Source: Planctomycetota bacterium (lineage in GTDB: Bacteria > Planctomycetota > GCA-002687715 > DRQF01). Taken from it: a stretch of DNA of 64,000 nt. A program made the translations under genes and the position numbers. This document shows, piece after piece, positions 1 through 64,000 of this stretch; positions within the stretch are counted from its first letter, which is position 1, and each line of letters starts with the position of its first letter. The notes beneath the pieces are model-generated. The model searched no databases. It saw only the letters and a program-made list of their open reading frames with translations, and had not been told where the DNA came from. The stretch is taken from NCBI GenBank assembly GCA_036479435.1, contig JAZGFI010000090.1, positions 14,846-78,845 on the forward strand. The letters are read 5' to 3'.

Positions 1-197
1 GGCAGTTTTTGGCGAAGCGATCGCTCTGCCTGGGCCAGGCGCTTGTTGGCGATTTCAATTGCCGTTGAGGTCGGCTGGCGTACTGGTTCTTGGGCGCAGA
101 TCGTCAGCGGCAGCACTAAGGCCAGGATGAGGAAAACTCCGATCTGGCATTTGCGGTGGTTCACGGCGGTTCGCTTTTGAGGGTGCAAAGAAAACAT
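1..197 (-). CDS. Hypothetical secreted/membrane protein, N-terminal part; gene continues beyond the window start
   Basis: Reverse-complement reading from ATG at 197-195 gives MFSLHPQKRTAVNHRKCQIGVFLILALVLPLTICAQEP... (hydrophobic signal/TM segment) with no stop before position 1. Not in the supplied ORF track because it is truncated. Confidence 0.3.
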   Translation of the reverse strand, partial: MFSLHPQKRTAVNHRKCQIGVFLILALVLPLTICAQEPVRQPTSTAIEIANKRLAQAERSLRQKL

Positions 198-315
198 GGC
201 TGTTGTTGGGTTTCCAGGGCCTATCGCAAAAGAAGCTTGATCTGCTTTCAAAACCAAGATTCGAATTCGGTTAAGTTGTGCACGGATCTCACCACGCCGA
301 GGCAAGAGGTGGAAG

Positions 316-1485
316 ATGAAACGTCGAAATTTGTTCAAGAACACGGCCGCCGCACTGGGAGCGGGCGTGGCCGGCTCGCGAGCCTGGACCGGACTTGCTG
401 AAGAGAGTGAGAGCATGATCAACGAGGTCTTAAAAACCGGTCCGGTCAAATTCACACGCGATAACTTGGACCTTGAGCCTGCGGAGTACGCGTCGTTGTT
501 GGCGACATTGGCCAAGGCGCCAGGAATTGCGAGCGACTCCTATTCCTTGGGCGGGGTGGTCCAAGAACTGGAGCAAAAGATTGCGACGAGGCTTGGCAAA
601 GAAGCTGCGATCTTCATGCCGACGGGGACTTTGGCCAATCAGCTCGCGGTTACGGCGCAGAGTGGGCCAAAAAGTCGGCGCGTGCTGGCCTTAGCGAAGA
701 GTCATCTGTTCAACGACGCTGGGGATGGCACGCAAGCTTTAGGGGCCTTGTCGGTCATCCCAATCGGGGGGGAGGAAGCTACTTTCTCCTTGGAAGCGGT
801 GAAGGCAGAAGTCGCGCGCTGTGCGCAGAGCAAGGTGGCCCTTCGGATTGGAACGATTGCTATCGAATCGCCCGTTCGCCGTTGTGACAACCAGCGTTTT
901 GGTTTTGACGAACTAAAAAGCATCGCGACCTTCGCTCGTGAAGAAAAAATCGCCGTGCATTTGGACGGCGCCCGCCTGTTCATTGAGTCAGCCTACTCCG
1001 GCATCGACGTCGCCGAGTACGCGCGCCATTGCGATTCGGTTTACGTTTCACTCTACAAGTGTTTTCACTCGGCATCGGGCGCGGTGTTGGCGGGTCCGAG
1101 CTCAATGATTGAGGGCCTTTATCACCAACGGCGGATGTACGGCGGGGGCGTGCCGCAAGCCTGGCCCTATGCGGCGGTGGCGCTGGCCTTTGTGGACGGC
1201 ATGACGGAACGCCTGGGGTCGGCCGTCCAGGTTTTCGAGGACTTTAAGAAGGCTCTGAAGCCTAAGACCGATTTCCTATTCGAGCCGATCTCGAATGGTA
1301 CCAACGTCAGTTTACTGACCTTGCGTCGCGGGAACGCGCATTCGTTTCGGAGCAAACTCCGTGAACGCGACATTCACCTTCCCGCTCCGGATGCCAACAC
1401 TGGCGTCTTCAAGCTGAAGACGAACGAGACCCTAAACCGCTCGAACGCCAAAGACCTCGCCGAGGCTTTTGAATCCTGTCTTTGA
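316..1485 (+). CDS. PLP-dependent threonine aldolase-like enzyme (beta-eliminating lyase family) with Tat signal peptide
   Basis: N-terminus MKRRNLFKNTAAALGAGVAG is a twin-arginine signal. 'MPTGTLANQLAV' and 'HLDGARLF' match the threonine aldolase / aminotransferase class I-II fold-type motifs. Confidence 0.7.
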   Translation: MKRRNLFKNTAAALGAGVAGSRAWTGLAEESESMINEVLKTGPVKFTRDNLDLEPAEYASLLATLAKAPGIASDSYSLGGVVQELEQKIATRLGKEAAIFMPTGTLANQLAVTAQSGPKSRRVLALAKSHLFNDAGDGTQALGALSVIPIGGEEATFSLEAVKAEVARCAQSKVALRIGTIAIESPVRRCDNQRFGFDELKSIATFAREEKIAVHLDGARLFIESAYSGIDVAEYARHCDSVYVSLYKCFHSASGAVLAGPSSMIEGLYHQRRMYGGGVPQAWPYAAVALAFVDGMTERLGSAVQVFEDFKKALKPKTDFLFEPISNGTNVSLLTLRRGNAHSFRSKLRERDIHLPAPDANTGVFKLKTNETLNRSNAKDLAEAFESCL

Positions 1486-3451
1486 ATCCCGGAATCTGTC
1501 TTCATTCTCAACCAGGAAATCGACAACCGTGGTGACTCCCCACAAACTGAACGTTCGCCAATGCCTCGTCTTTGCGGCCACGATGTTCGCGCTGTTCGCG
1601 ACGACGGTGAGACTCGACGCTCAAAGCCGGCTCGCGATCATCGGGGGCACCCTCATCGATGTGAGTGATTTCGGCCGGTCTACAAAAGACCTGAAGGGCC
1701 AACTCATTCTCTGCGAGGACGGCAAGATCACCCGAGTCGGGCCGCTTGAAGGCATGGAGGTGCCCAAAGGCTTTGTGACGATCGACGCGCGCGGCAAGTA
1801 CATCGTGCCGGGTCTCGTCGATGGTTTCGCGGTCCTCAACAACCAGTCCTACGCTCAGGCTTACTTGGCGATGGGCGTGACCTCGATCCTGGGTGTCGGC
1901 GGTGGGCGGCGTGGCCCGATGTTTTTCGAAGCCGATCCAGGGCCCACGATTTATCCCTTGGAAGATGTAGGTTACGAGGAGAAGTCTTTAGACGATCACC
2001 TCGACCGCTTGCAGCAGATTGCCGATGAGGGGGCCAAAGTTGCCTTGCTCATGTATCGCTTGCCTCCGGCGAAGCTGCGGGCTTTGGCACAACGGGCTCG
2101 TGAGTTGGGCTTGGCGACCATCGGGGAACTCGCTCAAACGAAGTATTTGGAAGGGGCTGATTGCGGCATCGACGCTTTCGTTCACACCACGCGCTACAGC
2201 TTGGGCCTGGCGAGCGACGATCTTATCGCGGGCATCGCCCAAGAGCCCTTTAGTAACGGCCTCGCGAGTCCTAAGTGGCGTTACTACCGCTGGCTTTCCG
2301 AGCTTAAGGCCGGCGACGAGAGAATTGCCGCCTACGCCGGCAAGCTTGCGAAGTCGGGGGCGTTCTTGATTCCCACCGCAGGCCTTTTGTACTTGCATCA
2401 ACCGGAGGTTCGAAATCCCTGGACTTATCCCGTAGCCAAGCTCCTCGATGCGAAAGACATCAACAAACCCGCGGACAAAAAGACCGGCATCCCCGACTGG
2501 ACGCCCGCGCAGCTTGATTCCTACCGGGCCTTGGCGCGCGCCAGTGAGCACATTGAAAAAACCAATCGCGCGGCGGGATGTCGTTACCTCGCAGGCAGCG
2601 GTACCGACGTTTGGGGTACGATGCCGGGGATCAGTTTGCATACGGAACTGGAAGCGCTCGTCCGATTCGGCATGAACCCGCGGGAAGCACTCGCCGCGGC
2701 GACGTCGAACTTCGCTGCGGCTTACCGTTGGCATGAGCTGGGCGCAATTCAGCCGGGTTGCCGCGCCGATATCCTCATCCTCAACGAAGACCCCCGAAAA
2801 GATGTGAGAAACCTTCAGGCGATTCATCGTGTTGTCGCTAAGGGCGCGGTCCTTGATCCTAAAGTGCTGATGGAAAAGCCCGGTCTGAACAACGGGGTCA
2901 TTTTGGATTCGAATCCCTGGACTTGTCCTGAGCGATGGCGAAGAAAAGGCGACGACTACTTGGATTCAGTTTCGGTGACGAAGATGAGTTACCGAAGCAA
3001 CTCCCTCGAAGTAAAGGGCGTCATCGCGCAACCCCGCGCGCCGGGGAAATACCCTTGTGTGATTTACCTTCGGGGCGGCAACCGAGAATTTGGGCAGATC
3101 AACGACCGGAAGATTGCGCGCGGTCTCGCTCGGATCGCCAGCTGGGGCTACGCCGTCGTCGGGAGCCAGTATCGCGGCGTGGACGGTGGGACAGGTTTGG
3201 AGGAGTTCGGCGGGGTAGAGGTCAACGACGTTCTCAATCTCATTCGGCTGTTGGAAGGCTTACCCAAGGCTGATACTAAACGTATCGGCCTTTACGGCGG
3301 TAGCCGTGGCGGCATGATGTTGTACTTGGCCATGAAGGCTAGCGATCGTTTTTCTGGGGCTGTGGTGCGGGCTGGGCTGGCGGATCTCGATCGCTGGCGC
3401 CGCGAGCGGCCGGGCATCAAATCTGTTCTGCGGGAGTTTCCCGGGCTATGA
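1469..3451 (+). CDS. Amidohydrolase domain fused to S9 (prolyl oligopeptidase/dienelactone hydrolase-type) alpha/beta-hydrolase domain; reading frame disrupted near the 3' end
   Basis: N-terminal 'LAIIGGTLIDV...DGKITRVGP...IDARGKYIVPGLVDGFAVLN' is an amidohydrolase signature. C-terminal 'RIGLYGGSRGGMMLYLAM' is the GxSxG nucleophile elbow of S9 peptidases. A signal-like hydrophobic stretch (MFALFATTVRLDAQ) suggests the true start lies near 1583. Confidence 0.7.
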   Translation: MNPVFESRNLSSFSTRKSTTVVTPHKLNVRQCLVFAATMFALFATTVRLDAQSRLAIIGGTLIDVSDFGRSTKDLKGQLILCEDGKITRVGPLEGMEVPKGFVTIDARGKYIVPGLVDGFAVLNNQSYAQAYLAMGVTSILGVGGGRRGPMFFEADPGPTIYPLEDVGYEEKSLDDHLDRLQQIADEGAKVALLMYRLPPAKLRALAQRARELGLATIGELAQTKYLEGADCGIDAFVHTTRYSLGLASDDLIAGIAQEPFSNGLASPKWRYYRWLSELKAGDERIAAYAGKLAKSGAFLIPTAGLLYLHQPEVRNPWTYPVAKLLDAKDINKPADKKTGIPDWTPAQLDSYRALARASEHIEKTNRAAGCRYLAGSGTDVWGTMPGISLHTELEALVRFGMNPREALAAATSNFAAAYRWHELGAIQPGCRADILILNEDPRKDVRNLQAIHRVVAKGAVLDPKVLMEKPGLNNGVILDSNPWTCPERWRRKGDDYLDSVSVTKMSYRSNSLEVKGVIAQPRAPGKYPCVIYLRGGNREFGQINDRKIARGLARIASWGYAVVGSQYRGVDGGTGLEEFGGVEVNDVLNLIRLLEGLPKADTKRIGLYGGSRGGMMLYLAMKASDRFSGAVVRAGLADLDRWRRERPGIKSVLREFPGL

Positions 3452-3493
3452 CCCCCATGGCGACACAGGGCTCAAGGAGCGCTCCGTTGTTCA

Positions 3494-3754
3494 TTGGGCC
3501 GAAAAACTAAAAGTAAGGCGCCGATTCTGATCTTCCACGGTACGGCAGACTGGCGCATCCTCCCGGGGTCGAGTTTCGCCGCGGCGAAAGCGCTTCAACA
3601 ATGCCGACACCCCTATCGTTTAGTGATGCTCGAAGGCAGCGATCACAGTTTGAGTGAGCACGCCCGAGAGGTCTATGCTTCGACCAAGACCTGGTTGGAT
3701 AAGTACGTCCGCGACAAAGAGCCGAGCCCCGATTTGAAACCGCATGGCCGCTAA
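3494..3754 (+). pseudogene. C-terminal fragment of the same S9 peptidase domain (carries catalytic Asp/His region 'ILIFHGTADW ... GSDHSL')
   Basis: Same frame as 1469..3451 but separated by a TGA at 3449-3451. The alternative frame between 3440 and 3530 reads 'YDPHGDTGLKERSVVHWAEKLKV', the expected intervening peptidase sequence. This implies two compensating indels at homopolymers (ccccc, aaaaa), i.e. sequencing errors or a pseudogene. Confidence 0.55.
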
Positions 3755-3757
3755 CCT

Positions 3758-4207
3758 CTAGAGCCAGCGGCGGACCGATGCGCGGTAGTTGAAATAGGTC
3801 TCGCCGAAGTTTTTGAGGAGCACTTTTTCTTCGACCTGCACGAATCGCGTGCGGATGATGAGGAAAAAGATCGGCGGCACGACGAGCGGGCTGAGGCTTC
3901 CGAGGCCGATAGCGGCACCCGCAAGAATCGCCATCATCGCCAAGTACATCGGATTTCGGCTGAGTCGAAAAACCCCGCTGGTGACGAGGTGACTTGGAAT
4001 CCGAAAGGGGATGACCGTGGTGTGGTGACGCCGAAAAGTGAGCGCAGCCCAGAGGATGGTGGCAAGTCCCATTCCGATCGGAATCCAGCCCAGTTGATTC
4101 CAGGGAGCTCGGACGATGACGAGGATCGGCGCTAAGAAATTGAGAGCCACCATCGTGAGGAGGCTCGCCGCCAAGTACACCGGCGGGAGGATGCGACGTT
4201 TCTTCAT
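3758..4207 (-). CDS. Isoprenylcysteine carboxyl methyltransferase (ICMT)/phospholipid methyltransferase family membrane protein
   Basis: Multi-TM 149-aa protein with 'SGVFRLSRNPMYLAMM' and a C-terminal 'E..LL..FG..Y..Y', as in the ICMT/PEMT family. Confidence 0.7.
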   Translation of the reverse strand: MKKRRILPPVYLAASLLTMVALNFLAPILVIVRAPWNQLGWIPIGMGLATILWAALTFRRHHTTVIPFRIPSHLVTSGVFRLSRNPMYLAMMAILAGAAIGLGSLSPLVVPPIFFLIIRTRFVQVEEKVLLKNFGETYFNYRASVRRWL

Positions 4208-4508
4208 GGCAGTCTTAGAGTCCGACTAAAGGCTGATTTGGCGAAGGGAGAGAGGTTCGAAGCCCCGGTAGTACAACCGATGGGAAGGACGAGAGTCAGG
4301 TCAGGGGGTAGAGGAGGGAGGTGAGGAGGGAGGTGAGGAGGGAACTCTCGTGAGGCGCGGATTTACGGGACCATGTCAGTTGGGGGACGTTGTGATACAC
4401 CGCGCTGAAGGACGGCAGCACCGCCGGGGATCGAAAACTCTCAATTGCCAAAGAAGGAGCGAAAGGCATCAACCTAGGGCCAAAGGACCTAAGTGGAATC
4501 TCGTCGGA

Positions 4509-5102
4509 TTAAAACCGGCGGATGACTCCGATGACCACTCCTTGAATCTTCACTTCTGTCGCGGGACGAATGATGGCACTCATCGCCGCATTAGCCGGTT
4601 CGAGTCGCACGCGGTTGCCTTCTAAAAAGAAGTGCTTGAGCGTCGCCTCTTGGTCGCCGATGAGCGCGACGACGGTTTCGCCGTTGCGGGCCTGATCGCG
4701 CGATTCGCAAACGACGAGGTCGCCGTCTTGAATGTGTTCTTCGATCATCGAGTTGCCCTTCACCTCCAAGACGAAGACGTCTCGGTCGTCGGGGAAAAGG
4801 CCGTCGAAGTCGAAGCGCTCGCCGTTGTCGACGGCTTCAATGGGCATACCCGCGGCGATGCGACCGCAAAGACGGATGTCGGGCCAGCGGGTCTCAGCTT
4901 GGGTGTCGACCAATTCGATCGAGCGGGCGCGATTGCGTTCGGTGCGCAGCAAGCCTTTGGACTCGAGCGCCTTGATGTGCTCGCGGGCGGTGACGGAGCT
5001 GACGCCGAAGCGTTGACCGATTTCATCCAAAGTGGGGGCAAAGCCCATATCGCGGATGTGTTCGGCGACGAAGTCGTAAATCTTCGCCTGCTTGGGCGTC
5101 AT
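4509..5102 (-). CDS. lexA: LexA repressor (SOS regulator, S24 peptidase)
   Basis: N-terminal wHTH 'MTPKQAKIYDFVAEHIRDMGFAPTLDEIGQRFGVSSVTAREHIKALESKGLL' plus the C-terminal S24 autoprotease domain with 'GNSM' and 'K' (Ser/Lys dyad region 'VKGNSMIEEHIQDGDLVV'). Start at ATG 5102 with RBS AAGGTGG; the longer ORF-track version to 5174 is unlikely. Confidence 0.9.
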   Translation of the reverse strand: MTPKQAKIYDFVAEHIRDMGFAPTLDEIGQRFGVSSVTAREHIKALESKGLLRTERNRARSIELVDTQAETRWPDIRLCGRIAAGMPIEAVDNGERFDFDGLFPDDRDVFVLEVKGNSMIEEHIQDGDLVVCESRDQARNGETVVALIGDQEATLKHFFLEGNRVRLEPANAAMSAIIRPATEVKIQGVVIGVIRRF

Positions 5103-5444
5103 CGCCACCTTTAGAGCGCCCAGGCCAGGGCCATGAGGGCCGCGATGCCACAGGTCGTGAGCAGGTCTTGGCAAATGCGTCGGGTCATCGTCATGGCGTT
5201 CTCCAATCTTCAGATGCTTGGCGCCCTTAGGGCGCGGGATTCTCGCGGCCCAACCCTTCGAAAGGCCAAGAACCGCTTTCTATTTCCTCGCTGGCACTTT
5301 GGGAAAGGCCAAGGGTGGCAGCGAGAAAGGGATATTAGAGGGTGAGGGAGGGGAATGCAAGGGAGAAGTTAGGGTTTTGTTAGGGTCGACCGAAATCACC
5401 GGTCCCTTGCTTTTGCCGCGAGTGGGGATGGGCGAGAATGGGGC

Positions 5445-7058
5445 ATGCCAAGTAACTATCCACAGCTTTGGGATCCTACTCAGGTGTTCTACGAGGAGGT
5501 TCATACCGAAGTCCTCGTGATTGGCGGCGGTGTCGCCGGGTTTAGCGCGTCGATCGCCGCGGCGGCTGAAGGGGCCGAGGTATTATGCGTGACCAAGGAC
5601 ACGGCGACCTCGTCTAATACCTGGTGGGCGCAGGGCGGCGTGGCCGCGGTCTTAGGTGATGAAGACAGCTTCGAGTCTCACTGCGATGACACGCTGAAGA
5701 CGGGCCGTGGTCTGTCGCAACACGAGGCAGTCGAGGTCGTGGTTCGCGAGGGGCCTCAACGCATCGCCGAACTTTTGGAGTGGGGCGGTGCCTTTGATCT
5801 CGACCAGGATAATCGGCTCGATCTCACGCTTGAGGGTGGCCACAGTCACAAGCGCATCGTTCACGCGCGCGGCGATCAAACGGGTACGGAAGTTCAGGGC
5901 ACTCTCATTCGCAAAGTCCGGTCACTTCAAAACGTGACGTTGTGGGAGCACGGATTTGCCCTGGATCTACTCGTGGAAGGGGACCGCTGCGGTGGCGCCA
6001 TTGTTTGCCGAAATGGTGTTTACGTCTTGATACGCGCCAAGGCCGTAGTGATGGCGACGGGGGGAGCAGGGCAGCTTTACCGCGAGTCCACCAACCCGCC
6101 CATTGCGACCGCCGATGGATTGGGCATGGCTTTGCGCGCGGGGGCGGGATTACGCGACCTGGAGTTCGTGCAGTTTCATCCGACGACGCTCTACGTTGCG
6201 GGCTCGGCGCGTCAACTGATTACAGAAGCGGTTCGCGGTGAGGGCGGCTTGCTTCGTGACATGCGAGGCGAGCGGTTCATGGTCAATTACCATCCGGATG
6301 CCGAGCTTGCGCCGCGCGACGTGGTCTGCCGGGCCATTGTGCGCCACATGAAAGCCAACGGCGACAGCCACGTCTTCATTGACATCACGCACTTTGATCC
6401 GAAGTTCGTCGAGGAGCGTTTTCCGCGGCTCAGCCACATTTGTCAGATCTACAACTTGGACGTCACCAAAGACCTCATTCCGATTCACCCCAGTGTTCAC
6501 TACATGATGGGGGGCATCGAGGTCGATTTAGAGGGCCGAACTCAAGTGCAGGCTCTTTTCGCCTGCGGTGAAGTCGCATCGAGCGGCTTACACGGTGCGA
6601 ATCGGCTAGCCAGCAATTCTTTGTTGGAGGGCTTTGTCTTTGGCCGCCGGGCGGGCCGAGCCGCCGCGAACGAACCGCCGCTGACGCGGTCTTTGGATCT
6701 CCCGCCCTCCCCCGACTTTGGCCTCGACGGTAGCGTGATGAACGCTGGCGATATGTACAACAGCATCAAGAGCCTCATGTGGCGCGACGTCGGTATCGTT
6801 CGCGACGAAAGCTCTTTGCAATCCGCCGTCAAGCGACTCGAGGCTTGGTCGGCCTACGTCTTTCAGTGTGCTTTTCACGAACAGAAGGGCTGGGAGCTGG
6901 TAAACGTCTTGAGTGCAGCGGCAGGCGTGGCAAACTCGGCCTTGCGCCGCCGCGAGAGTCGCGGTGCCCATTTTCGAAGCGATTACCCCGAAACCGACGA
7001 CGCGAACTTTCTGTGTCATTCGGTCTATCCCTCCAAGGACAACTCCACCCATGGCTGA
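5445..7058 (+). CDS. nadB: L-aspartate oxidase
   Basis: FAD-binding 'VLVIGGGVAGFSASIAAA' and 'WAQGGVAAV'. The succinate dehydrogenase/fumarate reductase flavoprotein-type motifs 'RDLEFVQFHPT' and 'HYMMGGI...GLHGANRLASNSLLEG' are present. Length 537 aa. Confidence 0.9.
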   Translation: MPSNYPQLWDPTQVFYEEVHTEVLVIGGGVAGFSASIAAAAEGAEVLCVTKDTATSSNTWWAQGGVAAVLGDEDSFESHCDDTLKTGRGLSQHEAVEVVVREGPQRIAELLEWGGAFDLDQDNRLDLTLEGGHSHKRIVHARGDQTGTEVQGTLIRKVRSLQNVTLWEHGFALDLLVEGDRCGGAIVCRNGVYVLIRAKAVVMATGGAGQLYRESTNPPIATADGLGMALRAGAGLRDLEFVQFHPTTLYVAGSARQLITEAVRGEGGLLRDMRGERFMVNYHPDAELAPRDVVCRAIVRHMKANGDSHVFIDITHFDPKFVEERFPRLSHICQIYNLDVTKDLIPIHPSVHYMMGGIEVDLEGRTQVQALFACGEVASSGLHGANRLASNSLLEGFVFGRRAGRAAANEPPLTRSLDLPPSPDFGLDGSVMNAGDMYNSIKSLMWRDVGIVRDESSLQSAVKRLEAWSAYVFQCAFHEQKGWELVNVLSAAAGVANSALRRRESRGAHFRSDYPETDDANFLCHSVYPSKDNSTHG

Positions 7059-8331
7059 TTCCGAACGCGGCGCGGAGAAATCCAAAGTTGAAACGGCGAT
7101 TCTGGTCGGCTGTGGCACGGCGGATATTTCCAACGACCCCGACCTGAAGGTCTTAGATGAACTCGCGGAACTCGCCAAGACCGCCGATACCGAACCCATT
7201 GCGCGGGTCTATCAAAAACGAAGTCGCCCCGATACGGCGTTTTATGTCGGTAAGGGTAAAGCCGACGAAATCACCTCACTGCGCCGCGACGAAGAAGCCG
7301 ACGTCGTCATCTTTGACGTCGAACTAACGCCGCGTCAGCTCAGCAACCTCGAAGAGAAAATTGGCTGTCGCGTCCTCGATCGATCCGAAGTCATTATTGA
7401 CATCTTCGCCACCCACGCACGCAGCCAAGCCTCGCGCCTGCAGGTAGAGCTGGCACAACTTCGCTACACGCGCCCGCGCCTAAAACGCATGTGGACTCAC
7501 TTGTCTCGCATCGCGGGGCAGGGCGGAATCGGTAGTCGCGGTCCGGGTGAAAAGCAGATCGAGACCGACCGTCGCCTCATCGACCGGCGACTCAATCACC
7601 TCGAACAACAGCTCCAAGAGATCAAAGTCCGCAAAGAGCGCCAAGTCAAAACGCGCAGCGACGAACTCACGATGTCGCTCATTGGCTACACCAACGCTGG
7701 CAAATCCACGCTGATGAACTGCCTCACCGACGCGGCCGTTTTTCAGGCCGACATGCTGTTTGCAACTTTGGACACCAAGACCAGCGACTTCGAACTCCCG
7801 AGCGGGCAAAAAGTCTTGATCTCCGACACCGTCGGCTTCATCAAAAACCTGCCTCATCACCTGGTGGCGAGCTTTCACGCCACGCTCGAAGAAGTCCGCC
7901 AAGCCAAGTTACTTCTCCACGTCGTCGACGCCGCGAGCCCCGGTGTCAAAGAACGTATCGACACCGTACACCGGGTTCTCTACGACGAACTCAAAATCGG
8001 CGATCACGAAGAACTCGTCATCTTCAACAAGATCGACAGGGTCGAAGACGCCTCGGAAATAAACCTATTAAAGGGCCAATTCGACCACTTCATCGAAGTT
8101 TCCGCCAAGACCGGCGAGGGCATCGACAAACTCCTCGAAGCCATCACCGAGTTCGCCGATCGCGACCGCAAAGTCCTCAACCTCTCCATCCCCGCTGGCG
8201 ACGGCAAGACCCTCGCCGAGCTCAACCGCGTCGGCGAAATCCTCGACCAGGAGTACATCGAAGACTCCGTCCGCATCCGAGTGCGCCTAGCTCTCGAACA
8301 TGTCAGCCGTTTCGAGGCTTTCGCGGGCTAA
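7051..8331 (+). CDS. hflX: GTPase HflX
   Basis: HflX N-domain 'GGIGSRGPGEKQIETDRRLI', G1 'GYTNAGKST', G3 'DTVGF', and 'NLPHHLVASFHATLEE'. ATG at 7051 overlaps the nadB stop (ATGGCTGA). Confidence 0.9.
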   Translation: MADSERGAEKSKVETAILVGCGTADISNDPDLKVLDELAELAKTADTEPIARVYQKRSRPDTAFYVGKGKADEITSLRRDEEADVVIFDVELTPRQLSNLEEKIGCRVLDRSEVIIDIFATHARSQASRLQVELAQLRYTRPRLKRMWTHLSRIAGQGGIGSRGPGEKQIETDRRLIDRRLNHLEQQLQEIKVRKERQVKTRSDELTMSLIGYTNAGKSTLMNCLTDAAVFQADMLFATLDTKTSDFELPSGQKVLISDTVGFIKNLPHHLVASFHATLEEVRQAKLLLHVVDAASPGVKERIDTVHRVLYDELKIGDHEELVIFNKIDRVEDASEINLLKGQFDHFIEVSAKTGEGIDKLLEAITEFADRDRKVLNLSIPAGDGKTLAELNRVGEILDQEYIEDSVRIRVRLALEHVSRFEAFAG

Positions 8332-8434
8332 GTTTCAGACCGGAATTCGTAGAGACAAACCAAAGTGTGGGTGTAGTGGTTCAGGTAGCGGTTGAGTTTG
8401 GGCTAGCGCAGGTGGCGAGCCCAGCGGAGGAGCT

Positions 8435-8818
8435 TTGGGCGAGGTTTTTCTAAGACCACGAGCTCGAGGATTTCGAGCTGGTGGCGTTCAGCTTGGCCCA
8501 CACCGGGCTCCCCTCCGGCATCGCTCGTCGAAGCTGAGGCGGCAGCGGGGCGAGAGCGCCGCGGCTCTCGCGGACTTTCTGCGTGGCTCTGGCGGCGCCA
8601 GCGCTGACCTGTCGAATCTAACTCCCGAGGAGCGCAGGTCGCTGCAGCGTTCTTGTGGTGACAACAACAAGCTCAACACCGATTACGACTTCTATAGCGC
8701 CGGTCTCGATAGAGTGACGGAACCCAACGTTACCGCATGGCCGAGTGCTGACGACATCCTGCGCGCTAAGAACGGTTTGTTCTTTGGCACGGTCGAAGAG
8801 CTGTTGAGACAATACTGA
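8435..8818 (+). CDS. Hypothetical protein (doubtful ORF between hflX and the terminator)
   Basis: Only ORF-track support. Composition is Arg/Gly-rich with no recognisable motif. Lies upstream of a bidirectional terminator at 8844-8912. Confidence 0.2.
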   Translation: MGEVFLRPRARGFRAGGVQLGPHRAPLRHRSSKLRRQRGESAAALADFLRGSGGASADLSNLTPEERRSLQRSCGDNNKLNTDYDFYSAGLDRVTEPNVTAWPSADDILRAKNGLFFGTVEELLRQY

Positions 8819-8843
8819 TACCGTTTTTCCTTGCTCGAAAGCT

Positions 8844-8912
8844 GCGGCCGAGCCTTGACTGCAAATGAAAAGACCCCTCGGCCGCCATGGCGATCGAAGG
8901 GTCTTTTGCTGT
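8844..8912. terminator. Nested hairpins (GCGGCCGAG/CTCGGCCGC and AAAGACCC/GGGTCTTT) followed by T-run; bidirectional terminator between convergent genes
   Basis: Perfect 9-bp and 8-bp inverted repeats read directly from the sequence. 'TTTTGCTGTTTG' follows on the + strand and 'TCATTT' on the - strand. Confidence 0.5.
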
Positions 8913-8934
8913 TTGCCAATTGGGCCGAGAGCGC

Positions 8935-10056
8935 TTAACCGTCTTCTTCGGGTTTCGGTGGTGACCAGTCGGTACCTTCCTTTTTCCACCAACTCCACCA
9001 TCGTTCGAGGCCTTTGCGGCGCCAGCGAACGCTCGAAGCGTGGCCCTCGGCGCCGACTTCTTGCCAGTCATAGATAGCGTCGCGCCAGTAGTCGTCGTAG
9101 TCGTCGCTGCGGCTCGCCGTTTCGGCCAGGGCCTGAACGATCGTCCAACCGCGCCGGGCATCATCCTTGTCGGCCAGGTCGAGACTCGTCATGGCGTTGA
9201 TGAGGTAAGGGATTGCCTTTTTGGGCATCGCGACGAGTGCGTCCTGTGCTTGGAGCGCCTTGCGGGTCGCATTGATGTCTTTGAGCGTCGTCACGAAGCC
9301 CTCAATGGCTTTCATTTCCTCTTCACTGGTCTCAGCGCTCGGGTCGAACGGTGTCAGCTCCATTGGGGGCTTCTTCGTTCGCTTTCTGGAATTTTTCTTG
9401 CTGGTCTTGGCAGCGTTGGTTTCACCCACGTCGTCGCCCTTGACCGCCGCTGTTTTTTCGCCATTTGACGCGGAGTCCGTTCCGCCTAGGAGGTCGCCGC
9501 TCTCATCGACGCCGAGGTCAGCACCACCTGTTTCTTTGTCCACCTCATTCTTGGCTGTGGTTTCCGTGGACTCGTTCGGCTCGTCGCCGCCTTGACTCCA
9601 AAGAAATGCGCCGACGACGCCCGCGACGACCAAGACTCCGAGGCTGCCGAGGATGAGGGCCATTGGCGCGCCATCGCCCTTGGGACGATGATGCGCGTGG
9701 CGACTAGAAACGCTGCCCTCTTGGACGCCCGTCTCACTTTTTTGGCGGTTTCGAGACCGACTGGCGCTGCGAGAGCTGCGACGGCTGGAACCTTTGCTCT
9801 TGGGGCGTTCGGCGGCCTCGCCACTTTCTTCGGCATGGTCACCGTTGCGGGATTTATGGCGCCTCGATTGAATAACGGGGGCTTTTCTTGCACCCGCGGC
9901 GGGCGACGGTTTGGCCAATCGGGATTCCCAGTCTTTGCCGAGCACCTTGCGCAGTACGAGGATCATGCCGCAGCCCGCGCAGTCGATTTTTCGAGTGCCT
10001 GCCACCGGAATGGCTTGGCTGTGTTTGCACTCGGGGCAGGTCAGTTTGTTACTCAC
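8935..10056 (-). CDS. Zinc-ribbon / single-TM protein with Lys-rich linker and conserved Trp-rich C-terminal domain (paralog A)
   Basis: N-terminus 'CPECKHS...CAGCG' is a 4-Cys zinc ribbon, followed by a long low-complexity S/R/K region and one TM helix (LILGSLGVLVVAGVVGAFLW). The C-terminal ~120 aa 'AIPYLINAMTSLDL...WTIVQAL...WWSWWKKEGTDW' is shared with the downstream gene. Confidence 0.6.
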   Translation of the reverse strand: MSNKLTCPECKHSQAIPVAGTRKIDCAGCGMILVLRKVLGKDWESRLAKPSPAAGARKAPVIQSRRHKSRNGDHAEESGEAAERPKSKGSSRRSSRSASRSRNRQKSETGVQEGSVSSRHAHHRPKGDGAPMALILGSLGVLVVAGVVGAFLWSQGGDEPNESTETTAKNEVDKETGGADLGVDESGDLLGGTDSASNGEKTAAVKGDDVGETNAAKTSKKNSRKRTKKPPMELTPFDPSAETSEEEMKAIEGFVTTLKDINATRKALQAQDALVAMPKKAIPYLINAMTSLDLADKDDARRGWTIVQALAETASRSDDYDDYWRDAIYDWQEVGAEGHASSVRWRRKGLERWWSWWKKEGTDWSPPKPEEDG

Positions 10057-10107
10057 TTGAGGTCTCCAAAGAAAGTCGAGAAAGGCGGCGGGGGAGAGGC
10101 AGTAAAC

Positions 10108-11376
10108 TCAGCCCTCGTTTTCCTCATCCTTTTTTAATTCGTCCCAGCTCTTTTCGTTGTAGTCGATGTCTTTTTTGACCCAGGTGGCGCCTTCAACTTT
10201 CCACCAACCAAACCACTGTCGCAGTGATTTGGTCCGTTCTTCGGGCGTTCCTTTGGTCATGCCGCCCATGCCGAGTCCCTGACGGGAGTTCCCCGGCGTG
10301 TAGCGAAAACTCTTGTTCGTCATTTCGCGCAGAGCCTGGATTAGCACCCAGGCCTTCTTCATGTCGGTCTTTTCGCTGTGATCTAGGGCGGCGATGGCGT
10401 TGAGAACGCCCGGGATCGCCAGCTTCCCGATTTGGATCATCTCGTCGCGAGACTGGTTGGCTTTTCTAATGTTGCCTTCGTCCAGGGTCGCGACGATGAG
10501 TTCGTTGACGCGCTTGCGTTCGGCCTCACCAGAGGCAATAGGCCAAGGCACGGGCGTGACATCGGCCTCGGGAGGGCCAACGAAACGGGGCTTTCTTTTC
10601 CTTTTTTCTTTGCCCAGTTTCGCACCGAAGTCTTTCTTTCGGCTCTTCTTTGAACCACCGGTTTTTAACTGCCGAAACTGCTCGTGTTGCACGCGCGTGA
10701 TGCGCCAAGCTTTGGGGTTTTGGGCGTCGATGAGTTCGTCGTAACCGTCCAAGAGCTCCGAGGTCAAGTTGATCTGAATCATCTTGCGGTTGCGGTCGTC
10801 TTTGACGAGAAAACCGACGAGGCCGTAGTCGCCGCGAACGACGTCGCGGTTCGGCGGGATGAGTCCTTTGTTGAAGTCCTCGATAAAGAACTTCTGCACG
10901 ACTTCGATGTACTCTTCGTCCATGATCTCAAAGAGATAGTCATTGATGAGCTTTCGTTTCCCGGCTTCATCGAGATTGGCGTAGCGTCTTTTTTCGCCCC
11001 AGTTGTTTTCGCCTGCAATGCGCCTGAACAAATAGTCCCAAGAGATGATCTTGGACATAATAGAGCTGTCATCGGTCGCCAAGGCCGTCATGAACTGGCC
11101 GGCGAGTTTTTCGGGAAGGGTACTCTCTTCGCCCGGTTTACGCGGTCTGTCTTTGCCGCCGTGATCAAGTTTTGGCGTTCGGTAGTTGTCAGAGGGATTC
11201 GAGTTCTTTGGCTTTTTGGGCTTATCTTCGCCGAGGGCGTAGATGACCATGAAAATGAAACCTACAAACAAGAGGGCGCCAAGGCTGACCTTGAGCGCGA
11301 GCGCATTGTCACGGTTTTTGGAAGAGTCCCCACGGTCGGGACTTTTGCGGCGGATTGCGGGGCGACGAGCGGCCAT
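10108..11376 (-). CDS. Single-TM protein with Lys-rich linker and the same Trp-rich C-terminal domain (paralog B)
   Basis: TM 'LGALLFVGFIFMVIYAL' and a lysine patch 'KKSRKKDFGAKLGKEKRKRKP'. C-terminus 'AIPGVLNAIAALDH...WVLIQAL...WFGWWKVEGATW' aligns with the C-terminus of 8935..10056. Start chosen at MAARRP (11376); the ORF extends to 11490. Confidence 0.55.
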   Translation of the reverse strand: MAARRPAIRRKSPDRGDSSKNRDNALALKVSLGALLFVGFIFMVIYALGEDKPKKPKNSNPSDNYRTPKLDHGGKDRPRKPGEESTLPEKLAGQFMTALATDDSSIMSKIISWDYLFRRIAGENNWGEKRRYANLDEAGKRKLINDYLFEIMDEEYIEVVQKFFIEDFNKGLIPPNRDVVRGDYGLVGFLVKDDRNRKMIQINLTSELLDGYDELIDAQNPKAWRITRVQHEQFRQLKTGGSKKSRKKDFGAKLGKEKRKRKPRFVGPPEADVTPVPWPIASGEAERKRVNELIVATLDEGNIRKANQSRDEMIQIGKLAIPGVLNAIAALDHSEKTDMKKAWVLIQALREMTNKSFRYTPGNSRQGLGMGGMTKGTPEERTKSLRQWFGWWKVEGATWVKKDIDYNEKSWDELKKDEENEG

Positions 11377-11577
11377 GATGCTCCTGTCATGAAGAAGGAT
11401 AAGCGTACGCCTTCGCGCTGCTTTGCGACGAGAAACGAGGGCGGAGTGGGATAATACCATTCCCAACGTGGGGGCGAATCGATGGTTCAATTAGGCCGCC
11501 CGTTCAAGGCAGGCGCGGTGGCCCGCGGTGGCTAAATGGATCAGCAAGCCGAGTTTCGGGGCCCCGGTCGGCCCGGG

Positions 11578-11621
11578 GACTGTCCTCTGTAGAGGACAGT
11601 CTGAGGTTCCCGGCGGGGACA
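11578..11621. promoter_or_regulatory. 11-bp inverted repeat GACTGTCCTCT-GT-AGAGGACAGTC plus third half-site GGGGACAGT in a divergent intergenic region; candidate operator
   Basis: Perfect palindrome read directly from the sequence. It sits in the ~400-bp divergent region between 11376(-) and 11786(+). Confidence 0.35.
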
Positions 11622-11785
11622 GTATGATGGGTAAATGCGAGCGATGGGCCTTGGGTCTCGGTGATCCAAAACCATTGTTTACATAGGTTTAAGGCTAAAA
11701 ATGTCCTTGCACCTGCCGCCTAAAACTTCGGCACGGGCTTTGTATACGTACTGTGTACCAGACAACGCTCCAAAAGGAGATCTCC

Positions 11786-14029
11786 ATGCCCCGTCCACTC
11801 AATACCATGCTCGCTACTTTGGTCGTCAGCGCCGCTTTGCTCGTCGCTGCCGCTAGCGACCTTTCGGCCCAATCGCGAGGCCGGTCCGGTCTGGGTTCTT
11901 CGGGCGCCACGCCAAGGGTCGCTCCGCGCCGCGCCCCGACTCCCAGAGCCGCGCCCCGACGTGCTCCCGCTCCGCGTCGTCAGGCGACACCGCGACGTGC
12001 CCCGCGTCCGCAAGCTAGCCCTCGTCGAGCTCCGGCCCCGCGTCCGCAAGCTAAACCACGTCGTGCCCCGGCTCCCAGAGCCGCGCCTCGCCGCGCTCCC
12101 GCTCCTCGTCGTCAGGCTACGCCTCGCCGCGCTCCCGCTCCTCGTCGTCAGGCTACGCCGCGCCGCGCTCCGCGTCCGCAATCTACACCTCGTCGTGCTC
12201 CGGCCCCGCGTCCGCAAGCTAAACCACGCCGCGCTCCGGCCCCCAGAGTGGCCCCCCGTCGTGCCCCGGCCCCGCGCCGCCAAGCGACTCCTCGCCGTGC
12301 GCCAGCGCCCAAGGCAAGCCCGCGTCGCGCCCCAGCTCCCAAGAGTTCACCGCCCCGTCGCACCCGCGCTCCCAAACTTGCTCCTCGGGCCTCGGCTCCG
12401 AAGATCAAGTCCGGTACGCGCCGATCCAGCTCTACGTCATCGAAGTCTCGAGGCTTGACGCGTACCAACCCGCCGCGTCTGGGCCGCTCGAGTAAGTCCG
12501 GTGGCCGTTCGAGCGCCAAGGCTCCTAGGCGCCAAGCGCGTCCGAGCTACCGCAACCAAGGTGTCACCCGTTACAAGCCCGCGCGCAAAAATTCGACTTT
12601 CAAGGGAATCGTTAAGAACAAGAGCTCTCGTTCAAAAGTTGGTCGCCGCGGCGTCGCCGGCGGTCGCAGTCCGGTGACCGGTGTGCGCAAACCCGCGTCG
12701 CCTCGCCTTGGCAAGTCGGCCAATCGCGCAACGAACGCAAACCGTCGGGGGTCCGTCAACGGTCTCAAGCGGGTCACACCGCGACCAGGTCGCTTGCGCA
12801 GTATTGCTCCCACCAAAACTGCGGCTCCTCGTGTCGCGAAGAATCCCAAGCGCCTCCAAGGCCGCGGCTACTTGCCGCCAGCCGCGAGTGCCGGTGTTGT
12901 TGTCGCCAGCGGTCACTCCGGGAGTCACTCAAGTCACAGCTCAAGCCTGGGGCTCGGATTCTTCTTCGGCGGCGGTAGTTTCGGATTCAACCTGAGTTAT
13001 GGATCAGGGCACCATTACTACGACCACTACAACCCCTATGCGTTTAGCTACGGCTACGGTGGCGGCCCTTGGTACACGAACAGCTATCTCCATTCGGCGG
13101 GCTACCGGCCCTATTGGAATCGCCACTACTACGGCCACCGTTTCTACCGAGGTCATCGCAGCTATTTTGGATTCCGACGCTTCAGTCGCTTTCACTTCGG
13201 ATTCAACTACTACCACCCCTACTCGCACTACAGCCCCTACCCTTTGTATCGCTCGAGTTACTACGAGCCCTATTATGTGTCGAGCTATGCTGCGGCGTAT
13301 CCGGCCTACCGGACGTATCACTACGTTCGCCGGCCCGCCTACTATGCGAGCGCTTCTTATGGTTCGAGCTACGGCGGCTGTGTTGAGTCAGTCGACCCCT
13401 ATGTCGAAGAAGAAGTCGCCATCGACATCAGCGAACTCGACGACGAAGACTATGAACTGAGCATTGTCACCACTTCGTTGGAGCTCGCTCCCAGCATTTC
13501 TTTGGGACTGTCGGAGCCGTTCATCGACGACTTCGCGCGCGATCTCAGCTACGACGAGTATCTCGCCTACGGCGAGGAAGCTCTTTTTAATGGCGACTAT
13601 CTTTCTGCGGCCGAGGCTTTTCGCCGCGCGGTGAATGCTAAGCCGCAAGATGACTACGCCCTGTTCCAACTCGGTACAGCTTTGTTTGGTGCGGGTCGTT
13701 ACCAGCTCGCGGCACGCATGATAGAACTCGGCCTTGACCAGAATCCCGCGTGGTTACACCGCCGTTTCAGCCTCGAAGACGTCTTCGCCAGCGTGACTGA
13801 ATTCAAGGCTCGTACGCAGGCCTTAGAGGGCTACCTCATCGATAGAGAAGGTGACAGCGAAGCTCGATTCTTGTTGTCTTACGTCTACTACTTCTCGGGG
13901 AACCTCTTCGGCGCGCGCAGTAACTTGCGGTTGCTAAAGACTAGTGGGTCGAAGATCGGCCATGTCGATGCGATGGTCGACGAAGCCGAGCGCCGTTTGC
14001 TTCAATTGCGCGAGCAGTACCAAAAATAG
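11786..14029 (+). CDS. Secreted low-complexity protein: signal peptide, ~18 tandem PRRAPAPR(Q/A) octapeptide repeats, a Ser/Arg/Lys-rich region, a Tyr/Gly/His/Arg-rich segment, and a C-terminal TPR-like domain
   Basis: RBS AAAGGAGA precedes ATG 11786. Signal 'MLATLVVSAALLVAAASDLSAQ'. The 24-nt period repeat encodes PRRAPAPR/RAAPRRAP. 'YYxxYxPYxxSYGYGG' is a Y-rich low-complexity region. The C-terminus 'AEAFRRAVNAKPQDDYALFQLGTALFGAGRYQLAARMIELGLDQNP' is TPR-like. Confidence 0.7.
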   Translation: MPRPLNTMLATLVVSAALLVAAASDLSAQSRGRSGLGSSGATPRVAPRRAPTPRAAPRRAPAPRRQATPRRAPRPQASPRRAPAPRPQAKPRRAPAPRAAPRRAPAPRRQATPRRAPAPRRQATPRRAPRPQSTPRRAPAPRPQAKPRRAPAPRVAPRRAPAPRRQATPRRAPAPKASPRRAPAPKSSPPRRTRAPKLAPRASAPKIKSGTRRSSSTSSKSRGLTRTNPPRLGRSSKSGGRSSAKAPRRQARPSYRNQGVTRYKPARKNSTFKGIVKNKSSRSKVGRRGVAGGRSPVTGVRKPASPRLGKSANRATNANRRGSVNGLKRVTPRPGRLRSIAPTKTAAPRVAKNPKRLQGRGYLPPAASAGVVVASGHSGSHSSHSSSLGLGFFFGGGSFGFNLSYGSGHHYYDHYNPYAFSYGYGGGPWYTNSYLHSAGYRPYWNRHYYGHRFYRGHRSYFGFRRFSRFHFGFNYYHPYSHYSPYPLYRSSYYEPYYVSSYAAAYPAYRTYHYVRRPAYYASASYGSSYGGCVESVDPYVEEEVAIDISELDDEDYELSIVTTSLELAPSISLGLSEPFIDDFARDLSYDEYLAYGEEALFNGDYLSAAEAFRRAVNAKPQDDYALFQLGTALFGAGRYQLAARMIELGLDQNPAWLHRRFSLEDVFASVTEFKARTQALEGYLIDREGDSEARFLLSYVYYFSGNLFGARSNLRLLKTSGSKIGHVDAMVDEAERRLLQLREQYQK
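11900..12330 (+). repeat. Intragenic 24-bp tandem repeat (about 18 copies, imperfect) encoding Pro/Arg/Ala octapeptides
   Basis: The visible periodicity is ccgcgccgcgctcccgctcctcgtcgtcaggctacgcct... A 187-aa antisense ORF (11720..12283) is an artefact of this repeat. Confidence 0.8.
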
Positions 14030-14057
14030 CAAGCAGTCAATCTTTTGGATGTGGACG

Positions 14058-14087
14058 GACGCCCTTGGGCGTCTGTTTGCAGTTTTG
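14058..14087 (+). terminator. Rho-independent terminator (GACGCCC-TT-GGGCGTC + TGTTTGCAGTTTTG)
   Basis: 7-bp perfect stem followed by a T-rich tract, directly downstream of the 14029 stop. Confidence 0.5.
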
Positions 14088-14122
14088 CACGTTTGGATGG
14101 GTGGTGAGTCGGCGGCGACCCA

Positions 14123-15091
14123 CTATGGTGTCGCGATCCAGGGGATACGAATCTCGCTTGCCACCACGATGTTCGTCTTAACCCTCATAGTCGCGCCGCT
14201 GAGATCCGCAGTTTTGACTCGGCCGGTGATGCTTGCCTTGATCACGCCGTTTTTCTCCTTGCCGATTTGCACTTGCAACAGGCGGTGTCCGGCGCTGTAG
14301 CTCGTAATCTCAATAGCCATGCCATCTCGATGCTGGAAGCTGAGTTCAAGCTCGACATCTTGAGTTGTGACTGATGCGTCATAGGGCAAGTGAGTTCGCG
14401 ACACCGAGATGATACCCCGCACCACGCCGACCAGGGGAATCTGGATGTCGCCGTAGGGATGCCTGGGGTCGCTGTTCAAAAGCAACTTGCTGCCGAAAGC
14501 CCCGAGGCGATGGTCTCCACGGAACGAGATTTCAATTTTCGCTTCCCCGGGGGAAGAGCCCGCAAGCTGGCCTCGGACGCGATCATCACCGGCTGGAATG
14601 TTGGTGATCTTGATGGGCGCCTCGCGGCGCGGTTTCACGGTGACAATGCGCTTTACGGTCTCGCCAAACTCGACATTGCCAAAGTCGACGGTCGCGGGCT
14701 CGAGAGTGTAGGGCTCTCGGAGAGTGCCCTCGAAACTGAGGACCAGTGGTTCCGCATTACTTTTGGCGTGGAGGATAATTGACTTTTTGAAGGGGCCTGG
14801 AGCCAAGTCCAGCCGAAGCGTTACCTCGAGAGTCGTCGAAGTGCCGGGTTTGAGATCCTTGGTGCTGAGTCGGGCCTTTGAGCAACCACAGGTGAGTTCG
14901 GTGCGATCGATCTTAAGCTCTGAGGACCCCGAGTTGGTGATCTTGTAGCGGACATCGAGGCGGGCACCGACCTCCAGGACGCCGAGGTCGTGATTTGGCA
15001 TGTCGCAGGCGAATCTGCCCGCGCCTTCATTGTCGCCGCATCCGACGGTGCACAGAACGATGAGGCCGATGGTAACGAAGAGCCTGTTCAT
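14123..15091 (-). CDS. DUF1573 domain-containing lipoprotein
   Basis: Signal/lipobox 'MNRLFVTIGLIVLCTVGCG'. 'HDLGVLEVGARLDVRYKITNSGSSELKIDRTELTCGCS' matches the DUF1573 signature (HDFG...N.G...L.I..V..SCGCT). Repeated beta-rich Ig-like segments follow. Confidence 0.65.
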   Translation of the reverse strand: MNRLFVTIGLIVLCTVGCGDNEGAGRFACDMPNHDLGVLEVGARLDVRYKITNSGSSELKIDRTELTCGCSKARLSTKDLKPGTSTTLEVTLRLDLAPGPFKKSIILHAKSNAEPLVLSFEGTLREPYTLEPATVDFGNVEFGETVKRIVTVKPRREAPIKITNIPAGDDRVRGQLAGSSPGEAKIEISFRGDHRLGAFGSKLLLNSDPRHPYGDIQIPLVGVVRGIISVSRTHLPYDASVTTQDVELELSFQHRDGMAIEITSYSAGHRLLQVQIGKEKNGVIKASITGRVKTADLSGATMRVKTNIVVASEIRIPWIATP

Positions 15092-15107
15092 CCCCTGAAT
15101 TCCCTGC

Positions 15108-15860
15108 TTGTTCAATGAAGAGAAGGCCACAATTGCCGGGTCCGATGGCGCCGTGGTAACCTGCGGGCGGACCCTGACGAATCCGATAGTGGGCGAAGCT
15201 TTGGCAACCCTGTCTGCGACCATACTAAGCCAAGCCGCTTGGGAACAACTTGAAGCGAATTGTGAACGCCTCGGTGGCCCGCATTCGCGCATCCGTCGTC
15301 GCGCTGACGGCAAGCTCATCAAGATCTTTCCACGGCGGAACGACTCGATGGCGAAGGTCGCCGCGCAGGCCCAAGATTTCGTCCGTAACTCCGCTCGTCT
15401 GCGCGCGCTCGGTTTTTCTTGCCCCGTTGTTGACGAGTTGATCCACGTCGACGAGTCTTTCGCCTTCGTGGTCTACACGCCAATTCCCGGTGATTCCTTT
15501 CGCGAGTGGGTCGAGCGCGAAGGTTCGGCTGAACTCGACCGGCTGCCTCAGTACTTTGCGAACTTGCATTGCGTCGGTGTTTACTTTCGAGGCGGCCATT
15601 TGGGCAATCTGGTGAGAGAGTCGGGCTCAGGAATTGGATTGATTGACTTCTCTGACGTGCGATTTGCCGGCGGCTCCTTGGGGCCTTGGAAAAGGGCGAG
15701 GAATCTTGCTCACTTACTGGGGCACCGTTTGGATGGCGAAACCATCAAGCGCTACGGCTATCGCCGCTTCATCGATGCTTACGCTGAAATCGCTGGTATT
15801 CGCGGATTTGCAAGGCGGCGTATGGCATGGTTCTTGCGGCGCCGCGTCGGGAAGTATTGA
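15108..15860 (+). CDS. Lipopolysaccharide kinase (Kdo/WaaP/InaA) family protein-like
   Basis: 'GVYFRGGHLGNLV' resembles the catalytic HxDLHxGN loop and 'LIDFSDVRF' resembles the (I/L)ID(L/F)xR/D motif of Kdo kinases. Assignment by motif only. Confidence 0.35.
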   Translation: MFNEEKATIAGSDGAVVTCGRTLTNPIVGEALATLSATILSQAAWEQLEANCERLGGPHSRIRRRADGKLIKIFPRRNDSMAKVAAQAQDFVRNSARLRALGFSCPVVDELIHVDESFAFVVYTPIPGDSFREWVEREGSAELDRLPQYFANLHCVGVYFRGGHLGNLVRESGSGIGLIDFSDVRFAGGSLGPWKRARNLAHLLGHRLDGETIKRYGYRRFIDAYAEIAGIRGFARRRMAWFLRRRVGKY

Positions 15861-15907
15861 ATCGCAGTTCGCTGTTATCATGAGTCCAGCGAGTGAGTGG
15901 AGCCTAA

Positions 15908-17911
15908 ATGCCTGCGTTCAAGATTGAGAGCGAGTATCAGCCGACGGGCGACCAACCCGCGGCGATTGCTGCCTTGTGCAAAGGCATCGAAAAAGGCGAG
16001 CGCGAGCAGACGCTCCTGGGGGTAACCGGATCAGGTAAGACCTTTACCATCGCTCACGTCATTCAAAAAGTGCAGCGACCAGCGCTCGTCTTAGCTCCGA
16101 ACAAAACCTTGGCGGCCCAGCTTTTCACCGAGTTCAGGGATCTTTTCCCCGATAATGCCGTTGGCTATTTTGTTTCCTACTACGACTATTTCCAGCCGGA
16201 GGCCTACGTTCCCTCTAGCGACACCTACATCGCAAAAGACTCGGCGATCAACGATCAGATCGACCGACTTCGGCATGCTGCAACTCATTCCCTCTTGACG
16301 AGGCGCGATGTCATCATCGTCGCGTCCGTGTCTTGTATCTACGGCATTGGTTCGCCTTCTTCCTACGCGACCATGAGTGTCGAGATCCGGCAGGACGAAG
16401 AGATGGATCGGGACGAACTGCTGCGGCGACTGATCACCATGCAGTATGTGCGCAATGATTTTGCGCCAAAGCGGGGGAGTTTTCGTGCCCGCGGTGATGT
16501 TGTTGAGGTCTTCCCGGCCTATTCCGATGATCGGATCCTGCGCGTGGAGCTTTTTGGCGATACGGTCGAGCAGATTGTCGAGATTGACGCCGTCACCGGT
16601 GAGGTTCTGCAAGATCTCCGCGCCATTGTGATTCACCCTGCCAGCCACTACGTGACGCCCCAGGAAAATCTCAAGCGGGCCATCGTCACCATCGACGCCG
16701 AAAAGGAAGAAGCGGTCGAGGCTTTTCGAAAACGCGGACGTCTGCTCGAAGCGCAGCGCCTGGAGATGCGAACCAACCTCGATCTTGAGCTTCTTCAGGA
16801 ACTCGGCACCTGTTCGGGGATTGAGAACTACAGCCGTCATTTGGATGGCCGCCAGCCCAGCACACCTCCGGCGACACTCTTGGACTTTTTTCCCGACGAC
16901 TTCATCACTTTCGTGGACGAGAGCCATGTCACCGTGCCGCAATCTGGTGGCATGTATAAAGGCGACCGCAGCCGCAAATCGACCCTGGTGGAACACGGGT
17001 TCCGGCTGCCGAGTGCTCTCGACAATCGCCCGCTTATGTTCGAGGAGTTTGAAAAGCGACGGAAACAAATCATCTACGTCTCCGCGACCCCCGGCGACTA
17101 CGAAGTGGCTCAATCCAAGGGTGTTACCGCCGAACAGATCATTCGACCGACGGGCCTTCTAGACCCCGAAGTGGAGATTCGCCCGGCGACCGGTCAGATC
17201 GATGACCTCTTGGGGCAGCTTCATCGAGAGATCGAACGCAAGGGCAAAGTCTTGGTGACGTCGCTGACGAAAAAGATGGCGGAGAACATCACCGAGTACT
17301 ATCGAGACCTTGGCCTACGCATCCGGTACTTGCACAGCGACATTGAGACTTTGGAACGTCACGCGATCATTCGCAGCCTGCGGCTCGATGAGTTCGATGT
17401 ACTCGTTGGCATCAACTTGCTGCGCGAGGGTTTGGACATCCCTGAAGTGACCTTGGTCGCCATCTTGGATGCAGACAAGGAGGGGTTTTTGCGGTCTCGG
17501 CGTTCTTTGATCCAGACCATTGGGCGGGCGTCCAGAAATGTCGATGGCCGTGTTATTTTGTTTGCCGACAAAAAGACCGACTCGATGAAGGCGGCGCTCG
17601 ACGAAACGGATCGGCGGCGCGAGATTCAACGGGCGCACAACAAAAAGCATGGCATCACGCCCACAACGATCAAAAAGAACGTGCAAGACTTGCTCGAGTC
17701 GGTGTTCAATGCGGACTACGTCACGATTGATATCTCGACCGACAAAGTGGAGACCAGCCGGAACCCGAGGGACCGTGAAAAGATCCCTCAGATTATCGAG
17801 GAGTTGCGCGAGCGCATGTTTAAGTATGCGCAAGAGACCAAGTTTGAGGATGCTGCCGACCTGCGGGATCAGATCAAACGCTTGGAGAAAGCGCAGCTGG
17901 AAGAGGTCTGA
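15908..17911 (+). CDS. uvrB: Excinuclease ABC subunit B
   Basis: '[14 protein letters not shown]', Walker A '[10 protein letters not shown]', the beta-hairpin region '[10 protein letters not shown]', helicase C motifs, and the C-terminal UVR domain '[15 protein letters not shown]'. Confidence 0.95.
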
Positions 17912-19794
17912 TGCCTGCTCTTGAGTTCGAGCTAGCCAAAGTCAAGAATTTCCCGACCGAACCCGGCTGCTACATCTTCACTGGCAAAAAAAACGAGATC
18001 CTCTACGTCGGCAAAGCGGTCAATTTGCGCAGTCGCGTACGTTCTTATTTCAACAAGAATCAAGACGACCGTTTGGTCACGCGCTATCTGCACCTTTATG
18101 CCGCCCGCATGGACTTCGTGGTGACGGGCACTGAAAAAGACGCTCTGATCCTCGAAAATAGTCTGATCAAAAAGCACAAGCCTCGCTTCAACGTGAGGCT
18201 GACCGATGACAAGACCTACTTTAGTCTTCGGATTGATCTCAACGAGCCTTGGCCTTGGCTCACGATTGTTCGCAAGCGTCGAAAAAAAGAAGGCGTGCTC
18301 TTTTTCGGCCCCTATCCTTCGGCTTCGGCGTGTCGGGGCACCCTGCAGTTTCTAAACAAGATCTTTCCGCTGCGAACTTGCAAAGACTCTGTGCTTCTCA
18401 ATCGCATTCGGCCCTGCATTAGTTACGAGATCAAGCGTTGTGTCGCCCCCTGTGTCGACTACATCGAACGCGCTGAGTACATGAAGATTGTCGAGCAGAC
18501 CTTGCAGTTTCTGAAGGGCAAGAACCAAGGGCTAATTCGCGACCTGAAGCAGAAGATGAAGGAGGCTTCGGAGTCTTTGGATTTCGAGGCGGCCGCGCTC
18601 TTGAGAGATCGCATTCAAGCCATCAACACAACCATCGAGAACCCGCGAGTCACCAAAAATATCAACCGTTCCTTTGATGTCGTGGGGCTGTACACAACTC
18701 CCGAAGAGGTGTCGCTAACGGTCTTGTTCATTCGCGACGGCGTCCTGTCTTCGAGCGCTTCCTTTCGTTTTGAGCCTTTGTTCGAAATCGATGAGTTGCT
18801 GAGGACTTTTCTCGGTCAGTTCTACGGCGAGCACCGTGCCGCACCCGAAGAGGTCATCTTGCCCGAGATACCTGCGGACTCGGAGCTGATTGAATCGACC
18901 CTGTCGGATCGGGAGCACCGGCGCGTTGAGTTGATCGTTCCGGAGCGTGGCGAGAAGAAGAAGTTGCTGCGACTCGCCGAGCGAAACGCCGAGCACGCTT
19001 GGATTCAGCGCAACGAAGACCAGAACAAGACTCAGCAGACTCTCCAAAAGCTTCGCCACGATTTGCAGCTCGTGCGCCTTCCGCGCCGAATCGAGTGTTT
19101 TGATGTTTCCAACTTGATGGGGCGTCATGTCGTTGCGTCTTGCGTGGCCTTTACGGCGGGGCGGCCGGACAAGGCGCGCTATCGGCGCTACAAGATTCGC
19201 ACGGTCGAAGGTCAGGACGATTTCGCCAGCATGGCGGAGATCTTGGAGCGTCGCCTGCTGCGAGGCCTGAAAGAGGATGATCTTCCCGACCTCATGGTTA
19301 TTGACGGCGGCAAGGGGCAGTTGAACGCAGTCAATGAAGTTTTTCGCCGGCTCAAGATCGACCGCGTGGACCTGATATCCTTGGCGAAAGCTCGAGAGGA
19401 AAAGGTCGGGACTTCGGTGCTTCGCAGCAAAGAGCGGGTCTTCAAGCCGGGTGAAGAGATACCTATTGTGTTGAATCAAAGCTCCGACGAGATGATGCTG
19501 CTGATTCAGGTACGCAACGAGGCCCACCGTTTTGCAATCACTTATCATCGTCACCTTCGCGGCAAGGCACAGATGACCAGCATCCTGGAGATGGTGCCGG
19601 GCATCGGCAAACAGAGAGCGCGTGCCCTTTTGAAAAACTTGGGATCGATCGCGGCTGTCCGCGAAGCTGATTCGGAAACCTTGGAAGCGTTGCCTGGGAT
19701 CACGCCACAGATCATTGAGGGCTTAAGGCAGTTTTTTGAAACCAAAGGAAACCTACCCGAAGACCCGAGCCTTCGCGAAGATGATGAAGGCTGA
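17911..19794 (+). CDS. uvrC: Excinuclease ABC subunit C
   Basis: GIY-YIG 'GCYIFTGKKNEILYVGKAVNLRSRVRSYF', the UVR domain 'FEAAALLRDRIQAI', and the RNase H-like plus (HhH)2 C-terminus. The start overlaps the uvrB stop (ATGA). Confidence 0.95.
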   Translation: MPALEFELAKVKNFPTEPGCYIFTGKKNEILYVGKAVNLRSRVRSYFNKNQDDRLVTRYLHLYAARMDFVVTGTEKDALILENSLIKKHKPRFNVRLTDDKTYFSLRIDLNEPWPWLTIVRKRRKKEGVLFFGPYPSASACRGTLQFLNKIFPLRTCKDSVLLNRIRPCISYEIKRCVAPCVDYIERAEYMKIVEQTLQFLKGKNQGLIRDLKQKMKEASESLDFEAAALLRDRIQAINTTIENPRVTKNINRSFDVVGLYTTPEEVSLTVLFIRDGVLSSSASFRFEPLFEIDELLRTFLGQFYGEHRAAPEEVILPEIPADSELIESTLSDREHRRVELIVPERGEKKKLLRLAERNAEHAWIQRNEDQNKTQQTLQKLRHDLQLVRLPRRIECFDVSNLMGRHVVASCVAFTAGRPDKARYRRYKIRTVEGQDDFASMAEILERRLLRGLKEDDLPDLMVIDGGKGQLNAVNEVFRRLKIDRVDLISLAKAREEKVGTSVLRSKERVFKPGEEIPIVLNQSSDEMMLLIQVRNEAHRFAITYHRHLRGKAQMTSILEMVPGIGKQRARALLKNLGSIAAVREADSETLEALPGITPQIIEGLRQFFETKGNLPEDPSLREDDEG

Positions 19795-19857
19795 GTTTAG
19801 GTTTGAAAGGGTGGTGGCTTTGGTCTGACGCGAACGTTCAGGGTTTGCGGGGTGGGG

Positions 19858-20097
19858 CTAGGGGAAGGTGGGGACCGCGCTGAGGTCTAGGGCCTCGAGG
19901 AGGGCGGGGAGGCGCTCGATGAAGGGGGCGAGGTCGCCGCTGGGGCCGATGATGACGAGCTTGTTGCCGTTTTGGACGACGGCGTTTCCTTGGCCTTTGA
20001 GATCGAGGGGGATGGAGACGGCTTCGCGGTCGATACCCAAGTCATCGGTGACTTCTAGGGCGAGGCGACTTAGGTCTTTGAATTTCTGAAGGTCCAA
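19858..20097 (-). CDS. Small hypothetical protein (79 aa), downstream of and co-oriented with the FHA gene
   Basis: ORF only. Possible roadblock/LC7-like fold, but no motif can be asserted. Confidence 0.3.
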   Translation of the reverse strand: MDLQKFKDLSRLALEVTDDLGIDREAVSIPLDLKGQGNAVVQNGNKLVIIGPSGDLAPFIERLPALLEALDLSAVPTFP

Positions 20098-20101
20098 AGT
20101 C

Positions 20102-20701
20102 TTAGCGTCCCGCTACGTAATCTTGAAGGAACCAAAACACCAAACCGACGAAGAGCAGCACACCTCCGACCAACAGGAATTTTCCGAAACCATCGGCTTG
20201 GCCGAGGTCCTGCCCGAAGAGACCTGCTTTTTTGGCCCCTTTATTGGCGTAGCGGCTGAAGGACAGGTTTTTCTCTTTGACCGGGGCGAGGGCTTTTTTG
20301 CCACTGCCAAAATCAAGGTCGCGGGAGGAGACTGAGACTGGTCGCGGGCTCGGGCGGTTGGGAACCGCAGGATTAGGCCGGGCCGTCTCACCGAGGGACG
20401 GCGCCGGGTCCGTCTCGTCATCAGCGACGAAGCTGAACTCCGTCTCGCCGACCAAAAGGTGATCGTCGTCGGTCAAACGCTCGCGCTCGACCTTCTCGCC
20501 GTTGAGTTCGGTGCCGTTTCGGCTGCCCAGGTCTTCGACCCACCAGCGGTCGTCATCGCGCCAAATCCGCGTGTGCTCGCGGGACATGGTCTTGTCTTCG
20601 ACGGTAATGAGATTGGTCGCCAAACGACCAATACTCTGGTCGTCCTGCAATTCGAATTCGCGCCCCCGGTGAGGGCCGCTGACGACCACCAGTCTGGCCA
20701 T
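20102..20701 (-). CDS. FHA domain-containing membrane-anchored protein
   Basis: N-terminal FHA 'VVVSGPHRGREFEL...SIGR...ITVEDKTMSREHTRI...WWVEDLGSRNGTELNG', a disordered linker, and a C-terminal TM 'FLLVGGVLLFVGLVFWFL'. Confidence 0.8.
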   Translation of the reverse strand: MARLVVVSGPHRGREFELQDDQSIGRLATNLITVEDKTMSREHTRIWRDDDRWWVEDLGSRNGTELNGEKVERERLTDDDHLLVGETEFSFVADDETDPAPSLGETARPNPAVPNRPSPRPVSVSSRDLDFGSGKKALAPVKEKNLSFSRYANKGAKKAGLFGQDLGQADGFGKFLLVGGVLLFVGLVFWFLQDYVAGR

Positions 20702-20808
20702 GCTATGATTCCTCGCGTTCGCAAGTTAAGGCCACCACCGTCGTCGCGATAAACGGACGAGCGCTATTGTTGGGCGGCGGCAGTGTAACAGTCAAAGGGG
20801 CTAGTGCG

Positions 20809-21669
20809 ATGAGTGCACAAAAAGTCGGCACCGTTGCCTTGGAGACGATCGCTCTGGGGCGCAGTTATCCCCGCCGCGATCCCAAAGATCCCGAATATGC
20901 GCTCGATGGACTCAATCTTAGGCTTTGTGGCGGTGAGGCCGTCGTCTTGGCCGGGGGCAATGGTGCGGGGAAGAGCACGGCTTTGAGGTTGATCGCTGGT
21001 TTGGAAATGCCCGATCGCGGCCGCGTTCGGATTTTCGGTCGGTCGCCCCGGTCCATGGTGGCCCGCCGGCGAACCGGCTACTTGCCGGATCAAAGCGAAC
21101 TGTTTCCTTTTCTGGATTGGCGTGAGACTCTAGATTTCTTCGCGGCAATCTCTGACGTCGCACGGCCCGAGGCCAAGCGCCGCGCCGATGCTTGGGGCGA
21201 GCGCTTTGGGCTGACGGACTACGGGCGAAAACGGGTGCGGGCCTTTTCGATGGGTATGCGGCGCAGGCTCGGCTTGGCGGCCGTGTTGATGAGCGAACCG
21301 GAGTTGTTGCTGCTGGACGAGCCGATCTCAGGACTTGATCCTGAGGGGATGCGTCTTTTCAACGAAGTGATGGCCGAGCAGAAAGCTCGCGGGACGGCCT
21401 TGTTGTTGTCCTCACATCACCTTGGGCAGGCCGAGACTTTTTGCGATCGGATCGTCGCGTTGCGGCGAGGCAAGGTCGTCTCCGAGGGAAGGATTGCGGA
21501 CCTCGGGCAGACGCTCGGCGCGCATGACTTCACCGTATCTGGTTTGGATCAAGAGGGCTTGGAAGCCCTCATGGCGCGAGCCGAAGAACTCGGCGCTGAG
21601 CTTAGCTCACCCCGCGTTGCGGAATCGGCTTTGGAAGACCTCCTGGTTCGCGGTGACGACGAGGCATGA
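20809..21669 (+). CDS. ABC transporter ATP-binding protein
   Basis: Walker A 'GGNGAGKST', signature 'FSMGMRRRLGLA', Walker B 'LLLLDEP', and H-loop 'SSHHL'. Start at ATG 20809. Confidence 0.85.
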   Translation: MSAQKVGTVALETIALGRSYPRRDPKDPEYALDGLNLRLCGGEAVVLAGGNGAGKSTALRLIAGLEMPDRGRVRIFGRSPRSMVARRRTGYLPDQSELFPFLDWRETLDFFAAISDVARPEAKRRADAWGERFGLTDYGRKRVRAFSMGMRRRLGLAAVLMSEPELLLLDEPISGLDPEGMRLFNEVMAEQKARGTALLLSSHHLGQAETFCDRIVALRRGKVVSEGRIADLGQTLGAHDFTVSGLDQEGLEALMARAEELGAELSSPRVAESALEDLLVRGDDEA

Positions 21670-22910
21670 AGGAAAAGCTCTCAAGCCTTGCGGAACCTAG
21701 CCTTTTTCGGGGTATTTGGCGCGGCATGCGGGCGCTGGCCGCGAACACCCTGCGTGAGGAATTGCGCAGTCGGACTTTTTTGGTCTACGTCGTGTTGTTC
21801 TTGGTCTTCATGGGCGTCTACCGCGTCGGTTTTGGCAACGAACAGCGAATCGGCGTCGCTCGTTTTTTGGACTACGCCTACAGCGGCATGTCCGCGCTGT
21901 TGCTTCTCGCCGCCGCTTTCACCGCGATTTCATTCAAGCAGCCGGGCCGTCTCGGCGGAGCTACGACGGAAGAAGTACGGCGCACCCTGGGTGCCGCCGC
22001 TTGGTTTTGGGGACGGCTTTGCGGCGTGGTGTTGGCTTTGGTTGCGCTGGCCTTCGTCTTGGGCGCGATCGTGATCATCCACTACATGGCGCGTTTTGGC
22101 GATGCGAAAGGTGAGATCGTCCAGTTGCGCGATCGCTATCTTTCTACTTCCTTTGAAAGCGCCAGCCACCCCATCTTCGTTCGCGACGTCGGCGACGAGG
22201 TTGAACTCGATTTTGCTATGCCCGCCGGTAACTTGGCAGGGCTTGAAGCGACATTCTCACCGCGGCTCGCCGTCATGAAAGAGGGCGGGGGAGTCCGTTC
22301 GAGTTACCCGGTCGGGATTCGGGTCTTTGACCCCGACCGCCTCGATGGCGGCTTAGATCAAAGTCTTGTGGTGCACCTCCACCGCGGCAAGAGTCGGCGT
22401 TTCAGCGTCGACCTTGAGGGAGTTCCACGGCCGGACCGACTCAAAGTTGTGGTTCGCAAGATTCACGCCGAGTATCTCATTCGCATGCAGCGCGAAGACC
22501 TTGAGCTCATTGGGCGCGAGCGGTCGTTCTTCGCCAACCTCTTAGAGGCCGCGCTCATGGTGGCGCTTTATGCCTCGGTTTTAGCCGCGCTCTTGCAATT
22601 TATTGCGGGCTACTTGCCCTGGGGCGTCTCCCTCTTGGCGGCCTTGGGGCTGTTGGTGTTGGCGAGTTCTTACTCGGTGGTTGAGTTGGGCTTACTTCAC
22701 GAATGGAGTCCGTTTTGGCGTCTTGCAACCTTGGAAGGTGCTAAAGCCATCTTGCCGGATTTTGGCGACTACGACGCGGCGACTCACCTCAGCCGCGGTC
22801 GAGCGGTGGGAGGGCGGCTCTTGGCGTCGTTGGTTCTCCGGGTTCTGGGTACTGGTTTCCTCGCGGGTCTTGTGAACGGATTTCTTGACCGCAGAAGAGC
22901 GCGATCATGA
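21666..22910 (+). CDS. ABC-2-type permease-like polytopic membrane protein
   Basis: ATGA overlap with the upstream ATPase stop. Multiple predicted TM helices (VYVVLFLVFMGV, LLLLAAAFTAISF, LALVALAFVLGAIVIIHY, LMVALYASVLAALL, LLAALGLLVLASS). Confidence 0.55.
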   Translation: MKEKLSSLAEPSLFRGIWRGMRALAANTLREELRSRTFLVYVVLFLVFMGVYRVGFGNEQRIGVARFLDYAYSGMSALLLLAAAFTAISFKQPGRLGGATTEEVRRTLGAAAWFWGRLCGVVLALVALAFVLGAIVIIHYMARFGDAKGEIVQLRDRYLSTSFESASHPIFVRDVGDEVELDFAMPAGNLAGLEATFSPRLAVMKEGGGVRSSYPVGIRVFDPDRLDGGLDQSLVVHLHRGKSRRFSVDLEGVPRPDRLKVVVRKIHAEYLIRMQREDLELIGRERSFFANLLEAALMVALYASVLAALLQFIAGYLPWGVSLLAALGLLVLASSYSVVELGLLHEWSPFWRLATLEGAKAILPDFGDYDAATHLSRGRAVGGRLLASLVLRVLGTGFLAGLVNGFLDRRRARS

Positions 22911-24187
22911 GGGCTCAGATCCCGCGTGTCGTCGCGTTACTGTTGATCCTGTTGGCTTTGGGCTGGTCGCGTTCAAGGCTAATCGACAAGCAAGGTGCCG
23001 ATGGCGCGCTACACCATCGTGATGCCCCGAATAGCTTTTTTTCTGTGTTCGCCTTCGGCGGCTTCAAGCCAATGTTCCTGGAGTATCTGTGGACGAAGGC
23101 TGACGCTTTGGCTCGCGAGGAGCGCTGGTGGGAAGTCATCGACGTCTACCAGCGCATCGCCCGGCTCGACCCCCAAAATCCGCGGGCGTGGTTCGCCCAG
23201 GGCTACTCGATGACCTACAACCTTGGACAGTTCGAGCCCGACGATCGGGAGCGCTGGCGTCTTTATCGGCGCGCGCTCAATCATCTTGAACGCGGACTGA
23301 AAGAGAATCCCAACGATTGGAATTTGATGGAGCTACGCTTCAACGTCTATTTTCGCCATATCGCGCCCGACCCTTACTTGAACGAGCACGCTCGCCTCAA
23401 TCTCGGCAACGACGGCATGGAAGGCGCCCTTCGCTCGGCTTTGGCCATGCGCGAGGCTTTTCCCGAGCGCCTAAGCGCCTGGGATATAGAGCGGATCGCG
23501 GTGGAGGAGTCAACCGAGTGGTTGATGAATCGAGGCCGCCTCAGTGACGCCGCCGAGCTTTTGGATTTACTCCAGGTGAGTGGCAATAAGGCGAGAGAGC
23601 AGTTCCCCCGCGAAGCGGACATTCCCCGCGCCCTCCGCGCCTGGGCTGCATGGGCGTCCCTGCTGCGCCGCACCGACTCAATGGCGAATTGGGCCGCGAT
23701 TCGTGGGGGCCAAGCGCCCTCAGAGGCGTCTGAGGCCGCGATGTTGGCGGTTCTCGAAGATCTGGGGTCCTTGGCCCAAAGGCCCATGACCTTGGTGTGG
23801 GAGTCGGACGTTGAGTATTTTGACGCCGCCGCGTATTCTCTTATCCAGTTTAAGGGTATGGAGTTAGCGCAGTTGTTTGCCCTGGCGAAAATGCCCGACT
23901 CCGCCTTGAGGCTCTCCGCAGGGGTGGCTAAATTGGCGCGCCTGCCCGGGGGCGAGATCGGGCCTCGAATGCCGTATTACACCGAGGTTTACGTCGCCAG
24001 CTTCCGAGCCTTGCTCGATGCCGACCAAGCCTTTCGAAGTCGGCCCTCCGATCCGCCTCGTCCCCCCAAGGAATCATTTGCACGGCTCCAAAAAGCCGGC
24101 GAAGAACTCGACCGTCTCGTGAAGGAACGAGCGGGCAAAAGTGATGGCTTCGTCCGTCGCTTTTTGAATTCTCGTCGCGGGCCGTAA
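22907..24187 (+). CDS. Hypothetical TPR-like protein with N-terminal TM/signal anchor, third gene of the ABC operon
   Basis: ATGA overlap with the permease. 'RVVALLLILLALGW' is a TM segment. Helical repeat composition (WWEVIDVYQRIARLDPQNPRAWFAQGY...). Confidence 0.5.
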   Translation: MRAQIPRVVALLLILLALGWSRSRLIDKQGADGALHHRDAPNSFFSVFAFGGFKPMFLEYLWTKADALAREERWWEVIDVYQRIARLDPQNPRAWFAQGYSMTYNLGQFEPDDRERWRLYRRALNHLERGLKENPNDWNLMELRFNVYFRHIAPDPYLNEHARLNLGNDGMEGALRSALAMREAFPERLSAWDIERIAVEESTEWLMNRGRLSDAAELLDLLQVSGNKAREQFPREADIPRALRAWAAWASLLRRTDSMANWAAIRGGQAPSEASEAAMLAVLEDLGSLAQRPMTLVWESDVEYFDAAAYSLIQFKGMELAQLFALAKMPDSALRLSAGVAKLARLPGGEIGPRMPYYTEVYVASFRALLDADQAFRSRPSDPPRPPKESFARLQKAGEELDRLVKERAGKSDGFVRRFLNSRRGP

Positions 24188-24267
24188 GCTAGCTGCCGCT
24201 TCGGCAGTGAGGTGGAACCACACGCGAGCGTCTAGGCGCATCGCCATGAAACTGGGAAAGTGGAAAC

Positions 24268-26400
<2,133 letters not shown>

Positions 26401-26409
26401 TCGGCTCGT

Positions 26410-26500
26410 CTGAGAGCGGTTCTCGGGCCGCTCTCAGAGCCCAAATTTGCAAGAAAACGGGGCGCTTCGAGATGCTGATTCTCGATGCGCCCCGTTCTTT
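26410..26500 (+). terminator. Two consecutive hairpins after hppA (CTGAGAGCGG/CCGCTCTCAG, then a 17-bp stem AACGGGGCGCTTCGAGA/TCTCGATGCGCCCCGTT with one mismatch, followed by CTTTCG)
   Basis: Inverted repeats read directly from the sequence. Only a weak U-tract. Confidence 0.45.
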
Positions 26501-26576
26501 CGTACTATCCTCGACGCGTTAGCATGGCAGCTACCAAGAACCCAAGAGACGAGGAGCCCTCCTAGGTGGAGGACCC

Positions 26577-26969
26577 ATGGAAAGCAAAGAAACCAAAGTT
26601 GCGCTGAATCTCTCTCCGGCCGCCCGCGCGCACCGGCTGGGTGATCTCATGCTTGAGAAAAAAGCACGTGACCTCGTCGTTATCGAGATCGACAAGATCT
26701 CTAGCCTCGCGGACTACATCGTGATTGCCACCGTCGACAACAGTCGCCAACTCAAAGCCGTCGCCCAAGACCTTGACGAAGCCATGAAGGAAGAGGGCGC
26801 GCCAAGGCTCGGCATCGAGGGTAGAGATCAAGCCTGGTGGGTGCTGCTCGATTTCGGCGATGTGATTGTGCACCTCATGCAAGCCGAAGCGCGAGAATTC
26901 TACGATCTCGAACAGCTTTGGGCCGATGGAGAGATCGTTCGTCGTTCCGATGACGACGGCACCGTCTAA
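26577..26969 (+). CDS. rsfS: Ribosome silencing factor RsfS (Iojap/DUF143)
   Basis: 'LVVIEIDKISSLADYIVIATVDNSRQLKAVAQDL' and 'WVLLDFGDVIVHLMQAEAREFYDLEQLW' match the RsfS family. Confidence 0.85.
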   Translation: MESKETKVALNLSPAARAHRLGDLMLEKKARDLVVIEIDKISSLADYIVIATVDNSRQLKAVAQDLDEAMKEEGAPRLGIEGRDQAWWVLLDFGDVIVHLMQAEAREFYDLEQLWADGEIVRRSDDDGTV

Positions 26970-26995
26970 TAGGTCCTAACTCCCGGTCTTGCTCG

Positions 26996-27052
26996 CTCGG
27001 CCTATCTAGATGCCGAGCGGTCTTACCCGCTGGGCATCTAGATAGGCCGAGC
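26996..27052. terminator. Bidirectional terminator: perfect 20-bp stem GCTCGGCCTATCTAGATGCC / GGCATCTAGATAGGCCGAGC with a 17-nt loop
   Basis: Read directly from the sequence. Sits between convergent rsfS (+) and 27061..27708 (-). The 'GAGCGGTCTTAC' motif repeats after each arm. Confidence 0.6.
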
Positions 27053-27060
27053 GGTCTTAC

Positions 27061-27708
27061 TCATAGTTCGGCGAGGAAAGCGTCAGCTTCCGCGATGGAT
27101 TTTTCCATCTCTACAATGAGCGCATCGACGTCGCTACGCACCGAAATCATCTGCGATTGCAAAGAAGAGATGGCCCGGGCGTTCAGGTTGTGTTTCAAAA
27201 ACAACACTTGGTCGTGGAACTTCGTTAGCACCGGTGGCATCTTGCTTTCGGCGCGGCGCATTGCCGTCAGCATCCCGTCGTAGCGGCTTTGGGTGTCACG
27301 CCTTAACTGTGCACTTTCGCTGCGAAGGCCTGGATCGCTGATCTCTGCGGTTTCGGCTTCCCATTCGAAGAACAAGTCGTGGGCGACTTTTTCGATAGAG
27401 TTGATCCGATCGCTCACAGACTCAGCCTCATCGACCGAATCTTCGTAACCCGACTTCAGCCGGTCGTAGCGATCTTCCAGTTCACCCCCGTCGAAGTCGT
27501 TGAGGTCCCTAAAGGCGTCCAGGGTGCTGCGAAACTGGTCGCGAGCGTCCTCTTGTTGTGACCGGGCTTCTTCGACGCGGTCGACCAAGATGTCGCGTTT
27601 GTCGATTCCGAGTTTTTCCATGGTGCCGTAGTACACCGAGCTGCAAGCGCTCGTTGCGGCGATGAGGAGCATCAGGACTAGGCTAAGTTGGAAGCGAGGG
27701 CTAGGCAT
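27061..27708 (-). CDS. DUF2959-like lipoprotein
   Basis: Lipobox 'LLIAATSAC' then 'SSVYYGTMEKLGIDKRDILVDRVEEARSQQEDA', which resembles the conserved N-terminal block of DUF2959 proteins as I recall it. The rest is coiled-coil-like and acidic. Confidence 0.5.
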   Translation of the reverse strand: MPSPRFQLSLVLMLLIAATSACSSVYYGTMEKLGIDKRDILVDRVEEARSQQEDARDQFRSTLDAFRDLNDFDGGELEDRYDRLKSGYEDSVDEAESVSDRINSIEKVAHDLFFEWEAETAEISDPGLRSESAQLRRDTQSRYDGMLTAMRRAESKMPPVLTKFHDQVLFLKHNLNARAISSLQSQMISVRSDVDALIVEMEKSIAEADAFLAEL

Positions 27709-27807
27709 GGGGCGGGAACTCCGTACGCGGGGCGACCACTGGGCTGGAGGAGTCGCCAAGGGCGTATCCCAAGCTTGGTTCCGCAATTTGCGTGTTCTAA
27801 AGAGCGT

Positions 27808-28251
27808 TTAGTTTTCGACGGTCGACGGAAAGCGTTCGAGCGTAACTTTGCCCTCGAAGCGTTCGAGGATCAGCAGCAGGTTGCGCTCAAGGCTGGGGTG
27901 ATTGGCAACGAGGTCCGGGCCGCGGTGAGCCGTCATCCGGTAGGCCTTGTTGCTATCAGTAACGAAGCCGATCACGCCGCCGTTGGCGTCGCGAAGCGTG
28001 TGCTGGTAGCGATCGTTGTCATCATTGTAGTCACCATCGATCACATACATCGTCTCGAGAGTGCCGACGGGCTTGCCGTCGAGGAGCACTTTCTGGATGG
28101 CAACGGTCTCAAATTTCTCGGCGGGATCCGCAAACTTGATATCGGAGACCTGGCGGTGTTCCGATTCGGCAACGCAGCCTGTGCCAATGAAGGCACTGGC
28201 AATCAAAGTGAGAATCAACGAGGACGGGCGACGGTTCGCCATGGTGATCAT
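27808..28251 (-). CDS. Hypothetical lipoprotein
   Basis: 'LILTLIASAFIGTGC' signal/lipobox. No recognisable domain. Confidence 0.45.
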   Translation of the reverse strand: MITMANRRPSSLILTLIASAFIGTGCVAESEHRQVSDIKFADPAEKFETVAIQKVLLDGKPVGTLETMYVIDGDYNDDNDRYQHTLRDANGGVIGFVTDSNKAYRMTAHRGPDLVANHPSLERNLLLILERFEGKVTLERFPSTVEN

Positions 28252-28314
28252 TTCTCCACATCTTCTGCTACGAAAGCCGCTTAGGAGTCTTCGCGAGCGG
28301 CGGCATGGTAGCAT

Positions 28315-30309
28315 GTGCCACGCTCGACAGAAAGAGAATCGAAGGGGACCCCATTGTCGGAACTGATCGAGCGAGTCGAGGGCTTTTTTGGCGCCAAAGG
28401 TGAGGCCTCAAAAGCCCTTGAGAATTACCGCGAACGGCCCCAGCAAGTCGCTATGGCCAAGGCAGTGGCCCAAGCGGTGGAATCGGGGCACCACCTCGTC
28501 GTCGAGGCCGGAACCGGCGTCGGCAAGAGTTTTGGGTATCTGGTGCCGGCTCTCTTGGCCGCATTATCGGCCAATAAGCGCGTGGTCGTCTCGACTCAGA
28601 CCATTAGCCTTCAGGAACAGCTTCTGAAAAAAGACGTTCCTTTGCTCCAAAGCTGCCTCGGCGAACCCTTTTCGGTGCGAGTCGCCAAAGGCCGGGGAAA
28701 CTACCTTTCTCCCCGCCGCTTAGAAGTGGCGATTGCCGAGGCTGGCGAGGCCCGCGGGCGGGAAGTGCTGGCGACGGAACTGGGACGCATTGGTCGAGAG
28801 CTCAGCCGCGGTCGGGAGGGGACACGCCAAGAGCTTTTTCCCGGCCCCCAATACGAAGCTTGGGATCTCGCGCGTTCGGATACCCAAAACTGCCTCGGAA
28901 AAAACTGCTCTCACTTTGAGGACGGATGTTGGTTTCACCAGGCCCGTCGCCAGGTTTTCACGGCCGATCTCGTCATCGCCAATCACGCGCTCTTACTCGC
29001 TGACCTCGCGATGCGCGACACGGGCAACCGTCTCCTTCCCGAGTATGACGTCGTGATTTTCGATGAGGCCCACAGCCTTGAGGCTTTGGCGCGCGAACAG
29101 TTCGGGTTTCGATTTTCGCGCCGCGAGCTCTACGCCGCTCTGTCAAAACTCTATCGTCCTTCGCGGCGGCAAGGTTTGCTGCAGTTCCTTCACGGGGCTG
29201 AGCTCGCCCGGGCCATGGTCAGTGAAGTCGCGCGTGCAGCGGAGCAGTTTTTCGGAGAAGCAGCCCTGTTGGCCGGCCGTGATGGAACTCGAGAACTGAC
29301 GCCAGATGACTTGCCGGAGGACGTCCTTTCCGAATCGCTGGTTGCCCTATCAACTGAGTTGGGACGGCTGGTAAGGGAGGCTTCAGGAGCCGATAGGAAA
29401 AAAGAGATCGAGTATCACGCGGCTCGTTTGGACGACATGGTCAGCACTCTATCGCAAGTTCTGACCTTGGATGAGAGCGCACGAGTTAACTGGGTCGAAC
29501 GCGGGCGGAATCGCGACGACGTCGAGCTGCACGCTAAGCCACTTGAAGTGCGAGATTTCTTGCAGAAGAAGCTCTTTGATGAAGTCGGAAGCGCGATTCT
29601 GACCAGCGCTACTTTGTCGGTGGGGGCAAAAGGTGGGCTCTCATTTTTCGCCAAGACCCTCGGCTGCCCGGATGCGAAACAGCTACAACTCGGTTCGCCC
29701 TTTGATTTTCAAAATCGAGTCAAGCTAAGGATTCCGACCTATCTCGACGAACCTCGCCCTGGCGACGATTACGAAGAGCGTGCAGCCCTCGCCGTCTTAC
29801 ACTACATCGAGCGCACTCAGGGGGGCGCCTTCGTGTTGTTCACGAGCTACGCGTTTTTGAATCGCATCTTGGATCGCGTTCGCGAGAGGTTGAATCAGCT
29901 TGGATTTCCGATCCTGGCGCAGGGGCAGGGAATGGCTCGTGGGACCATGATTGAGGAATTCGTGAAGGATGAGCGAAGTGTCTTGTTCGGCACGGACAGC
30001 TTTTGGCAAGGCGTCGACGTCAAAGGCGATGCCCTGCGGCTGGTGATCATCACTCGCTTGCCCTTTCCGGTGCCGAGTCTTCCGCTCAACAAGGCTCGTG
30101 CAAGGCGGATCGAGAAGAACGGCGGCAATGCCTTTCGCGAGCTATCCCTGCCCGAAGCCATTATTCGCTTCAAGCAGGGATTTGGTCGGCTCATTCGGAC
30201 CGAGGAAGACGCCGGTACGGTCGTAGTTTTGGACACGCGATTGCGCACCAAGTTCTACGGATCGAAGTTTCTTGCGGCGATCCCCAGCGTCCCCGTCTTC
30301 GAGGATTAA
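28315..30309 (+). CDS. dinG: ATP-dependent DNA helicase, DinG/Rad3-like (DEAD_2 family), apparently without Fe-S cluster insert
   Basis: Walker A 'AGTGVGKSF', 'VSTQTISLQEQLL', DEAH box 'VIFDEAHSLE', and the C-terminal helicase motifs 'VLFTSYAF' and 'VLFGTDSFWQGVDVKGD'. Confidence 0.8.
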   Translation: MPRSTERESKGTPLSELIERVEGFFGAKGEASKALENYRERPQQVAMAKAVAQAVESGHHLVVEAGTGVGKSFGYLVPALLAALSANKRVVVSTQTISLQEQLLKKDVPLLQSCLGEPFSVRVAKGRGNYLSPRRLEVAIAEAGEARGREVLATELGRIGRELSRGREGTRQELFPGPQYEAWDLARSDTQNCLGKNCSHFEDGCWFHQARRQVFTADLVIANHALLLADLAMRDTGNRLLPEYDVVIFDEAHSLEALAREQFGFRFSRRELYAALSKLYRPSRRQGLLQFLHGAELARAMVSEVARAAEQFFGEAALLAGRDGTRELTPDDLPEDVLSESLVALSTELGRLVREASGADRKKEIEYHAARLDDMVSTLSQVLTLDESARVNWVERGRNRDDVELHAKPLEVRDFLQKKLFDEVGSAILTSATLSVGAKGGLSFFAKTLGCPDAKQLQLGSPFDFQNRVKLRIPTYLDEPRPGDDYEERAALAVLHYIERTQGGAFVLFTSYAFLNRILDRVRERLNQLGFPILAQGQGMARGTMIEEFVKDERSVLFGTDSFWQGVDVKGDALRLVIITRLPFPVPSLPLNKARARRIEKNGGNAFRELSLPEAIIRFKQGFGRLIRTEEDAGTVVVLDTRLRTKFYGSKFLAAIPSVPVFED

Positions 30310-30319
30310 GCGCCCAGAA

Positions 30320-31375
30320 TCAGCTCTTCTTGCCAGCGGCGATAATCGACTTGGCTTCGCCGATCGCCGCGCGGTTCGTGGCGATTCCTTCTCGCTTGGC
30401 GCGAGCAAAAGTCGATTCGAGAGCGCCCACAACATTGGCGATTTTCTTCATCGCAACTTCTTCGTTGTAGCCGCCATCCGCGAATTCGCAGCTGACGTTC
30501 ACAATGCCGCCGGAGTTGATGACAAAGTCGGGGGCGTAGAGGATGTTCTTTTCGCGAAGGACATCACCGTGTCGCACTTCGGCGAGCTGGTTGTTGGCAG
30601 CACCCGCAACGATGGGGCACTTCAAGCGGGGGATGGTCTCGTCGTTAATAATCGCGCCCAAAGCATGAGGCGCAAAAACGTCGCACCCGATGTCGAAGAT
30701 AGCTTCGGGGTCGACCCACTTGATCTCGGGGTGCAAGGCGCTGATTGTTTTGATCTTCTCCTGATTGATGTCGGTGGCCGTAATGTGCGCGCCTTCCTTC
30801 AGGAGCCTTGCGATCACCGTCTTAGCGACAGCGCCAACTCCTTGCACGACGATGTGCTTGCCCTGGCAAGAGTCACTGCCAAAAGCCTCCTTCAAACAGG
30901 TCTTGATGCCGAGAAAGACTCCGTAGCCGGTGTAGGGCGAGGGGTTTCCTGAGCCCCCTTGTTCGCGCGACAAGCCGGCAACATAGCGAGTTCCTTTGCG
31001 GACTTCAGTGAGGTCTGCGACCCGAATGTTGACGTCTTCGGCGGTGATGTAGAGACCGTCCAAGAAATCGACGAAACGCCCCATGGCTTGCAGCAGTTCG
31101 GGCGTCTTGATTTCACGCGGGTCGCCGATGATGACCGACTTGCCACCGCCGAGTCCCGTCCGCGCGATGGCCGACTTGTAGGACATTCCCTTTGACAGTC
31201 GCAAGACGTCGGTGAGGGCCGCGTCTTCGTCCTCGTAGGGCCACATGCGAAGTCCCCCGAGGGCGGGGCCGAGGGTGGTGTCGTGAACCGCAATGAAGGC
31301 TTTCAGGCCGGTTTCTTCGTCGTCGGCGCGGACGACGCGCTCGTAGCCGTCGACCTTGAGGTCGCTGATTTTCAT
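30320..31375 (-). CDS. ldh: Glu/Leu/Phe/Val dehydrogenase family; leucine dehydrogenase-like
   Basis: 'AVHDTTLGPALGGLRMWPY...LSKGMSYKSAIARTGLGGGKSVI' (active-site Lys region) and the Rossmann motif 'VVQGVGAVAKTV'. Length 351 aa. Confidence 0.85.
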   Translation of the reverse strand: MKISDLKVDGYERVVRADDEETGLKAFIAVHDTTLGPALGGLRMWPYEDEDAALTDVLRLSKGMSYKSAIARTGLGGGKSVIIGDPREIKTPELLQAMGRFVDFLDGLYITAEDVNIRVADLTEVRKGTRYVAGLSREQGGSGNPSPYTGYGVFLGIKTCLKEAFGSDSCQGKHIVVQGVGAVAKTVIARLLKEGAHITATDINQEKIKTISALHPEIKWVDPEAIFDIGCDVFAPHALGAIINDETIPRLKCPIVAGAANNQLAEVRHGDVLREKNILYAPDFVINSGGIVNVSCEFADGGYNEEVAMKKIANVVGALESTFARAKREGIATNRAAIGEAKSIIAAGKKS

Positions 31376-31791
31376 CGTGGTGAACTCTTTGGGAGAGGGG
31401 TCGTCTAAGCAGAGCAAGGCCCAGGGCACGAGGCTCCCGAGGGCGCATCTTAAGGCTACTCGGCCCCTTGCTCAAATAAGGTCGCAAGCGAGGGTATTTC
31501 CTAGGTTTAGGTCGAGAAAGTGGGAAGTTCTCAGAGCGGAATCACGTTTAAGTTAGTGTTCCCTAATGAGGACGGACTGTCAGCCCTGGAGACACTCACT
31601 CGCCCTGGGGAATACAGCGAAAAGGCTGTAAGTGACTTTGGCGAAGCTGCTTAAGGTGAAGTGGGGGGATTTAAGCGGCTTTGGTCCGCACCTTGCAACG
31701 TCTTTTGCCATCGCCGCCGCGTTTCTTGCGGCCCTCACAAGTGGAAGGGGGCTGTCAAAGCGCAGGAGGAAAGGAAGAAAGGGCCCAAATC

Positions 31792-32442
31792 ATGACGACG
31801 CAACTAAAGCAGAAGACCGACGTCGGCCACATTGACGCGGTCGCCAACACGCCCGCCACCAAGTCCAAGACCAAGCGCAGTCAGCGCACTCCAGCCGAAC
31901 TCGCCGCTGAGCGCAAGCTTATCCGGGCGGTGCAAGCTGGTGACAAACTGGCCTTCGAGAAACTCGTCAGGTCCTACGAGCAAAAAGTCTTTTGGATCGC
32001 CCACAACCTCGTCAATCACACCGAGGACGCCAGGGACATCGCACAAGAGTCTTTCTTGCGAGTTTACAAAGCCATTGACCGATTTGACCTGAAGTACAAC
32101 TTCTACACTTGGCTCTACCGGATCGTCGTGAACTTGGCGATTGACCGTCTGCGGAAAAAAGGCAAACAGAACGCCGTCAGCATCGAGGAATTTCCCACCG
32201 ATCCTGCGACGAACCAAACGCCTGAAGACCATATGCGCCACTCGGAAACTGGAGAAAAGATCTTTGAGGTCTTGGACGCCATGCCCGACAAGTACAAGAC
32301 GGTCATCTTGCTCCGCGACCTACACGAGATGAGCTGCGAAGAAATCAGCGAGATCATCGAGTGCACCAACGCGACCACCCGCTGGCGCCTGCACCGCGCC
32401 CGCGAGATGTTCAAAGAACGCTGGGCCCGCATCGTCGTCTGA
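31792..32442 (+). CDS. RNA polymerase ECF-type sigma-70 factor
   Basis: Region 2 'FEKLVRSYEQKVFWIAHNLVNHTEDARDIAQESFLRVYKAIDRFD...FYTWLYRIVVNLAIDRLRKK' and region 4 'LRDLHEMSCEEISEIIECTNATTRWRLHRAREMFKE'. An AG-rich RBS precedes ATG 31792. Confidence 0.85.
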   Translation: MTTQLKQKTDVGHIDAVANTPATKSKTKRSQRTPAELAAERKLIRAVQAGDKLAFEKLVRSYEQKVFWIAHNLVNHTEDARDIAQESFLRVYKAIDRFDLKYNFYTWLYRIVVNLAIDRLRKKGKQNAVSIEEFPTDPATNQTPEDHMRHSETGEKIFEVLDAMPDKYKTVILLRDLHEMSCEEISEIIECTNATTRWRLHRAREMFKERWARIVV

Positions 32443-32507
32443 GCTTGGCCCACCCTGTTGCGGGGAAGGCCTAGACTCAGCCGTCCGTTCCCCGTGTGGC
32501 CACAAGA

Positions 32508-32543
32508 GGCCCTCCATCATCAATGGAGGGCCTTTTGTCGTTG
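32508..32543 (+). terminator. Rho-independent terminator after the sigma factor (GGCCCTCCAT-CATCA-ATGGAGGGCC + TTTTGTCGTTG)
   Basis: 10-bp perfect stem plus a U-tract, read from the sequence. Confidence 0.6.
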
Positions 32544-32683
32544 CCGAACTCAGCTTTCCAACAACGGCAGAATTCAGCGACTGAAGTTTGACGGCGGAGG
32601 TTCAAACGGCAAGACTGTGTTCCGTTCATGCCGAACCTCCCCTTGTCAATCACTGGACACCAGCTGTGAATTTCATCCGGAAC

Positions 32684-34792
32684 ATGAGCATCAAAACGAA
32701 GATTGTCCTCATGCTTTTGACGGTGAGCATCACGTCGATCATGGTGATTGGGTACTTGGGTTATCGCAGCGGTCGCGATTCGCTTCGAGCCAGCATTGAG
32801 AACCAACTCATCGGGTTGAGTGAAGTACGGACGCGCCAAATTCAGGGTTATTTTGAGCGAATCGACAATCAGCTGGGGAGCCTTGCCAACGATCCAACGG
32901 TCGTTCAGGCAATGGTCGATTTTCGAGACTCATTCAAGGCCTTAGAGGACGAAAGTCTCGTTGATGCTGATCTACGAAGACTCTCAGAATGGTACCAGTT
33001 CGTCTACTTGAAAGAGCTGAAGAGAAAAACTGGCGAGGACGCGAACGTCGAGTTCTATCTTCCTGAAAGTCAGTCGGGTCGCGTTGCGCAACACAGATTC
33101 ATCGCCGCTAACTCGTATGAAGAGGGCGATCGGCAAATGTTGACGGATACCAAAGACGGCACGGCCTACAGTAAAGTCCACGCGCATCACCATCCCTTTT
33201 TTAGGGACTTCGCCGACCGCTTCGGCTACTACGATCTTTTCCTAGTCGAGCCGGAGAGGCTCGAAGTGGTCTACTCCGTTTTTAAGGAGTCAGATTTTGG
33301 GACTGACCTTAGAGATGGCCCTTATCGAACGAGTGGCCTAGCGCGGGCGGCAAAAGCGGCAAAAGGCCGAGCGGGTTCGAATGCGGTGACCTTTGTCGAC
33401 TTTTCGCCTTACCGCCCCTCCTATTACGATCCGGCCGCATTTTTGGCAATGCCACTTGAGGTCGGCAGCGAACTGATCGGAATTTTGGTGTTGCAGATTT
33501 CGATCATAGATCTCAACCGAATCATGACGGATGACCGGCACTGGCAAAGCGACGGACTTGGGAAGACTGGTGAGTCAATTTTGGTTGGCGCCGACTACCT
33601 GGCGCGGTCGGCAGCACGACCGATGATTGAGGATCCCCGGCGTCACATCTCCCGGCTCATCGAACATAATGCGCCGGCGGATGAGGTTGAGAAGATCCGC
33701 CGTCACCAGACCACGATCCTGGCCCAAAAAATCAAGAATTTAGCGACGGTGTCGGCCCTGTCGAGCGGACAAAGCGGTGTTGTGGTGGTCCGCGACTACC
33801 GAGATCAAGAGGTATTAGCTTCCTATCGCCCGGTCGATGTGCCCGGCGCGCGCTGGGCTGTGCTCGCCCAAATGGACCTTGACGAGGCGTTGGCGCCAGT
33901 AACGGCTTTCGCTAGGAGTGTCATTCAAACTGCGCTAGCCATCGTGATCGCCGTCACCATTATCGCCATGATCTTGGCCTGGCTTTTTGAGCGCCCCATT
34001 GCGCGCCTTACACAAAGAGCTCAAGCGATCGCAGAGGGCGGGGAGGAGGTCCCCATCGAGGTGACCTCTAAAGACGAACTGGGAAGACTTAGCGTCTCCT
34101 TCAATCAGATGGTCCGCAAGCTCAAAGAAACGACGGAAACGGTCCGCCGTCGAAATGCCGAAACCGAGAATCTCATCAGCAGTATTTTTCCGCCCAGTGT
34201 CGCCCACAAGATCCGCCAGGGCGACGAGCAGGCGGCCGATCAGTTCGAGGCGGCCTCTTTGGTCGTGGCTGATGTGATTGGGTTCACGGGCCTCTTGCAC
34301 CGGCTTCCCGCCAAAGAGTTCGTTCAGATTTTGGACGACCTGATGTCACGATTTGATGAAGCCACTGAGCGACATGCAGTGGAGAAGATCAAGACCCTTG
34401 GATCGGGTTACCTCGCGGTCGCGGGAGTGCCCACACCAAAGCTTGACCATGTTCGGCGAGCCTTCGACTTTGCTGCCGAGCTTGTGCGTTTGACCAATTC
34501 CTTTGCGCGCCAGAACGACCTTGCGATACGGGCCCGTGTTTTCGTGGATTCCGGACCGATCGTGGCAGGGGTAGTCGGCAAGAATCGAGTCGTCTATGAC
34601 GTGTGGGGAGACGTCGTCAACAAGGCGTTTCGAAGTCTCTCGAGTCTCGAAGGCAAGACTGGTGTCTTCGTTTCGAAGTCAGTCGCCTCTCGATTAGAGG
34701 ATCTTCATCGCTTTCAGAAGACCGAGCTGCACAATCAAGAATCCGTGTGGCTCTTTCTTGAAGAACTTGAGTCCAAAGAGAGTAGGGCTTGA
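32684..34792 (+). CDS. Membrane sensor adenylate/guanylate cyclase: TM - dCache-like periplasmic domain - TM - HAMP - class III cyclase (CHD)
   Basis: N-terminal TM 'IVLMLLTVSITSIMVIGYL', a second TM 'ALAIVIAVTIIAMILAWLF', the HAMP 'ERPIARLTQRAQAIAEGG...LGRLSVSFNQMVRKL', and the CHD 'ASLVVADVIGFTGL...KIKTLGSGYLAVAGVP...DVWGDVVNKA'. Confidence 0.85.
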   Translation: MSIKTKIVLMLLTVSITSIMVIGYLGYRSGRDSLRASIENQLIGLSEVRTRQIQGYFERIDNQLGSLANDPTVVQAMVDFRDSFKALEDESLVDADLRRLSEWYQFVYLKELKRKTGEDANVEFYLPESQSGRVAQHRFIAANSYEEGDRQMLTDTKDGTAYSKVHAHHHPFFRDFADRFGYYDLFLVEPERLEVVYSVFKESDFGTDLRDGPYRTSGLARAAKAAKGRAGSNAVTFVDFSPYRPSYYDPAAFLAMPLEVGSELIGILVLQISIIDLNRIMTDDRHWQSDGLGKTGESILVGADYLARSAARPMIEDPRRHISRLIEHNAPADEVEKIRRHQTTILAQKIKNLATVSALSSGQSGVVVVRDYRDQEVLASYRPVDVPGARWAVLAQMDLDEALAPVTAFARSVIQTALAIVIAVTIIAMILAWLFERPIARLTQRAQAIAEGGEEVPIEVTSKDELGRLSVSFNQMVRKLKETTETVRRRNAETENLISSIFPPSVAHKIRQGDEQAADQFEAASLVVADVIGFTGLLHRLPAKEFVQILDDLMSRFDEATERHAVEKIKTLGSGYLAVAGVPTPKLDHVRRAFDFAAELVRLTNSFARQNDLAIRARVFVDSGPIVAGVVGKNRVVYDVWGDVVNKAFRSLSSLEGKTGVFVSKSVASRLEDLHRFQKTELHNQESVWLFLEELESKESRA

Positions 34793-36318
34793 CCATGGGA
34801 GAGTTTAGCCGCCAAGAAGTATTTTGGTTCGTCGCCGTTGCTTTGGTTTTTCCGCTTCTGACGATCTTGCTTGGCGAGGTCGTTGCGCGTCTAGAGAGAC
34901 GGCGAAGCCAACTTGCGGGACCATTCGCTGGCGTGCGTTTGTTGATCCTGCCGTTGTTGGCGGTCCATTTCTTCGCCACCCGGGTCGCGGATCTAGATCC
35001 TGACTCAATCTTTAGCCGCACGGTCCTCACCCTGTTTTGGGTCGCGGTTATTCACACCTTGTTTGGTCTCCTCAATGCGGTGTTTTTCTCTGATTCGGAG
35101 GACGCCGACTCCTGGCGAACCAAAGTTCCTAAGTTGTTTCGCGATGTTGTCCGAGTTGTGGTCTTGATCATCGGCGCTTCCATTGTCACATCGACGGTAT
35201 GGGGAGCCAATCTCGGCGGCCTGGTTGCGGCTTTGGGGGTTGGCTCGGTGGTCTTGGGGTTCGCTCTCCAAGAAACTCTTGGCAACGTCATGTCGGGCAT
35301 TGCGCTCCTATTCGAGCGCCCGTTTCGAGTCGGAGACTGGATAAAAGTCGGCGACCACATCGGCCGCGTTACGGAAGTGAACTGGCGGGCGATTCGCTTA
35401 CGAACGCGAAAAAATGAAGAGCTGGTGGTTCCCAATAGCGTGTTGGGCCGCGAGATCATCACCAACTTTGACATGCCTACGGCGCCATTTGCAGAACAGA
35501 TATTCTTGGGGTTCTCCTACGACGATCCCCCGAACTTTGTGAAGTCCGCTCTGCTAAAGGCGGCGGCGCGAACGCCGGGGATCGCTAATGATCCGCCGGT
35601 CCAAGTGCAGACCATCTCCTACGATGATTTTGCTATCACTTATCGCATCAGAATTGCCGTTGGTTCCTACGAGAACCTGATGGAGGTTCGTGATCAGTTC
35701 ATGTCCCGGGTGTGGTATGTCGCCAAGCGCTACGGACTCTCGATCCCCTTTCCCATTCGGACGATTCAAATCGATCGTAGCTCGAAGGCGGCGGGCGACG
35801 TCGATATGGAGGATCTTCGAGCGTTTGCCAACGCGAGCACCGTCGATGAAGACGCCTTGGCCACCTTGGCTGAGAAGTCGCAGATTCGCAGCTTTGGAAA
35901 AGGCGAGACTGTTCTCGAACTAGGCGAGATCTCAAGGTTCTTTTATATCGTCCTTACCGGCAAAGCCGAATTGTCGAAAGGCGAATCCCTTGCCCCTGTT
36001 CCCATCGTGAATTGCGGGCATGGGGAGTTTGTGGGAGAGAGTGCCTTGATCGGCAATGGCCAGACTCAGGCTCGAGTAAAGGCTCTCGATGATCTAGAGT
36101 TGATTGCGATCAATCCCGCAACCATGCACGACACCCTTGGCCGGCACATGCAATTTGCTCATGAGATAGATCGCGCCTTGGACCAACGGCGAGCTTTGAT
36201 GGAAGAGGAATTAGGGACGTTGAGACACTCTCAAAGTCGTGAGACCTCGGAGTCCGGAGAAGAGCGAATCCTCGCAGGAATTCGCGATTTTCTGCGAGCA
36301 GATGGAGTTTCCTCGTGA
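34789..36318 (+). CDS. Mechanosensitive channel MscS family protein with C-terminal cyclic-nucleotide-binding (cNMP) domain
   Basis: MscS core 'VVLGFALQETLGNVMSGIALLFERPFRVGDWIKV...GRVTEVNWRAIRLRT.N.ELVVPNS'. C-terminal CAP-like domain 'FGKGETVLELGEISRFFYIVLTGKAEL...GEFVGESALI'. ATGA overlap with the cyclase gene. Confidence 0.85.
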   Translation: MTMGEFSRQEVFWFVAVALVFPLLTILLGEVVARLERRRSQLAGPFAGVRLLILPLLAVHFFATRVADLDPDSIFSRTVLTLFWVAVIHTLFGLLNAVFFSDSEDADSWRTKVPKLFRDVVRVVVLIIGASIVTSTVWGANLGGLVAALGVGSVVLGFALQETLGNVMSGIALLFERPFRVGDWIKVGDHIGRVTEVNWRAIRLRTRKNEELVVPNSVLGREIITNFDMPTAPFAEQIFLGFSYDDPPNFVKSALLKAAARTPGIANDPPVQVQTISYDDFAITYRIRIAVGSYENLMEVRDQFMSRVWYVAKRYGLSIPFPIRTIQIDRSSKAAGDVDMEDLRAFANASTVDEDALATLAEKSQIRSFGKGETVLELGEISRFFYIVLTGKAELSKGESLAPVPIVNCGHGEFVGESALIGNGQTQARVKALDDLELIAINPATMHDTLGRHMQFAHEIDRALDQRRALMEEELGTLRHSQSRETSESGEERILAGIRDFLRADGVSS

Positions 36319-37160
36319 AGCGTCGAGGCCACGTTCTCACCGTCATCTTGGGCCTGATGATTGTTGCGGCGATGGGCTGCCGGCAAGAGCCTAGCGAAGA
36401 AAAGCGAAGCATCGAAATTAATGGCTCTAGCTCCTTGGAACCAGCAATCCTTCACTGGATCAAGAACTATCCCAATGCCGCCGGGAGCAGCATTGACTGG
36501 AAAGACACGGGGAGTAACGACGCCATTCAATCCCTGATTAGGGGTGAGACTGATGTCGCGGCTTCAAGCCGTCGCATGACGTCCCGAGAGCGATTCCGCG
36601 TCCAAGAGCTGCGTGTCGCGGAAGCCACCGAGACAATCGTCGCCTTAGGAGCCGTGGCGGTACTTGTTCATCCGTCGAACCCGGTTGATGCCCTTGATCT
36701 TGCCGCCCTGGCAAAGATCTATTCGGGGCAAGCCTCAAGCTGGTCTGAATTTGGCGGAAAGGACGCCGAGATCACCATTCACGGCCGTGACAAGTCCTCG
36801 GGCACTCGCGCGTTCTTTCAGAAGACCGTGCTCGGTGTGAGGCCCATCGCGGACTCCATGATCGATCACGAAGAGCACGCGGCGATCGTCGATGCGGTTG
36901 CCGCTGATCCCAACGCGGTTGGATTTGGACCTTTGCGCCGTCTTGAAGGCGTCAAAGTGCTCAAGGTCGGCACGGCGGATCGTGCCCCGGTAGGAGCTAA
37001 TGCCGAGACTTTGAAATCGGGCGCCTACCCGCTTTCACGCTCGCTTTTCCTTTACTCGCGCAGTGATGTGGACTCCGTGGTACGCGAGTTCTTGAGCTAC
37101 GTCATCAGCCCGGAGGGGCAAGCGGCACTGGGCCCTTTGGGGCTGCAACCAGCGCACTAA
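36315..37160 (+). CDS. PstS-like phosphate-binding periplasmic lipoprotein
   Basis: GTG start overlapping the upstream stop (GTGA). Lipobox 'IVAAMGC'. PBP-like fold motifs 'INGSSSLEPAI', 'GTGSNDAIQSL..GETDVAASSR', 'GKDAEITIHGRDKSSGT' resemble PstS / phosphate-binding-protein family. Confidence 0.6.
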   Translation: MKRRGHVLTVILGLMIVAAMGCRQEPSEEKRSIEINGSSSLEPAILHWIKNYPNAAGSSIDWKDTGSNDAIQSLIRGETDVAASSRRMTSRERFRVQELRVAEATETIVALGAVAVLVHPSNPVDALDLAALAKIYSGQASSWSEFGGKDAEITIHGRDKSSGTRAFFQKTVLGVRPIADSMIDHEEHAAIVDAVAADPNAVGFGPLRRLEGVKVLKVGTADRAPVGANAETLKSGAYPLSRSLFLYSRSDVDSVVREFLSYVISPEGQAALGPLGLQPAH

Positions 37161-37166
37161 GCCCAC

Positions 37167-37829
37167 CTAAGAGTCGCCGCAAAGGCGGATGACTTCCTCG
37201 ACCAAGGTCTCAATCCCCGATGCAATGTCTTTGATCGGGGCTTCGTACATGTAGGCGGGGCAGGTCACGATTTTTTTCTGCTCGTCGGTGACGGCTCCCT
37301 GCACGACGCAGTCTTTGTGCTGGGCTCCGAGTTTCTCTAGTTCGTTGGCGGTCGTGACGTCGTCGCCAATGGTTAAGAGCGGCTTGTCGTCCCCGAGAGC
37401 CAGGGCGAGAAGGGCCGGGGCGATACAGATGCCACCGATGGGCTTTTTTTGCTCGTGCATCTCGTGGAGCAAGGTGGCCAGGCCGTCGTGAATATTCGCG
37501 GAGGCGCCCTCAATGCCAAAACTCGACAAGTTGAGCGCAGCCCCAAAACCGCCGGGAAGGATGAGGGCGTCGAGTTCGTTGGCGTTGGCTTTGGAAAGGT
37601 CTGAGATCTTGCCCCGGACAACGCGCGCTGATTCCGTCAAGACGTTTCGGCTCTCCGTCGTTAGCTCGCCGGTCAAGTGATTGCTGACCTGCCTCTGTTC
37701 AATGCTTGGGGCAAAGCAAAAGACCTCCGCTCCGGCGCGATCGAGCGCGAGCAGGGTGATGACGGATTCTGTGATCTCGGATCCGTCCAAATATCCGCAT
37801 CCGGACAAAATGACTCCAACTTTCGGCAC
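37167..37829 (-). CDS. elbB: DJ-1/PfpI-family glyoxalase-like protein ElbB
   Basis: 'MPKVGVILSGCGYLDGSEITESVITLLALDRAGAEV' closely matches the E. coli ElbB N-terminus. 'ICIAPALLA' carries the nucleophile-elbow Cys. Confidence 0.85.
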   Translation of the reverse strand: MPKVGVILSGCGYLDGSEITESVITLLALDRAGAEVFCFAPSIEQRQVSNHLTGELTTESRNVLTESARVVRGKISDLSKANANELDALILPGGFGAALNLSSFGIEGASANIHDGLATLLHEMHEQKKPIGGICIAPALLALALGDDKPLLTIGDDVTTANELEKLGAQHKDCVVQGAVTDEQKKIVTCPAYMYEAPIKDIASGIETLVEEVIRLCGDS

Positions 37830-37873
37830 GTTGACTCTCCTCAGTGATGATAATGGGGTATGGGGCGGCGGAC

Positions 37874-38158
37874 CTAGTCTTCGCTGTCGAATCCAAACTC
37901 ATGGCCTTCGGTGGCTTCGCCGCCACTGAAGTCGAAATCGCCTTTTGAGGTCGCGTGTTCTAAGTCGGAGACCTTGCTCTGCAGTTTCTTGATCATGCGT
38001 TTGAAGATCTCGACGCTGCGGTCTTGCTCGACGACGACTTCATTCAATTGGTCATAGCTTCGCGACAGGTGTGCAAGCTGTATCTCAAGCTCAGTGATGC
38101 GAGCGTTTGCAAGTTCGGCGGGCCGAGCGTCTTGATCGCGTTCAGATGGGGCCGACAT
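37874..38158 (-). CDS. slyX: SlyX-like coiled-coil protein
   Basis: 'RITELEIQLAHLSRSYDQLNEVVVEQDRSVEIFKRMIKKLQSKVSDLE' resembles the SlyX helical core. Small and acidic C-terminus. Confidence 0.5.
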   Translation of the reverse strand: MSAPSERDQDARPAELANARITELEIQLAHLSRSYDQLNEVVVEQDRSVEIFKRMIKKLQSKVSDLEHATSKGDFDFSGGEATEGHEFGFDSED

Positions 38159-38261
38159 CGGCGCTCCTCAAGTCAAAACCTAGACGGCTTAAGGCTGCGA
38201 GGATAACACACTGGGCTGATCCGGCGTTGTGTTCTGATGCCGACACGGTCAACATGCAGGC

Positions 38262-38813
38262 ATGCCTATGAGCCGCCAAGAAAAACTAATTGTCGTCATC
38301 GTCGGTTTCTCCGTCCTTTCCTTGGTTGCATTTGTCCTCATTCTGTGGGCAGCGCGGCGCTTGTCCGAGCCGCCAGAGCCAGGGAGTGAGAGATTCGCAT
38401 CGCACCTTGCGGAACTCGACAACTTCAATCGAGATCATTCCGTCCCCGGCCCCGCCATGGCGCCAGACGAGGTTGTCCGGCGGATAGAGGGTTTTGGCTA
38501 CGAGCTTGGCCGCGAGATCATCGCGGTGCAGGGAATCGTCGTGACCGTCGTTGGCTTGAATCGACCGGGGAAGAGCCGCATGCCTAAGGGTGGGTCCGTA
38601 CCCGCCGCGGCGGCCGGTCAAGGCGTGGATTTCGGGATTCGTGTGGTCCTCAGGGGCCTTAGTCGGACCTGGCTGAACTGCTATTTCGCGGAAGCGAGCC
38701 GCGAGCAACTACAGTTCCTCGAAGCTGGCGACGAAGTTCGGGTGCGCGGCGTCGTTGCCAAATGGCACGACAAGATCGGCCTGCATTTGTGCCGAATCGC
38801 AACCAAAGACTGA
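38262..38813 (+). CDS. Hypothetical membrane-anchored protein
   Basis: N-terminal TM 'LIVVIVGFSVLSLVAFVLILWAA'. No recognisable domain. Confidence 0.4.
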   Translation: MPMSRQEKLIVVIVGFSVLSLVAFVLILWAARRLSEPPEPGSERFASHLAELDNFNRDHSVPGPAMAPDEVVRRIEGFGYELGREIIAVQGIVVTVVGLNRPGKSRMPKGGSVPAAAAGQGVDFGIRVVLRGLSRTWLNCYFAEASREQLQFLEAGDEVRVRGVVAKWHDKIGLHLCRIATKD

Positions 38814-38832
38814 TCTCGCGAATTGCGGTCAG

Positions 38833-39555
38833 CTAGCCGACGTCGTCGATCGAATCGACGGTGCGCGCGCCAAAGTAGACTTCTTCGGGACGCTTGCTTC
38901 GTTTAACGAACAGCATGACCCAGATCAGAAACGAGTATAAAGCGGCCACGCCCACGATCTGGTACCAAGGGCTCAAGCCCGTGAGGCGCAGCGTGGCGAG
39001 AAGATTTGGCATCACGTCCGTCTTTTCCAAGACGTCGATTTGGGTTTGGCGCACTTTGATGACCCAAGCGACCAACAGCACCAAAAAGAGTAAGCAGTAA
39101 TTGCTCATGAGCCGCGCGCGGATCGCGCGCAGAAAACTGATCTTATAGGTCGGTGTCAGAAGATCTTCGGCAACGTAGAAACCCCAGTTCTCGACCGGGC
39201 TGGTCAGGTCACGGCGGAGAATCGGAACGTAGAAGTTCTCCTCAATGCGCCGTACTCGGTTGCGCCAAGCGTCGTAAAAACGAAATCGGCGGCCTTCTAA
39301 ATAGAGCATGGTGAAGACCATGTACATGCCCAAGACGAGCACAATGAGGCTATCCGCAGGGGAATGGCTAAAGGCGTAGGACAATAGCGCGCCGATGGAA
39401 ATAACCGCCCAGTTGGTCGTGACATCAAGGCGCGTGCGCCAAACTTGAGCCCGATGCTGTTCGCCACGATAAAGATGCACCATCGCCGAAATGTACTCGG
39501 CGCGAGAAAGAGGTACTTCTTCGAAACTCGATTCGTCGTGAGGTCTCGCCATCAT
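38833..39555 (-). CDS. Integral membrane protein (DUF2270-like)
   Basis: 4-5 TM helices. N-terminus 'RAEYISAMVHLYRGEQHRAQVWRTRLDVTTNWAVISIG' resembles the DUF2270 family as I recall it. Confidence 0.45.
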   Translation of the reverse strand: MMARPHDESSFEEVPLSRAEYISAMVHLYRGEQHRAQVWRTRLDVTTNWAVISIGALLSYAFSHSPADSLIVLVLGMYMVFTMLYLEGRRFRFYDAWRNRVRRIEENFYVPILRRDLTSPVENWGFYVAEDLLTPTYKISFLRAIRARLMSNYCLLFLVLLVAWVIKVRQTQIDVLEKTDVMPNLLATLRLTGLSPWYQIVGVAALYSFLIWVMLFVKRSKRPEEVYFGARTVDSIDDVG

Positions 39556-39617
39556 GGCTCCTAGTGACCCGAATCATGGCTGGGTCTAGCACGAGCGTAG
39601 CAGGCAGCCCTCGCGAT

Positions 39618-40127
39618 TCAACGAGAGTCGGGATCTGATGCGCTCGCCTGATCTTGTCGATTGGGGGCCGAAAGCTGCCGCCATGCTTCCCAGGCCACAA
39701 TGCCGACTGCGGTTGCGAGATTGAGGCTGCGAATCGGACCGGGCTGGTCAATACGCAGCCTCGCAGCCCCGAAGTCGCGATGAATCTCGGGGGGGAGGCC
39801 CCGAGATTCGCTCCCGAACGCCAAAACATCGTCGGGTTGGAAGGTGAATTGGCTGAGAGCTGTTTCGCCTTGGGTGGTCACCGCGACGAGACGTCTGTTG
39901 CCGGCAGATTCGAGCAAATGCCACACGCTGGCTTGCCGAAAGAGCTGCACCGCGTCCCAATAGTCGAGCCCCGCCCGGCGTAAAGCCTTGTCCGACATGC
40001 CAAACGCTGGTTCGCCCACGATGTGGAGGGGGACTTCGTAGGCCGCGCTGATCCGAGCCGCATTACCGGTGTTGGGGGCGATTTCAGGCTCGAAAAGGGC
40101 CAAGTGAAAAAGCGGAGATTTCGCCAT
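39618..40127 (-). CDS. trmL: tRNA (cytidine/uridine-2'-O)-methyltransferase TrmL (SpoU/TrmH family)
   Basis: 'HLALFEPEIAPNTGNAARISAAYEVPLHIV', 'RRAGLDYWDAV', and the SPOUT knot 'VLAFGSESRGLP' plus 'LNLATAVGIVAWEAWRQ'. Confidence 0.85.
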   Translation of the reverse strand: MAKSPLFHLALFEPEIAPNTGNAARISAAYEVPLHIVGEPAFGMSDKALRRAGLDYWDAVQLFRQASVWHLLESAGNRRLVAVTTQGETALSQFTFQPDDVLAFGSESRGLPPEIHRDFGAARLRIDQPGPIRSLNLATAVGIVAWEAWRQLSAPNRQDQASASDPDSR

Positions 40128-40186
40128 GTCGTCAACCAGCTCCACGCTTGAATTCGCTCTCTCTGTCTCCTATCCTCTCCCCCTAT

Positions 40187-40259
40187 GGGGACGTAGCTCA
40201 ATTGGGAGAGCGTCACGTTCGCAACGTGAAGGTCGTCGGTTCGATCCCGATCGTCTCCA
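40187..40259 (+). tRNA. tRNA-Ala (anticodon CGC)
   Basis: Manual fold: acceptor GGGGACG/CGTCTCC with G3:U70 (the Ala identity pair), D-arm GCTC-AATTGGG-AGAGC, anticodon stem TCACG/CGTGA with loop TTCGCAA, T-arm GTCGG-TTCGATC-CCGAT, and discriminator A. No encoded CCA. Confidence 0.85.
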
Positions 40260-40294
40260 CTTTAGGCCGCGAGGAATCGCGGGCCGAGATACTG

Positions 40295-40336
40295 ACCGCC
40301 GTGGGCTGTGAAACAGCTGCGGCGGTTTCTTTTTTG
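40295..40336 (+). terminator. Rho-independent terminator downstream of tRNA-Ala (ACCGCCG...CGGCGGT + TTTCTTTTTTG)
   Basis: Imperfect hairpin plus a strong U-tract, read from the sequence. A second small GGCC hairpin + TTTTTCT follows at about 40341-40370. Confidence 0.55.
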
Positions 40337-40350
40337 CTGCGGCCAGTGAA

Positions 40351-41076
40351 TCAATCGCGGCCGTTTTTCTCCTGCCCTCCGGGGATGTTCCCGCTCACGT
40401 ACAAGGGAAGGTCGACAGCCTCGATTGCGGCGACCCCCGCGATCTGGGTGGTCAAGGCTTGGAGCAACAAAGCGCTCGCCGCAGTACTGGCGGACCCCGC
40501 GCGCCGCTGAGGGTCGGGACCGATCTTCACCAGAGTGTCGCCATAGGGACTGAGATTGTTGAGATTCAGGTGCGCCACCTCGCGCAGTCGCTGCCTGGAG
40601 GGGTGTCGGGAGTCGAGCGCTTCGTCGTAGGCGAAGCTGGAGATGCTGACGACGAAGGCTCCGCTGTCGCGTCCGGCCTTGGCCGCGTCCACCGGCGCGG
40701 CATTTACGCCGCTCGTCGAGACCACGATCAAAGAGTCACGCGCTCCGAGACCCTTGGCCTCCACGAGTTTGTTTGCCCAGCCCGGTTTTTTCTCATGATC
40801 CGAAGTTGCCGCCACCGGTTCGTGATCTAGGGTAACCCGCGAATCAAAGAGAAACACAGCGGCCTTAAGGCCTCCGGCCCGGTAGTAGATGTCTTGCCCC
40901 GCCAAACCGGAGTGTCCGCAACCAAAAACAAACAGCCGACCACCCTCGCTCAGGCGGCTGCTGATCTCCTCTGATGCCTGGTCCAGAGCCTCGGCATTGC
41001 TGCCCTCCAGTGCACTCAGTTGCTCCAAGGCCGCGGTGAAGAATGCCGTTCGAAATCGTTCGCCGCTCATCTTCAA
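40351..41076 (-). CDS. SIS (sugar isomerase) domain-containing protein, paralog 1
   Basis: 'GGRLFVFGCGHSGLAG' is the phosphosugar-binding P-loop of SIS domains. 'SLIVVSTSGVNAAPVDAAKAGRDSGAFVV' follows. Confidence 0.55.
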   Translation of the reverse strand: MKMSGERFRTAFFTAALEQLSALEGSNAEALDQASEEISSRLSEGGRLFVFGCGHSGLAGQDIYYRAGGLKAAVFLFDSRVTLDHEPVAATSDHEKKPGWANKLVEAKGLGARDSLIVVSTSGVNAAPVDAAKAGRDSGAFVVSISSFAYDEALDSRHPSRQRLREVAHLNLNNLSPYGDTLVKIGPDPQRRAGSASTAASALLLQALTTQIAGVAAIEAVDLPLYVSGNIPGGQEKNGRD

Positions 41077-41819
41077 ATCCCTCGTTCGTGATAAAGCCGT
41101 TCTTGTTCGGCGTTGAATTGAAAGCCTTCCGGGAGATTGACGCTCTTATAAATCGCAGGTTTTAGGCCGCGAGCGACCAGGGCTTCTGCGATCTCGACCA
41201 TCAGCGACCACAAGGCCACGGCGGTGAGGACTCCTGAACTGGCACCGACTTTGGCATCTAGACCGTTGATCTCAATCAAGGCGTCGCCGAAAGGAGAACC
41301 CATGTCCACGACGGCATCGGCGACCTCAAACAAGCGTTTGCCACTGCTGTGTCTTGGCTCGAGCGTTTTTGAAAACGCAACGGAAGTAAGAACGATGAGC
41401 TTGAGGCCGCGTTTTTTGGCCTCCAATCCGACGCCGACCGTAAAGGGCTCTTTGCCGGAGTTTGAGACTTGGATCAAGACGTCACCGCGGCGGACATGGC
41501 TTTTGTCGAGTAGCAGAGCGGCCAAGTCTTCGCGGTCGTAAAAGTACTTTTGGCGAATCAGGTCGAGACTGGCTTCGCGCCCTGGCGGCAGCCGGTGCTC
41601 CGCTTCGACTCTCAATTCTAAGTGGTGAAGGCCCAAGAATCCGCCGGCGCGGCGGATCGGTTCCTCCTTCATATGGCCGGTGTCGAAGTGGTGCATTGCA
41701 CCTTTTTCGGCCACACAATCTGCGGCGATGGTGGCAGCGCGGGTTAGCGCCTCTCCCTCGCGGCTCGCGAAGTCTTCGATCAACGAACCAATGTCGCTTA
41801 AGTACTTAAGGCCGAGCAT
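41073..41819 (-). CDS. SIS domain-containing protein, paralog 2
   Basis: 'GDVLIQVSNSGKEPFTVGVGLEAKKRGLKLIVLTS' plus a 4-nt overlap with paralog 1. Both share the same SIS-like architecture. Confidence 0.55.
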   Translation of the reverse strand: MLGLKYLSDIGSLIEDFASREGEALTRAATIAADCVAEKGAMHHFDTGHMKEEPIRRAGGFLGLHHLELRVEAEHRLPPGREASLDLIRQKYFYDREDLAALLLDKSHVRRGDVLIQVSNSGKEPFTVGVGLEAKKRGLKLIVLTSVAFSKTLEPRHSSGKRLFEVADAVVDMGSPFGDALIEINGLDAKVGASSGVLTAVALWSLMVEIAEALVARGLKPAIYKSVNLPEGFQFNAEQERLYHERGI

Positions 41820-42118
41820 GTGGAGTTTCCTTTTCCTTTTTCACCATGATTGCAGGGGGCTCTGACTGCCGCGAGCGCGGCGGGGATTTTCATTCATGTT
41901 CAGGCCTTTTGATCTTGGGCCGATACATGGGACTGAGTTGATTCCTCCGCGTACCCAAAGCCGAGCCAAAACTCACCAGACAATTCGCAGATACGGGAAG
42001 GACGCTAAGAGTCCTTTATCTCCCCTTCGCTATGGCGAGGACGGTTTGCTTCCCGCGTCGACCTGACTTTCGACCGCGTATCGGCGTCTGCAAGGACGCC
42101 GACCCAAGGAGCGTCCGT

Positions 42119-44674
42119 ATGAACCAAAGTCCACGTGCACTATGGCTTTTCTTTGTCGCCACCGTGTTCAGCGTTGGCATCACTTCGAGTGCCGTGCAAG
42201 CGCAAGACCTCGGGATTCCCGTCAACGTTGAGAATCCGACGGATGTGGATCGGTTCAATGAACCGGTCGCTTCAGGCTCTGCGGTGCCACCGAGTGCCAA
42301 CCTCTACGATCCCAACCTCGTGCTGCGGATGGTCGATTCTGCGGGACAGCCGGTTCCGGTAGAATTCAATGTTCTGTCACGCTGGCACGGCAAGCGCGAA
42401 GACGTCACGAAGACCGCCAAGTGGGCCTTGATTAAATTCCTGGCCGACGTTCCGGCAAATCAAATCGCGACCTATTACATCCAGTTTGGCGCCAGAGCCA
42501 CTGGCTCGATTACCAGGGACGACTCCGCGACTGAGATTCAGGTGAACACGGGCACGGCGGAGTTTGTGATCGACAAACAAAGCTTCAGCTTCCTGAAGAG
42601 TGTCAAAGTCGGGGCGACGATCGTCACCGGCGCTCCCGGGAGAGTCGATGTTCGCGACACGGCGGGCAACCTTTTGGACCTTTCGCTTGCTTCAACGGTC
42701 GTTGAAGACGCCGGCGACGTGCGCACCGTCGTTCGTCAAAAAGGCAGCATCACCGGGCTTGGGCTTGATTTTACGATCCGCTACTTCTTTTGGAGCGGTC
42801 GCAGCGACGTCAAAGTCGAATTCAGGCTCGAGAACCAAGGTTCCTACGGTGAAGTCTACGGCATGGGTTCTTCCATCCAGCACGCCTGGTTCGAGGATGT
42901 GAACCTCACCTTGACGCTCAATCAAGACGACGGAGACATTGTGACAAGCGAACAAGACATCGCGAGTCAAGGAGCGGCCTTCGAACTGCGTCAAGACTTC
43001 GGTCAAACAACCAGCAACTTGGACATGCTTTCTGGATTCAAGTACAGCCAGACCCTGTCGGGAGTGGCTCTTTCTGGTGGTGGTCGTTATTCCGGCGCTT
43101 TGGCGCTCAATGGATCCACCGCCAGCATTGGGGTTGCTGTCGATCGTTTTTGGCAGAACTTTCCGAAGTCCTTGTCGAGCAACGCGGATGAGATCTCGGT
43201 AGGCCTGTGGCCGGCGTTTGGTAGCGGCCCAGTGTACTACGGGCAGTGGGGAACTCCTGCCTCGGCAAACATCGACGTCGTGGCCGATGACTTTTACCGA
43301 TTTGAAGGCGGTCGTTGGAAAACATACGTCGTCAACATCGACTTCAAAGTTGCCGGCAATTTCTCACCTTCGGACGTCGCGGCTTCGGCGAAGCGCATCA
43401 ACAAACCGCTCATGGCCTTGCTGCCGCTGGGATGGCCGTTTCGCTTTTTCGCCTTCGGGCATCCTTTGATCGAGCGGCGCGAATGGAACGACACTGCCCG
43501 AGATCGTTACGAACAGATCGTTCAAGTCCTCGCTGATGATGACGCGGCTGACGACAGCCCGCTGGGAAAGATCGGCCTTCCGGAGTTCCGCAATCGTGGA
43601 GGCACCTACGGGGGCGGGCAGTTCTTTGGATGGACCAACTTCGGCGACTTGATTTGGGGTGACGGCTACTGCTCAAACCACTACGACCTACCTTGGTCAA
43701 TTCTCATTAACTACTACCGCACTGGCGACTACAAGTTCTTCGATGTCGGTCGCGATATTGCCAACCACCGTCGCGACTACGACCAGTTTCACTCGACCGA
43801 CCCGTCGATCTATCGCCGCGGCGGCCAGTTCTACGAGAAGGGTTGGACCCACGGGAACTTCCGTTCGCCAACCCACACTCACACTTGGGTGAACGGCCTG
43901 TTGATCAAGTACATTCTGACCGGAGACGAAGGCGCCCGCGAGGCGGCCCTTGAAGTCGGCGACTTTCTCGTGCGAGGCGATCCTGGCAACTGGGATGGAG
44001 TGTGGGGGGCGCGAATTCTCGGCTGGGAAGTCGAAGGCCTCATGAACCTCTACAACTACATCGGCGATCCGGTCTACTTGCAGACGGCTCAAGAGGGTGT
44101 CGCCCAATGGGAAGTCCTCGAACTGTCCTTCGGTGGTGGCGGCTACGTCCTCAACAACGGTTGGTCGACGCCCACGAACCAATCATGGATGCACGCCATC
44201 GTGCTTTCCGCGATCGGCAAGTACTACCTCACGACGCTTGATCCCTCGGTTTTGCCGGTGATGCAGCGCATGGCAGATTGGTTTTTGGTGCATGCGGTCG
44301 CTGAGTTGCCCACGGGAGCGTGGAACAACCGAACGACAGGGAAGATCTGGGAGTTCTATGACGGGACCGACCACTGGGGAGCGAGCGTCCACCATCAGTG
44401 GGCGGTGATCGATGCCCTGGGCTACGCCGCGGTCGCCTTGCACGACCAGAACTTTATGATGGTCTCCCAGTCGCTCTTCGAGAGTGTCACGCGTTACTTC
44501 CAAGGCAGTTCCGGCGATTCGTCGCCGAAAAACTACTGGGATTCGGACAGCTTCTCGGCAATTTCTTTCAAGCCCGCGCAGTTTGCAACGTCGGAGACCA
44601 AGGCCCTGAGCAACATGGCTCTATGGGGTCAATCCCATCTCGCCTTTGAGGCGCTCTGGGAGGGCTACTTCTAA
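42119..44674 (+). CDS. Large secreted hypothetical protein (852 aa); C-terminal half resembles an alpha/alpha-toroid glycoside hydrolase/lyase-like domain
   Basis: Signal peptide 'LWLFFVATVFSVGITSSAVQAQ'. A beta-rich N-terminus and a Trp/Tyr-rich C-terminus. No confident family assignment by eye. Confidence 0.55.
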   Translation: MNQSPRALWLFFVATVFSVGITSSAVQAQDLGIPVNVENPTDVDRFNEPVASGSAVPPSANLYDPNLVLRMVDSAGQPVPVEFNVLSRWHGKREDVTKTAKWALIKFLADVPANQIATYYIQFGARATGSITRDDSATEIQVNTGTAEFVIDKQSFSFLKSVKVGATIVTGAPGRVDVRDTAGNLLDLSLASTVVEDAGDVRTVVRQKGSITGLGLDFTIRYFFWSGRSDVKVEFRLENQGSYGEVYGMGSSIQHAWFEDVNLTLTLNQDDGDIVTSEQDIASQGAAFELRQDFGQTTSNLDMLSGFKYSQTLSGVALSGGGRYSGALALNGSTASIGVAVDRFWQNFPKSLSSNADEISVGLWPAFGSGPVYYGQWGTPASANIDVVADDFYRFEGGRWKTYVVNIDFKVAGNFSPSDVAASAKRINKPLMALLPLGWPFRFFAFGHPLIERREWNDTARDRYEQIVQVLADDDAADDSPLGKIGLPEFRNRGGTYGGGQFFGWTNFGDLIWGDGYCSNHYDLPWSILINYYRTGDYKFFDVGRDIANHRRDYDQFHSTDPSIYRRGGQFYEKGWTHGNFRSPTHTHTWVNGLLIKYILTGDEGAREAALEVGDFLVRGDPGNWDGVWGARILGWEVEGLMNLYNYIGDPVYLQTAQEGVAQWEVLELSFGGGGYVLNNGWSTPTNQSWMHAIVLSAIGKYYLTTLDPSVLPVMQRMADWFLVHAVAELPTGAWNNRTTGKIWEFYDGTDHWGASVHHQWAVIDALGYAAVALHDQNFMMVSQSLFESVTRYFQGSSGDSSPKNYWDSDSFSAISFKPAQFATSETKALSNMALWGQSHLAFEALWEGYF

Positions 44675-44766
44675 TCGAGCCGCATGAGCTGATTAGACCC
44701 AAAACCGCAATATAAATTGGATCGGTCTGGTGCCTGGGGGGGATTTCTGGGCCGACCATATTTATC

Positions 44767-44800
44767 GGCCGCGAGCTTGTAGCTCGCGGCCACTTTTTTT
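44767..44800 (+). terminator. Rho-independent terminator (GGCCGCGAGCT-TGT-AGCTCGCGGCC + ACTTTTTTT)
   Basis: Perfect 11-bp stem followed by T7, read from the sequence. Confidence 0.75.
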
Positions 44801-44832
44801 GCTCACCGCCTTTGGCGTGCTAAGACTCCTCT

Positions 44833-45474
44833 ATGCCCAGTATTAAGAGTCGAATCCGCGGCGGCGAAACCGCGATCCTTGAGTACAAAAAGACTTGCCC
44901 CACACCTCGTAAACTCGCGCGGGTCATCGCGGCTTTTGCCAATGGTGCTGGCGGTGAGATCGTCGTGGGCATCTCCGACCAGGCCGAGATCCTTGGTGTT
45001 GAGGACCCTGAGGCCGAGATCAACTCCATCGAGACTGCGCTCGAGTACTTAGAGCCCAAACCCGAATTGAAAATCGAGACCGTCGTGCACGAGTTGCGCG
45101 ACCTCGTTTTTGTCACCGTCGCCGCGCGTGATGACTTGAAATTCGTTGAACTCTTCGACGACAATCCCAAAAAAGGCCTCGTCTACGTCCGTGTCTTTTC
45201 CGAGACGCGGCCCTTGGATCGCGACATCGTCAAAGACGCGATTCGGCTCCGCCGGCGTTACGGCGGAGACCCGCGTCTATCCGCTGACGAGCTAAAACTC
45301 GTCACTTGGCTTTGGACCAATGGCGAAGCCAAAGAGCCCGTATGTGCCGGCAAGTTCAACTTTTCAGATCGCCGGCTCAGAAAGCTCGCCGAGACCTGCA
45401 TCGGTAAGGGCCTCGTTATCCACTGCCGCAGTGCTGATGGCCGCACTTACATCGGTCTTAGACCCGGCACCTAA
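44833..45474 (+). CDS. AlbA_2 (Schlafen-like divergent AAA) DNA-binding domain protein; putative transcriptional regulator
   Basis: 'GGETAILEYKKT...LARVIAAFANGAGGEIVVGISDQAEILGVED' is the typical AlbA_2 (PF04326) N-terminal block. A short wHTH-like C-terminus follows. Confidence 0.55.
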   Translation: MPSIKSRIRGGETAILEYKKTCPTPRKLARVIAAFANGAGGEIVVGISDQAEILGVEDPEAEINSIETALEYLEPKPELKIETVVHELRDLVFVTVAARDDLKFVELFDDNPKKGLVYVRVFSETRPLDRDIVKDAIRLRRRYGGDPRLSADELKLVTWLWTNGEAKEPVCAGKFNFSDRRLRKLAETCIGKGLVIHCRSADGRTYIGLRPGT

Positions 45475-45598
45475 GCCTCTTTTTCGCCAAGGCCTCGGCG
45501 AAGCTCTTTTCCGCTTGCGGTTAGAGATTTAGAGCCACCCTGATGCTGTCATTCGGGTATACATGGGCGGGGAAAATCTAGCTCAGGAGGCTCGATCC

Positions 45599-47278
45599 AT
45601 GTACCGGCCCCTAAACCTTGGCGCAAAGGCCTTTGTGTTCTCGCTTTGTCTGATGGGATCTTTGGCCGTCGCTTGCCAGGTTGCCAGCGCACAGTCATTG
45701 CCTTCATCTGGTGCCTTGATCACCGAGCCTTTTCCGGGTGAGGGCACTTGCATCAGCATGGGCGACTTGAACGGCGACGGCTGTGATGAGTTCTATCTCG
45801 ACCTCGTCGAATTTCGCCCTTTCCTGCATGTGCTCTTCAAAAGAGCCATCGTCGATGGTGCGACGGGCTTGCCGTTTCGCCTACTCCACGATTGGGTAGC
45901 CCCCTTCCAAAGCTTTGTGCCGAGCGAAAGTGCGTTCCCGCTTGGCGACCTCGACGGGGACGGTGATGGCGAATACGCGATCATGACCGTTGACGACTTT
46001 AATCCCTTGAGCATTATCACCTTGGTCGAAGTCTACTCTGGGACCGCTGTGGCCCCGCTCTATGTGATTTCTTGGCCAGGGATTTCCTTGCGCGGTCGCA
46101 ACGTTTTTCCACTTGGTGATGTCGACAGAGACGGCATCGGCGACATTGGGATACGAGCAACAGCCGCTCCCAGCAGTCCCCGCTCCGAGAGTCTCTTTCA
46201 AATCAGTAGTGGGGCCACCGGGTCCTTTATCTTTGGCACTCAGTCGGCAACGCTGCCGCTTTCTGCCTGGGCCGCGCTTGGCGACGTCAACGCCGACGGC
46301 CACGGCGACTACGCCATTTCTTCGGCCGCAGCTTCGATTCTCCACACCAACGGCGGCGTCGCGACCATTGTCTCTGGCGCCAACTTCAACATCCTGCACA
46401 CTTTCTTCGGGTCGGTACCCAACGAGTTCCTCGGCGAACAACTCTTGCCGCTTCCCGACCAAGATGGTGACGGTGCCCAAGACTTATTGATCTTCGCTCG
46501 CGGCTACATGGTGAATGGAAGTCTCGTGGGCCGCGTCCGCGCCCGCTCCAGCGCCACCGGCAATGTGCTATGGCAAATCGTCCCGCCGCCAGGGACCTTT
46601 TTTCAGTCGCTAACCGCAGCTGGCGATCTCGACGGCAACGGCGACGATGACTTCGCGATTCGAATCATCGGCCTCGGCCCTCAGACCTCTCAGATCGTTT
46701 ACTCCGGCAGCGACGGCAGCGAGTTGTTCCCTCTCCAATACCCCTCCCTACTTCTGGGCACCGGCATCGGTGAGTCCTTCGTCGGCGACACCAATGGCGA
46801 CGGTTTCGACGAACTCGCCGTCATGGAATCGATCATCACCTCGCCAGTGGGGCCGGGAGTCCCCAACGACATCGGTACCGTCACGATCGCTCGCCGCCAG
46901 CTCTACGGCGCCCAGTCCTACGGTGCCGCCACGCTCGGAAGTACTCTTTCTCTCGATTGGGCCCCTAACGCAGGTCAATCGCAACTGGGCTTCATCGAAC
47001 TCAACGGTGCTGCGCCCAACGCCCAACTCTTTTTCGGCGTCAGCCTCGCTCCCTGGGACGGATCGACCTTCGGCGCCAATCACCCCCTGTGGATTTCTCC
47101 TTTGCCCCAAGACCTCTTCATCACGGCTTCCGTCCTCGCCGACGCCAACGGTCAGTTCCGCTCCTTCGAAACCCTCTCACGTCCTGAAATCGCGGGAATT
47201 TCCCTCTACCTCCAAGGGGCCCAAACCACCGCCCCCGACGCCATCTCCAACGGCCTCCAACTCCTCTACGGCAACTAG
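45599..47278 (+). CDS. Secreted FG-GAP/VCBS repeat (integrin-alpha-like beta-propeller) protein
   Basis: Signal 'FVFSLCLMGSLAVACQVASAQ'. Repeated 'GD(L/V)(N/D)GDG..D' calcium-binding loops occur at least seven times. Confidence 0.7.
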   Translation: MYRPLNLGAKAFVFSLCLMGSLAVACQVASAQSLPSSGALITEPFPGEGTCISMGDLNGDGCDEFYLDLVEFRPFLHVLFKRAIVDGATGLPFRLLHDWVAPFQSFVPSESAFPLGDLDGDGDGEYAIMTVDDFNPLSIITLVEVYSGTAVAPLYVISWPGISLRGRNVFPLGDVDRDGIGDIGIRATAAPSSPRSESLFQISSGATGSFIFGTQSATLPLSAWAALGDVNADGHGDYAISSAAASILHTNGGVATIVSGANFNILHTFFGSVPNEFLGEQLLPLPDQDGDGAQDLLIFARGYMVNGSLVGRVRARSSATGNVLWQIVPPPGTFFQSLTAAGDLDGNGDDDFAIRIIGLGPQTSQIVYSGSDGSELFPLQYPSLLLGTGIGESFVGDTNGDGFDELAVMESIITSPVGPGVPNDIGTVTIARRQLYGAQSYGAATLGSTLSLDWAPNAGQSQLGFIELNGAAPNAQLFFGVSLAPWDGSTFGANHPLWISPLPQDLFITASVLADANGQFRSFETLSRPEIAGISLYLQGAQTTAPDAISNGLQLLYGN

Positions 47279-47352
47279 GACCCCAAGCCAAATCACGATC
47301 CCAAAGTCCACTTGAACCCCGCCTACCCGGCCCCTATAGTCTCCCTCGCTCA

Positions 47353-47426
47353 GGGCGATTAGCTCAGCTGGTTAGAGCGCTTCGTTCACACCGAAGAGGT
47401 CACAGGTTCGAATCCTGTATCGCCCA
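47353..47426 (+). tRNA. tRNA-Val (anticodon CAC)
   Basis: Manual fold: acceptor GGGCGAT/ATCGCCC, D-arm GCTC-AGCTGGTTA-GAGC, anticodon stem CTTCG/CGAAG with loop TTCACAC, T-arm ACAGG-TTCGAAT-CCTGT, and discriminator A. Sits immediately upstream of an integrase. Confidence 0.85.
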
Positions 47427-47560
47427 CTTTCTTAACTTTCGCCGACGCCTGAACTTCAGGCAACCCGCCCCAAAGGCGGCGCGGCCGCAACCTCAAGAGT
47501 TCTCGGTTACCAGTATCCGTTTCAGGATTTGGTAGCCGTCGAAAGAGGAGACGGCGCGCT

Positions 47561-56877: not shown

Positions 56878-57252
56878 GAGAATTGGGCGTCAGGAGCGAT
56901 GCCTCAATCACTGATTAGCGCTGACAATTGGTGGCGGCAATGTGCCTGACTGGGCTTGTCCGAAGATGTCCAGGGAATTCAGCTCCTGCTCTTCGTTGTC
57001 GGAGAAATGTAGCGATCGATCGGCATGCCGGTTGGCAACACAAGCGCAGTGTGTTCTTGACTGTGCAGCTAAATGACTAGCAAGTCATGAGATCGTTGTG
57101 ATCAGATTTGTCGACGAATGGGCTGTCACAAATGCGCGCTCCGCAGCGAATGAGATCGACAGGGTAGATGATAAAGACCAAGGGATTCCCATCCGACCAA
57201 TTCCCTTGCAAGCGATGATTAGGCGAGACGTCCAGTCGGCATTGCCCAAAAC

Positions 57253-58179
57253 CTACAGCTGTTTCGTTCCGTGGATCGTTGACGGCGCATCGACGAATTT
57301 TAGCCCATTCCCCTGGACAAAAATCTTCCATCGATGCTCATATTGGGCGATCGAAAGGATGTTGAAGTCGTCAGTTTGCCCGGGTTGTCCATCTTCAATC
57401 CCGTCGCCGCATTTCACTCCGCCAAGATCGGTGAGCACGTACCGGTTATGAAATCGTTCACCGCCTGGGTCATCGAGCCAGCGACTAAATTTAACCGTGC
57501 AGCCAATAGGGAGTTTCTTGGCGAATTCGGACGCTTGTTGTTCAAAGAAAGCAAAGGTGCCTGTACGTTCACCGTGCACGTGGAGCATAAGACTCACTTC
57601 GCGACATCCAACCCGCGTGGCGACGACCGATAACTCCTCCAACAAGATGCGGCAGCGTGCCTTTTCAAACGCGAAATGTGGATCAACTATGTGTATTTCT
57701 TTGGCTTCAACTAGAAAGGAACTCAGAGCTTTGACTATTTTCGAAGCGGAGCGCTCAACAACGTCTCCGTTTTCCAAATCCCAAAGTGGATTAGCGAGAA
57801 CACCCAAGTCCTTGGCAAGTAGAAGTTTTGAGAAATTCTCGGCCGACCGCATGGCAATGACCCCTCGGTATGATGCTCGGTCATACTCTGATCGAGCGTT
57901 CTCAAGCCACGAGATTTCCGGGTCATATGTCTGGGCCACCCTTCTGGCACGTGGTCGACCAAGCATCTTGCAGAGTTCGGTTAATCGAGTCTTATCAAAT
58001 TGTGACAAGTCCATTTCCAACGCGAGAGCATGCACAGATCTCACCCACTTGGAGTATTTCGGGATTTCTATAATCACTCGAGGCGTCCCGATTCCAAATT
58101 TGTCGACGATGTATCGAAAGTTGGATGGTTTTGCCCAATCAATGCAAACTTCAGGTTCGACAGCGAAGCAGTGGATCAC
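57253..58179 (-). CDS. Hypothetical protein, partner of the upstream ABC-type ATPase (1-nt stop/start overlap TAGTG); candidate effector of a two-gene defense module
   Basis: GTG start sharing G58179 with the ATPase TAG stop. No HNH or clear TOPRIM seen by eye; 'CFAVEPEV' and 'VLTDLGG' are weakly TOPRIM-like at best. Confidence 0.45.
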   Translation of the reverse strand: MIHCFAVEPEVCIDWAKPSNFRYIVDKFGIGTPRVIIEIPKYSKWVRSVHALALEMDLSQFDKTRLTELCKMLGRPRARRVAQTYDPEISWLENARSEYDRASYRGVIAMRSAENFSKLLLAKDLGVLANPLWDLENGDVVERSASKIVKALSSFLVEAKEIHIVDPHFAFEKARCRILLEELSVVATRVGCREVSLMLHVHGERTGTFAFFEQQASEFAKKLPIGCTVKFSRWLDDPGGERFHNRYVLTDLGGVKCGDGIEDGQPGQTDDFNILSIAQYEHRWKIFVQGNGLKFVDAPSTIHGTKQL

Positions 58180-59648
58180 TATATGAGTTCCCGCATTCGT
58201 TCATCGAAAAACCCGTCGGGCCAGTTGTCAAGGAATTCACCATCTTCAGAGATTCTCAACTCCTTGATGCAAACGTCCCCGTCAATCTGATCGACATAGA
58301 GAACCGCAACATCTTCAGTGGTAACCGGATCCGTTTCAAACGGCAGTTCACCTTCCGATGTCTCTCGAATTCGACGTAACAACCTCAGGATCAAATGTTC
58401 ACTGTGGGTTTCAATGAGAAACTGCCTTTCAGAACATTGGCTGAGAAACAGATCACCCAATGCGACTTGCATCCTAGGATGAATGTGCAACTCAGGCTGT
58501 TCGATCGCGACGATTGTCACAATTTCTCGCGTGCCCAAGGGTGTATCCATAGTCGGTGACAGTGCGGCAACAACAACCGGGACTACTTGACCAATTCCCT
58601 CGCCAAGATCAGCAGGAGACAGGTCCAGAAGTTTCGTCTCATCAAAAACCACAAGCCGACCGATTTCCGGAAGATGATCAGTGAGCGCATCAAAATTCTC
58701 GTCGAGTTCACCATTCATGGCAGCCGCGCGGAGCCGGTCGAACATCGCACCATCGAACTCACGCAGGGTTTTCCAGACAATTTGATATCCGGTGTCCAGT
58801 CTTGACTCGTGACTCAGCCACTTGTTTGCATCTTTTCGAATAGTTTCGTCAATTGAAAGCAGGTCCCATGCGCCGAGCCCGCACGCCCATCTGCTTTCAT
58901 CCAAACGCCTTGGTGATCGATAATTGCGATCAGGTACTTTGCGAATTGGTCCAACATATCTGAAGGTTGAGAGCTCGTCTCTCAACAGATCACATGCGCC
59001 GGTCAACAAATCCCCAGCAGACCGATAATAGTTTTCAACGTCTTCCGAATCCTCGGACTCCTCGAACTGCACGCTGCATCCGACCTCTGGAAGCGCCATC
59101 CGATTCCCAATTGAGCAAGCCACTTTGTCGGTGAGCACGATTGGCAAGTCACCTTCACCTTCGTACCCCAAGATTGGATTCGCGAGATTCAGATTCGTCA
59201 ACCAGACATTGGAACCACCTGAGCTGCAACCGAACTCTGCAAACGGGTCTCCGTTGAACCCAACGGCCAGCCTGTCAACAATTGGCCGTGCAAGGGGAAT
59301 GCTCCAACAAACCCGAATCTCAACACTAATTGTCTCGAAACTAAACTCGGCCGACTCCAATTCAACTCCCTCTGACGGCGCAAATTCAAACCCTACAGTG
59401 ATTGAATTAGTGAGGTCGTGATTGTTGACGTAGCTCTGATATCCGCCAAGGTCTAAGTCGCCACCGAGGCGTGTGCGCCCAACGTCCGGATCACCAAGTT
59501 CAAGCATCGCTTGCGCATAATGAACTGCATGCATTACGGTGCTCTTCCCAGCACTATTTGGACCGAACAACAGAGTGATTGGCTTAAGACTCAATTCCTG
59601 ACGGTCACTAATGCCCTTGAAGTTCTCTATGGAGATTCGACGAATCAT
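58179..59648 (-). CDS. ABC/SMC-type ATPase of the AAA_15/AAA_21 (OLD/PtuA/AriA/GajA-like) class
   Basis: N-terminus 'MIRRISIENFKGI...ITLLFGPNSAGKST' is a Walker A in the typical defense-ATPase context. C-terminus 'VAIEQPELHIHPRMQ' (Walker B/D-loop) and 'FLIETHSEHLI' (H-loop). Start MIRRIS lies 3 nt after the hsdS stop. Confidence 0.8.
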   Translation of the reverse strand: MIRRISIENFKGISDRQELSLKPITLLFGPNSAGKSTVMHAVHYAQAMLELGDPDVGRTRLGGDLDLGGYQSYVNNHDLTNSITVGFEFAPSEGVELESAEFSFETISVEIRVCWSIPLARPIVDRLAVGFNGDPFAEFGCSSGGSNVWLTNLNLANPILGYEGEGDLPIVLTDKVACSIGNRMALPEVGCSVQFEESEDSEDVENYYRSAGDLLTGACDLLRDELSTFRYVGPIRKVPDRNYRSPRRLDESRWACGLGAWDLLSIDETIRKDANKWLSHESRLDTGYQIVWKTLREFDGAMFDRLRAAAMNGELDENFDALTDHLPEIGRLVVFDETKLLDLSPADLGEGIGQVVPVVVAALSPTMDTPLGTREIVTIVAIEQPELHIHPRMQVALGDLFLSQCSERQFLIETHSEHLILRLLRRIRETSEGELPFETDPVTTEDVAVLYVDQIDGDVCIKELRISEDGEFLDNWPDGFFDERMRELI

Positions 59649-59650
59649 GT

Positions 59651-60835
59651 TCAGAGTTCTCCTTTGTATGCGCATTGAGAAAGCGAGTCAAATAACTCAG
59701 CAGCGCGTTTTCTGTGGAGCTCGAAGTTCCGTTTCGCAGAGCGCGCATTGTCATGCAAGGCTAAGAAATCTTCTTGTAAGGGCTTGGGAGGCGTGATTAT
59801 CTCTAATCCACCAAGGCCTCGAGTGTTGATATTGTAGTTCCCTGCAGTCGTCTTTGCTTCGCGAATCAAACGAGACCTAAAAGTTGGAAATGACACAACG
59901 CTCTGTATGAACTGGCTTGAGGTGGGTGAGCCTGGTGTGAGGCGCGCTCGTATCAAGTATGAGGCAAAAAGCGCCTCTCGCTTGTCATCGAAAACCGCAC
60001 ACCGACCGATGTGATCAGGATTGCCATTCGTTCTGACAAAGAGAAGATCGTCTTGCTGAAGAAGGACTCGATTCGCCTCAGCTTGTTCAAGCGTTGTGTA
60101 TTTTAGGTCAACCCAGTTGATTCCACCGTTCTTTATGTTGGGGATGCGAAGAACGGGGCGAGACCCTTCTATTTCGGTCAATGCGCATTTCTTTGAAGTG
60201 CCATAGCGCATCTCAGACGTTAAGCTGTCCAGGCGGCAAGAATCCCACCCCTTGGGATTTTTTACAGGATCACCGAACATATTGTGGAAGGCTGAGCGGA
60301 GGAAATCTTCGGTTAGGGCAATGGACTCTTGCCGTTTTCGTCTGATTGCGTCGGCTTTGTCGAGGATGTCGGCGATGCGCCTTTGTTCAGGGAGAGATGG
60401 GAGGGGGACCGAAAGCGTTGCGAGTCTCGAGAAAGAAATCGCCTTCCGTCGATGAACGGACCCATTCCCTAAGAGTTCATAAGTTGCAAGTGCTTCCGGC
60501 GATTTCAGAAATCGAACAAGGTACTCAGGCAAAACCTCATTAGTGTCAACTTCGAACCCAGTATACATCGGACTAATAATGCAGTCTTCTGGGCCAATAC
60601 CAATTGAGCCTTCGTCAAGGTGAATCGTTGCGTAAGCTATCTCGTTTTTGTGTATCTCTTTGTAGCCTTTGGTATCTCGACTGAATACCTGTTTTTTAAA
60701 GTACTCGAGGCTCGGAACGAAGCCACTATGTTTTGTGACCGCGTAGACGGGCAACTTAGATCCCGTCTTCGCACGCCGCTTGACTTCTCGCGAAACGCTT
60801 CCCAACAGGACTCTCGAAAAGGATCGATCCTTCAA
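59651..60835 (-). CDS. hsdS: Type I restriction-modification system specificity subunit
   Basis: Two target-recognition domains separated by conserved helical spacers ('[28 protein letters not shown]' and '[34 protein letters not shown]'). Confidence 0.85.
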
Positions 60836-62367
60836 GACAATAGTCCCTCTAATTCATCGAGGTCTGAAGTGATTTCTCTTTCCAACATCCTAATTTTCTC
60901 AATAATGATTCGCGGCTTTTCAGTCTTGGCTTCTTCGTAGACGACTTCCTTGTATCGATTCATGGAAAGGTCGTAATTCTCATCTCTAATTTCGTCAGCC
61001 GACACAAAGAAAGCCTGCGCCTTTCGATCATTTAGTTTCTTGGCGTCTCTTTTTCGCCATTGCTCAACAACATCGGGCAAATCATTTTCTTCAACCGGTC
61101 CAAGCGGTGTTTTTTCTTTGGATGCCTCCGCACGTTTGTCATCTAGAGAATAACCATCCCGCTTAACGTCATAGAAGAAAACGTTGTCTGTTTTTCCACC
61201 TTTTGTGAACACGAGGATGGCCGTTGACACACCGGCATAGGGCTTGAAAACGCCGGACGGCAAGGAGATAACCGCTTCAAGTTGGTTTTCGTCCACGAGC
61301 AGTTTGCGCAGCGATTTGTGGGCACCAGATGAATTGAAAAGAACGCCGTCGGGAACGATGGTAGCACTCCGACCGCCCAACTTAAGCATCTGTAAAATAA
61401 GCCCAACGAATAGTAACTCCGTCTTCTTAGTTTTGACTTTCCGAATCAGCGAAGGATGCACATCGGCATAGTCAAGGCTACCCTTGAACGGTGGATTCGC
61501 AAAGATGACGTCAAAAGCGTTCTCTGCAAACTGTGGAAACTTCTCAGGAAACGAATTACTCAGGGTATCTCGGTAGTGAATCCCTGGATTGTCGACTCCA
61601 TGAAGCATCATGTTCATAGCCGCAATGCGCAGCATCGTCACATCAAAGTCGAAACCATGAAACATGTCTTTTTGTATGTGCTCGCGATAGGGCTCGAGCT
61701 TGTCGCCTGTGAAAATGATGCTGCCGTCCTCAGCTTTGATTTGTCCGGCTTTGGATGTATGAGTTTCAAGAAGATATTGCATGGCCCCAACTAAGAAACC
61801 TGCGGTGCCACAGGCAGGGTCAGCAATTGTTTCGTCTGGTTTTGGTTCAAGTAGCTCAACCATTAGCCGAATGATGTGTCTTGGAGTTCTGAACTGCCCA
61901 TTGATGCCGGCTGTAGTCAACTTGCCAAGCAAATACTCGTAGAGGTCACCTTTGGTGTCGCCGGAGGTGAGAGGAAGTTCATCGACCATGTTGACTGCCT
62001 GAACCAAGAGGCTCGACTTCTGAATCATCAGCTGAGCATCAGCCATGTACTCACTGAAAGTGTCTCCTTCGCTGAGATTCCGTAGATGTTTGAATACGTT
62101 GTCACGAACCATCGGCATCATTTTCTCACCGCTGAGGTGCTTGAAGCTCGACCAACGAAACTCCTGCTCATCTTTAGCGAACACTGGCTGAAACTGCTTC
62201 TTTGATCTTGCGGCACGTATCTCGCTGGCAGACTCTTTGACGTCGAGCAAGCGGATGAACATCAGAAATGAGATCTGCTCAATGACAGTGAGGGGATTGG
62301 TAATCCCGCCTGTCCAAAAGGCTTCCCATAGTTTGTCAATCTTGCTTCTAAGTGGACCAGTAATCAT
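60832..62367 (-). CDS. hsdM: Type I restriction-modification system DNA methyltransferase subunit (N6-adenine)
   Basis: HsdM N-domain, motif I '[12 protein letters not shown]', and motif IV 'NPPF'. 4-nt overlaps with both hsdR and hsdS. Confidence 0.9.
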
Positions 62368-64000
62368 GCAGAGTGTCCTCGGACATCAGGAAAGTTGAAT
62401 CGGTCAATCAGTGTCAGCAGCTCGTCAATGAGTTTGCCTTCAAAGACGCCATCGACGCCGTTTGAGCTGATTGATGTAAATGGTGGATCATAAAGACGGT
62501 CGACTTCGAGACCGCCATTCGCGCAAATGTATGCTTGAAGAATTGAGATGAATTGCAGCTGCTGTGAAGTCAATTCTGTGTGCTTGTGAATGAACTCAGT
62601 AAAACCCACATCCACTGCCTCGGTGTCTAAGCCAATGATGCTTCGAAGCGCACGGTGCAAATCACCAGCCACGTCGATCTTGATGGGTAGGTTCTTGAGA
62701 TCGACCTGTGGGTCGACTCTTAGAATCTTCAATGCCAGATCGTCCAAGTCCTGTTCCGAGACGGCCTCGCCGGCTTTGATTCGAGCGAGGGTAGGGTCTG
62801 CCACGAAGTGTGATTCCAAAACTTCTTGGACGCGCTGTCTGTAGGCAATGAGCTCTTGGCCATCGACCTTCGGGGTGTGTGACTCGGCCACCATAAAGCT
62901 GTCTTTCACATCGATTGTGACAGGATCAATCCTTGGCGCAGCAATCACAATCTTATGTTTCATGATCGACCGCAGATCAGTTCTCAAGTGCTCAAGGTCC
63001 GCAAGAGATGCACTTTCCCAGAACTCATCGCTTCGAACTTGGAGAATGCTGTCGGTCTTTGCTTTCACCTGGTTCAGATTCTTGGGAAGAGCCTCGACTT
63101 CATCTTTCAGCTGGCCAGCCAAGTCTGCGTATTCGCCAGATTCTTGTAAGAGAGAGGTCTGCATGCTCGTCATCAGCAGGTCGTGTCGATAAGCGTCTTC
63201 GTTCCCTCTGATGTCACACCAACGCATGAGTGGTGACACAATGTCGACCAAGGCTGCGTGGGTAGCGGCAGCAAAGGACTTGAGAGTGGCTTCCGAGCCA
63301 AGCTCCTGGAGGTTCTTCCAATGATCTCGGACTCCGATTGCCTTGGAGTTCTTAAGGAAGTTGATGTCAGCTCGAATCAGCTTTATGGCACCCTGGAAGG
63401 CCACTTCGTTCATCTTCTCCAAAGCAACTCGCGCAAACTCGACTCGAGTCCTGAAGACGCGTTCCATGAGTGACTTCGTCGGCGCTGGACTCTGCTCTTC
63501 GAAATGCTCGTCAAAGTACTCAAAGTTGCCCCAATGATCGAAGATGAGGAATTCAGTCTTGTGCATGCCAGGACCAAAGAGGTTAGGACAAAGTCTGGTT
63601 CCACGTCCGATCATCTGCCAGAACTTGACATAGGACTTTATCGGCTTGGCGAAGACCAAGTTCACGATCTCGGGCACGTCGAGGCCGGTATCCATCATGT
63701 CGACTGAGATTGCGATGCGAAGCTCGTGGTCTGGGTTCTTGAAATCATCAATGAGCTGCTCTGCTCTGGGATCGTAGTTGTCGATCACGCGGCAGAAATT
63801 GCCACCATACATGGGATAGAGCTCTGAAAAGACTTCAGAGAGATGCTCTGCATGTTTGTGACCACGGGCAAACACAATGGTCTTCCCTGGTAGGCTTCCA
63901 GACTCATCGCTGATTCCATTTTCCATCAGATTTCGAAGGATGTGACGGCTGGTATCCTTATTGAAAATCTTGCGGTCAATATCGGTTGACTCGTGCTCTA
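62364..64000 (-). CDS. hsdR: Type I restriction enzyme endonuclease/helicase subunit, C-terminal portion; gene continues beyond window end
   Basis: Helicase C-terminal motifs '[14 protein letters not shown]', '[15 protein letters not shown]' and 'QMIGRGTRL'. The reading frame stays open upstream of M63926 through position 64000 (…[22 protein letters not shown]…). Confidence 0.85.

What the first reader, a model, noticed from the sequence alone, without database searches (positions are those of the whole stretch)
8935..11376. Tandem paralogs sharing a novel Trp-rich C-terminal domain (WxxWWK(K/V)EG(T/A)W)
Two adjacent minus-strand genes end with the same ~120-aa domain ('AIP..LNA...LD....D...W..(V/I)QAL … W(W/F)(S/G)WWK.EG..W'). 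Each is preceded by a TM helix and a poly-Lys/Arg patch. The first additionally has an N-terminal 4-Cys zinc ribbon. This looks like a lineage-specific membrane-anchored module of unknown function that duplicated in place.
Basis: seen in the sequence. Interest (0 to 1): 0.55.

Follow-up and report, generated by a model that had tools for sequence, protein, structure and literature searches.

The report
Conserved planctomycete membrane-protein pair, HEAT-like Trp domain
Two adjacent genes encode single-pass membrane proteins that share a real but uncatalogued HEAT-repeat-like, tryptophan-capped domain. The pair is an old, conserved two-gene operon of uncultured Planctomycetota, not a recent local duplication, and its function is still unknown.

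Summary
Gene A (8935-10056, minus, 373 aa) and gene B (10108-11376, minus, 422 aa) share a C-terminal domain: 31% identity over 149 columns, E=5e-17, and z=31 against shuffles. The TM helices, the Lys/Arg patches and the 4-Cys zinc ribbon in A are all present.

The interpretation needs correcting.
- **Not an orphan.** An exhaustive HMMER search finds 177 clusters (50% identity). Every one with a name is a hypothetical protein from a Planctomycetota MAG. Pfam and NCBIfam have no model for the domain.
- **Common layout.** Most members have a zinc ribbon, one TM helix, an NTF2-like domain, a basic patch and then the HEAT-like/Trp domain.
- **Old pair.** B followed by A recurs in 11 loci. In 9 of them B lacks the zinc ribbon and A lacks the NTF2-like domain, a complementary loss.
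- **Structure.** AlphaFold2 with the family alignment (pLDDT 84.7) gives a four-helix C-terminal domain. Its first half aligns to genuine HEAT/PBS-lyase repeats (hhalign probability 96%).
- **Neighbour.** A secreted protein with Pro/Arg repeats, a Tyr-rich region and TPR repeats is the conserved divergent neighbour.

Best guess, inferred only: a ZitP/GltJ-like envelope-spanning adaptor pair. Interest is moderate.

The parts
10108..11376 (-). Gene B, 422 aa: short basic N-terminus, one TM helix, NTF2-like domain, Lys/Arg patch, HEAT-like/Trp C-terminal domain, acidic tail
   Evidence: ORF. AGGAG 5 nt upstream of the ATG. Identical to the deposited 422-aa hypothetical protein V3W41_05305. Orthologues start at the same place. 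AF2 mean pLDDT 84.7.
11236..11310 (-). B transmembrane helix (residues about 23-47)
   Evidence: Hydropathy peak; AF2 helix 23-47.
10645..11118 (-). B middle alpha+beta domain (residues 87-244), NTF2-like
   Evidence: AF2 pLDDT >94, helices followed by a curved sheet. Only weak Foldseek matches to MlaC, SnoaL, ketosteroid isomerase and VirB8 (best E=0.025, probability 0.91). Weak profile hit to a designed NTF2-type binder, 8uqf, E=0.02. No Pfam hit.
10582..10656 (-). B Lys/Arg patch (residues 241-265)
   Evidence: Net charge +10 in residues 241-270. A similar patch is seen in orthologues.
10174..10569 (-). B copy of the shared C-terminal domain (residues 270-401), with WFGWW at 10201-10215
   Evidence: BLASTP with A, E=5e-17. 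Family HMM 1.6e-35. AF2 helices 284-297, 303-329, 336-353, 378-395 at pLDDT about 97. hhalign probability 96% to HEAT repeats for the first half. W388, W391 and W392 are conserved in 97-98% of 143 members.
8935..10056 (-). Gene A, 373 aa: zinc ribbon, basic disordered linker, one TM helix, acidic linker, Lys/Arg patch, HEAT-like/Trp C-terminal domain, acidic tail
   Evidence: ORF. GGAG 7 nt upstream of the GTG. The deposited call is 343 aa from Met31. Orthologues begin with the zinc ribbon.
9952..10056 (-). A zinc ribbon (residues 1-35; C7, C10, C26, C29)
   Evidence: CPEC-x15-CAGC in the sequence. Only weak generic zinc-ribbon hits for A alone. The family profile matches the GltJ zinc ribbon 7zok at E=1.4e-5. 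Relatives hit Zn_ribbon_4/5 and TIGR02098.
9598..9666 (-). A transmembrane helix (residues 131-153). The upstream flank is strongly basic (9667-9951) and the downstream flank acidic (9409-9597), so N-in/C-out.
   Evidence: Hydropathy and charge per 30-aa block.
9370..9408 (-). A Lys/Arg patch (residues 217-229)
   Evidence: Sequence KTSKKNSRKRTKK.
8959..9363 (-). A copy of the shared C-terminal domain (residues 232-366), with WWSWW at 8986-9000
   Evidence: Family HMM 1.5e-32.
8872..8903 (.). GC-rich hairpin flanked by A-run and T-run, 32 nt past A's stop: a likely bidirectional terminator closing the B-A operon
   Evidence: Read directly from the sequence. The consensus scan did not list it.
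11786..14029 (+). Divergently transcribed neighbour and candidate partner: signal peptide, Pro/Arg tandem repeats, Tyr/Gly-rich region, acidic stretch, TPR domain
   Evidence: Sub-threshold TPR hits in Pfam. Consensus TPR and PEX5 TPR in PDB sequences. DNA tandem repeats at 11933-12333. Orthologues with the same layout lie divergent from the B-type gene in L003, L004, L005, L007, L011 and L013, and cut by contig ends in L006 and L008.

Best explanation
Shown: A and B are ancient paralogues of an uncharacterised Planctomycetota family of single-pass inner-membrane proteins. The commonest layout, and probably the ancestral one, is a cytoplasmic MJ0042-type zinc ribbon, one TM helix, a periplasmic NTF2-like domain, a polybasic patch, and a C-terminal four-helix domain. 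That last domain consists of HEAT/PBS-lyase-like repeats closed by a helix carrying the near-invariant W-[FWY]-x-W-W motif. After a tandem duplication, the downstream copy (A) kept the zinc ribbon and lost the NTF2-like domain. In most lineages the upstream copy (B) kept the NTF2-like domain and lost the zinc ribbon. They are transcribed as one B-A operon.

Inferred: the two act together as a heteromeric adaptor that spans the inner membrane, in the manner of ZitP or GltJ. A's zinc ribbon and basic disordered linker dock a cytoplasmic partner. B's NTF2-like domain and the two HEAT-like/Trp domains form a periplasmic protein-binding platform. The most plausible periplasmic client is the co-conserved, divergently encoded secreted protein with Pro/Arg repeats, a Tyr-rich region and TPR repeats. 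Binding could run through the Trp/acidic-tail surface to the Pro/Arg repeats, or through the acidic C-termini to the TPR domain.
For: - **Homology and family size:**
- **Architecture:**
- **HEAT-like nature:** hhalign probability 96% to a protein scoring 3e-231 on Pfam HEAT_2. CpcF 5n3u_B at E=0.013. 6veh_A at E=0.09.
- **Zinc ribbon type:** 7zok (GltJ) at E=1.4e-5. Zn_ribbon_4/5 and TIGR02098 in relatives. GltJ and ZitP zinc ribbons are cytoplasmic protein-docking modules of membrane proteins (PMC11135422, PMC5182065).
- **Old operon with complementary loss:** B-then-A on one strand in the window, L001-L004, L009, L012, L013, L014, L016 and L022. B lacks the ribbon and A has it in 9 of these 11. 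Single genes that keep both ribbon and NTF2-like domain occur in L005-L008, L010, L011 and L017.
- **Operon signals:** 51-nt B-A gap, Shine-Dalgarno sites, and a hairpin after A.
- **Shared compartment and co-conservation with the neighbour:**
Against:
- The spacing of the conserved residues (R381, A384, W388, W391/392) fits a buried helix face, so the tryptophans may be structural and not a ligand site.
- Some genomes carry a single gene near this locus, so the heteromer is not obligatory for the family.
- The Pro/Arg-Tyr-TPR neighbour is confined to one subclade. It is absent near the pairs in L012, L014, L016 and L022.
- Acidic tails occur in only 44 of 140 members.
- Shared gene order may simply reflect relatedness.
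Confidence: 0.4

Rival explanations
1. Envelope anchor. The polybasic patch plus the Trp-rich, Arg-flanked terminal helix bind an anionic surface such as phospholipid head groups, lipopolysaccharide or peptidoglycan. The proteins would then tether or space envelope layers rather than bind a specific protein.
For: A Lys/Arg patch lies directly before the domain in both paralogues and in close orthologues. Trp, Phe and Arg are concentrated in the last helix. This chemistry is typical of membrane-interface segments (general knowledge).
Against: AF2 places the Trp helix inside a compact, very confident (pLDDT about 97) four-helix bundle. The conserved residues follow a buried-face spacing. The first half is a HEAT-type protein-binding repeat.
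Confidence: 0.2
2. Independent sensors or anti-sigma-like signal transducers. Each paralogue would separately relay a periplasmic signal to a cytoplasmic factor through its N-terminus, with no hetero-complex.
For: The layout (cytoplasmic zinc module, one TM helix, periplasmic domain) resembles zinc-binding anti-sigma factors (general knowledge). A histidine kinase is the divergent neighbour of the short subfamily in L019 and L021.
Against: No sigma factor or regulator sits next to the pair in the window or in syntenic loci. The ribbon is CxxC...CxxC of the MJ0042 type, not the HxxxCxxC anti-sigma motif. B has almost no cytoplasmic part (26 residues), so it could not signal alone.
Confidence: 0.1
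3. Lipid or small-molecule handling. B's NTF2-like domain would be an MlaC/SnoaL-like ligand pocket, and the HEAT-like/Trp domain would merely dock it.
For: The top Foldseek hit is MlaC (7vr6, probability 0.91, E=0.025), followed by SnoaL and ketosteroid-isomerase folds.
Against: The matches are weak (no hit at E<=0.001; target-normalised TM-score 0.35-0.55). VirB8-type scaffolds score in the same range. A lacks this domain altogether. No transporter genes are linked in the window or its syntenic loci.
Confidence: 0.1
4. One reading: a genome-specific orphan module that duplicated recently in place.
For: The word-index searches found only self-hits for both proteins.
Against: The exhaustive profile search finds 177 relatives. 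The same pair is present in 10 other loci from different species-level genomes. A and B are only 31% identical, while B is 38-49% identical to its orthologues.
Confidence: 0.02

Closest known systems
ZitP (Caulobacter crescentus): zinc ribbon (Pfam zinc_ribbon_5), linker, TM helix, periplasmic DUF3426 (PMC5182065, PMC5182063)
   Same: The layout is nearly the same as gene A: an N-terminal cytoplasmic 4-Cys ribbon (residues 1-37 in ZitP, 1-35 here), a disordered linker of about 70-95 aa, one TM helix (106-127 in ZitP, 131-153 here), and a C-terminal periplasmic domain. Zinc ribbons of the same general type match the family profile.
   Different: The periplasmic domain is HEAT-like with a Trp cap, not DUF3426 (no Pfam hit). 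The phylum is different. Any link to PopZ is unknown. Here the protein comes as a conserved paralogue pair.
GltJ / AgmX (Myxococcus xanthus gliding machinery): zinc ribbon, linker, GYF domain, membrane anchor, periplasmic module (PMC11135422; PDB 7zok)
   Same: It is the best solved-structure match of the family's N-terminal ribbon (E=1.4e-5). In both cases a membrane protein uses the ribbon and a disordered linker as a cytoplasmic docking or switch module.
   Different: No GYF domain was detected. The periplasmic part is different. No mglA/mglB or glt genes were found in the neighbourhood examined.
Bacterial HEAT / PBS-lyase HEAT-like repeat proteins (Pfam HEAT_2, HEAT_PBS; for example CpcE/F)
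   Same: The first roughly 55 columns of the shared domain, including the motif G-K-P-A-I-P-x-L-L-N-x-L, align to genuine HEAT repeats (hhalign probability 96%). CpcF 5n3u_B scores E=0.013. The predicted fold is all-helical.
   Different: There are only about two repeats. No Pfam HEAT model scores even at E<=10. The second half (L-R-x-I-T-G-x-x-F-G-Y-x-P ... R-R-W-F-G-W-W) has no counterpart in those families. The location is periplasmic and membrane-tethered.
VirB8 / MlaC-type periplasmic NTF2-like domains
   Same: B's middle domain is predicted as an alpha+beta cone that follows a TM anchor, as in VirB8.
   Different: Only weak structural scores (E>=0.025), no sequence-model hit, and no type IV secretion or Mla genes nearby.

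Membership tests
HEAT / PBS-lyase HEAT-like repeats (Pfam HEAT_2, HEAT_PBS) | Sequence matches the curated repeat models | tested here: not met
   No HEAT model is listed for A, B, their isolated domains or the family consensus at E<=10.
HEAT / PBS-lyase HEAT-like repeats (Pfam HEAT_2, HEAT_PBS) | Profile-level homology to genuine repeats, and an antiparallel helix-pair fold | tested here: met
   hhalign probability 96% (pairwise E=3.4e-9) over columns 2-55 against P0060, which scores 3e-231 on HEAT_2. 5n3u_B scores E=0.013. AF2 gives four helices at pLDDT about 97. This applies to the first half of the domain only.
MJ0042-type zinc ribbon (Pfam Zn_ribbon_4/5, TIGR02098) | CxxC ... CxxC with four conserved cysteines | tested here: met
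   A has C7, C10, C26 and C29. 19 of 25 A-type and 52 of 68 B-type relatives have the motif.
MJ0042-type zinc ribbon (Pfam Zn_ribbon_4/5, TIGR02098) | Score above the curated model cut-off | tested here: inconclusive
   A itself gets only weak hits to other zinc-ribbon models (S27e, IS1595; E 0.017-0.15) and not to Zn_ribbon_4/5. The relative P0029 passes TIGR02098 (24.9 against a cut-off of 20.9). Others fall below the cut-off. The family profile hits 7zok at E=1.4e-5.
ZitP family | C-terminal DUF3426 domain | tested here: not met
   No DUF3426 hit in A, B or relatives.
ZitP family | The zinc ribbon binds PopZ | not testable with these tools
   Needs binding assays. The presence of a popZ gene in this genome was not examined.
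GltJ-type ZnR-GYF proteins | A GYF domain next to the zinc ribbon | tested here: not met
   No GYF hit. A's linker is a basic Ser/Arg-rich low-complexity stretch.
NTF2-like superfamily (B middle domain) | Alpha+beta cone fold matching solved NTF2-like structures | tested here: inconclusive
Zinc-binding anti-sigma factors | HxxxCxxC motif and an adjacent ECF sigma gene | tested here: not met
   The motif is absent. The neighbours are lexA, nadB, hflX, the TPR gene, a DUF1573 gene and uvrBC.

The most novel reading that the evidence does not exclude
The B-A pair and the divergently encoded secreted protein (Pro/Arg repeats, Tyr-rich region, TPR repeats) form a previously unrecognised Planctomycetota-specific envelope system. 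A membrane-spanning heterodimer, ZitP/GltJ-like on the cytoplasmic side, would position or nucleate a low-complexity, possibly matrix- or condensate-forming periplasmic protein. This could contribute to polarity, budding or envelope architecture in a phylum whose division and envelope organisation are poorly understood.
Probability: 0.12. Interest if true: 0.7.

Novelty: new variant of a known kind. Interest (0 to 1): 0.38.

Why it matters
The work defines an unannotated protein family of at least 177 clusters at 50% identity, all labelled 'hypothetical'. The family has a confident structural model, a diagnostic motif (G-K-P-A-I-P-x-L-L-N ... R-R-W-F-G-W-W) and a conserved gene partner. It is also a clean case of tandem duplication followed by complementary domain loss, which predicts a hetero-complex.

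Zinc-ribbon membrane adaptors organise cell poles and motility machines in Caulobacter and Myxococcus. A planctomycete counterpart would offer a way into envelope and polarity biology in a phylum whose known members lack FtsZ. It also corrects the deposited start codon of gene A, which removes half of the zinc ribbon.

Tried and rejected
- **Word-index protein searches** with A, B and the 145-sequence alignment returned essentially only self-hits. In the third search only the 8000 candidates sharing the most words were scored, probably low-complexity matches.
- **Single-sequence AF2 of B** was useless (pLDDT 42).
- **Pfam and NCBIfam** on the isolated domains and the family consensus gave nothing meaningful. 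A Ferritin hit at E=0.0014, below the curated cut-off, was judged spurious.
- **The search for related loci** with the full alignment failed for lack of a conserved stretch. A 12-sequence subset worked.
- **SOS control:** I looked for a palindrome shared by the lexA, uvrB and B upstream regions and found none.
- **Acidic C-terminal tail** as a family-wide motif was rejected: only 44 of 140 members have one.
- **YTV-type cell-wall motifs** in the neighbour: no Pfam hit.
- **P0133** (a repeat protein with 'EEGTDWS') and **P0113** (a secreted two-module protein lacking the Trp motif) were judged marginal relatives and not pursued.
Full report
**1. Observation**

The window carries two adjacent minus-strand ORFs.
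- Gene A is 8935-10056 (373 aa). It starts at a GTG with GGAG seven bases upstream.
- Gene B is 10108-11376 (422 aa). It starts at an ATG with AGGAG five bases upstream. A longer TTG-initiated reading of B (460 aa) is not supported by orthologue N-termini or by the deposited record.

BLASTP aligns A 221-364 with B 256-399 at 31% identity over 149 columns, E=5e-17. The Smith-Waterman score is 184, against 29.9 +/- 5.0 for 2000 shuffles of A's domain (z=31).

The single hydrophobic helix, the Lys/Arg patch before the domain and A's CPEC-x15-CAGC are all present. The public annotation starts A at Met31 (343 aa), which removes the first CxxC. Orthologues begin with the intact ribbon, so the GTG start is preferred.

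**2. Not an orphan**

Word-index searches of 5.8 billion proteins found only the two proteins themselves. The source is a Planctomycetota MAG, on a contig of 3.99 Mb.

An exhaustive HMMER search with a two-sequence profile of the shared domain found more:
- 177 cluster representatives at E<=1e-3.
- 39 at E<=1e-10.
- In nearly all, the domain is C-terminal in proteins of about 340-360 or 400-460 aa.

Ten clusters that were looked up carry no name other than 'hypothetical protein'. A degenerate DNA scan of one genome per GTDB species returned 21 loci. Nineteen are labelled Planctomycetota or a lineage within it, and two are unclassified bacteria. Pfam and NCBIfam have no model for the domain or for B's middle region.

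**3. Architecture of the family**

Among 143 aligned members:
- 68 have the long 'B-type' layout, with about 225-280 residues between the TM helix and the domain. 52 of these have an N-terminal CxxC...CxxC.
- 25 have a slightly shorter middle region.
- 25 have the 'A-type' layout, with only about 75-140 residues between the TM helix and the domain. 19 of these have the zinc ribbon.
- 25 are fragments.

The ribbons of relatives hit Zn_ribbon_4/5 and TIGR02098 (MJ0042 type), one of them above the curated cut-off. The family profile matches the solved zinc ribbon of Myxococcus GltJ/AgmX (7zok, E=1.4e-5).

A's flanks obey the positive-inside rule strongly. The stretch before the TM helix is basic and the stretch after it is acidic. 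Together with a cytoplasmic zinc ribbon, this places the C-terminal domains in the periplasm.

**4. Structure**

With the 145-sequence alignment, AlphaFold2 models B at mean pLDDT 84.7:
- TM helix at 23-47.
- An alpha+beta domain at 87-244 (pLDDT >94).
- A disordered basic linker.
- A four-helix C-terminal domain at 284-395 (pLDDT about 97).

Foldseek against PDB returned only weak hits, all NTF2-like, for the middle domain. These include MlaC, SnoaL, ketosteroid isomerase and VirB8 (best E=0.025). The other fold libraries were unavailable.

For the shared domain, three lines point to HEAT/PBS-lyase-type repeats in its first half:
- The two-sequence profile weakly hits a HEAT protein (6veh_A, E=0.09).
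- The family profile hits phycocyanobilin lyase CpcF (5n3u_B, E=0.013).
- hhalign of the 143-member domain alignment against a genuine HEAT protein gives 96% probability over columns 2-55, centred on G-K-P-A-I-P-x-L-L-N-x-L. That protein is P0060, which scores 3e-231 on Pfam HEAT_2.

The second half (L-R-x-I-T-G-x-x-F-G-Y-x-P, a variable loop, then R-R-W-F-G-W-W) has no detected relative. The most conserved positions are P322, L349, W388, W391 and W392 (97-99%), then A309 (92%). The spacing R381-A384-W388-W391/392 suggests one helix face. My inference is that the tryptophans largely form the packing face of a capping helix.

**5. The pair is old and conserved**

A family HMM run on six-frame ORFs of the fetched loci finds a B-type gene immediately followed on the same strand by an A-type gene. 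This holds in L001, L002, L003, L004, L009, L012, L013, L016 and L014 (the last cut by the contig end), besides the window. It also holds in L022, a member of the distant WFAWW subfamily.

- B's domain is 38-49% identical to its close orthologues but only 31% identical to A.
- A's close relatives sit together in a neighbour-joining tree.
- In 9 of the 11 paired loci the B copy lacks the zinc ribbon while the A copy has it. In L012 and L014 both have it.
- Loci with a single gene and adequate flanks (L006, L007, L011, L017) keep ribbon and NTF2-like domain in one protein.

This is the signature of duplication followed by complementary domain loss. Such a pattern usually means the products work together. 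In the window, the 51-nt B-A gap, the ribosome-binding sites and a GC-rich hairpin 32 nt after A's stop (8872-8903) fit one transcription unit.

**6. Neighbourhood**

The window order is lexA, nadB, hflX, then A and B on the minus strand, then a 747-aa gene (plus strand), a DUF1573 gene, uvrB and uvrC. This order is shared with L003, L004, L013 and part of L009.

The most consistent neighbour is the divergently transcribed 747-aa gene (11786-14029). It encodes a signal peptide, about 200 residues of Pro/Arg tandem repeats, a Tyr/Gly-rich stretch (up to 27 Tyr per 100 residues), an acidic segment and a TPR domain.
- Orthologues in L003, L004, L005, L007, L011 and L013 keep this layout, although the repeat unit itself differs. 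L006 and L008 have it cut by contig ends.
- It also accompanies single-gene loci.
- It is absent near the pairs in L012, L014, L016 and L022.

uvrB-uvrC lie beside the B-type gene in ten loci, including the distant L012, L017 and L022. No palindrome shared with the lexA promoter was found.

**7. Mechanism**

Steps that are shown:
- Homology.
- Family membership.
- Domain order and predicted folds.
- Topology, by charge and by the zinc ribbon.
- Operon conservation.
- Complementary domain loss.
- Co-conservation with the secreted neighbour in one subclade.

Steps that are inferred:
- A and B form a hetero-complex.
- It acts like ZitP (zinc ribbon, TM helix, DUF3426; the ribbon binds PopZ; PMC5182065) or GltJ (the ribbon and linker act as a switch; PMC11135422). 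That is, it would be a membrane adaptor coupling a cytoplasmic partner to a periplasmic assembly.
- The HEAT-like/Trp domains are the periplasmic protein-binding surface.
- The Pro/Arg-Tyr-TPR protein is the client.

I put about 0.4 on the adaptor-pair model as a whole and much less on the specific client. The rivals are:
- An anionic-surface anchor through the polybasic patch and Trp helix (0.2).
- Independent sensors (0.1).
- Lipid handling by the NTF2-like domain (0.1).
- The recent-orphan reading, which is refuted.

**8. Comparison and novelty**

The building blocks are all known: an MJ0042-type ribbon, an NTF2-like cone and HEAT-like repeats. The combination is not described in Pfam, NCBIfam or in the literature I could search. 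Neither is the Trp-capped second half of the domain, nor the paired operon.

It fails the defining features of ZitP (no DUF3426) and GltJ (no GYF domain). It is therefore an analogue of those families and not a member. I rate it a new variant of a known kind, of moderate interest. It is a well-delimited family with a testable hetero-complex prediction, but there is no functional evidence yet.

Noticed in passing
window 11786-14029 (+): An unusual secreted protein: signal peptide, about 200 aa of Pro/Arg tandem repeats (APRRAPAPRRQATPRR; DNA periods of 18-168 nt), a Tyr/Gly/His-rich stretch (up to 27 Tyr per 100 aa), an acidic DPYVEEE segment and a C-terminal TPR domain. Orthologues keep the composition but not the repeat sequence.
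   Followed up: partly
window 11578-11601: A perfect 11+11 inverted repeat with a 2-nt spacer (GACTGTCCTCT GT AGAGGACAGTC) in the roughly 410-bp divergent intergenic region between gene B and the Pro/Arg-TPR gene. It is a candidate operator. Its conservation in other loci was not checked.
   Followed up: no
window 8332-8934: A 600-bp gap between hflX and gene A, where orthologous loci have about 100 bp. It holds a 127-aa plus-strand ORF (8435-8818) with no Pfam hit, and a hairpin (8872-8903) that could terminate transcription from both strands.
   Followed up: partly
window 9967-10056: The deposited annotation of gene A starts at Met31 (343 aa) and so omits the first CxxC of the zinc ribbon. 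The GTG at 10056, preceded by GGAG, and the orthologue N-termini support the 373-aa form.
   Followed up: yes
window 15908-19794; L003-L005, L007, L011-L013, L017, L022: uvrB-uvrC lie next to, or one to two genes from, the B-type gene in ten loci. This includes subfamilies where B-type identity to the window falls to about 25%. It may be functional linkage or just a stable gene order.
   Followed up: partly
window about 48000-64000; tRNA at 47353-47426: G+C drops from about 0.58 to 0.48-0.52 right after a tRNA gene, with a GC-skew excursion at 46-48 kb. This could be an integrated island.
   Followed up: no
L006, L007, L010, L011, L016 (downstream of the B-type gene): An Alginate_exp-like outer-membrane barrel occurs in L006, L007, L010 and L011. 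A squalene-hopene-cyclase-repeat protein occurs in L006, L007, L011 and L016. Both lie a few kb downstream of the B-type gene, and neither is present in the window.
   Followed up: partly
P0113 (362 aa) and P0133 (279 aa): P0113 is a secreted protein with two copies of the HEAT-like first half of the domain but no Trp motif. P0133 is a four-fold repeat protein that matches only the second half (EEGTDWS). They are possible distant relatives or chance hits.
   Followed up: no

What the first reader, a model, noticed from the sequence alone, without database searches (positions are those of the whole stretch)
11786..14029. Secreted protein with ~18 PRRAPAPR octapeptide repeats, a Tyr/Gly/His/Arg-rich low-complexity core and a TPR tail
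This is an unusual tripartite architecture. The first part is a strongly cationic Pro/Arg/Ala repeat array encoded by a near-perfect 24-bp DNA tandem repeat (11900-12330). The second is an aromatic-rich segment ('YYDHYNPYAFSYGYGGGPWY…YYHPYSHYSPYPLY') reminiscent of phase-separating or adhesive sequences. The third is a folded TPR-like C-terminus. The repeat array is a likely hotspot for length variation by slippage or recombination. Divergently transcribed from two paralogous surface-protein genes.
Basis: seen in the sequence. Interest (0 to 1): 0.65.

Follow-up and report, generated by a model that had tools for sequence, protein, structure and literature searches.

The report
Exported Arg/Pro-repeat, Tyr-rich TPR protein
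This is a real gene for a very positively charged, mostly disordered exported protein that ends in a folded TPR domain; it belongs to a conserved but undescribed family in uncultured Planctomycetota, and public annotation cuts off its signal peptide and repeats.

Summary
The ORF at 11786-14029 (+) is real (747 aa). Several details were wrong. There are 13 PRRAP-type units (8 exact PRRAPAPR), not about 18. The period is 10 or 12 aa (30/36 bp, higher order 132/168 bp), not 24 bp. The DNA is not near-perfect: unit cores are 71% identical on average, and 7 different codings give 8 identical peptides. Only one adjacent 36-bp pair is identical.

The protein is one member of an unannotated Planctomycetota family: 70 clusters at E<=1e-30, though some of these are generic multi-TPR proteins. 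Members share a signal peptide, a cationic repeat region whose unit differs in every lineage, a sequence-conserved Tyr-rich core, an acidic linker and a TPR tail. AlphaFold2 models the tail at pLDDT 97-98 and leaves the core unfolded.

In two genomes, including this one, NCBI's calls drop the signal peptide and repeats. A conserved palindrome and a sigma-54-like -24/-12 element lie upstream of the full-length start.

The function is unknown. My best inference is a regulated, exported, multivalent envelope or matrix scaffold.

The parts
11578..11601 (.). Perfect 11+11 palindrome GACTGTCCTCT-gt-AGAGGACAGTC. Candidate upstream activator (enhancer-binding protein) site.
   Evidence: It is unique in the 64-kb window, with 0 matches expected by chance. 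The core TGTCCYC-N4-GRGGACA lies 150-238 nt upstream of the start codon in 7 of 10 orthologous loci.
11729..11744 (+). Sigma-54-like -24/-12 element CGGCACGGGCTTTGTA (GG-N10-GT).
   Evidence: It ends 41 nt before the ATG. It is one of two invariant blocks in the alignment of the upstream regions. All 10 close orthologous loci carry GG-N10-G[C/T/A] 37-89 nt before the ATG, and 5 of them have the canonical GG-N10-GC. The window's own copy departs from consensus at the -12 C.
11774..11779 (+). Shine-Dalgarno sequence AAGGAG, 6 nt before the ATG.
   Evidence: Read directly from the sequence.
11786..14029 (+). Full-length coding sequence, 747 aa. After removal of the signal peptide: 718 aa, pI 11.2, net charge +89, 105 Arg and 50 Tyr.
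   Evidence: The public gene call (P0006, 524 aa, 'tetratricopeptide repeat protein') starts internally, after the repeats.
11786..11872 (+). Sec-type signal peptide (aa 1-29), predicted cleavage LSA|QS. No lipobox Cys and no twin-arginine motif.
   Evidence: Read from the sequence. The same n-h-c layout and AxA|Q(R) site occur in relatives.
11924..12349 (+). Array of 13 PRRAP-type units of 10 or 12 aa (PRRAPAPRAA / PRRAPAPRRQAT / PRRAPRPQAS / PRRAPAPRPQAK ...).
   Evidence: GC by codon position is 0.87/0.91/0.51, so the variation sits at in-frame third positions.
12086..12157 (+). Perfect tandem duplication of one 36-bp unit; the only identical pair in the array.
   Evidence: The short-read contig L006 begins at 12125, inside this duplication.
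12350..12919 (+). Non-repetitive basic Ser/Arg/Gly/Lys-rich segment (aa 189-378), ending in a His/Ser patch (SGHSGSHSSHSSS).
   Evidence: Net charge per residue is about +0.28 to +0.30 across most of it. An equivalent basic segment is present in every relative examined.
12920..13393 (+). Aromatic core (aa 379-536): a Gly/Phe hairpin-like motif SLGLGFFFGGGSFGFNLSYG, then a Tyr-rich stretch with conserved Pro, Tyr and Arg positions.
   Evidence: Composition. Sequence conservation. AlphaFold2 pLDDT stays below 55 even with 103 sequences in the alignment. No Pfam or PDB match.
13394..13531 (+). Acidic linker (aa 537-582, net -15), beginning with the conserved motif DPYVEEEV.
13532..14026 (+). TPR tail of about four helical hairpins plus a capping helix. 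The confident model begins near aa 569 (nt 13490).
10108..11490 (-). Divergent neighbour: a single-pass membrane protein. Its C-terminal ~150 aa are paralogous to those of the next gene.
   Evidence: It is syntenic with the target in L001, L002, L004, L007, L009 and L014, and absent in L010 and L011.
8935..10056 (-). Second paralogue: N-terminal CxxC...CxxC zinc ribbon, basic stretch, one transmembrane helix and the shared C-terminal domain.

Best explanation
The region encodes the full-length 747-aa precursor of an exported protein. It belongs to a vertically inherited family in Planctomycetota that has not been described; I saw one copy in each locus examined.

Shown: the protein has these parts in order.
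- a cleavable Sec signal peptide;
- a long, intrinsically disordered polycation whose front part is a tandem array of Pro/Arg units;
- a sequence-conserved Tyr/Gly/His/Phe-rich segment that is not predicted to fold on its own;
- a short acidic linker;
- a folded TPR domain of about 165 aa.

Inferred mechanism: the protein acts as a multivalent envelope or matrix scaffold.
- The cationic, polyproline-like array binds polyanionic polymers outside the cytoplasm, such as acidic polysaccharide, lipopolysaccharide, extracellular DNA or polyphosphate.
- The Tyr-rich core supplies aromatic contacts for self-association with the Arg-rich part, or for cross-linking.
- The TPR tail docks the assembly onto a protein partner.

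Inferred regulation: expression is probably controlled rather than constitutive, from a sigma-54-type promoter with a conserved palindromic activator site.

Evolution of the array: it grows and turns over by unit duplication, while selection keeps the peptide composition rather than the DNA sequence.
For: GENE AND START
- The ORF, Shine-Dalgarno site and signal peptide are all present.
- Eight identical PRRAPAPR peptides are encoded by seven different DNA strings, and variation is concentrated at in-frame third positions.
- Conserved promoter-like elements lie upstream of this ATG, not upstream of the annotated internal start.

FAMILY
- A profile search gives 70 clusters at E<=1e-30.
- Twelve full-length members share the layout: signal peptide, N-region of pI ~12 and net +18 to +99, core with 14-24% Tyr, linker of net -4 to -15, and a tail of 158-165 aa.
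- The repeat unit differs in every lineage: RRSTPAPRPQQRPQ, PRVSRPSA, TPRVRPSTPSVRPQN, GGSRSS.
- The named members are all Planctomycetota MAGs.
- The gene sits in conserved synteny upstream of uvrB.

FOLD
- The tail reaches pLDDT 97-98 and the core stays below 55 with 103 sequences in the alignment.
- The tail is TPR by profile comparison and by fold.

ASSEMBLY
- The long-read contig is identical to the window over the part retrieved (9455-17029), and the short-read contig from 12125 to 17029.

SIGMA-54 IN THE PHYLUM
- Sigma-54 regulons and the TGGCAC-N5-7-TTGCT consensus have been reported for Planctomycetota (PMC12316311).
Against: - There is no experimental or contextual evidence for any ligand, location or partner. 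The mechanism rests on composition and analogy.
- The start of the mature protein is positively charged (QSRGRS...). In E. coli this disfavours Sec export, so the topology is inferred and not shown.
- The window's -12 element reads GT rather than the canonical GC, and no rpoN or enhancer-binding-protein gene lies in the window.
- AlphaFold2 gives no confident docking of the DPYVE motif or the core onto the TPR tail.
- The synteny may reflect only vertical inheritance. The neighbouring paralogues are missing in some lineages.
Confidence: 0.45

Rival explanations
1. The protein is a periplasmic TPR adaptor or chaperone for an envelope machine, such as polysaccharide export or outer-membrane assembly. 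Only the TPR tail would be functional in a specific sense. The repeats and the Tyr-rich part would serve as a flexible spacer or tether with no binding role of their own.
For: The tail is the only confidently folded part. Weak NCBIfam similarities are to envelope TPR proteins: NlpI, PilW, BcsC and PrsT. In L010 the gene lies directly downstream of an Alginate_exp-type porin gene.
Against: The Tyr-rich core is conserved in sequence at specific Pro, Tyr and Arg positions, which a passive spacer would not need. The strong positive charge of the N-region is kept across lineages even though the sequence turns over completely. There is no lipobox, porin domain or consistent machinery gene next to the gene.
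Confidence: 0.2
2. The hydrophobic N-terminal segment is an uncleaved N-out/C-in membrane anchor. The polycation, the Tyr-rich core and the TPR tail would then face the cytoplasm and bind nucleic acid or polyphosphate at the membrane.
For: The positive-inside rule applies (established knowledge): the 350 aa after the hydrophobic segment carry net +99, and the first 18 residues of the proposed mature protein carry +3. The gene sits in a conserved neighbourhood with lexA, uvrB and uvrC.
Against: The hydrophobic stretches are 13-16 residues long, which suits a signal peptide and is short for a membrane helix. They are followed by a conserved small-x-small|Q site in more than 12 relatives. The palindrome is absent upstream of lexA and uvrB in the same loci, so it is not an SOS box. 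In the window the gene is not in an operon with uvrB, because the next gene downstream is on the opposite strand.
Confidence: 0.1
3. The public annotation is right. The real product would be the 524-aa protein starting near nt 12455, and the repeat array would be non-coding DNA or part of another (antisense) gene.
For: NCBI's record calls a 524-aa protein here. PGAP called a truncated gene plus an antisense ORF in the closest relative.
Against: The frame is open from a start with a Shine-Dalgarno site and a signal peptide. Synonymous-site variation keeps the sense-frame peptide constant. At least 22 relatives were called full-length with signal peptides. The conserved promoter-like elements lie upstream of the long ORF. 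The truncated product would start in the middle of a disordered basic segment with no signal.
Confidence: 0.05
4. The array is a polyprotein precursor that is cut into Pro/Arg-rich antimicrobial peptides.
For: The tandem PRRAPAPR units resemble eukaryotic proline-rich antimicrobial peptides in composition. This rests on my own knowledge and was not tested.
Against: There are no regular processing sites or acidic spacers. Relatives replace the unit with quite different sequences (PRVSRPSA, GGSRSS, PQPQGRSNPT). The array is always fused to the conserved core and TPR tail.
Confidence: 0.03

Closest known systems
Generic bacterial TPR proteins (Pfam clan TPR; e.g. consensus TPR, the OGT TPR region, MamA, NlpI)
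   Same: The C-terminal ~165 aa form TPR-like helical hairpins. This is supported by a profile hit to consensus TPR at E 4e-21, by Foldseek top hits that are all TPR proteins, and by weak NCBIfam hits to MamA and NlpI.
   Different: Only about four hairpins are present. Single-sequence Pfam scores are below every gathering cut-off. Foldseek rmsd is 9-14 Å, so no close structural relative exists. None of these proteins carries the cationic repeat region or the Tyr-rich core.
TonB / TolA periplasm-spanning proteins
   Same: Both have an extended, charged, proline-rich repeat segment located outside the cytoplasm.
   Different: The protein has a cleavable signal peptide instead of an N-terminal membrane anchor, and a TPR tail instead of a TonB C-terminal domain. 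There is no ExbBD or TolQR context.
Secreted structural and adhesive repeat proteins of eukaryotes (plant extensins and glycine-rich wall proteins; mussel foot protein-1). Analogy from my own knowledge.
   Same: Both have a signal peptide, basic Pro-rich tandem decapeptide-scale repeats and Tyr-rich stretches that can cross-link or adhere.
   Different: There is no homology. I have no evidence for hydroxylation, DOPA or a peroxidase or tyrosinase partner. These proteins have no TPR tail. The analogy is compositional only.
FUS-family 'sticker and spacer' phase-separating proteins (Tyr-rich prion-like domain plus Arg-rich RGG domain). Analogy from my own knowledge.
   Same: Arg-rich (105 Arg) and Tyr-rich (50 Tyr) disordered segments are segregated within one chain. 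A distant subfamily even carries GGSRSS/RGG-like repeats.
   Different: The FUS family is eukaryotic and nuclear or cytoplasmic. This protein is bacterial and exported. Phase separation has not been tested.
Bacillus spore-coat repeat proteins CotG and CotC/CotU. Analogy from my own knowledge.
   Same: They are basic tandem-repeat and Tyr-rich proteins that build a cross-linked proteinaceous layer.
   Different: There is no sequence similarity. They belong to a different phylum and compartment, and have neither a signal peptide nor a TPR domain.

Membership tests
TPR repeat proteins | Sequence match to TPR repeat profiles | tested here: met
   A profile built from the family alignment hits consensus TPR proteins (E 4e-21, 3 stretches), OGT (3e-13) and MamA (8e-8). 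All hits fall in profile positions 180-330. The single sequence reaches only sub-threshold Pfam scores (TPR_16 at 24.3 bits against a cut-off of 32.7).
TPR repeat proteins | Stacked antiparallel helix pairs forming a right-handed solenoid | tested here: met
   The AlphaFold2 tail has pLDDT 97-98 with paired helices at model residues 210-367. The best Foldseek PDB hits are all TPR proteins (prob 1.00, E ~1e-4), although rmsd is high.
Sec-exported proteins with a cleavable signal peptide | Basic n-region, 10-16-residue hydrophobic h-region, and small residues at positions -3 and -1 | tested here: met
   The window sequence is MPRPLNTM-LATLVVSAALLVAAA-SDLSA|Q. The same layout occurs in 12 full-length relatives and in 22 of 102 gene calls. 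This was judged by inspection; no dedicated predictor was available.
Sec-exported proteins with a cleavable signal peptide | Actual export and cleavage | not testable with these tools
   This needs reporter fusions or N-terminal sequencing. The positive charge just after the predicted site is atypical for E. coli substrates.
   Tandem Repeats Finder reports periods of 30, 36, 66, 132 and 168 bp at 69-82% matches. Mean pairwise identity of the unit cores is 0.71, and only one identical 36-bp pair exists.
Sigma-54-dependent promoters | -24 GG and -12 GC separated by 10 nt (TGGCAC-N5-TTGC) | tested here: inconclusive
   The window has CGGCACGGGCTTTGTA, i.e. GG-N10-GT, with the -12 C replaced. Five orthologous loci carry the canonical GG-N10-GC at the same position. 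The consensus is taken from PMC12316311.
Sigma-54-dependent promoters | Upstream activator site about 80-150 bp from the promoter | tested here: met
   The palindrome lies 116-142 nt upstream of the -24 element in the window, L002, L004, L007 and L014. Binding by an activator was not tested.
TonB/TolA | N-terminal membrane anchor and a C-terminal TonB/TolA domain | tested here: not met
   There is no Pfam match other than TPR at E<=1, and the N-terminus has signal-peptide features.
Phase-separating Arg/Tyr 'sticker' proteins | Disordered Tyr-rich and Arg-rich segments | tested here: met
   The composition fits. The core has pLDDT below 55. The N-region was not modelled; its disorder is inferred from composition.
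Phase-separating Arg/Tyr 'sticker' proteins | Demonstrated condensation | not testable with these tools
   This needs purified protein.

The most novel reading that the evidence does not exclude
This would be a bacterial, exported counterpart of eukaryotic Arg/Tyr 'sticker' proteins. After Sec export the polycationic repeat region and the Tyr-rich core would drive coacervation with anionic envelope or matrix polymers. The result would be a condensate-like or cross-linked layer (matrix, holdfast-type adhesive or periplasmic gel). The TPR tail would anchor this layer to a protein partner, and a sigma-54 activator would switch it on.
Probability: 0.15. Interest if true: 0.8.

Novelty: new variant of a known kind. 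Interest (0 to 1): 0.5.

Why it matters
- **An undescribed family.** It is widespread in uncultured Planctomycetota, a phylum whose envelope biology is unusual and poorly understood. It combines a signal peptide, a polycationic repeat region, a conserved Tyr-rich segment and a TPR domain, and I found this combination in no Pfam or NCBIfam model and in no paper.
- **A systematic annotation error.** In every case I checked against the DNA, standard gene callers dropped the signal peptide and the repeats, or split the gene, or called an antisense ORF. In databases these proteins therefore look like ordinary cytoplasmic TPR proteins.
- **A concrete regulatory handle.** The conserved palindrome and sigma-54-like element can be tested directly.
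- **If the scaffold or condensate reading holds.** It would give a bacterial, extracytoplasmic example of Arg/Tyr-driven assembly.

Tried and rejected
- **Alignment query on genome contigs** failed because no conserved stretch was long enough. The single-protein query found one Planctomycetota MAG.
- **Two metagenome scans for strain variants of the array** found nothing: a DNA 25-mer and a protein query. Copy-number variation therefore could not be assessed.
- **The full-length 747-aa product** is not on record in any assembly.
- **Literature searches** for a described family returned nothing relevant.
- **Sigma-70 promoter and terminator scan** was uninformative.
- **Rfam and tRNA scans** found only two distant tRNA genes.
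- **The larger neighbour gene** has no PDB relative, and neither neighbour has a significant Pfam hit.
- **LexA box reading of the palindrome** was rejected. The motif does not occur upstream of lexA or uvrB in the window or the loci.
- **Activator or rpoN gene inside the window:** none found by motif search.
- **Second family copy in the window:** none.
- **Intramolecular docking of the DPYVE motif into the TPR groove:** AlphaFold2 gives no confident signal for it.
Full report

The six-frame ORF list shows one long open frame at 11753-14029 on the + strand.

The product starts with a typical Sec signal peptide, MPRPLNTM / LATLVVSAALLVAAA / SDLSA|QS. It has no lipobox cysteine and no twin-arginine motif.

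The repeat description needs correcting.
- There are 13 units that begin PRRAP (aa 47-188, nt 11924-12349). Eight of them read exactly PRRAPAPR.
- The units are 10 or 12 residues long. They follow an A-B-C-D pattern (PRRAPAPRAA, PRRAPAPRRQAT, PRRAPRPQAS, PRRAPAPRPQAK) repeated about three times.
- Tandem Repeats Finder therefore reports periods of 30, 36, 66, 132 and 168 bp at 69-82% matches, and no 24-bp period.
- At the DNA level the 24-nt cores are on average only 71% identical. The eight identical PRRAPAPR peptides are written in seven different ways.
- GC content by codon position in the array is 0.87/0.91/0.51, so variation sits at in-frame wobble positions.
- Only one adjacent pair of units is identical (12086-12121 = 12122-12157), which marks a recent 36-bp duplication.

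The array is therefore real and far beyond chance. It is conserved as peptide, not as a near-perfect DNA repeat.

**2. Is it an assembly artefact?**

The window is identical over 9455-17029 to a 3.99-Mb long-read contig at 41x coverage. A short-read contig from a different ENA assembly record (57x) begins at window 12125, exactly inside the perfect duplication, and is identical from there to 17029. The short-read assembler broke at the repeat, as expected. The half of the array it does cover agrees base for base, and the frame is intact. I found no strain variants, so copy-number variation could not be tested.

**3. Anatomy of the protein**

After the signal peptide the parts are as follows.
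- **Polycationic region, aa 30-378.** Net charge +99 and pI 12, with Arg 22%, Pro 18% and Ala 17%. The repeat array is followed by a non-repetitive Ser/Arg/Gly/Lys stretch and a His/Ser patch.
- **Aromatic core, aa 379-536.** Tyr 22%, Ser 16%, Gly 13%, His 8%, Phe 8%.
- **Acidic linker, aa 537-582.** Net -15, beginning DPYVEEEV.
- **Tail, aa 583-747.**

The mature protein would be 718 aa with pI 11.2, net +89, 105 Arg and 50 Tyr.

The tail is a TPR domain.
- Single-sequence Pfam and NCBIfam hits are all TPR but below threshold.
- A profile of the family hits consensus TPR proteins at E 4e-21, OGT at 3e-13 and MamA at 8e-8, and only with its tail positions.
- AlphaFold2 models the tail at pLDDT above 90 with 19 sequences and at 97-98 with 103 sequences.
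- The best Foldseek matches in the PDB are all TPR proteins, though none is close (rmsd 9-14 Å).

The aromatic core stays below pLDDT 55 even with the deeper alignment, and it matches nothing in Pfam or the PDB.

**4. It is one member of a family**

A word-indexed search with the tail found only five relatives. A full HMMER scan with a profile of core plus tail found 70 clusters (at 50% identity) at E<=1e-30. Most of the top hits cover both core and tail, but some are generic multi-TPR proteins that match only the tail.

I read the DNA of several loci, and the same layout appears every time: signal peptide, basic repeat region, His/Gly patch, Tyr-rich core, acidic linker, TPR tail. In twelve full-length members the ranges are as follows.

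| Part | Range across 12 members |
|---|---|
| N-region | pI about 12, net +18 to +99 (the window's is the most cationic) |
| Core | 14-24% Tyr |
| Linker | net -4 to -15 |
| Tail | 158-165 aa |

The repeat unit differs in every lineage: RRSTPAPRPQQRPQ (L001), PRVSRPSA (L003), TPRVRPSTPSVRPQN in the closest relative (L014, 55% identical in core plus tail), and PTPRAQPQPSQRVQ, TRPSISRP and PQPQGRSNPT in others. A more distant subfamily has GGSRSS repeats followed by an acidic DDWDDYWDD stretch.

In contrast, the core is conserved as sequence: SLNFGLFxGGGxWGxGLGY, then RFHFGxxYYxPY..YxPYPxYR..YYxPYYV, then DPYVE.

All members that carry a source name are Planctomycetota MAGs, annotated as 'hypothetical' or 'tetratricopeptide repeat protein'. 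I found no paper on the family.

**5. Public gene calls are wrong**

The window's own product is on record only as a 524-aa 'tetratricopeptide repeat protein' that starts after the repeats (P0006). The closest relative was called as 589 aa plus an antisense ORF over its array. P0002 was called as 287 aa out of 744. Only 22 of 102 family gene calls begin with the signal peptide, but every complete N-terminus has one, ending in small-x-small|Q.

**6. Context**

The order lexA, nadB-like, hflX, two minus-strand paralogues, the target, then uvrB (and uvrC) is conserved in the window's sub-lineage.

The two divergent neighbours share a C-terminal domain of about 150 aa (31% identity, E 5e-17). Each has one transmembrane helix after a basic N-terminus, and one has a zinc ribbon. 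They are absent in L010 and L011, where the target still lies next to hflX or uvrB. The only constant association is therefore positional and may simply reflect vertical inheritance. The window holds a single copy of the family.

**7. Conserved elements upstream of the gene**

The 295-bp divergent spacer holds a perfect 11+11 palindrome at 11578-11601. It is unique in the window. Its core TGTCCYC-N4-GRGGACA lies 150-238 nt before the start codon in 7 of 10 orthologous loci.

A second invariant block, CGGCACGG..TTTGT at 11729-11744, resembles a sigma-54 -24/-12 promoter. All ten close loci have GG-N10-G[C/T/A] 37-89 nt before the ATG. Five of them have the canonical GG-N10-GC, while the window has GT.

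The palindrome sits 116-142 nt upstream of this element. That is the usual geometry for an enhancer-binding protein site (consensus and sigma-54 use in Planctomycetota: PMC12316311).

The palindrome is not upstream of lexA or uvrB, so it is not an SOS box. No activator or rpoN gene lies in the window. I treat sigma-54 control as likely but unproven. In either case these elements mark the long ORF's start as the real one.

**8. What it most likely does**

Shown: the gene is real and conserved, it carries a signal peptide, and it encodes a largely disordered polycation joined to a conserved aromatic segment and a TPR domain.

Inferred: the protein is exported and acts as a multivalent scaffold in the envelope or matrix.
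- The cationic proline-rich array binds polyanions.
- The Tyr-rich core mediates self-association or cross-linking.
- The TPR tail docks to a protein partner.

Three observations fit this reading. Charge and composition are retained while the repeat sequence turns over. The core is conserved at specific positions. The promoter looks regulated.

The reading remains an analogy to extensins, mussel foot protein-1, spore-coat repeat proteins and FUS-type Arg/Tyr proteins. No ligand or partner is known. I give it 0.45.

Rivals:
- a TPR adaptor whose disordered part is only a spacer (0.2);
- an N-out/C-in anchored cytoplasmic polycation, suggested by the positive-inside rule but contradicted by the short hydrophobic region and the conserved cleavage site (0.1);
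- the truncated public annotation being correct (0.05);
- a precursor of Pro/Arg-rich antimicrobial peptides (0.03).

**9. Verdict**

The finding is an undescribed, mis-annotated protein family in Planctomycetota with an unusual domain combination and a conserved regulatory module. Its function is unknown.

I rate it a new variant of a known kind (exported TPR and repeat proteins), with interest 0.5.

Noticed in passing
window 11578-11601 and 11729-11744; same positions in L002, L003, L004, L007, L009, L014: A conserved palindrome (TGTCCYC-N4-GRGGACA) lies 116-142 nt upstream of a sigma-54-like GG-N10-G[C/T/A] element, in front of the family's start codon. This looks like an enhancer-binding-protein site plus a sigma-54 promoter. 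In the window the -12 reads GT instead of GC.
   Followed up: yes
window 11786-12454; L014 5316-6020; L001 8545-9234; L012 417-977: Public gene callers (including NCBI's) truncate these genes after the repeat array, split them, or call antisense or alternative-frame ORFs over the array. The signal peptide is lost, so the proteins look cytoplasmic in databases.
   Followed up: yes
window 11924-12349: Codon choice in the array is unusual. CGT makes up 51% of Arg codons (11% in uvrB plus the nadB-like gene) and GCT 47% of Ala codons (14% there). Third-position GC is 0.51 against about 0.65-0.69 elsewhere. This may offset the ~90% GC of codon positions 1 and 2, or it may diversify the units.
   Followed up: partly
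window 12125 (start of contig L006): An independent short-read assembly ends exactly inside the only perfect 36-bp duplication of the array. This is an example of a repeat-induced contig break.
   Followed up: yes
L012 278-2461: A distant subfamily has GGSRSS/RGG-like tandem repeats and an acidic DDWDDYWDDYWDD stretch in front of a Trp/Tyr/His-rich core and the same TPR tail.
   Followed up: partly
L010 6033-7634: In one lineage (GCA_044222185.1) the family gene lies directly downstream of an Alginate_exp-type outer-membrane porin gene. This is a possible hint at a link to anionic polysaccharide export, but it was seen in only one locus.
   Followed up: no
window 12860-12919 (aa ~375-390) and the equivalent position in relatives: A short His-rich patch (SGHSGSHSSHSSS here; HHHHHY, HGHHHG and HRGDKDHNH in relatives) precedes the aromatic core in many members. 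It could be a metal-binding or pH-sensing site.
   Followed up: no
window 15108-15860 (+): A 250-aa ORF between the DUF1573 gene and uvrB has no Pfam match at E<=1e-5. It is called as a gene in the public assemblies (L005, L006).
   Followed up: no
window 8935-11490 (-): The two paralogous single-pass membrane proteins share a C-terminal domain ending in a W..WW(K/E)..G..W motif, and neither has a significant Pfam hit. Only the larger one (10108-11490) was searched against the PDB, with no relative found. They are co-located with the target only in one sub-lineage.
   Followed up: partly

What the first reader, a model, noticed from the sequence alone, without database searches (positions are those of the whole stretch)
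57253..59675. ABC-type ATPase + unknown partner embedded at the 3' end of the Type I R-M operon: candidate two-gene defense system
hsdR-hsdM-hsdS, an ATPase and a partner gene form one minus-strand operon with 1-4-nt overlaps. The ATPase has the N-terminal 'ISIENFKGI...LLFGPNSAGKST' and C-terminal 'IEQPELHIHP / ETHSEHL' signature of the AAA_15/AAA_21 (OLD-like) ATPases. This class is used by Septu (PtuA), PARIS (AriA), Gabija (GajA) and RloC-like systems. Known partners are HNH (PtuB) or TOPRIM/DUF4435 (AriB). The 308-aa partner here shows no obvious HNH or canonical TOPRIM DxD by eye, so it could be a divergent or new effector. The ATPase C-terminus ('DGDVCIKELRISEDGEFLDNWPDGFF') resembles the DUF3696-type tail as I recall it.
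Basis: partly seen in the sequence, partly recalled or inferred. Interest (0 to 1): 0.7.

Follow-up and report, generated by a model that had tools for sequence, protein, structure and literature searches.

The report
Menshen-like ATPase–PLD pair on restriction operon
The two genes are a conserved, probably anti-phage ATPase-plus-nuclease pair related to the Menshen system; it has no Menshen sensor gene and instead sits at the end of a Type I restriction operon that appears to be switched on by a signal-sensing (CARF) sigma-54 activator.

Summary
hsdR, hsdM, hsdS, an ABC ATPase (58179-59648) and a 308-aa partner (57253-58179) form one minus-strand operon with junctions of 1-4 nt.

- **ATPase:** it carries AAA_15/AAA_21 and a DUF3696 tail. 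It scores far better with Menshen NsnB, PDC-M55A and HEC-03B than with AriA, PtuA or GajA.
- **Partner:** it has no sequence-family hit. A confident AlphaFold model shows an N-terminal PIN-like domain and a C-terminal phospholipase-D-like domain with invariant HxVDPxF and HNRYVLTDxGG motifs. This is the NsnC layout (inPIN plus PB-PLD1/MIT_C-like).
- **Conservation:** in 40 of 40 non-redundant related loci the partner directly follows the ATPase. About three quarters of informative loci sit behind a Type I R-M system. No NsnA (DUF262) gene was found.
- **Upstream control:** just beyond the window, and in most relatives, an RtcR-type CARF/sigma-54 activator precedes hsdR, with a conserved -24/-12 promoter at its stop codon.
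- **Location:** the unit lies on a tRNA-Val integrative island of about 22 kb.

Best reading: an NsnA-less Menshen-like sensor/effector module co-expressed with restriction. It is a new variant of a known kind. Mechanism and defence function are inferred, not tested.

The parts
57253..58179 (-). Partner gene, 308 aa, GTG start. NsnC-like effector with two domains.
57760..58179 (-). N-terminal PIN-like (Rossmann-like) domain, about residues 1-140. Predicted docking or recognition domain.
57256..57759 (-). C-terminal phospholipase-D-like (PB-PLD1/MIT_C-like) domain, about residues 141-308. Predicted nuclease.
57673..57693 (-). Motif H163-x-V-D166-P167-x-F169 (strand followed by an acidic residue).
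   Evidence: H163, D166, P167 and F169 are invariant in 68 sequences. Matches the 'D/E after beta2' feature of PB-PLD1.
57415..57450 (-). Motif H244-N-R246-Y-V-L-T-D251-x-G253-G254-V255. An HKD-like HxR(x)4D motif.
   Evidence: Invariant H244, R246, G253, G254; near-invariant D251. The sister family has HDR at the same place.
58179..59648 (-). NsnB-type ABC ATPase, 489 aa from ATG 59648 (the ORF is open from 59675).
   Evidence: Pfam AAA_15, AAA_21 and DUF3696. PADLOC PDC-M55A 2.8e-44, NsnB 6.2e-41 (full length), HEC-03B 8.6e-30. Start site.
59538..59564 (-). Walker A, GPNSAGKST.
   Evidence: Sequence. Conserved in the family alignment.
58476..58514 (-). Deviant Walker B, IVAI-E383-Q384-PELHIHP (EQ in place of DE).
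   Evidence: 'EQPE.H.HP' is conserved at 90% or more across 42 ATPases. NsnB has EN at this place (PMC12065111).
58182..58322 (-). DUF3696 C-terminal tail (GEF...WPDGFFDER..EL). Predicted effector-binding helix.
   Evidence: Pfam DUF3696 1.8e-8. Conserved. Role inferred from AF3 models in PMC12065111.
59651..60835 (-). hsdS, 394 aa.
   Evidence: Methylase_S 9.1e-11.
60832..62367 (-). hsdM, 511 aa.
   Evidence: N6_Mtase 2.9e-63 and HsdM_N.
62364..64000 (-). hsdR, 3' part; the gene runs off the window (1127 aa in full). The CARF-sigma54 activator and the -24/-12 promoter lie a further 2-3.7 kb beyond the window end.
   Evidence: EcoEI_R_C and Helicase_C. Full gene, activator and promoter seen in the same genome.
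47353..47427 (+). tRNA-Val, attachment site of the island that carries the operon.
   Evidence: ARAGORN. A 43-nt copy of its 3' end (41/43) lies about 5.5 kb past the window end.
47561..48781 (+). Tyrosine integrase of the island.
   Evidence: Phage_integrase on the same contig, coordinates mapped to the window. GC falls from 0.58 to 0.50 from here to the window end.

Best explanation
The two genes are an NsnA-less, Menshen-type ATPase/effector module.

**Components.**
- The ATPase is an NsnB-family ABC ATPase. Its Walker A is intact, its Walker B is EQ instead of DE, its signature motif is GxGxxQ, and it has a DUF3696 tail.
- The partner is an NsnC-type effector: a PIN-like N-domain plus a single HKD-like phospholipase-D-fold domain.

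**Inferred mechanism, by analogy with the AF3 models of NsnB4-NsnC2 and with PARIS and Septu.**
1. The ATPase oligomer holds the effector through its DUF3696 tails bound to the PIN-like domain. This keeps the single-motif PLD domains apart and inactive.
2. A phage-derived trigger changes the nucleotide state or conformation of the ATPase.
3. The effector is freed or activated. It probably dimerises to complete a Nuc/Zucchini-type active site and cuts nucleic acid.

**Expression.** The module is co-transcribed with, and translationally coupled to, a Type I R-M system. The whole operon is driven by a sigma-54 promoter that needs an RtcR-type CARF activator encoded just upstream. Restriction and the second-line effector would therefore be licensed together by a small-molecule or RNA-fragment signal.

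**Shown:** gene order, domain identities, conservation of the pair, the R-M, the activator and the promoter.
**Inferred:** complex formation, trigger, substrate, sigma-54/CARF dependence in vivo, and the defence phenotype.
For: **ATPase identity.**
- Pfam AAA_15, AAA_21 and DUF3696.
- PADLOC NsnB 6.2e-41 over the full length, PDC-M55A 2.8e-44, HEC-03B 8.6e-30.
- The family-wide EQPE Walker B and GxGxxQ signature mirror the deviant NsnB motifs (PMC12065111).

**Partner identity.**
- AF2 pLDDT 92.5.
- The invariant D166 and H244-x-R246 motifs match the 'D/E after beta2 + HDR before beta5' of NsnC PB-PLD1.
- The sister subfamily has HDR, reaches Pfam MIT_C at 1.1e-5 and matches the BrxL C-terminus.

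**Linkage.**
- The ATPase is directly upstream in 40 of 40 non-redundant loci and in 3 of 3 sister-family loci.
- Type I R-M is upstream in about 27 of 35 informative loci.

**Regulation.**
- A sigma-54 activator lies directly upstream of hsdR in the window's own genome.
- It is also present in 12 of 17 other informative R-M loci, in 3 of 3 sister loci, and directly upstream of the ATPase in 4 Hsd-less loci.
- TGGCACG-N4-TTGA/TTGC sits exactly at the activator stop codon in 12 or more loci. The window genome has GGCACGAAAAGTGC, 1 match against 0.16 expected.
- No sigma-70-like promoter is found inside 56500-60000.

**Precedents.**
- HEC-03 (ABC ATPase + PIN protein) defends E. coli and needs both genes (bioRxiv 10.1101/2024.01.29.577857).
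- RtcR-like activators head Type I R-M-containing defence superoperons (PMC11090510).
Against: - The ATPase-effector contact is borrowed from models of distant homologues.
- The HKD lysine is arginine, and the closest structural relatives FAM83 and MIT_C are not known enzymes. The PLD-like domain could therefore be a binding module.
- The PIN-like domain keeps several invariant acidic residues (E8, E38, E98), so it may not be inactive.
- Walker B EQ suggests weak or no ATP hydrolysis.
- The -12 promoter element is TTGA rather than TTGC in most loci, and presence of rpoN in this genome was not checked.
- The activator is absent from at least 5 R-M-type loci and 4 Hsd-less loci. It also accompanies other cargo (L048), so it is not specific to the pair.
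- The window's partner departs from several near-invariant N-domain residues.
Confidence: 0.6

Rival explanations
1. The pair is a dependent accessory of the Type I R-M enzyme, in the manner of PrrC-EcoprrI. It would be held silent by, or take its DNA signal from, the HsdRMS complex (the R-M taking the place of NsnA), and fire when restriction is blocked by an anti-restriction protein or when HsdR stalls on foreign DNA.
For: - The pair is always at the 3' end of hsdRMS, with a 2-nt hsdS-ATPase junction.
- Type I R-M is present in about 77% of informative loci.
- No NsnA sensor occurs anywhere.
- About 28% of Menshen loci also adjoin R-M or BREX.
- From established knowledge: PrrC is an ABC-ATPase nuclease embedded in a Type I R-M and unleashed by T4 Stp.
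Against: - At least 8 loci with 5 kb or more of upstream DNA carry the pair without any Hsd genes (L021, L027, L029, L034, L038, L041, L043, L015). The module can therefore exist on its own.
- Two different hsd gene orders and HsdR subfamilies are used, which argues against a specific protein-protein fit.
Confidence: 0.25
2. The catalytic part is the PIN-like domain, acting as an RNase as in HEC-03B or VapC. The PLD/MIT_C-like domain would be a non-catalytic binding or dimerisation module.
For: - E8 (E or D in 65 of 68), E38 and E98 are invariant or nearly so, and lie at strand ends where PIN active sites sit.
- The HEC-03 partner is a VapC-like PIN protein.
- MIT_C and FAM83 PLD-like domains have no known catalysis (PMC12065111).
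Against: - The window's own protein has lost several near-invariant N-domain residues (E96R, NPR112-114SAE) while every PLD motif residue is intact.
- The N-domain is swapped between subfamilies while the PLD domain is kept. This is the pattern Li et al. describe for docking inPIN domains.
Confidence: 0.15
3. It is a member of PARIS, Septu, Gabija or an RloA/RloB-AbiL type system, the families first suggested.
For: The N-terminal P-loop region and the Walker B/H-loop region hit AriA (1.3e-19), PtuA (7.5e-12), GajA (1.6e-11) and AbiLi (1.3e-13) models. PDB PtuA, GajA and OLD chains match at 1e-4 to 5e-6.
Against: - These matches cover only 40-120 residues of generic ABC motifs.
- The NsnB, PDC-M55A and HEC-03B models score 10-25 orders of magnitude better.
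- The partner has no DUF4435/TOPRIM, HNH or RloB match. Its fold is PIN plus PLD.
Confidence: 0.02
4. The pair is not an immune module. It would be an addiction or stabilisation (toxin-antitoxin-like) cassette, or a DNA-processing function, of the tRNA-Val integrative island.
For: - The operon lies on a low-GC island of about 22 kb with an integrase, an AlpA-like gene and RadC.
- HEC-03 expression was toxic in E. coli.
Against: - In other genomes the same module occurs in varied non-island contexts, always with R-M, CARF, CRISPR or STAND neighbours.
- Its closest homologues are validated or candidate defence proteins.
Confidence: 0.05

Closest known systems
Menshen (NsnA-NsnB-NsnC; Millman et al. 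2022; Li et al. 2025, PMC12065111)
   Same: - The ATPase matches the NsnB model over its full length (6.2e-41). It shares the DUF3696 tail, a non-DE Walker B and a GxG signature.
- The partner has the NsnC layout: a PIN-like N-domain plus a C-terminal effector of the PB-PLD1/MIT_C-like type, with D...H[D/N]R motifs.
- Gene order is ATPase then effector.
- It often adjoins R-M systems.
   Different: - There is no NsnA (ParB-DUF262) gene in the window or in any of about 45 related loci.
- The motif is HNR rather than HDR in this subfamily.
- The module is fused to the 3' end of hsdRMS and sits under a CARF-sigma54 activator.
- This family was outside the NsnA-anchored census.
HEC-03 (Payne et al., bioRxiv 10.1101/2024.01.29.577857)
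   Same: A two-gene ABC ATPase plus PIN-domain protein embedded in another defence system. Both genes are needed for defence. The ATPase model matches at 8.6e-30.
   Different: The HEC-03 partner is a VapC-like PIN protein without a PLD domain, and it is embedded in Hma systems. The partner here matches no PADLOC model.
PDC-M55 (PADLOC v2 untested candidate from BREX/DISARM/Type I R-M-embedded genes)
   Same: Best-scoring model for the ATPase (PDC-M55A, 2.8e-44). Same 'guilt by embedding' context.
   Different: No PADLOC model, PDC-M55B included, matches the partner at E<=1, so the cassette as defined is not met. PDC-M55 is itself untested.
PARIS (AriA/AriB) and Septu (PtuA/PtuB)
   Same: An OLD-like ABC ATPase holds a separately encoded nuclease. 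Activation by release or conformational change is the likely working analogy.
   Different: Their effectors are TOPRIM/DUF4435 or HNH and their ATPases lack DUF3696. Similarity is limited to generic ABC motifs.
PrrC-EcoprrI and RloA/RloB cassettes in Type I R-M loci
   Same: ABC-ATPase-based modules genetically embedded in Type I R-M operons. PrrC acts as a back-up when restriction is inhibited.
   Different: PrrC is a single fused ATPase-anticodon nuclease located between the hsd genes. RloB is TOPRIM-like. Here there are two genes at the operon's 3' end with a PLD-type effector.
RtcR-headed defence superoperons (CoCoNuT Type II/III-A; Bell et al. 2024, PMC11090510)
   Same: A CARF-AAA+-HTH sigma-54 activator sits at the 5' end, Type I R-M genes are in the middle, and a second effector system is at the 3' end, all co-oriented.
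   Different: The terminal cargo there is a McrBC-type CoCoNuT with HEPN RNases. Here it is an NsnB/NsnC-like pair.

Membership tests
Menshen | Adjacent NsnA gene (ParB-DUF262 + ParBDB). | tested here: not met
   hsdS lies directly upstream. No DUF262 hit in window neighbours or in upstream genes of related loci.
Menshen | NsnB: AAA_15-type ABC ATPase with a C-terminal DUF3696 helix. | tested here: met
   Pfam AAA_15, AAA_21 and DUF3696. PADLOC NsnB 6.2e-41, residues 10-494 against model 1-336/345.
Menshen | NsnB deviant motifs (Walker B not DE; signature GxG). | tested here: met
   EQPE and G.G..Q are conserved at 90% or more in 42 ATPases. NsnB has EN and GxG.
Menshen | NsnC: N-terminal PIN-like domain plus C-terminal effector domain, encoded directly after NsnB. 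| tested here: met
Menshen | PB-PLD1 effector signature: D/E after beta2 and an HDR motif before beta5, MIT_C-like. | tested here: inconclusive
Menshen | NsnB tetramer binds the NsnC N-domain through DUF3696 tails. | not testable with these tools
   Only monomer AF2 was available. The claim rests on AF3 models in PMC12065111.
PARIS | AriB partner with a DUF4435/TOPRIM nuclease. | tested here: not met
   No Pfam or PADLOC hit for the partner. The fold is PIN plus PLD.
Septu | PtuB HNH nuclease partner. | tested here: not met
   No HNH match. PtuA models match only about 45 residues of the P-loop.
Gabija | ATPase fused to TOPRIM (GajA) plus a GajB helicase. | tested here: not met
   The ATPase ends in DUF3696, not TOPRIM. 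No helicase partner.
HEC-03 | Both cassette proteins match the HEC-03 models. | tested here: not met
   The ATPase matches the HEC-03B model at 8.6e-30. The partner matches no PADLOC model at E<=1.
PDC-M55 | Both cassette proteins match PDC-M55A and PDC-M55B. | tested here: not met
   A is matched at 2.8e-44. The partner has no PADLOC match.
Phospholipase D (HKD) superfamily | PLD fold. | tested here: met
Phospholipase D (HKD) superfamily | Catalytic HxK(x)4D(x)6GSxN motif. | tested here: inconclusive
   HxR(x)4D-x-GG is invariant, with K replaced by R and no GSxN. Activity unknown.
PIN nucleases | Four conserved acidic active-site residues (D-E-D-D). | tested here: inconclusive
   E8, E38 and E98 are conserved, but no clear quartet is seen and 3D clustering could not be inspected.
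RtcR-type CARF sigma-54 activators | CARF N-domain + sigma-54 AAA+ domain + Fis-type HTH. | tested here: met
Sigma-54 promoters | GG-N10-GC (-24/-12) element upstream of the operon. | tested here: met
   GGCACGAAAAGTGC at the activator stop codon in the window genome. TGGCACG-N4-TTGA/TTGC at the same place in 12 or more loci. In vivo use not tested.
Type I restriction-modification | HsdR, HsdM and HsdS genes. | tested here: met
   Pfam hits. Full 1127-aa HsdR in the same genome.

The most novel reading that the evidence does not exclude
The six genes (CARF-sigma54 activator, hsdR, hsdM, hsdS, NsnB-like ATPase, PIN-PLD effector) form one integrated, inducible two-tier immune system. [quoted passage not shown] The Type I R-M complex itself would replace NsnA as the DNA sensor that informs the NsnB-like ATPase. 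A stalled or inhibited restriction enzyme would then release a dimerisation-activated PLD nuclease. This would show how Menshen-type ATPases receive their signal, and would be a case of second-messenger-controlled transcription of an R-M system.
Probability: 0.2. Interest if true: 0.75.

Novelty: new variant of a known kind. Interest (0 to 1): 0.55.

Why it matters
- **Mechanism of Menshen.** Menshen is validated as a defence system but its mechanism is unknown. How NsnB is triggered is an open question stated by its analysts.
- **A natural experiment.** This family, with about 2400 sequence clusters in Myxococcota, Planctomycetota, Acidobacteriota and others, lacks the NsnA sensor. The ATPase/effector pair is instead hard-wired to a Type I R-M operon.
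- **Second example of a design.** It extends the 'CARF-RtcR-like activator leads an R-M-containing defence superoperon' design beyond CoCoNuTs. This supports signal-induced rather than constitutive expression of restriction systems.
- **Testable effector.** It supplies a compact PLD/MIT_C-like effector with an HxR(x)4D motif. That motif can test whether this branch of the PLD fold, which also occurs in BrxL and human MITD1, is catalytic.
- **Caveat.** None of this is shown experimentally here.

Tried and rejected
- **Sequence searches for the partner.** Pfam, PADLOC, NCBIfam, PHROGs, and PDB phmmer and profile searches gave nothing significant.
- **Foldseek against AFDB.** The library was unavailable.
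- **Menshen paper supplements.** Wanted for a direct PB-PLD1 comparison, but not held.
- **Exact sigma-54 consensus TGGCAC-N5-TTGCW across loci.** Only three matches. Relaxed, position-anchored inspection was needed.
- **A divergent gene of about 562 aa upstream of the activator.** Seen in L046-L048 and considered as a seventh component. Rejected because the window genome has a DUF2130 gene there instead.
- **Apparent hsdR frameshift (971 + 252 aa) in the MAG annotation.** Traced to a 268-bp tandem duplication present only in the long-read assembly. The window copy is intact.
- **Intrinsic terminator or stable structure after the partner.** None convincing.
- **Literature searches.** Searches for this exact association (DUF3696; RtcR + HsdR + CARF; sigma-54 + R-M; RtcR_PspF2) found only the Menshen, PADLOC-embedding and CoCoNuT papers.

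Full report
**1. Observation.**

The minus strand of 57253-64000 carries five co-oriented ORFs:
- hsdR, cut by the window end
- hsdM, 60832-62367
- hsdS, 59651-60835
- an ATPase
- a 308-aa gene, 57253-58179

The junctions are:
- ATGA between hsdR and hsdM
- TTGA between hsdM and hsdS
- the hsdS TGA, two bases, then ATG 59648, preceded by GGAG
- TAGTG between the ATPase and the partner

The ATPase ORF is open from 59675. Family models align from residue 10 of that ORF, so 59648 is the likely start (489 aa). Pfam confirms HsdM, HsdS and the HsdR C-terminus. The window is 100% identical to another assembly of the same organism in which hsdR is an intact 1127-aa gene. No sigma-70-like promoter is found in 56500-60000, against 2.8 expected. 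No clear terminator follows the partner.

**2. The ATPase.**

Pfam gives AAA_15 2.8e-18, AAA_21 3.2e-17 and DUF3696 1.8e-8.

PADLOC ranks the models as follows:
- PDC-M55A, 2.8e-44
- NsnB of Menshen, 6.2e-41, one stretch covering the whole protein
- HEC-03B, 8.6e-30
- AriA, 1.3e-19; PtuA, 7.5e-12; GajA, 1.6e-11; Old, 4.7e-12. These match only the P-loop or the Walker B/H-loop stretch.

PDB sequence matches to OLD, PtuA and GajA are likewise marginal, 5e-6 to 8e-4.

An alignment of 42 ATPases from related loci shows these features:
- Walker A, GPNSAGKS
- an invariant 'EQPE.H.HP', that is EQ where ABC ATPases have the Walker B Asp and the catalytic Glu
- a 'G.G..Q' signature
- ETHSEHL
- the tail GeF...WP.GFF.ER..EL

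Li et al. (PMC12065111) describe the same kinds of deviation for NsnB: EN for DE, and GxG for SGG.

**3. The partner.**

It has no hit in Pfam, PADLOC, NCBIfam, PHROGs or PDB sequences, alone or as a profile. It nevertheless belongs to a real family:
- 179 proteins were found by word-indexed search, about 40-44% identical over the full length.
- Exhaustive HMM search found 2386, 1656 and 752 50%-identity clusters at E<=1e-3, 1e-10 and 1e-30.

NCBI annotates the identical protein as only 199 aa. The family alignment supports 308 aa.

Invariant residues cluster in two motifs: H163-x-x-D166-P167-x-F169, and H244-N-R246-Y-V-L-T-D251-x-G253-G254.

- First, phospholipase-D-superfamily structures: FAM83A 10.8, NucT 10.2, PLD 10.1, SauUSI 9.9, MITD1 9.8, Nuc 9.4, Zucchini 9.1, NgoAVII 7.9, BfiI 7.5.

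The protein is therefore an N-terminal PIN-like domain (about 1-140) followed by a PLD-like domain (about 141-308). The second motif reads as an HKD motif with Arg for Lys, HxR(x)4D.

**4. Match to NsnC.**

Li et al. define NsnC as an N-terminal inactive-PIN domain plus a variable C-terminal effector. One effector class is 'PB-PLD1'. It is MIT_C-like and is characterised by an acidic residue after beta2 and an HDR motif before beta5. It is also found at BrxL C-termini.

Several results here fit that description:
- D166 follows strand 161-166, and H244-N-R246 precedes strand 246-250.
- A sister subfamily was found in the same operon position in a Sorangium plasmid (L046). It aligns to the C-domain only (hhalign 95.7%) and carries 'IFIDPFIDP' and 'IHDRYLITDL', a true HDR motif.
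- Members of that subfamily reach Pfam MIT_C: P0456 1.1e-5 (above the gathering score) and P0405 0.0044. They also match the BrxL C-terminus at 0.0022.
- The N-domain differs between the two subfamilies. This is the polymorphism pattern described for NsnC.

I could not compare directly with an authentic PB-PLD1 sequence, because no supplements are held.

**5. Conservation of context.**

- Three look-ups of distant homologues (a JGI metagenome, Sorangium, Thermoanaerobaculia) all showed hsdR-hsdM-(insert)-hsdS-ATPase-partner.
- A genome-collection scan gave 39 more loci.
- tblastn over all loci shows an ATPase homologue ending within -1 to +28 nt (114 nt in one locus) of the partner start in 40 of 40 non-redundant loci with upstream DNA.
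- Hsd genes lie directly upstream in about 27 of 35 loci with enough flank. Five of these have the order hsdM-hsdS-hsdR-(PD-(D/E)xK REase-ARP)-ATPase-partner.
- Eight loci with 5 kb or more of upstream DNA lack Hsd genes. One lies next to type III CRISPR RAMP/Cmr3 genes (L041). One has two tandem pairs (L038).
- No DUF262/NsnA gene was found in any neighbour scanned.
- Three sister-subfamily loci have the same architecture.

**6. An upstream activator and promoter.**

In the window's own genome the gene just upstream of hsdR, on the same strand and 2-3.7 kb beyond the window end, is a 501-aa sigma-54 activator. It has Sigma54_activat at 2e-69 and HTH_8 at 2.6e-10.

Homologues 55-70% identical occupy the same position in these loci:
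- 12 of 17 other informative R-M-type loci
- 3 of 3 sister loci
- four Hsd-less loci (L021, L027, L034, L038), where they sit directly upstream of the ATPase

A -24/-12 element lies exactly at the activator's stop codon:
- TGA|TGGCACGGTCATTGA in L001, L006, L012-14, L016, L017 and L023
- TGGCACGGAGATTGC in L025
- TGGCATGTCGTTTGC in L024
- TGGCATGGTAATTGA in L021
- TAA|cGGCACGAAAAGTGC in the window genome. This is a single match in 20.6 kb against 0.16 expected.

The surrounding intergenic sequence is not conserved.

The same activator plus R-M 'chassis' carries different 3' cargo in L048. Bell et al. (PMC11090510) described RtcR-like CARF activators heading superoperons, with Type I R-M between the activator and CoCoNuT systems. 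The arrangement therefore has a precedent with other cargo.

**7. Location.**

- tRNA-Val lies at 47353-47427 and is followed by an integrase at 47561-48781.
- An AlpA-like gene and RadC follow.
- GC falls from about 0.58 to about 0.50 from 48 kb to the window end.
- A 43-nt copy (41/43) of the tRNA 3' end lies about 5.5 kb past the window end, beyond the activator and a DUF2130 gene.

The whole unit therefore rides on an integrative island of about 22 kb.

**8. Mechanism.**

Shown:
- domain identities
- obligate pairing
- operon coupling
- R-M, CARF-activator and promoter association

Inferred from published work:
- Li et al.'s AF3 models have an NsnB tetramer whose paired DUF3696 tails clamp the NsnC N-domain.
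- From established knowledge of PARIS and Septu, as summarised in that paper, the ATPase probably sequesters the effector until a trigger alters its state.
- A single HKD-like motif per chain implies that two PLD domains must pair to form an active site, as in Nuc, Zucchini and BfiI. Release-and-dimerise is thus an attractive activation step.
- EQ in Walker B suggests an ATP-binding switch rather than a motor.

Unknown:
- The substrate, DNA or RNA.
- The CARF ligand. It could be a cyclic oligoadenylate or, as for RtcR, 2',3'-cyclic-phosphate tRNA fragments (PMC7790460 and PMC9650030, titles).

**9. Rivals.**

- *PrrC-like dependence on the R-M complex, with R-M replacing NsnA.* This is plausible and not exclusive of the main reading. 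Hsd-less loci show the pair can stand alone.
- *The PIN-like domain is the catalytic part.* It keeps invariant acidic residues (E8, E38, E98). However, the window protein has lost several near-invariant N-domain residues while all PLD motif residues are intact.
- *Membership of PARIS, Septu or Gabija.* Rejected on partner fold and model scores.
- *A pure island-maintenance role.* Unlikely given the contexts in other genomes.

**10. Verdict.**

It is best filed as working like Menshen NsnB/NsnC. It is not a member of Menshen as defined, because NsnA is absent. It is also not a PADLOC-defined HEC-03 or PDC-M55 cassette, because the partner is not matched.

It is a new variant of a known kind: an NsnA-less NsnBC-like module with a PLD/MIT_C-like effector. 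It is appended to a Type I R-M operon under an RtcR-type CARF sigma-54 activator and carried on a mobile island. Defence function and mechanism remain to be tested.

Noticed in passing
window 47353-48781 and 48000-64000 (right end about 5.5 kb beyond the window; L049 about 3884-3926): An integrative island of about 22 kb. tRNA-Val is followed by a tyrosine integrase, GC falls from 0.58 to 0.50, and a 43-nt (41/43) direct repeat of the tRNA 3' end lies past the activator gene. The two mismatches are compensatory in the T-stem.
   Followed up: partly
window 62934-63202 (hsdR); L045/L049: The long-read assembly of the same genome carries a 268-bp tandem duplication of this segment. It splits hsdR into 971-aa and 252-aa ORFs. 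The window and two other assemblies lack it, so it is either an assembly artefact or a population variant that inactivates restriction.
   Followed up: partly
window 57253-58179: The public annotation calls this gene as 199 aa (start at M110). Sixty-eight homologues align from the GTG at 58179, so the deposited protein lacks the whole PIN-like domain.
   Followed up: yes
window 57253-58179, residues 46, 96 and 112-114: The window's partner departs from near-invariant N-domain residues of its family (K46V, E96R, N-P-R112-114 to S-A-E) while all PLD-motif residues are intact. The docking or recognition domain may be diverging or relaxed.
   Followed up: no
window 54891-56633 (-): A 580-aa ORF directly downstream of the operon has no hit in Pfam or PADLOC. 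It lies among island genes: an HTH_31 protein at 53520-54455, RadC at 50640-51101 and an AlpA-like HTH_17 at 49868-50113.
   Followed up: no
L038 3761-6514 and 8229-11130; L020 9474-13009: L038 has two tandem ATPase-partner pairs after one CARF activator. L020 has a second ATPase and a 346-aa no-family gene right after the partner. This suggests cassette duplication and diversification.
   Followed up: no
L041 967-9933: An Hsd-less copy of the pair sits directly after type III CRISPR-Cas RAMP/Cmr3-like genes, a cyclic-oligoadenylate-producing context.
   Followed up: no
L048 10001-21506: The same CARF-sigma54 activator and Type I R-M carry different 3' cargo: a 1322-aa N6_Mtase/AAA protein and an AAA_16 protein. 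The activator-R-M unit therefore behaves as a chassis with exchangeable terminal modules. The activator family is far larger than the partner family (8000+ candidates, with the top 120 all about 65% identical).
   Followed up: partly
L021 3199-5132: A classical RloA/RloB-like pair (AAA_21 ATPase + RloB) lies just upstream of the CARF activator that precedes the ATPase-partner pair.
   Followed up: no
L003 5534-6430; L046 17703-18599: Sorangium loci carry an extra 298-aa gene with no family match between hsdS and the ATPase.
   Followed up: no
L001, L006, L012-14, L016, L017, L023: first 15 nt after the activator stop codon: The conserved sigma-54-type promoter has TTGA rather than the canonical TTGC at -12 in most loci. 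Only L024, L025 and the window genome keep GC.
   Followed up: no
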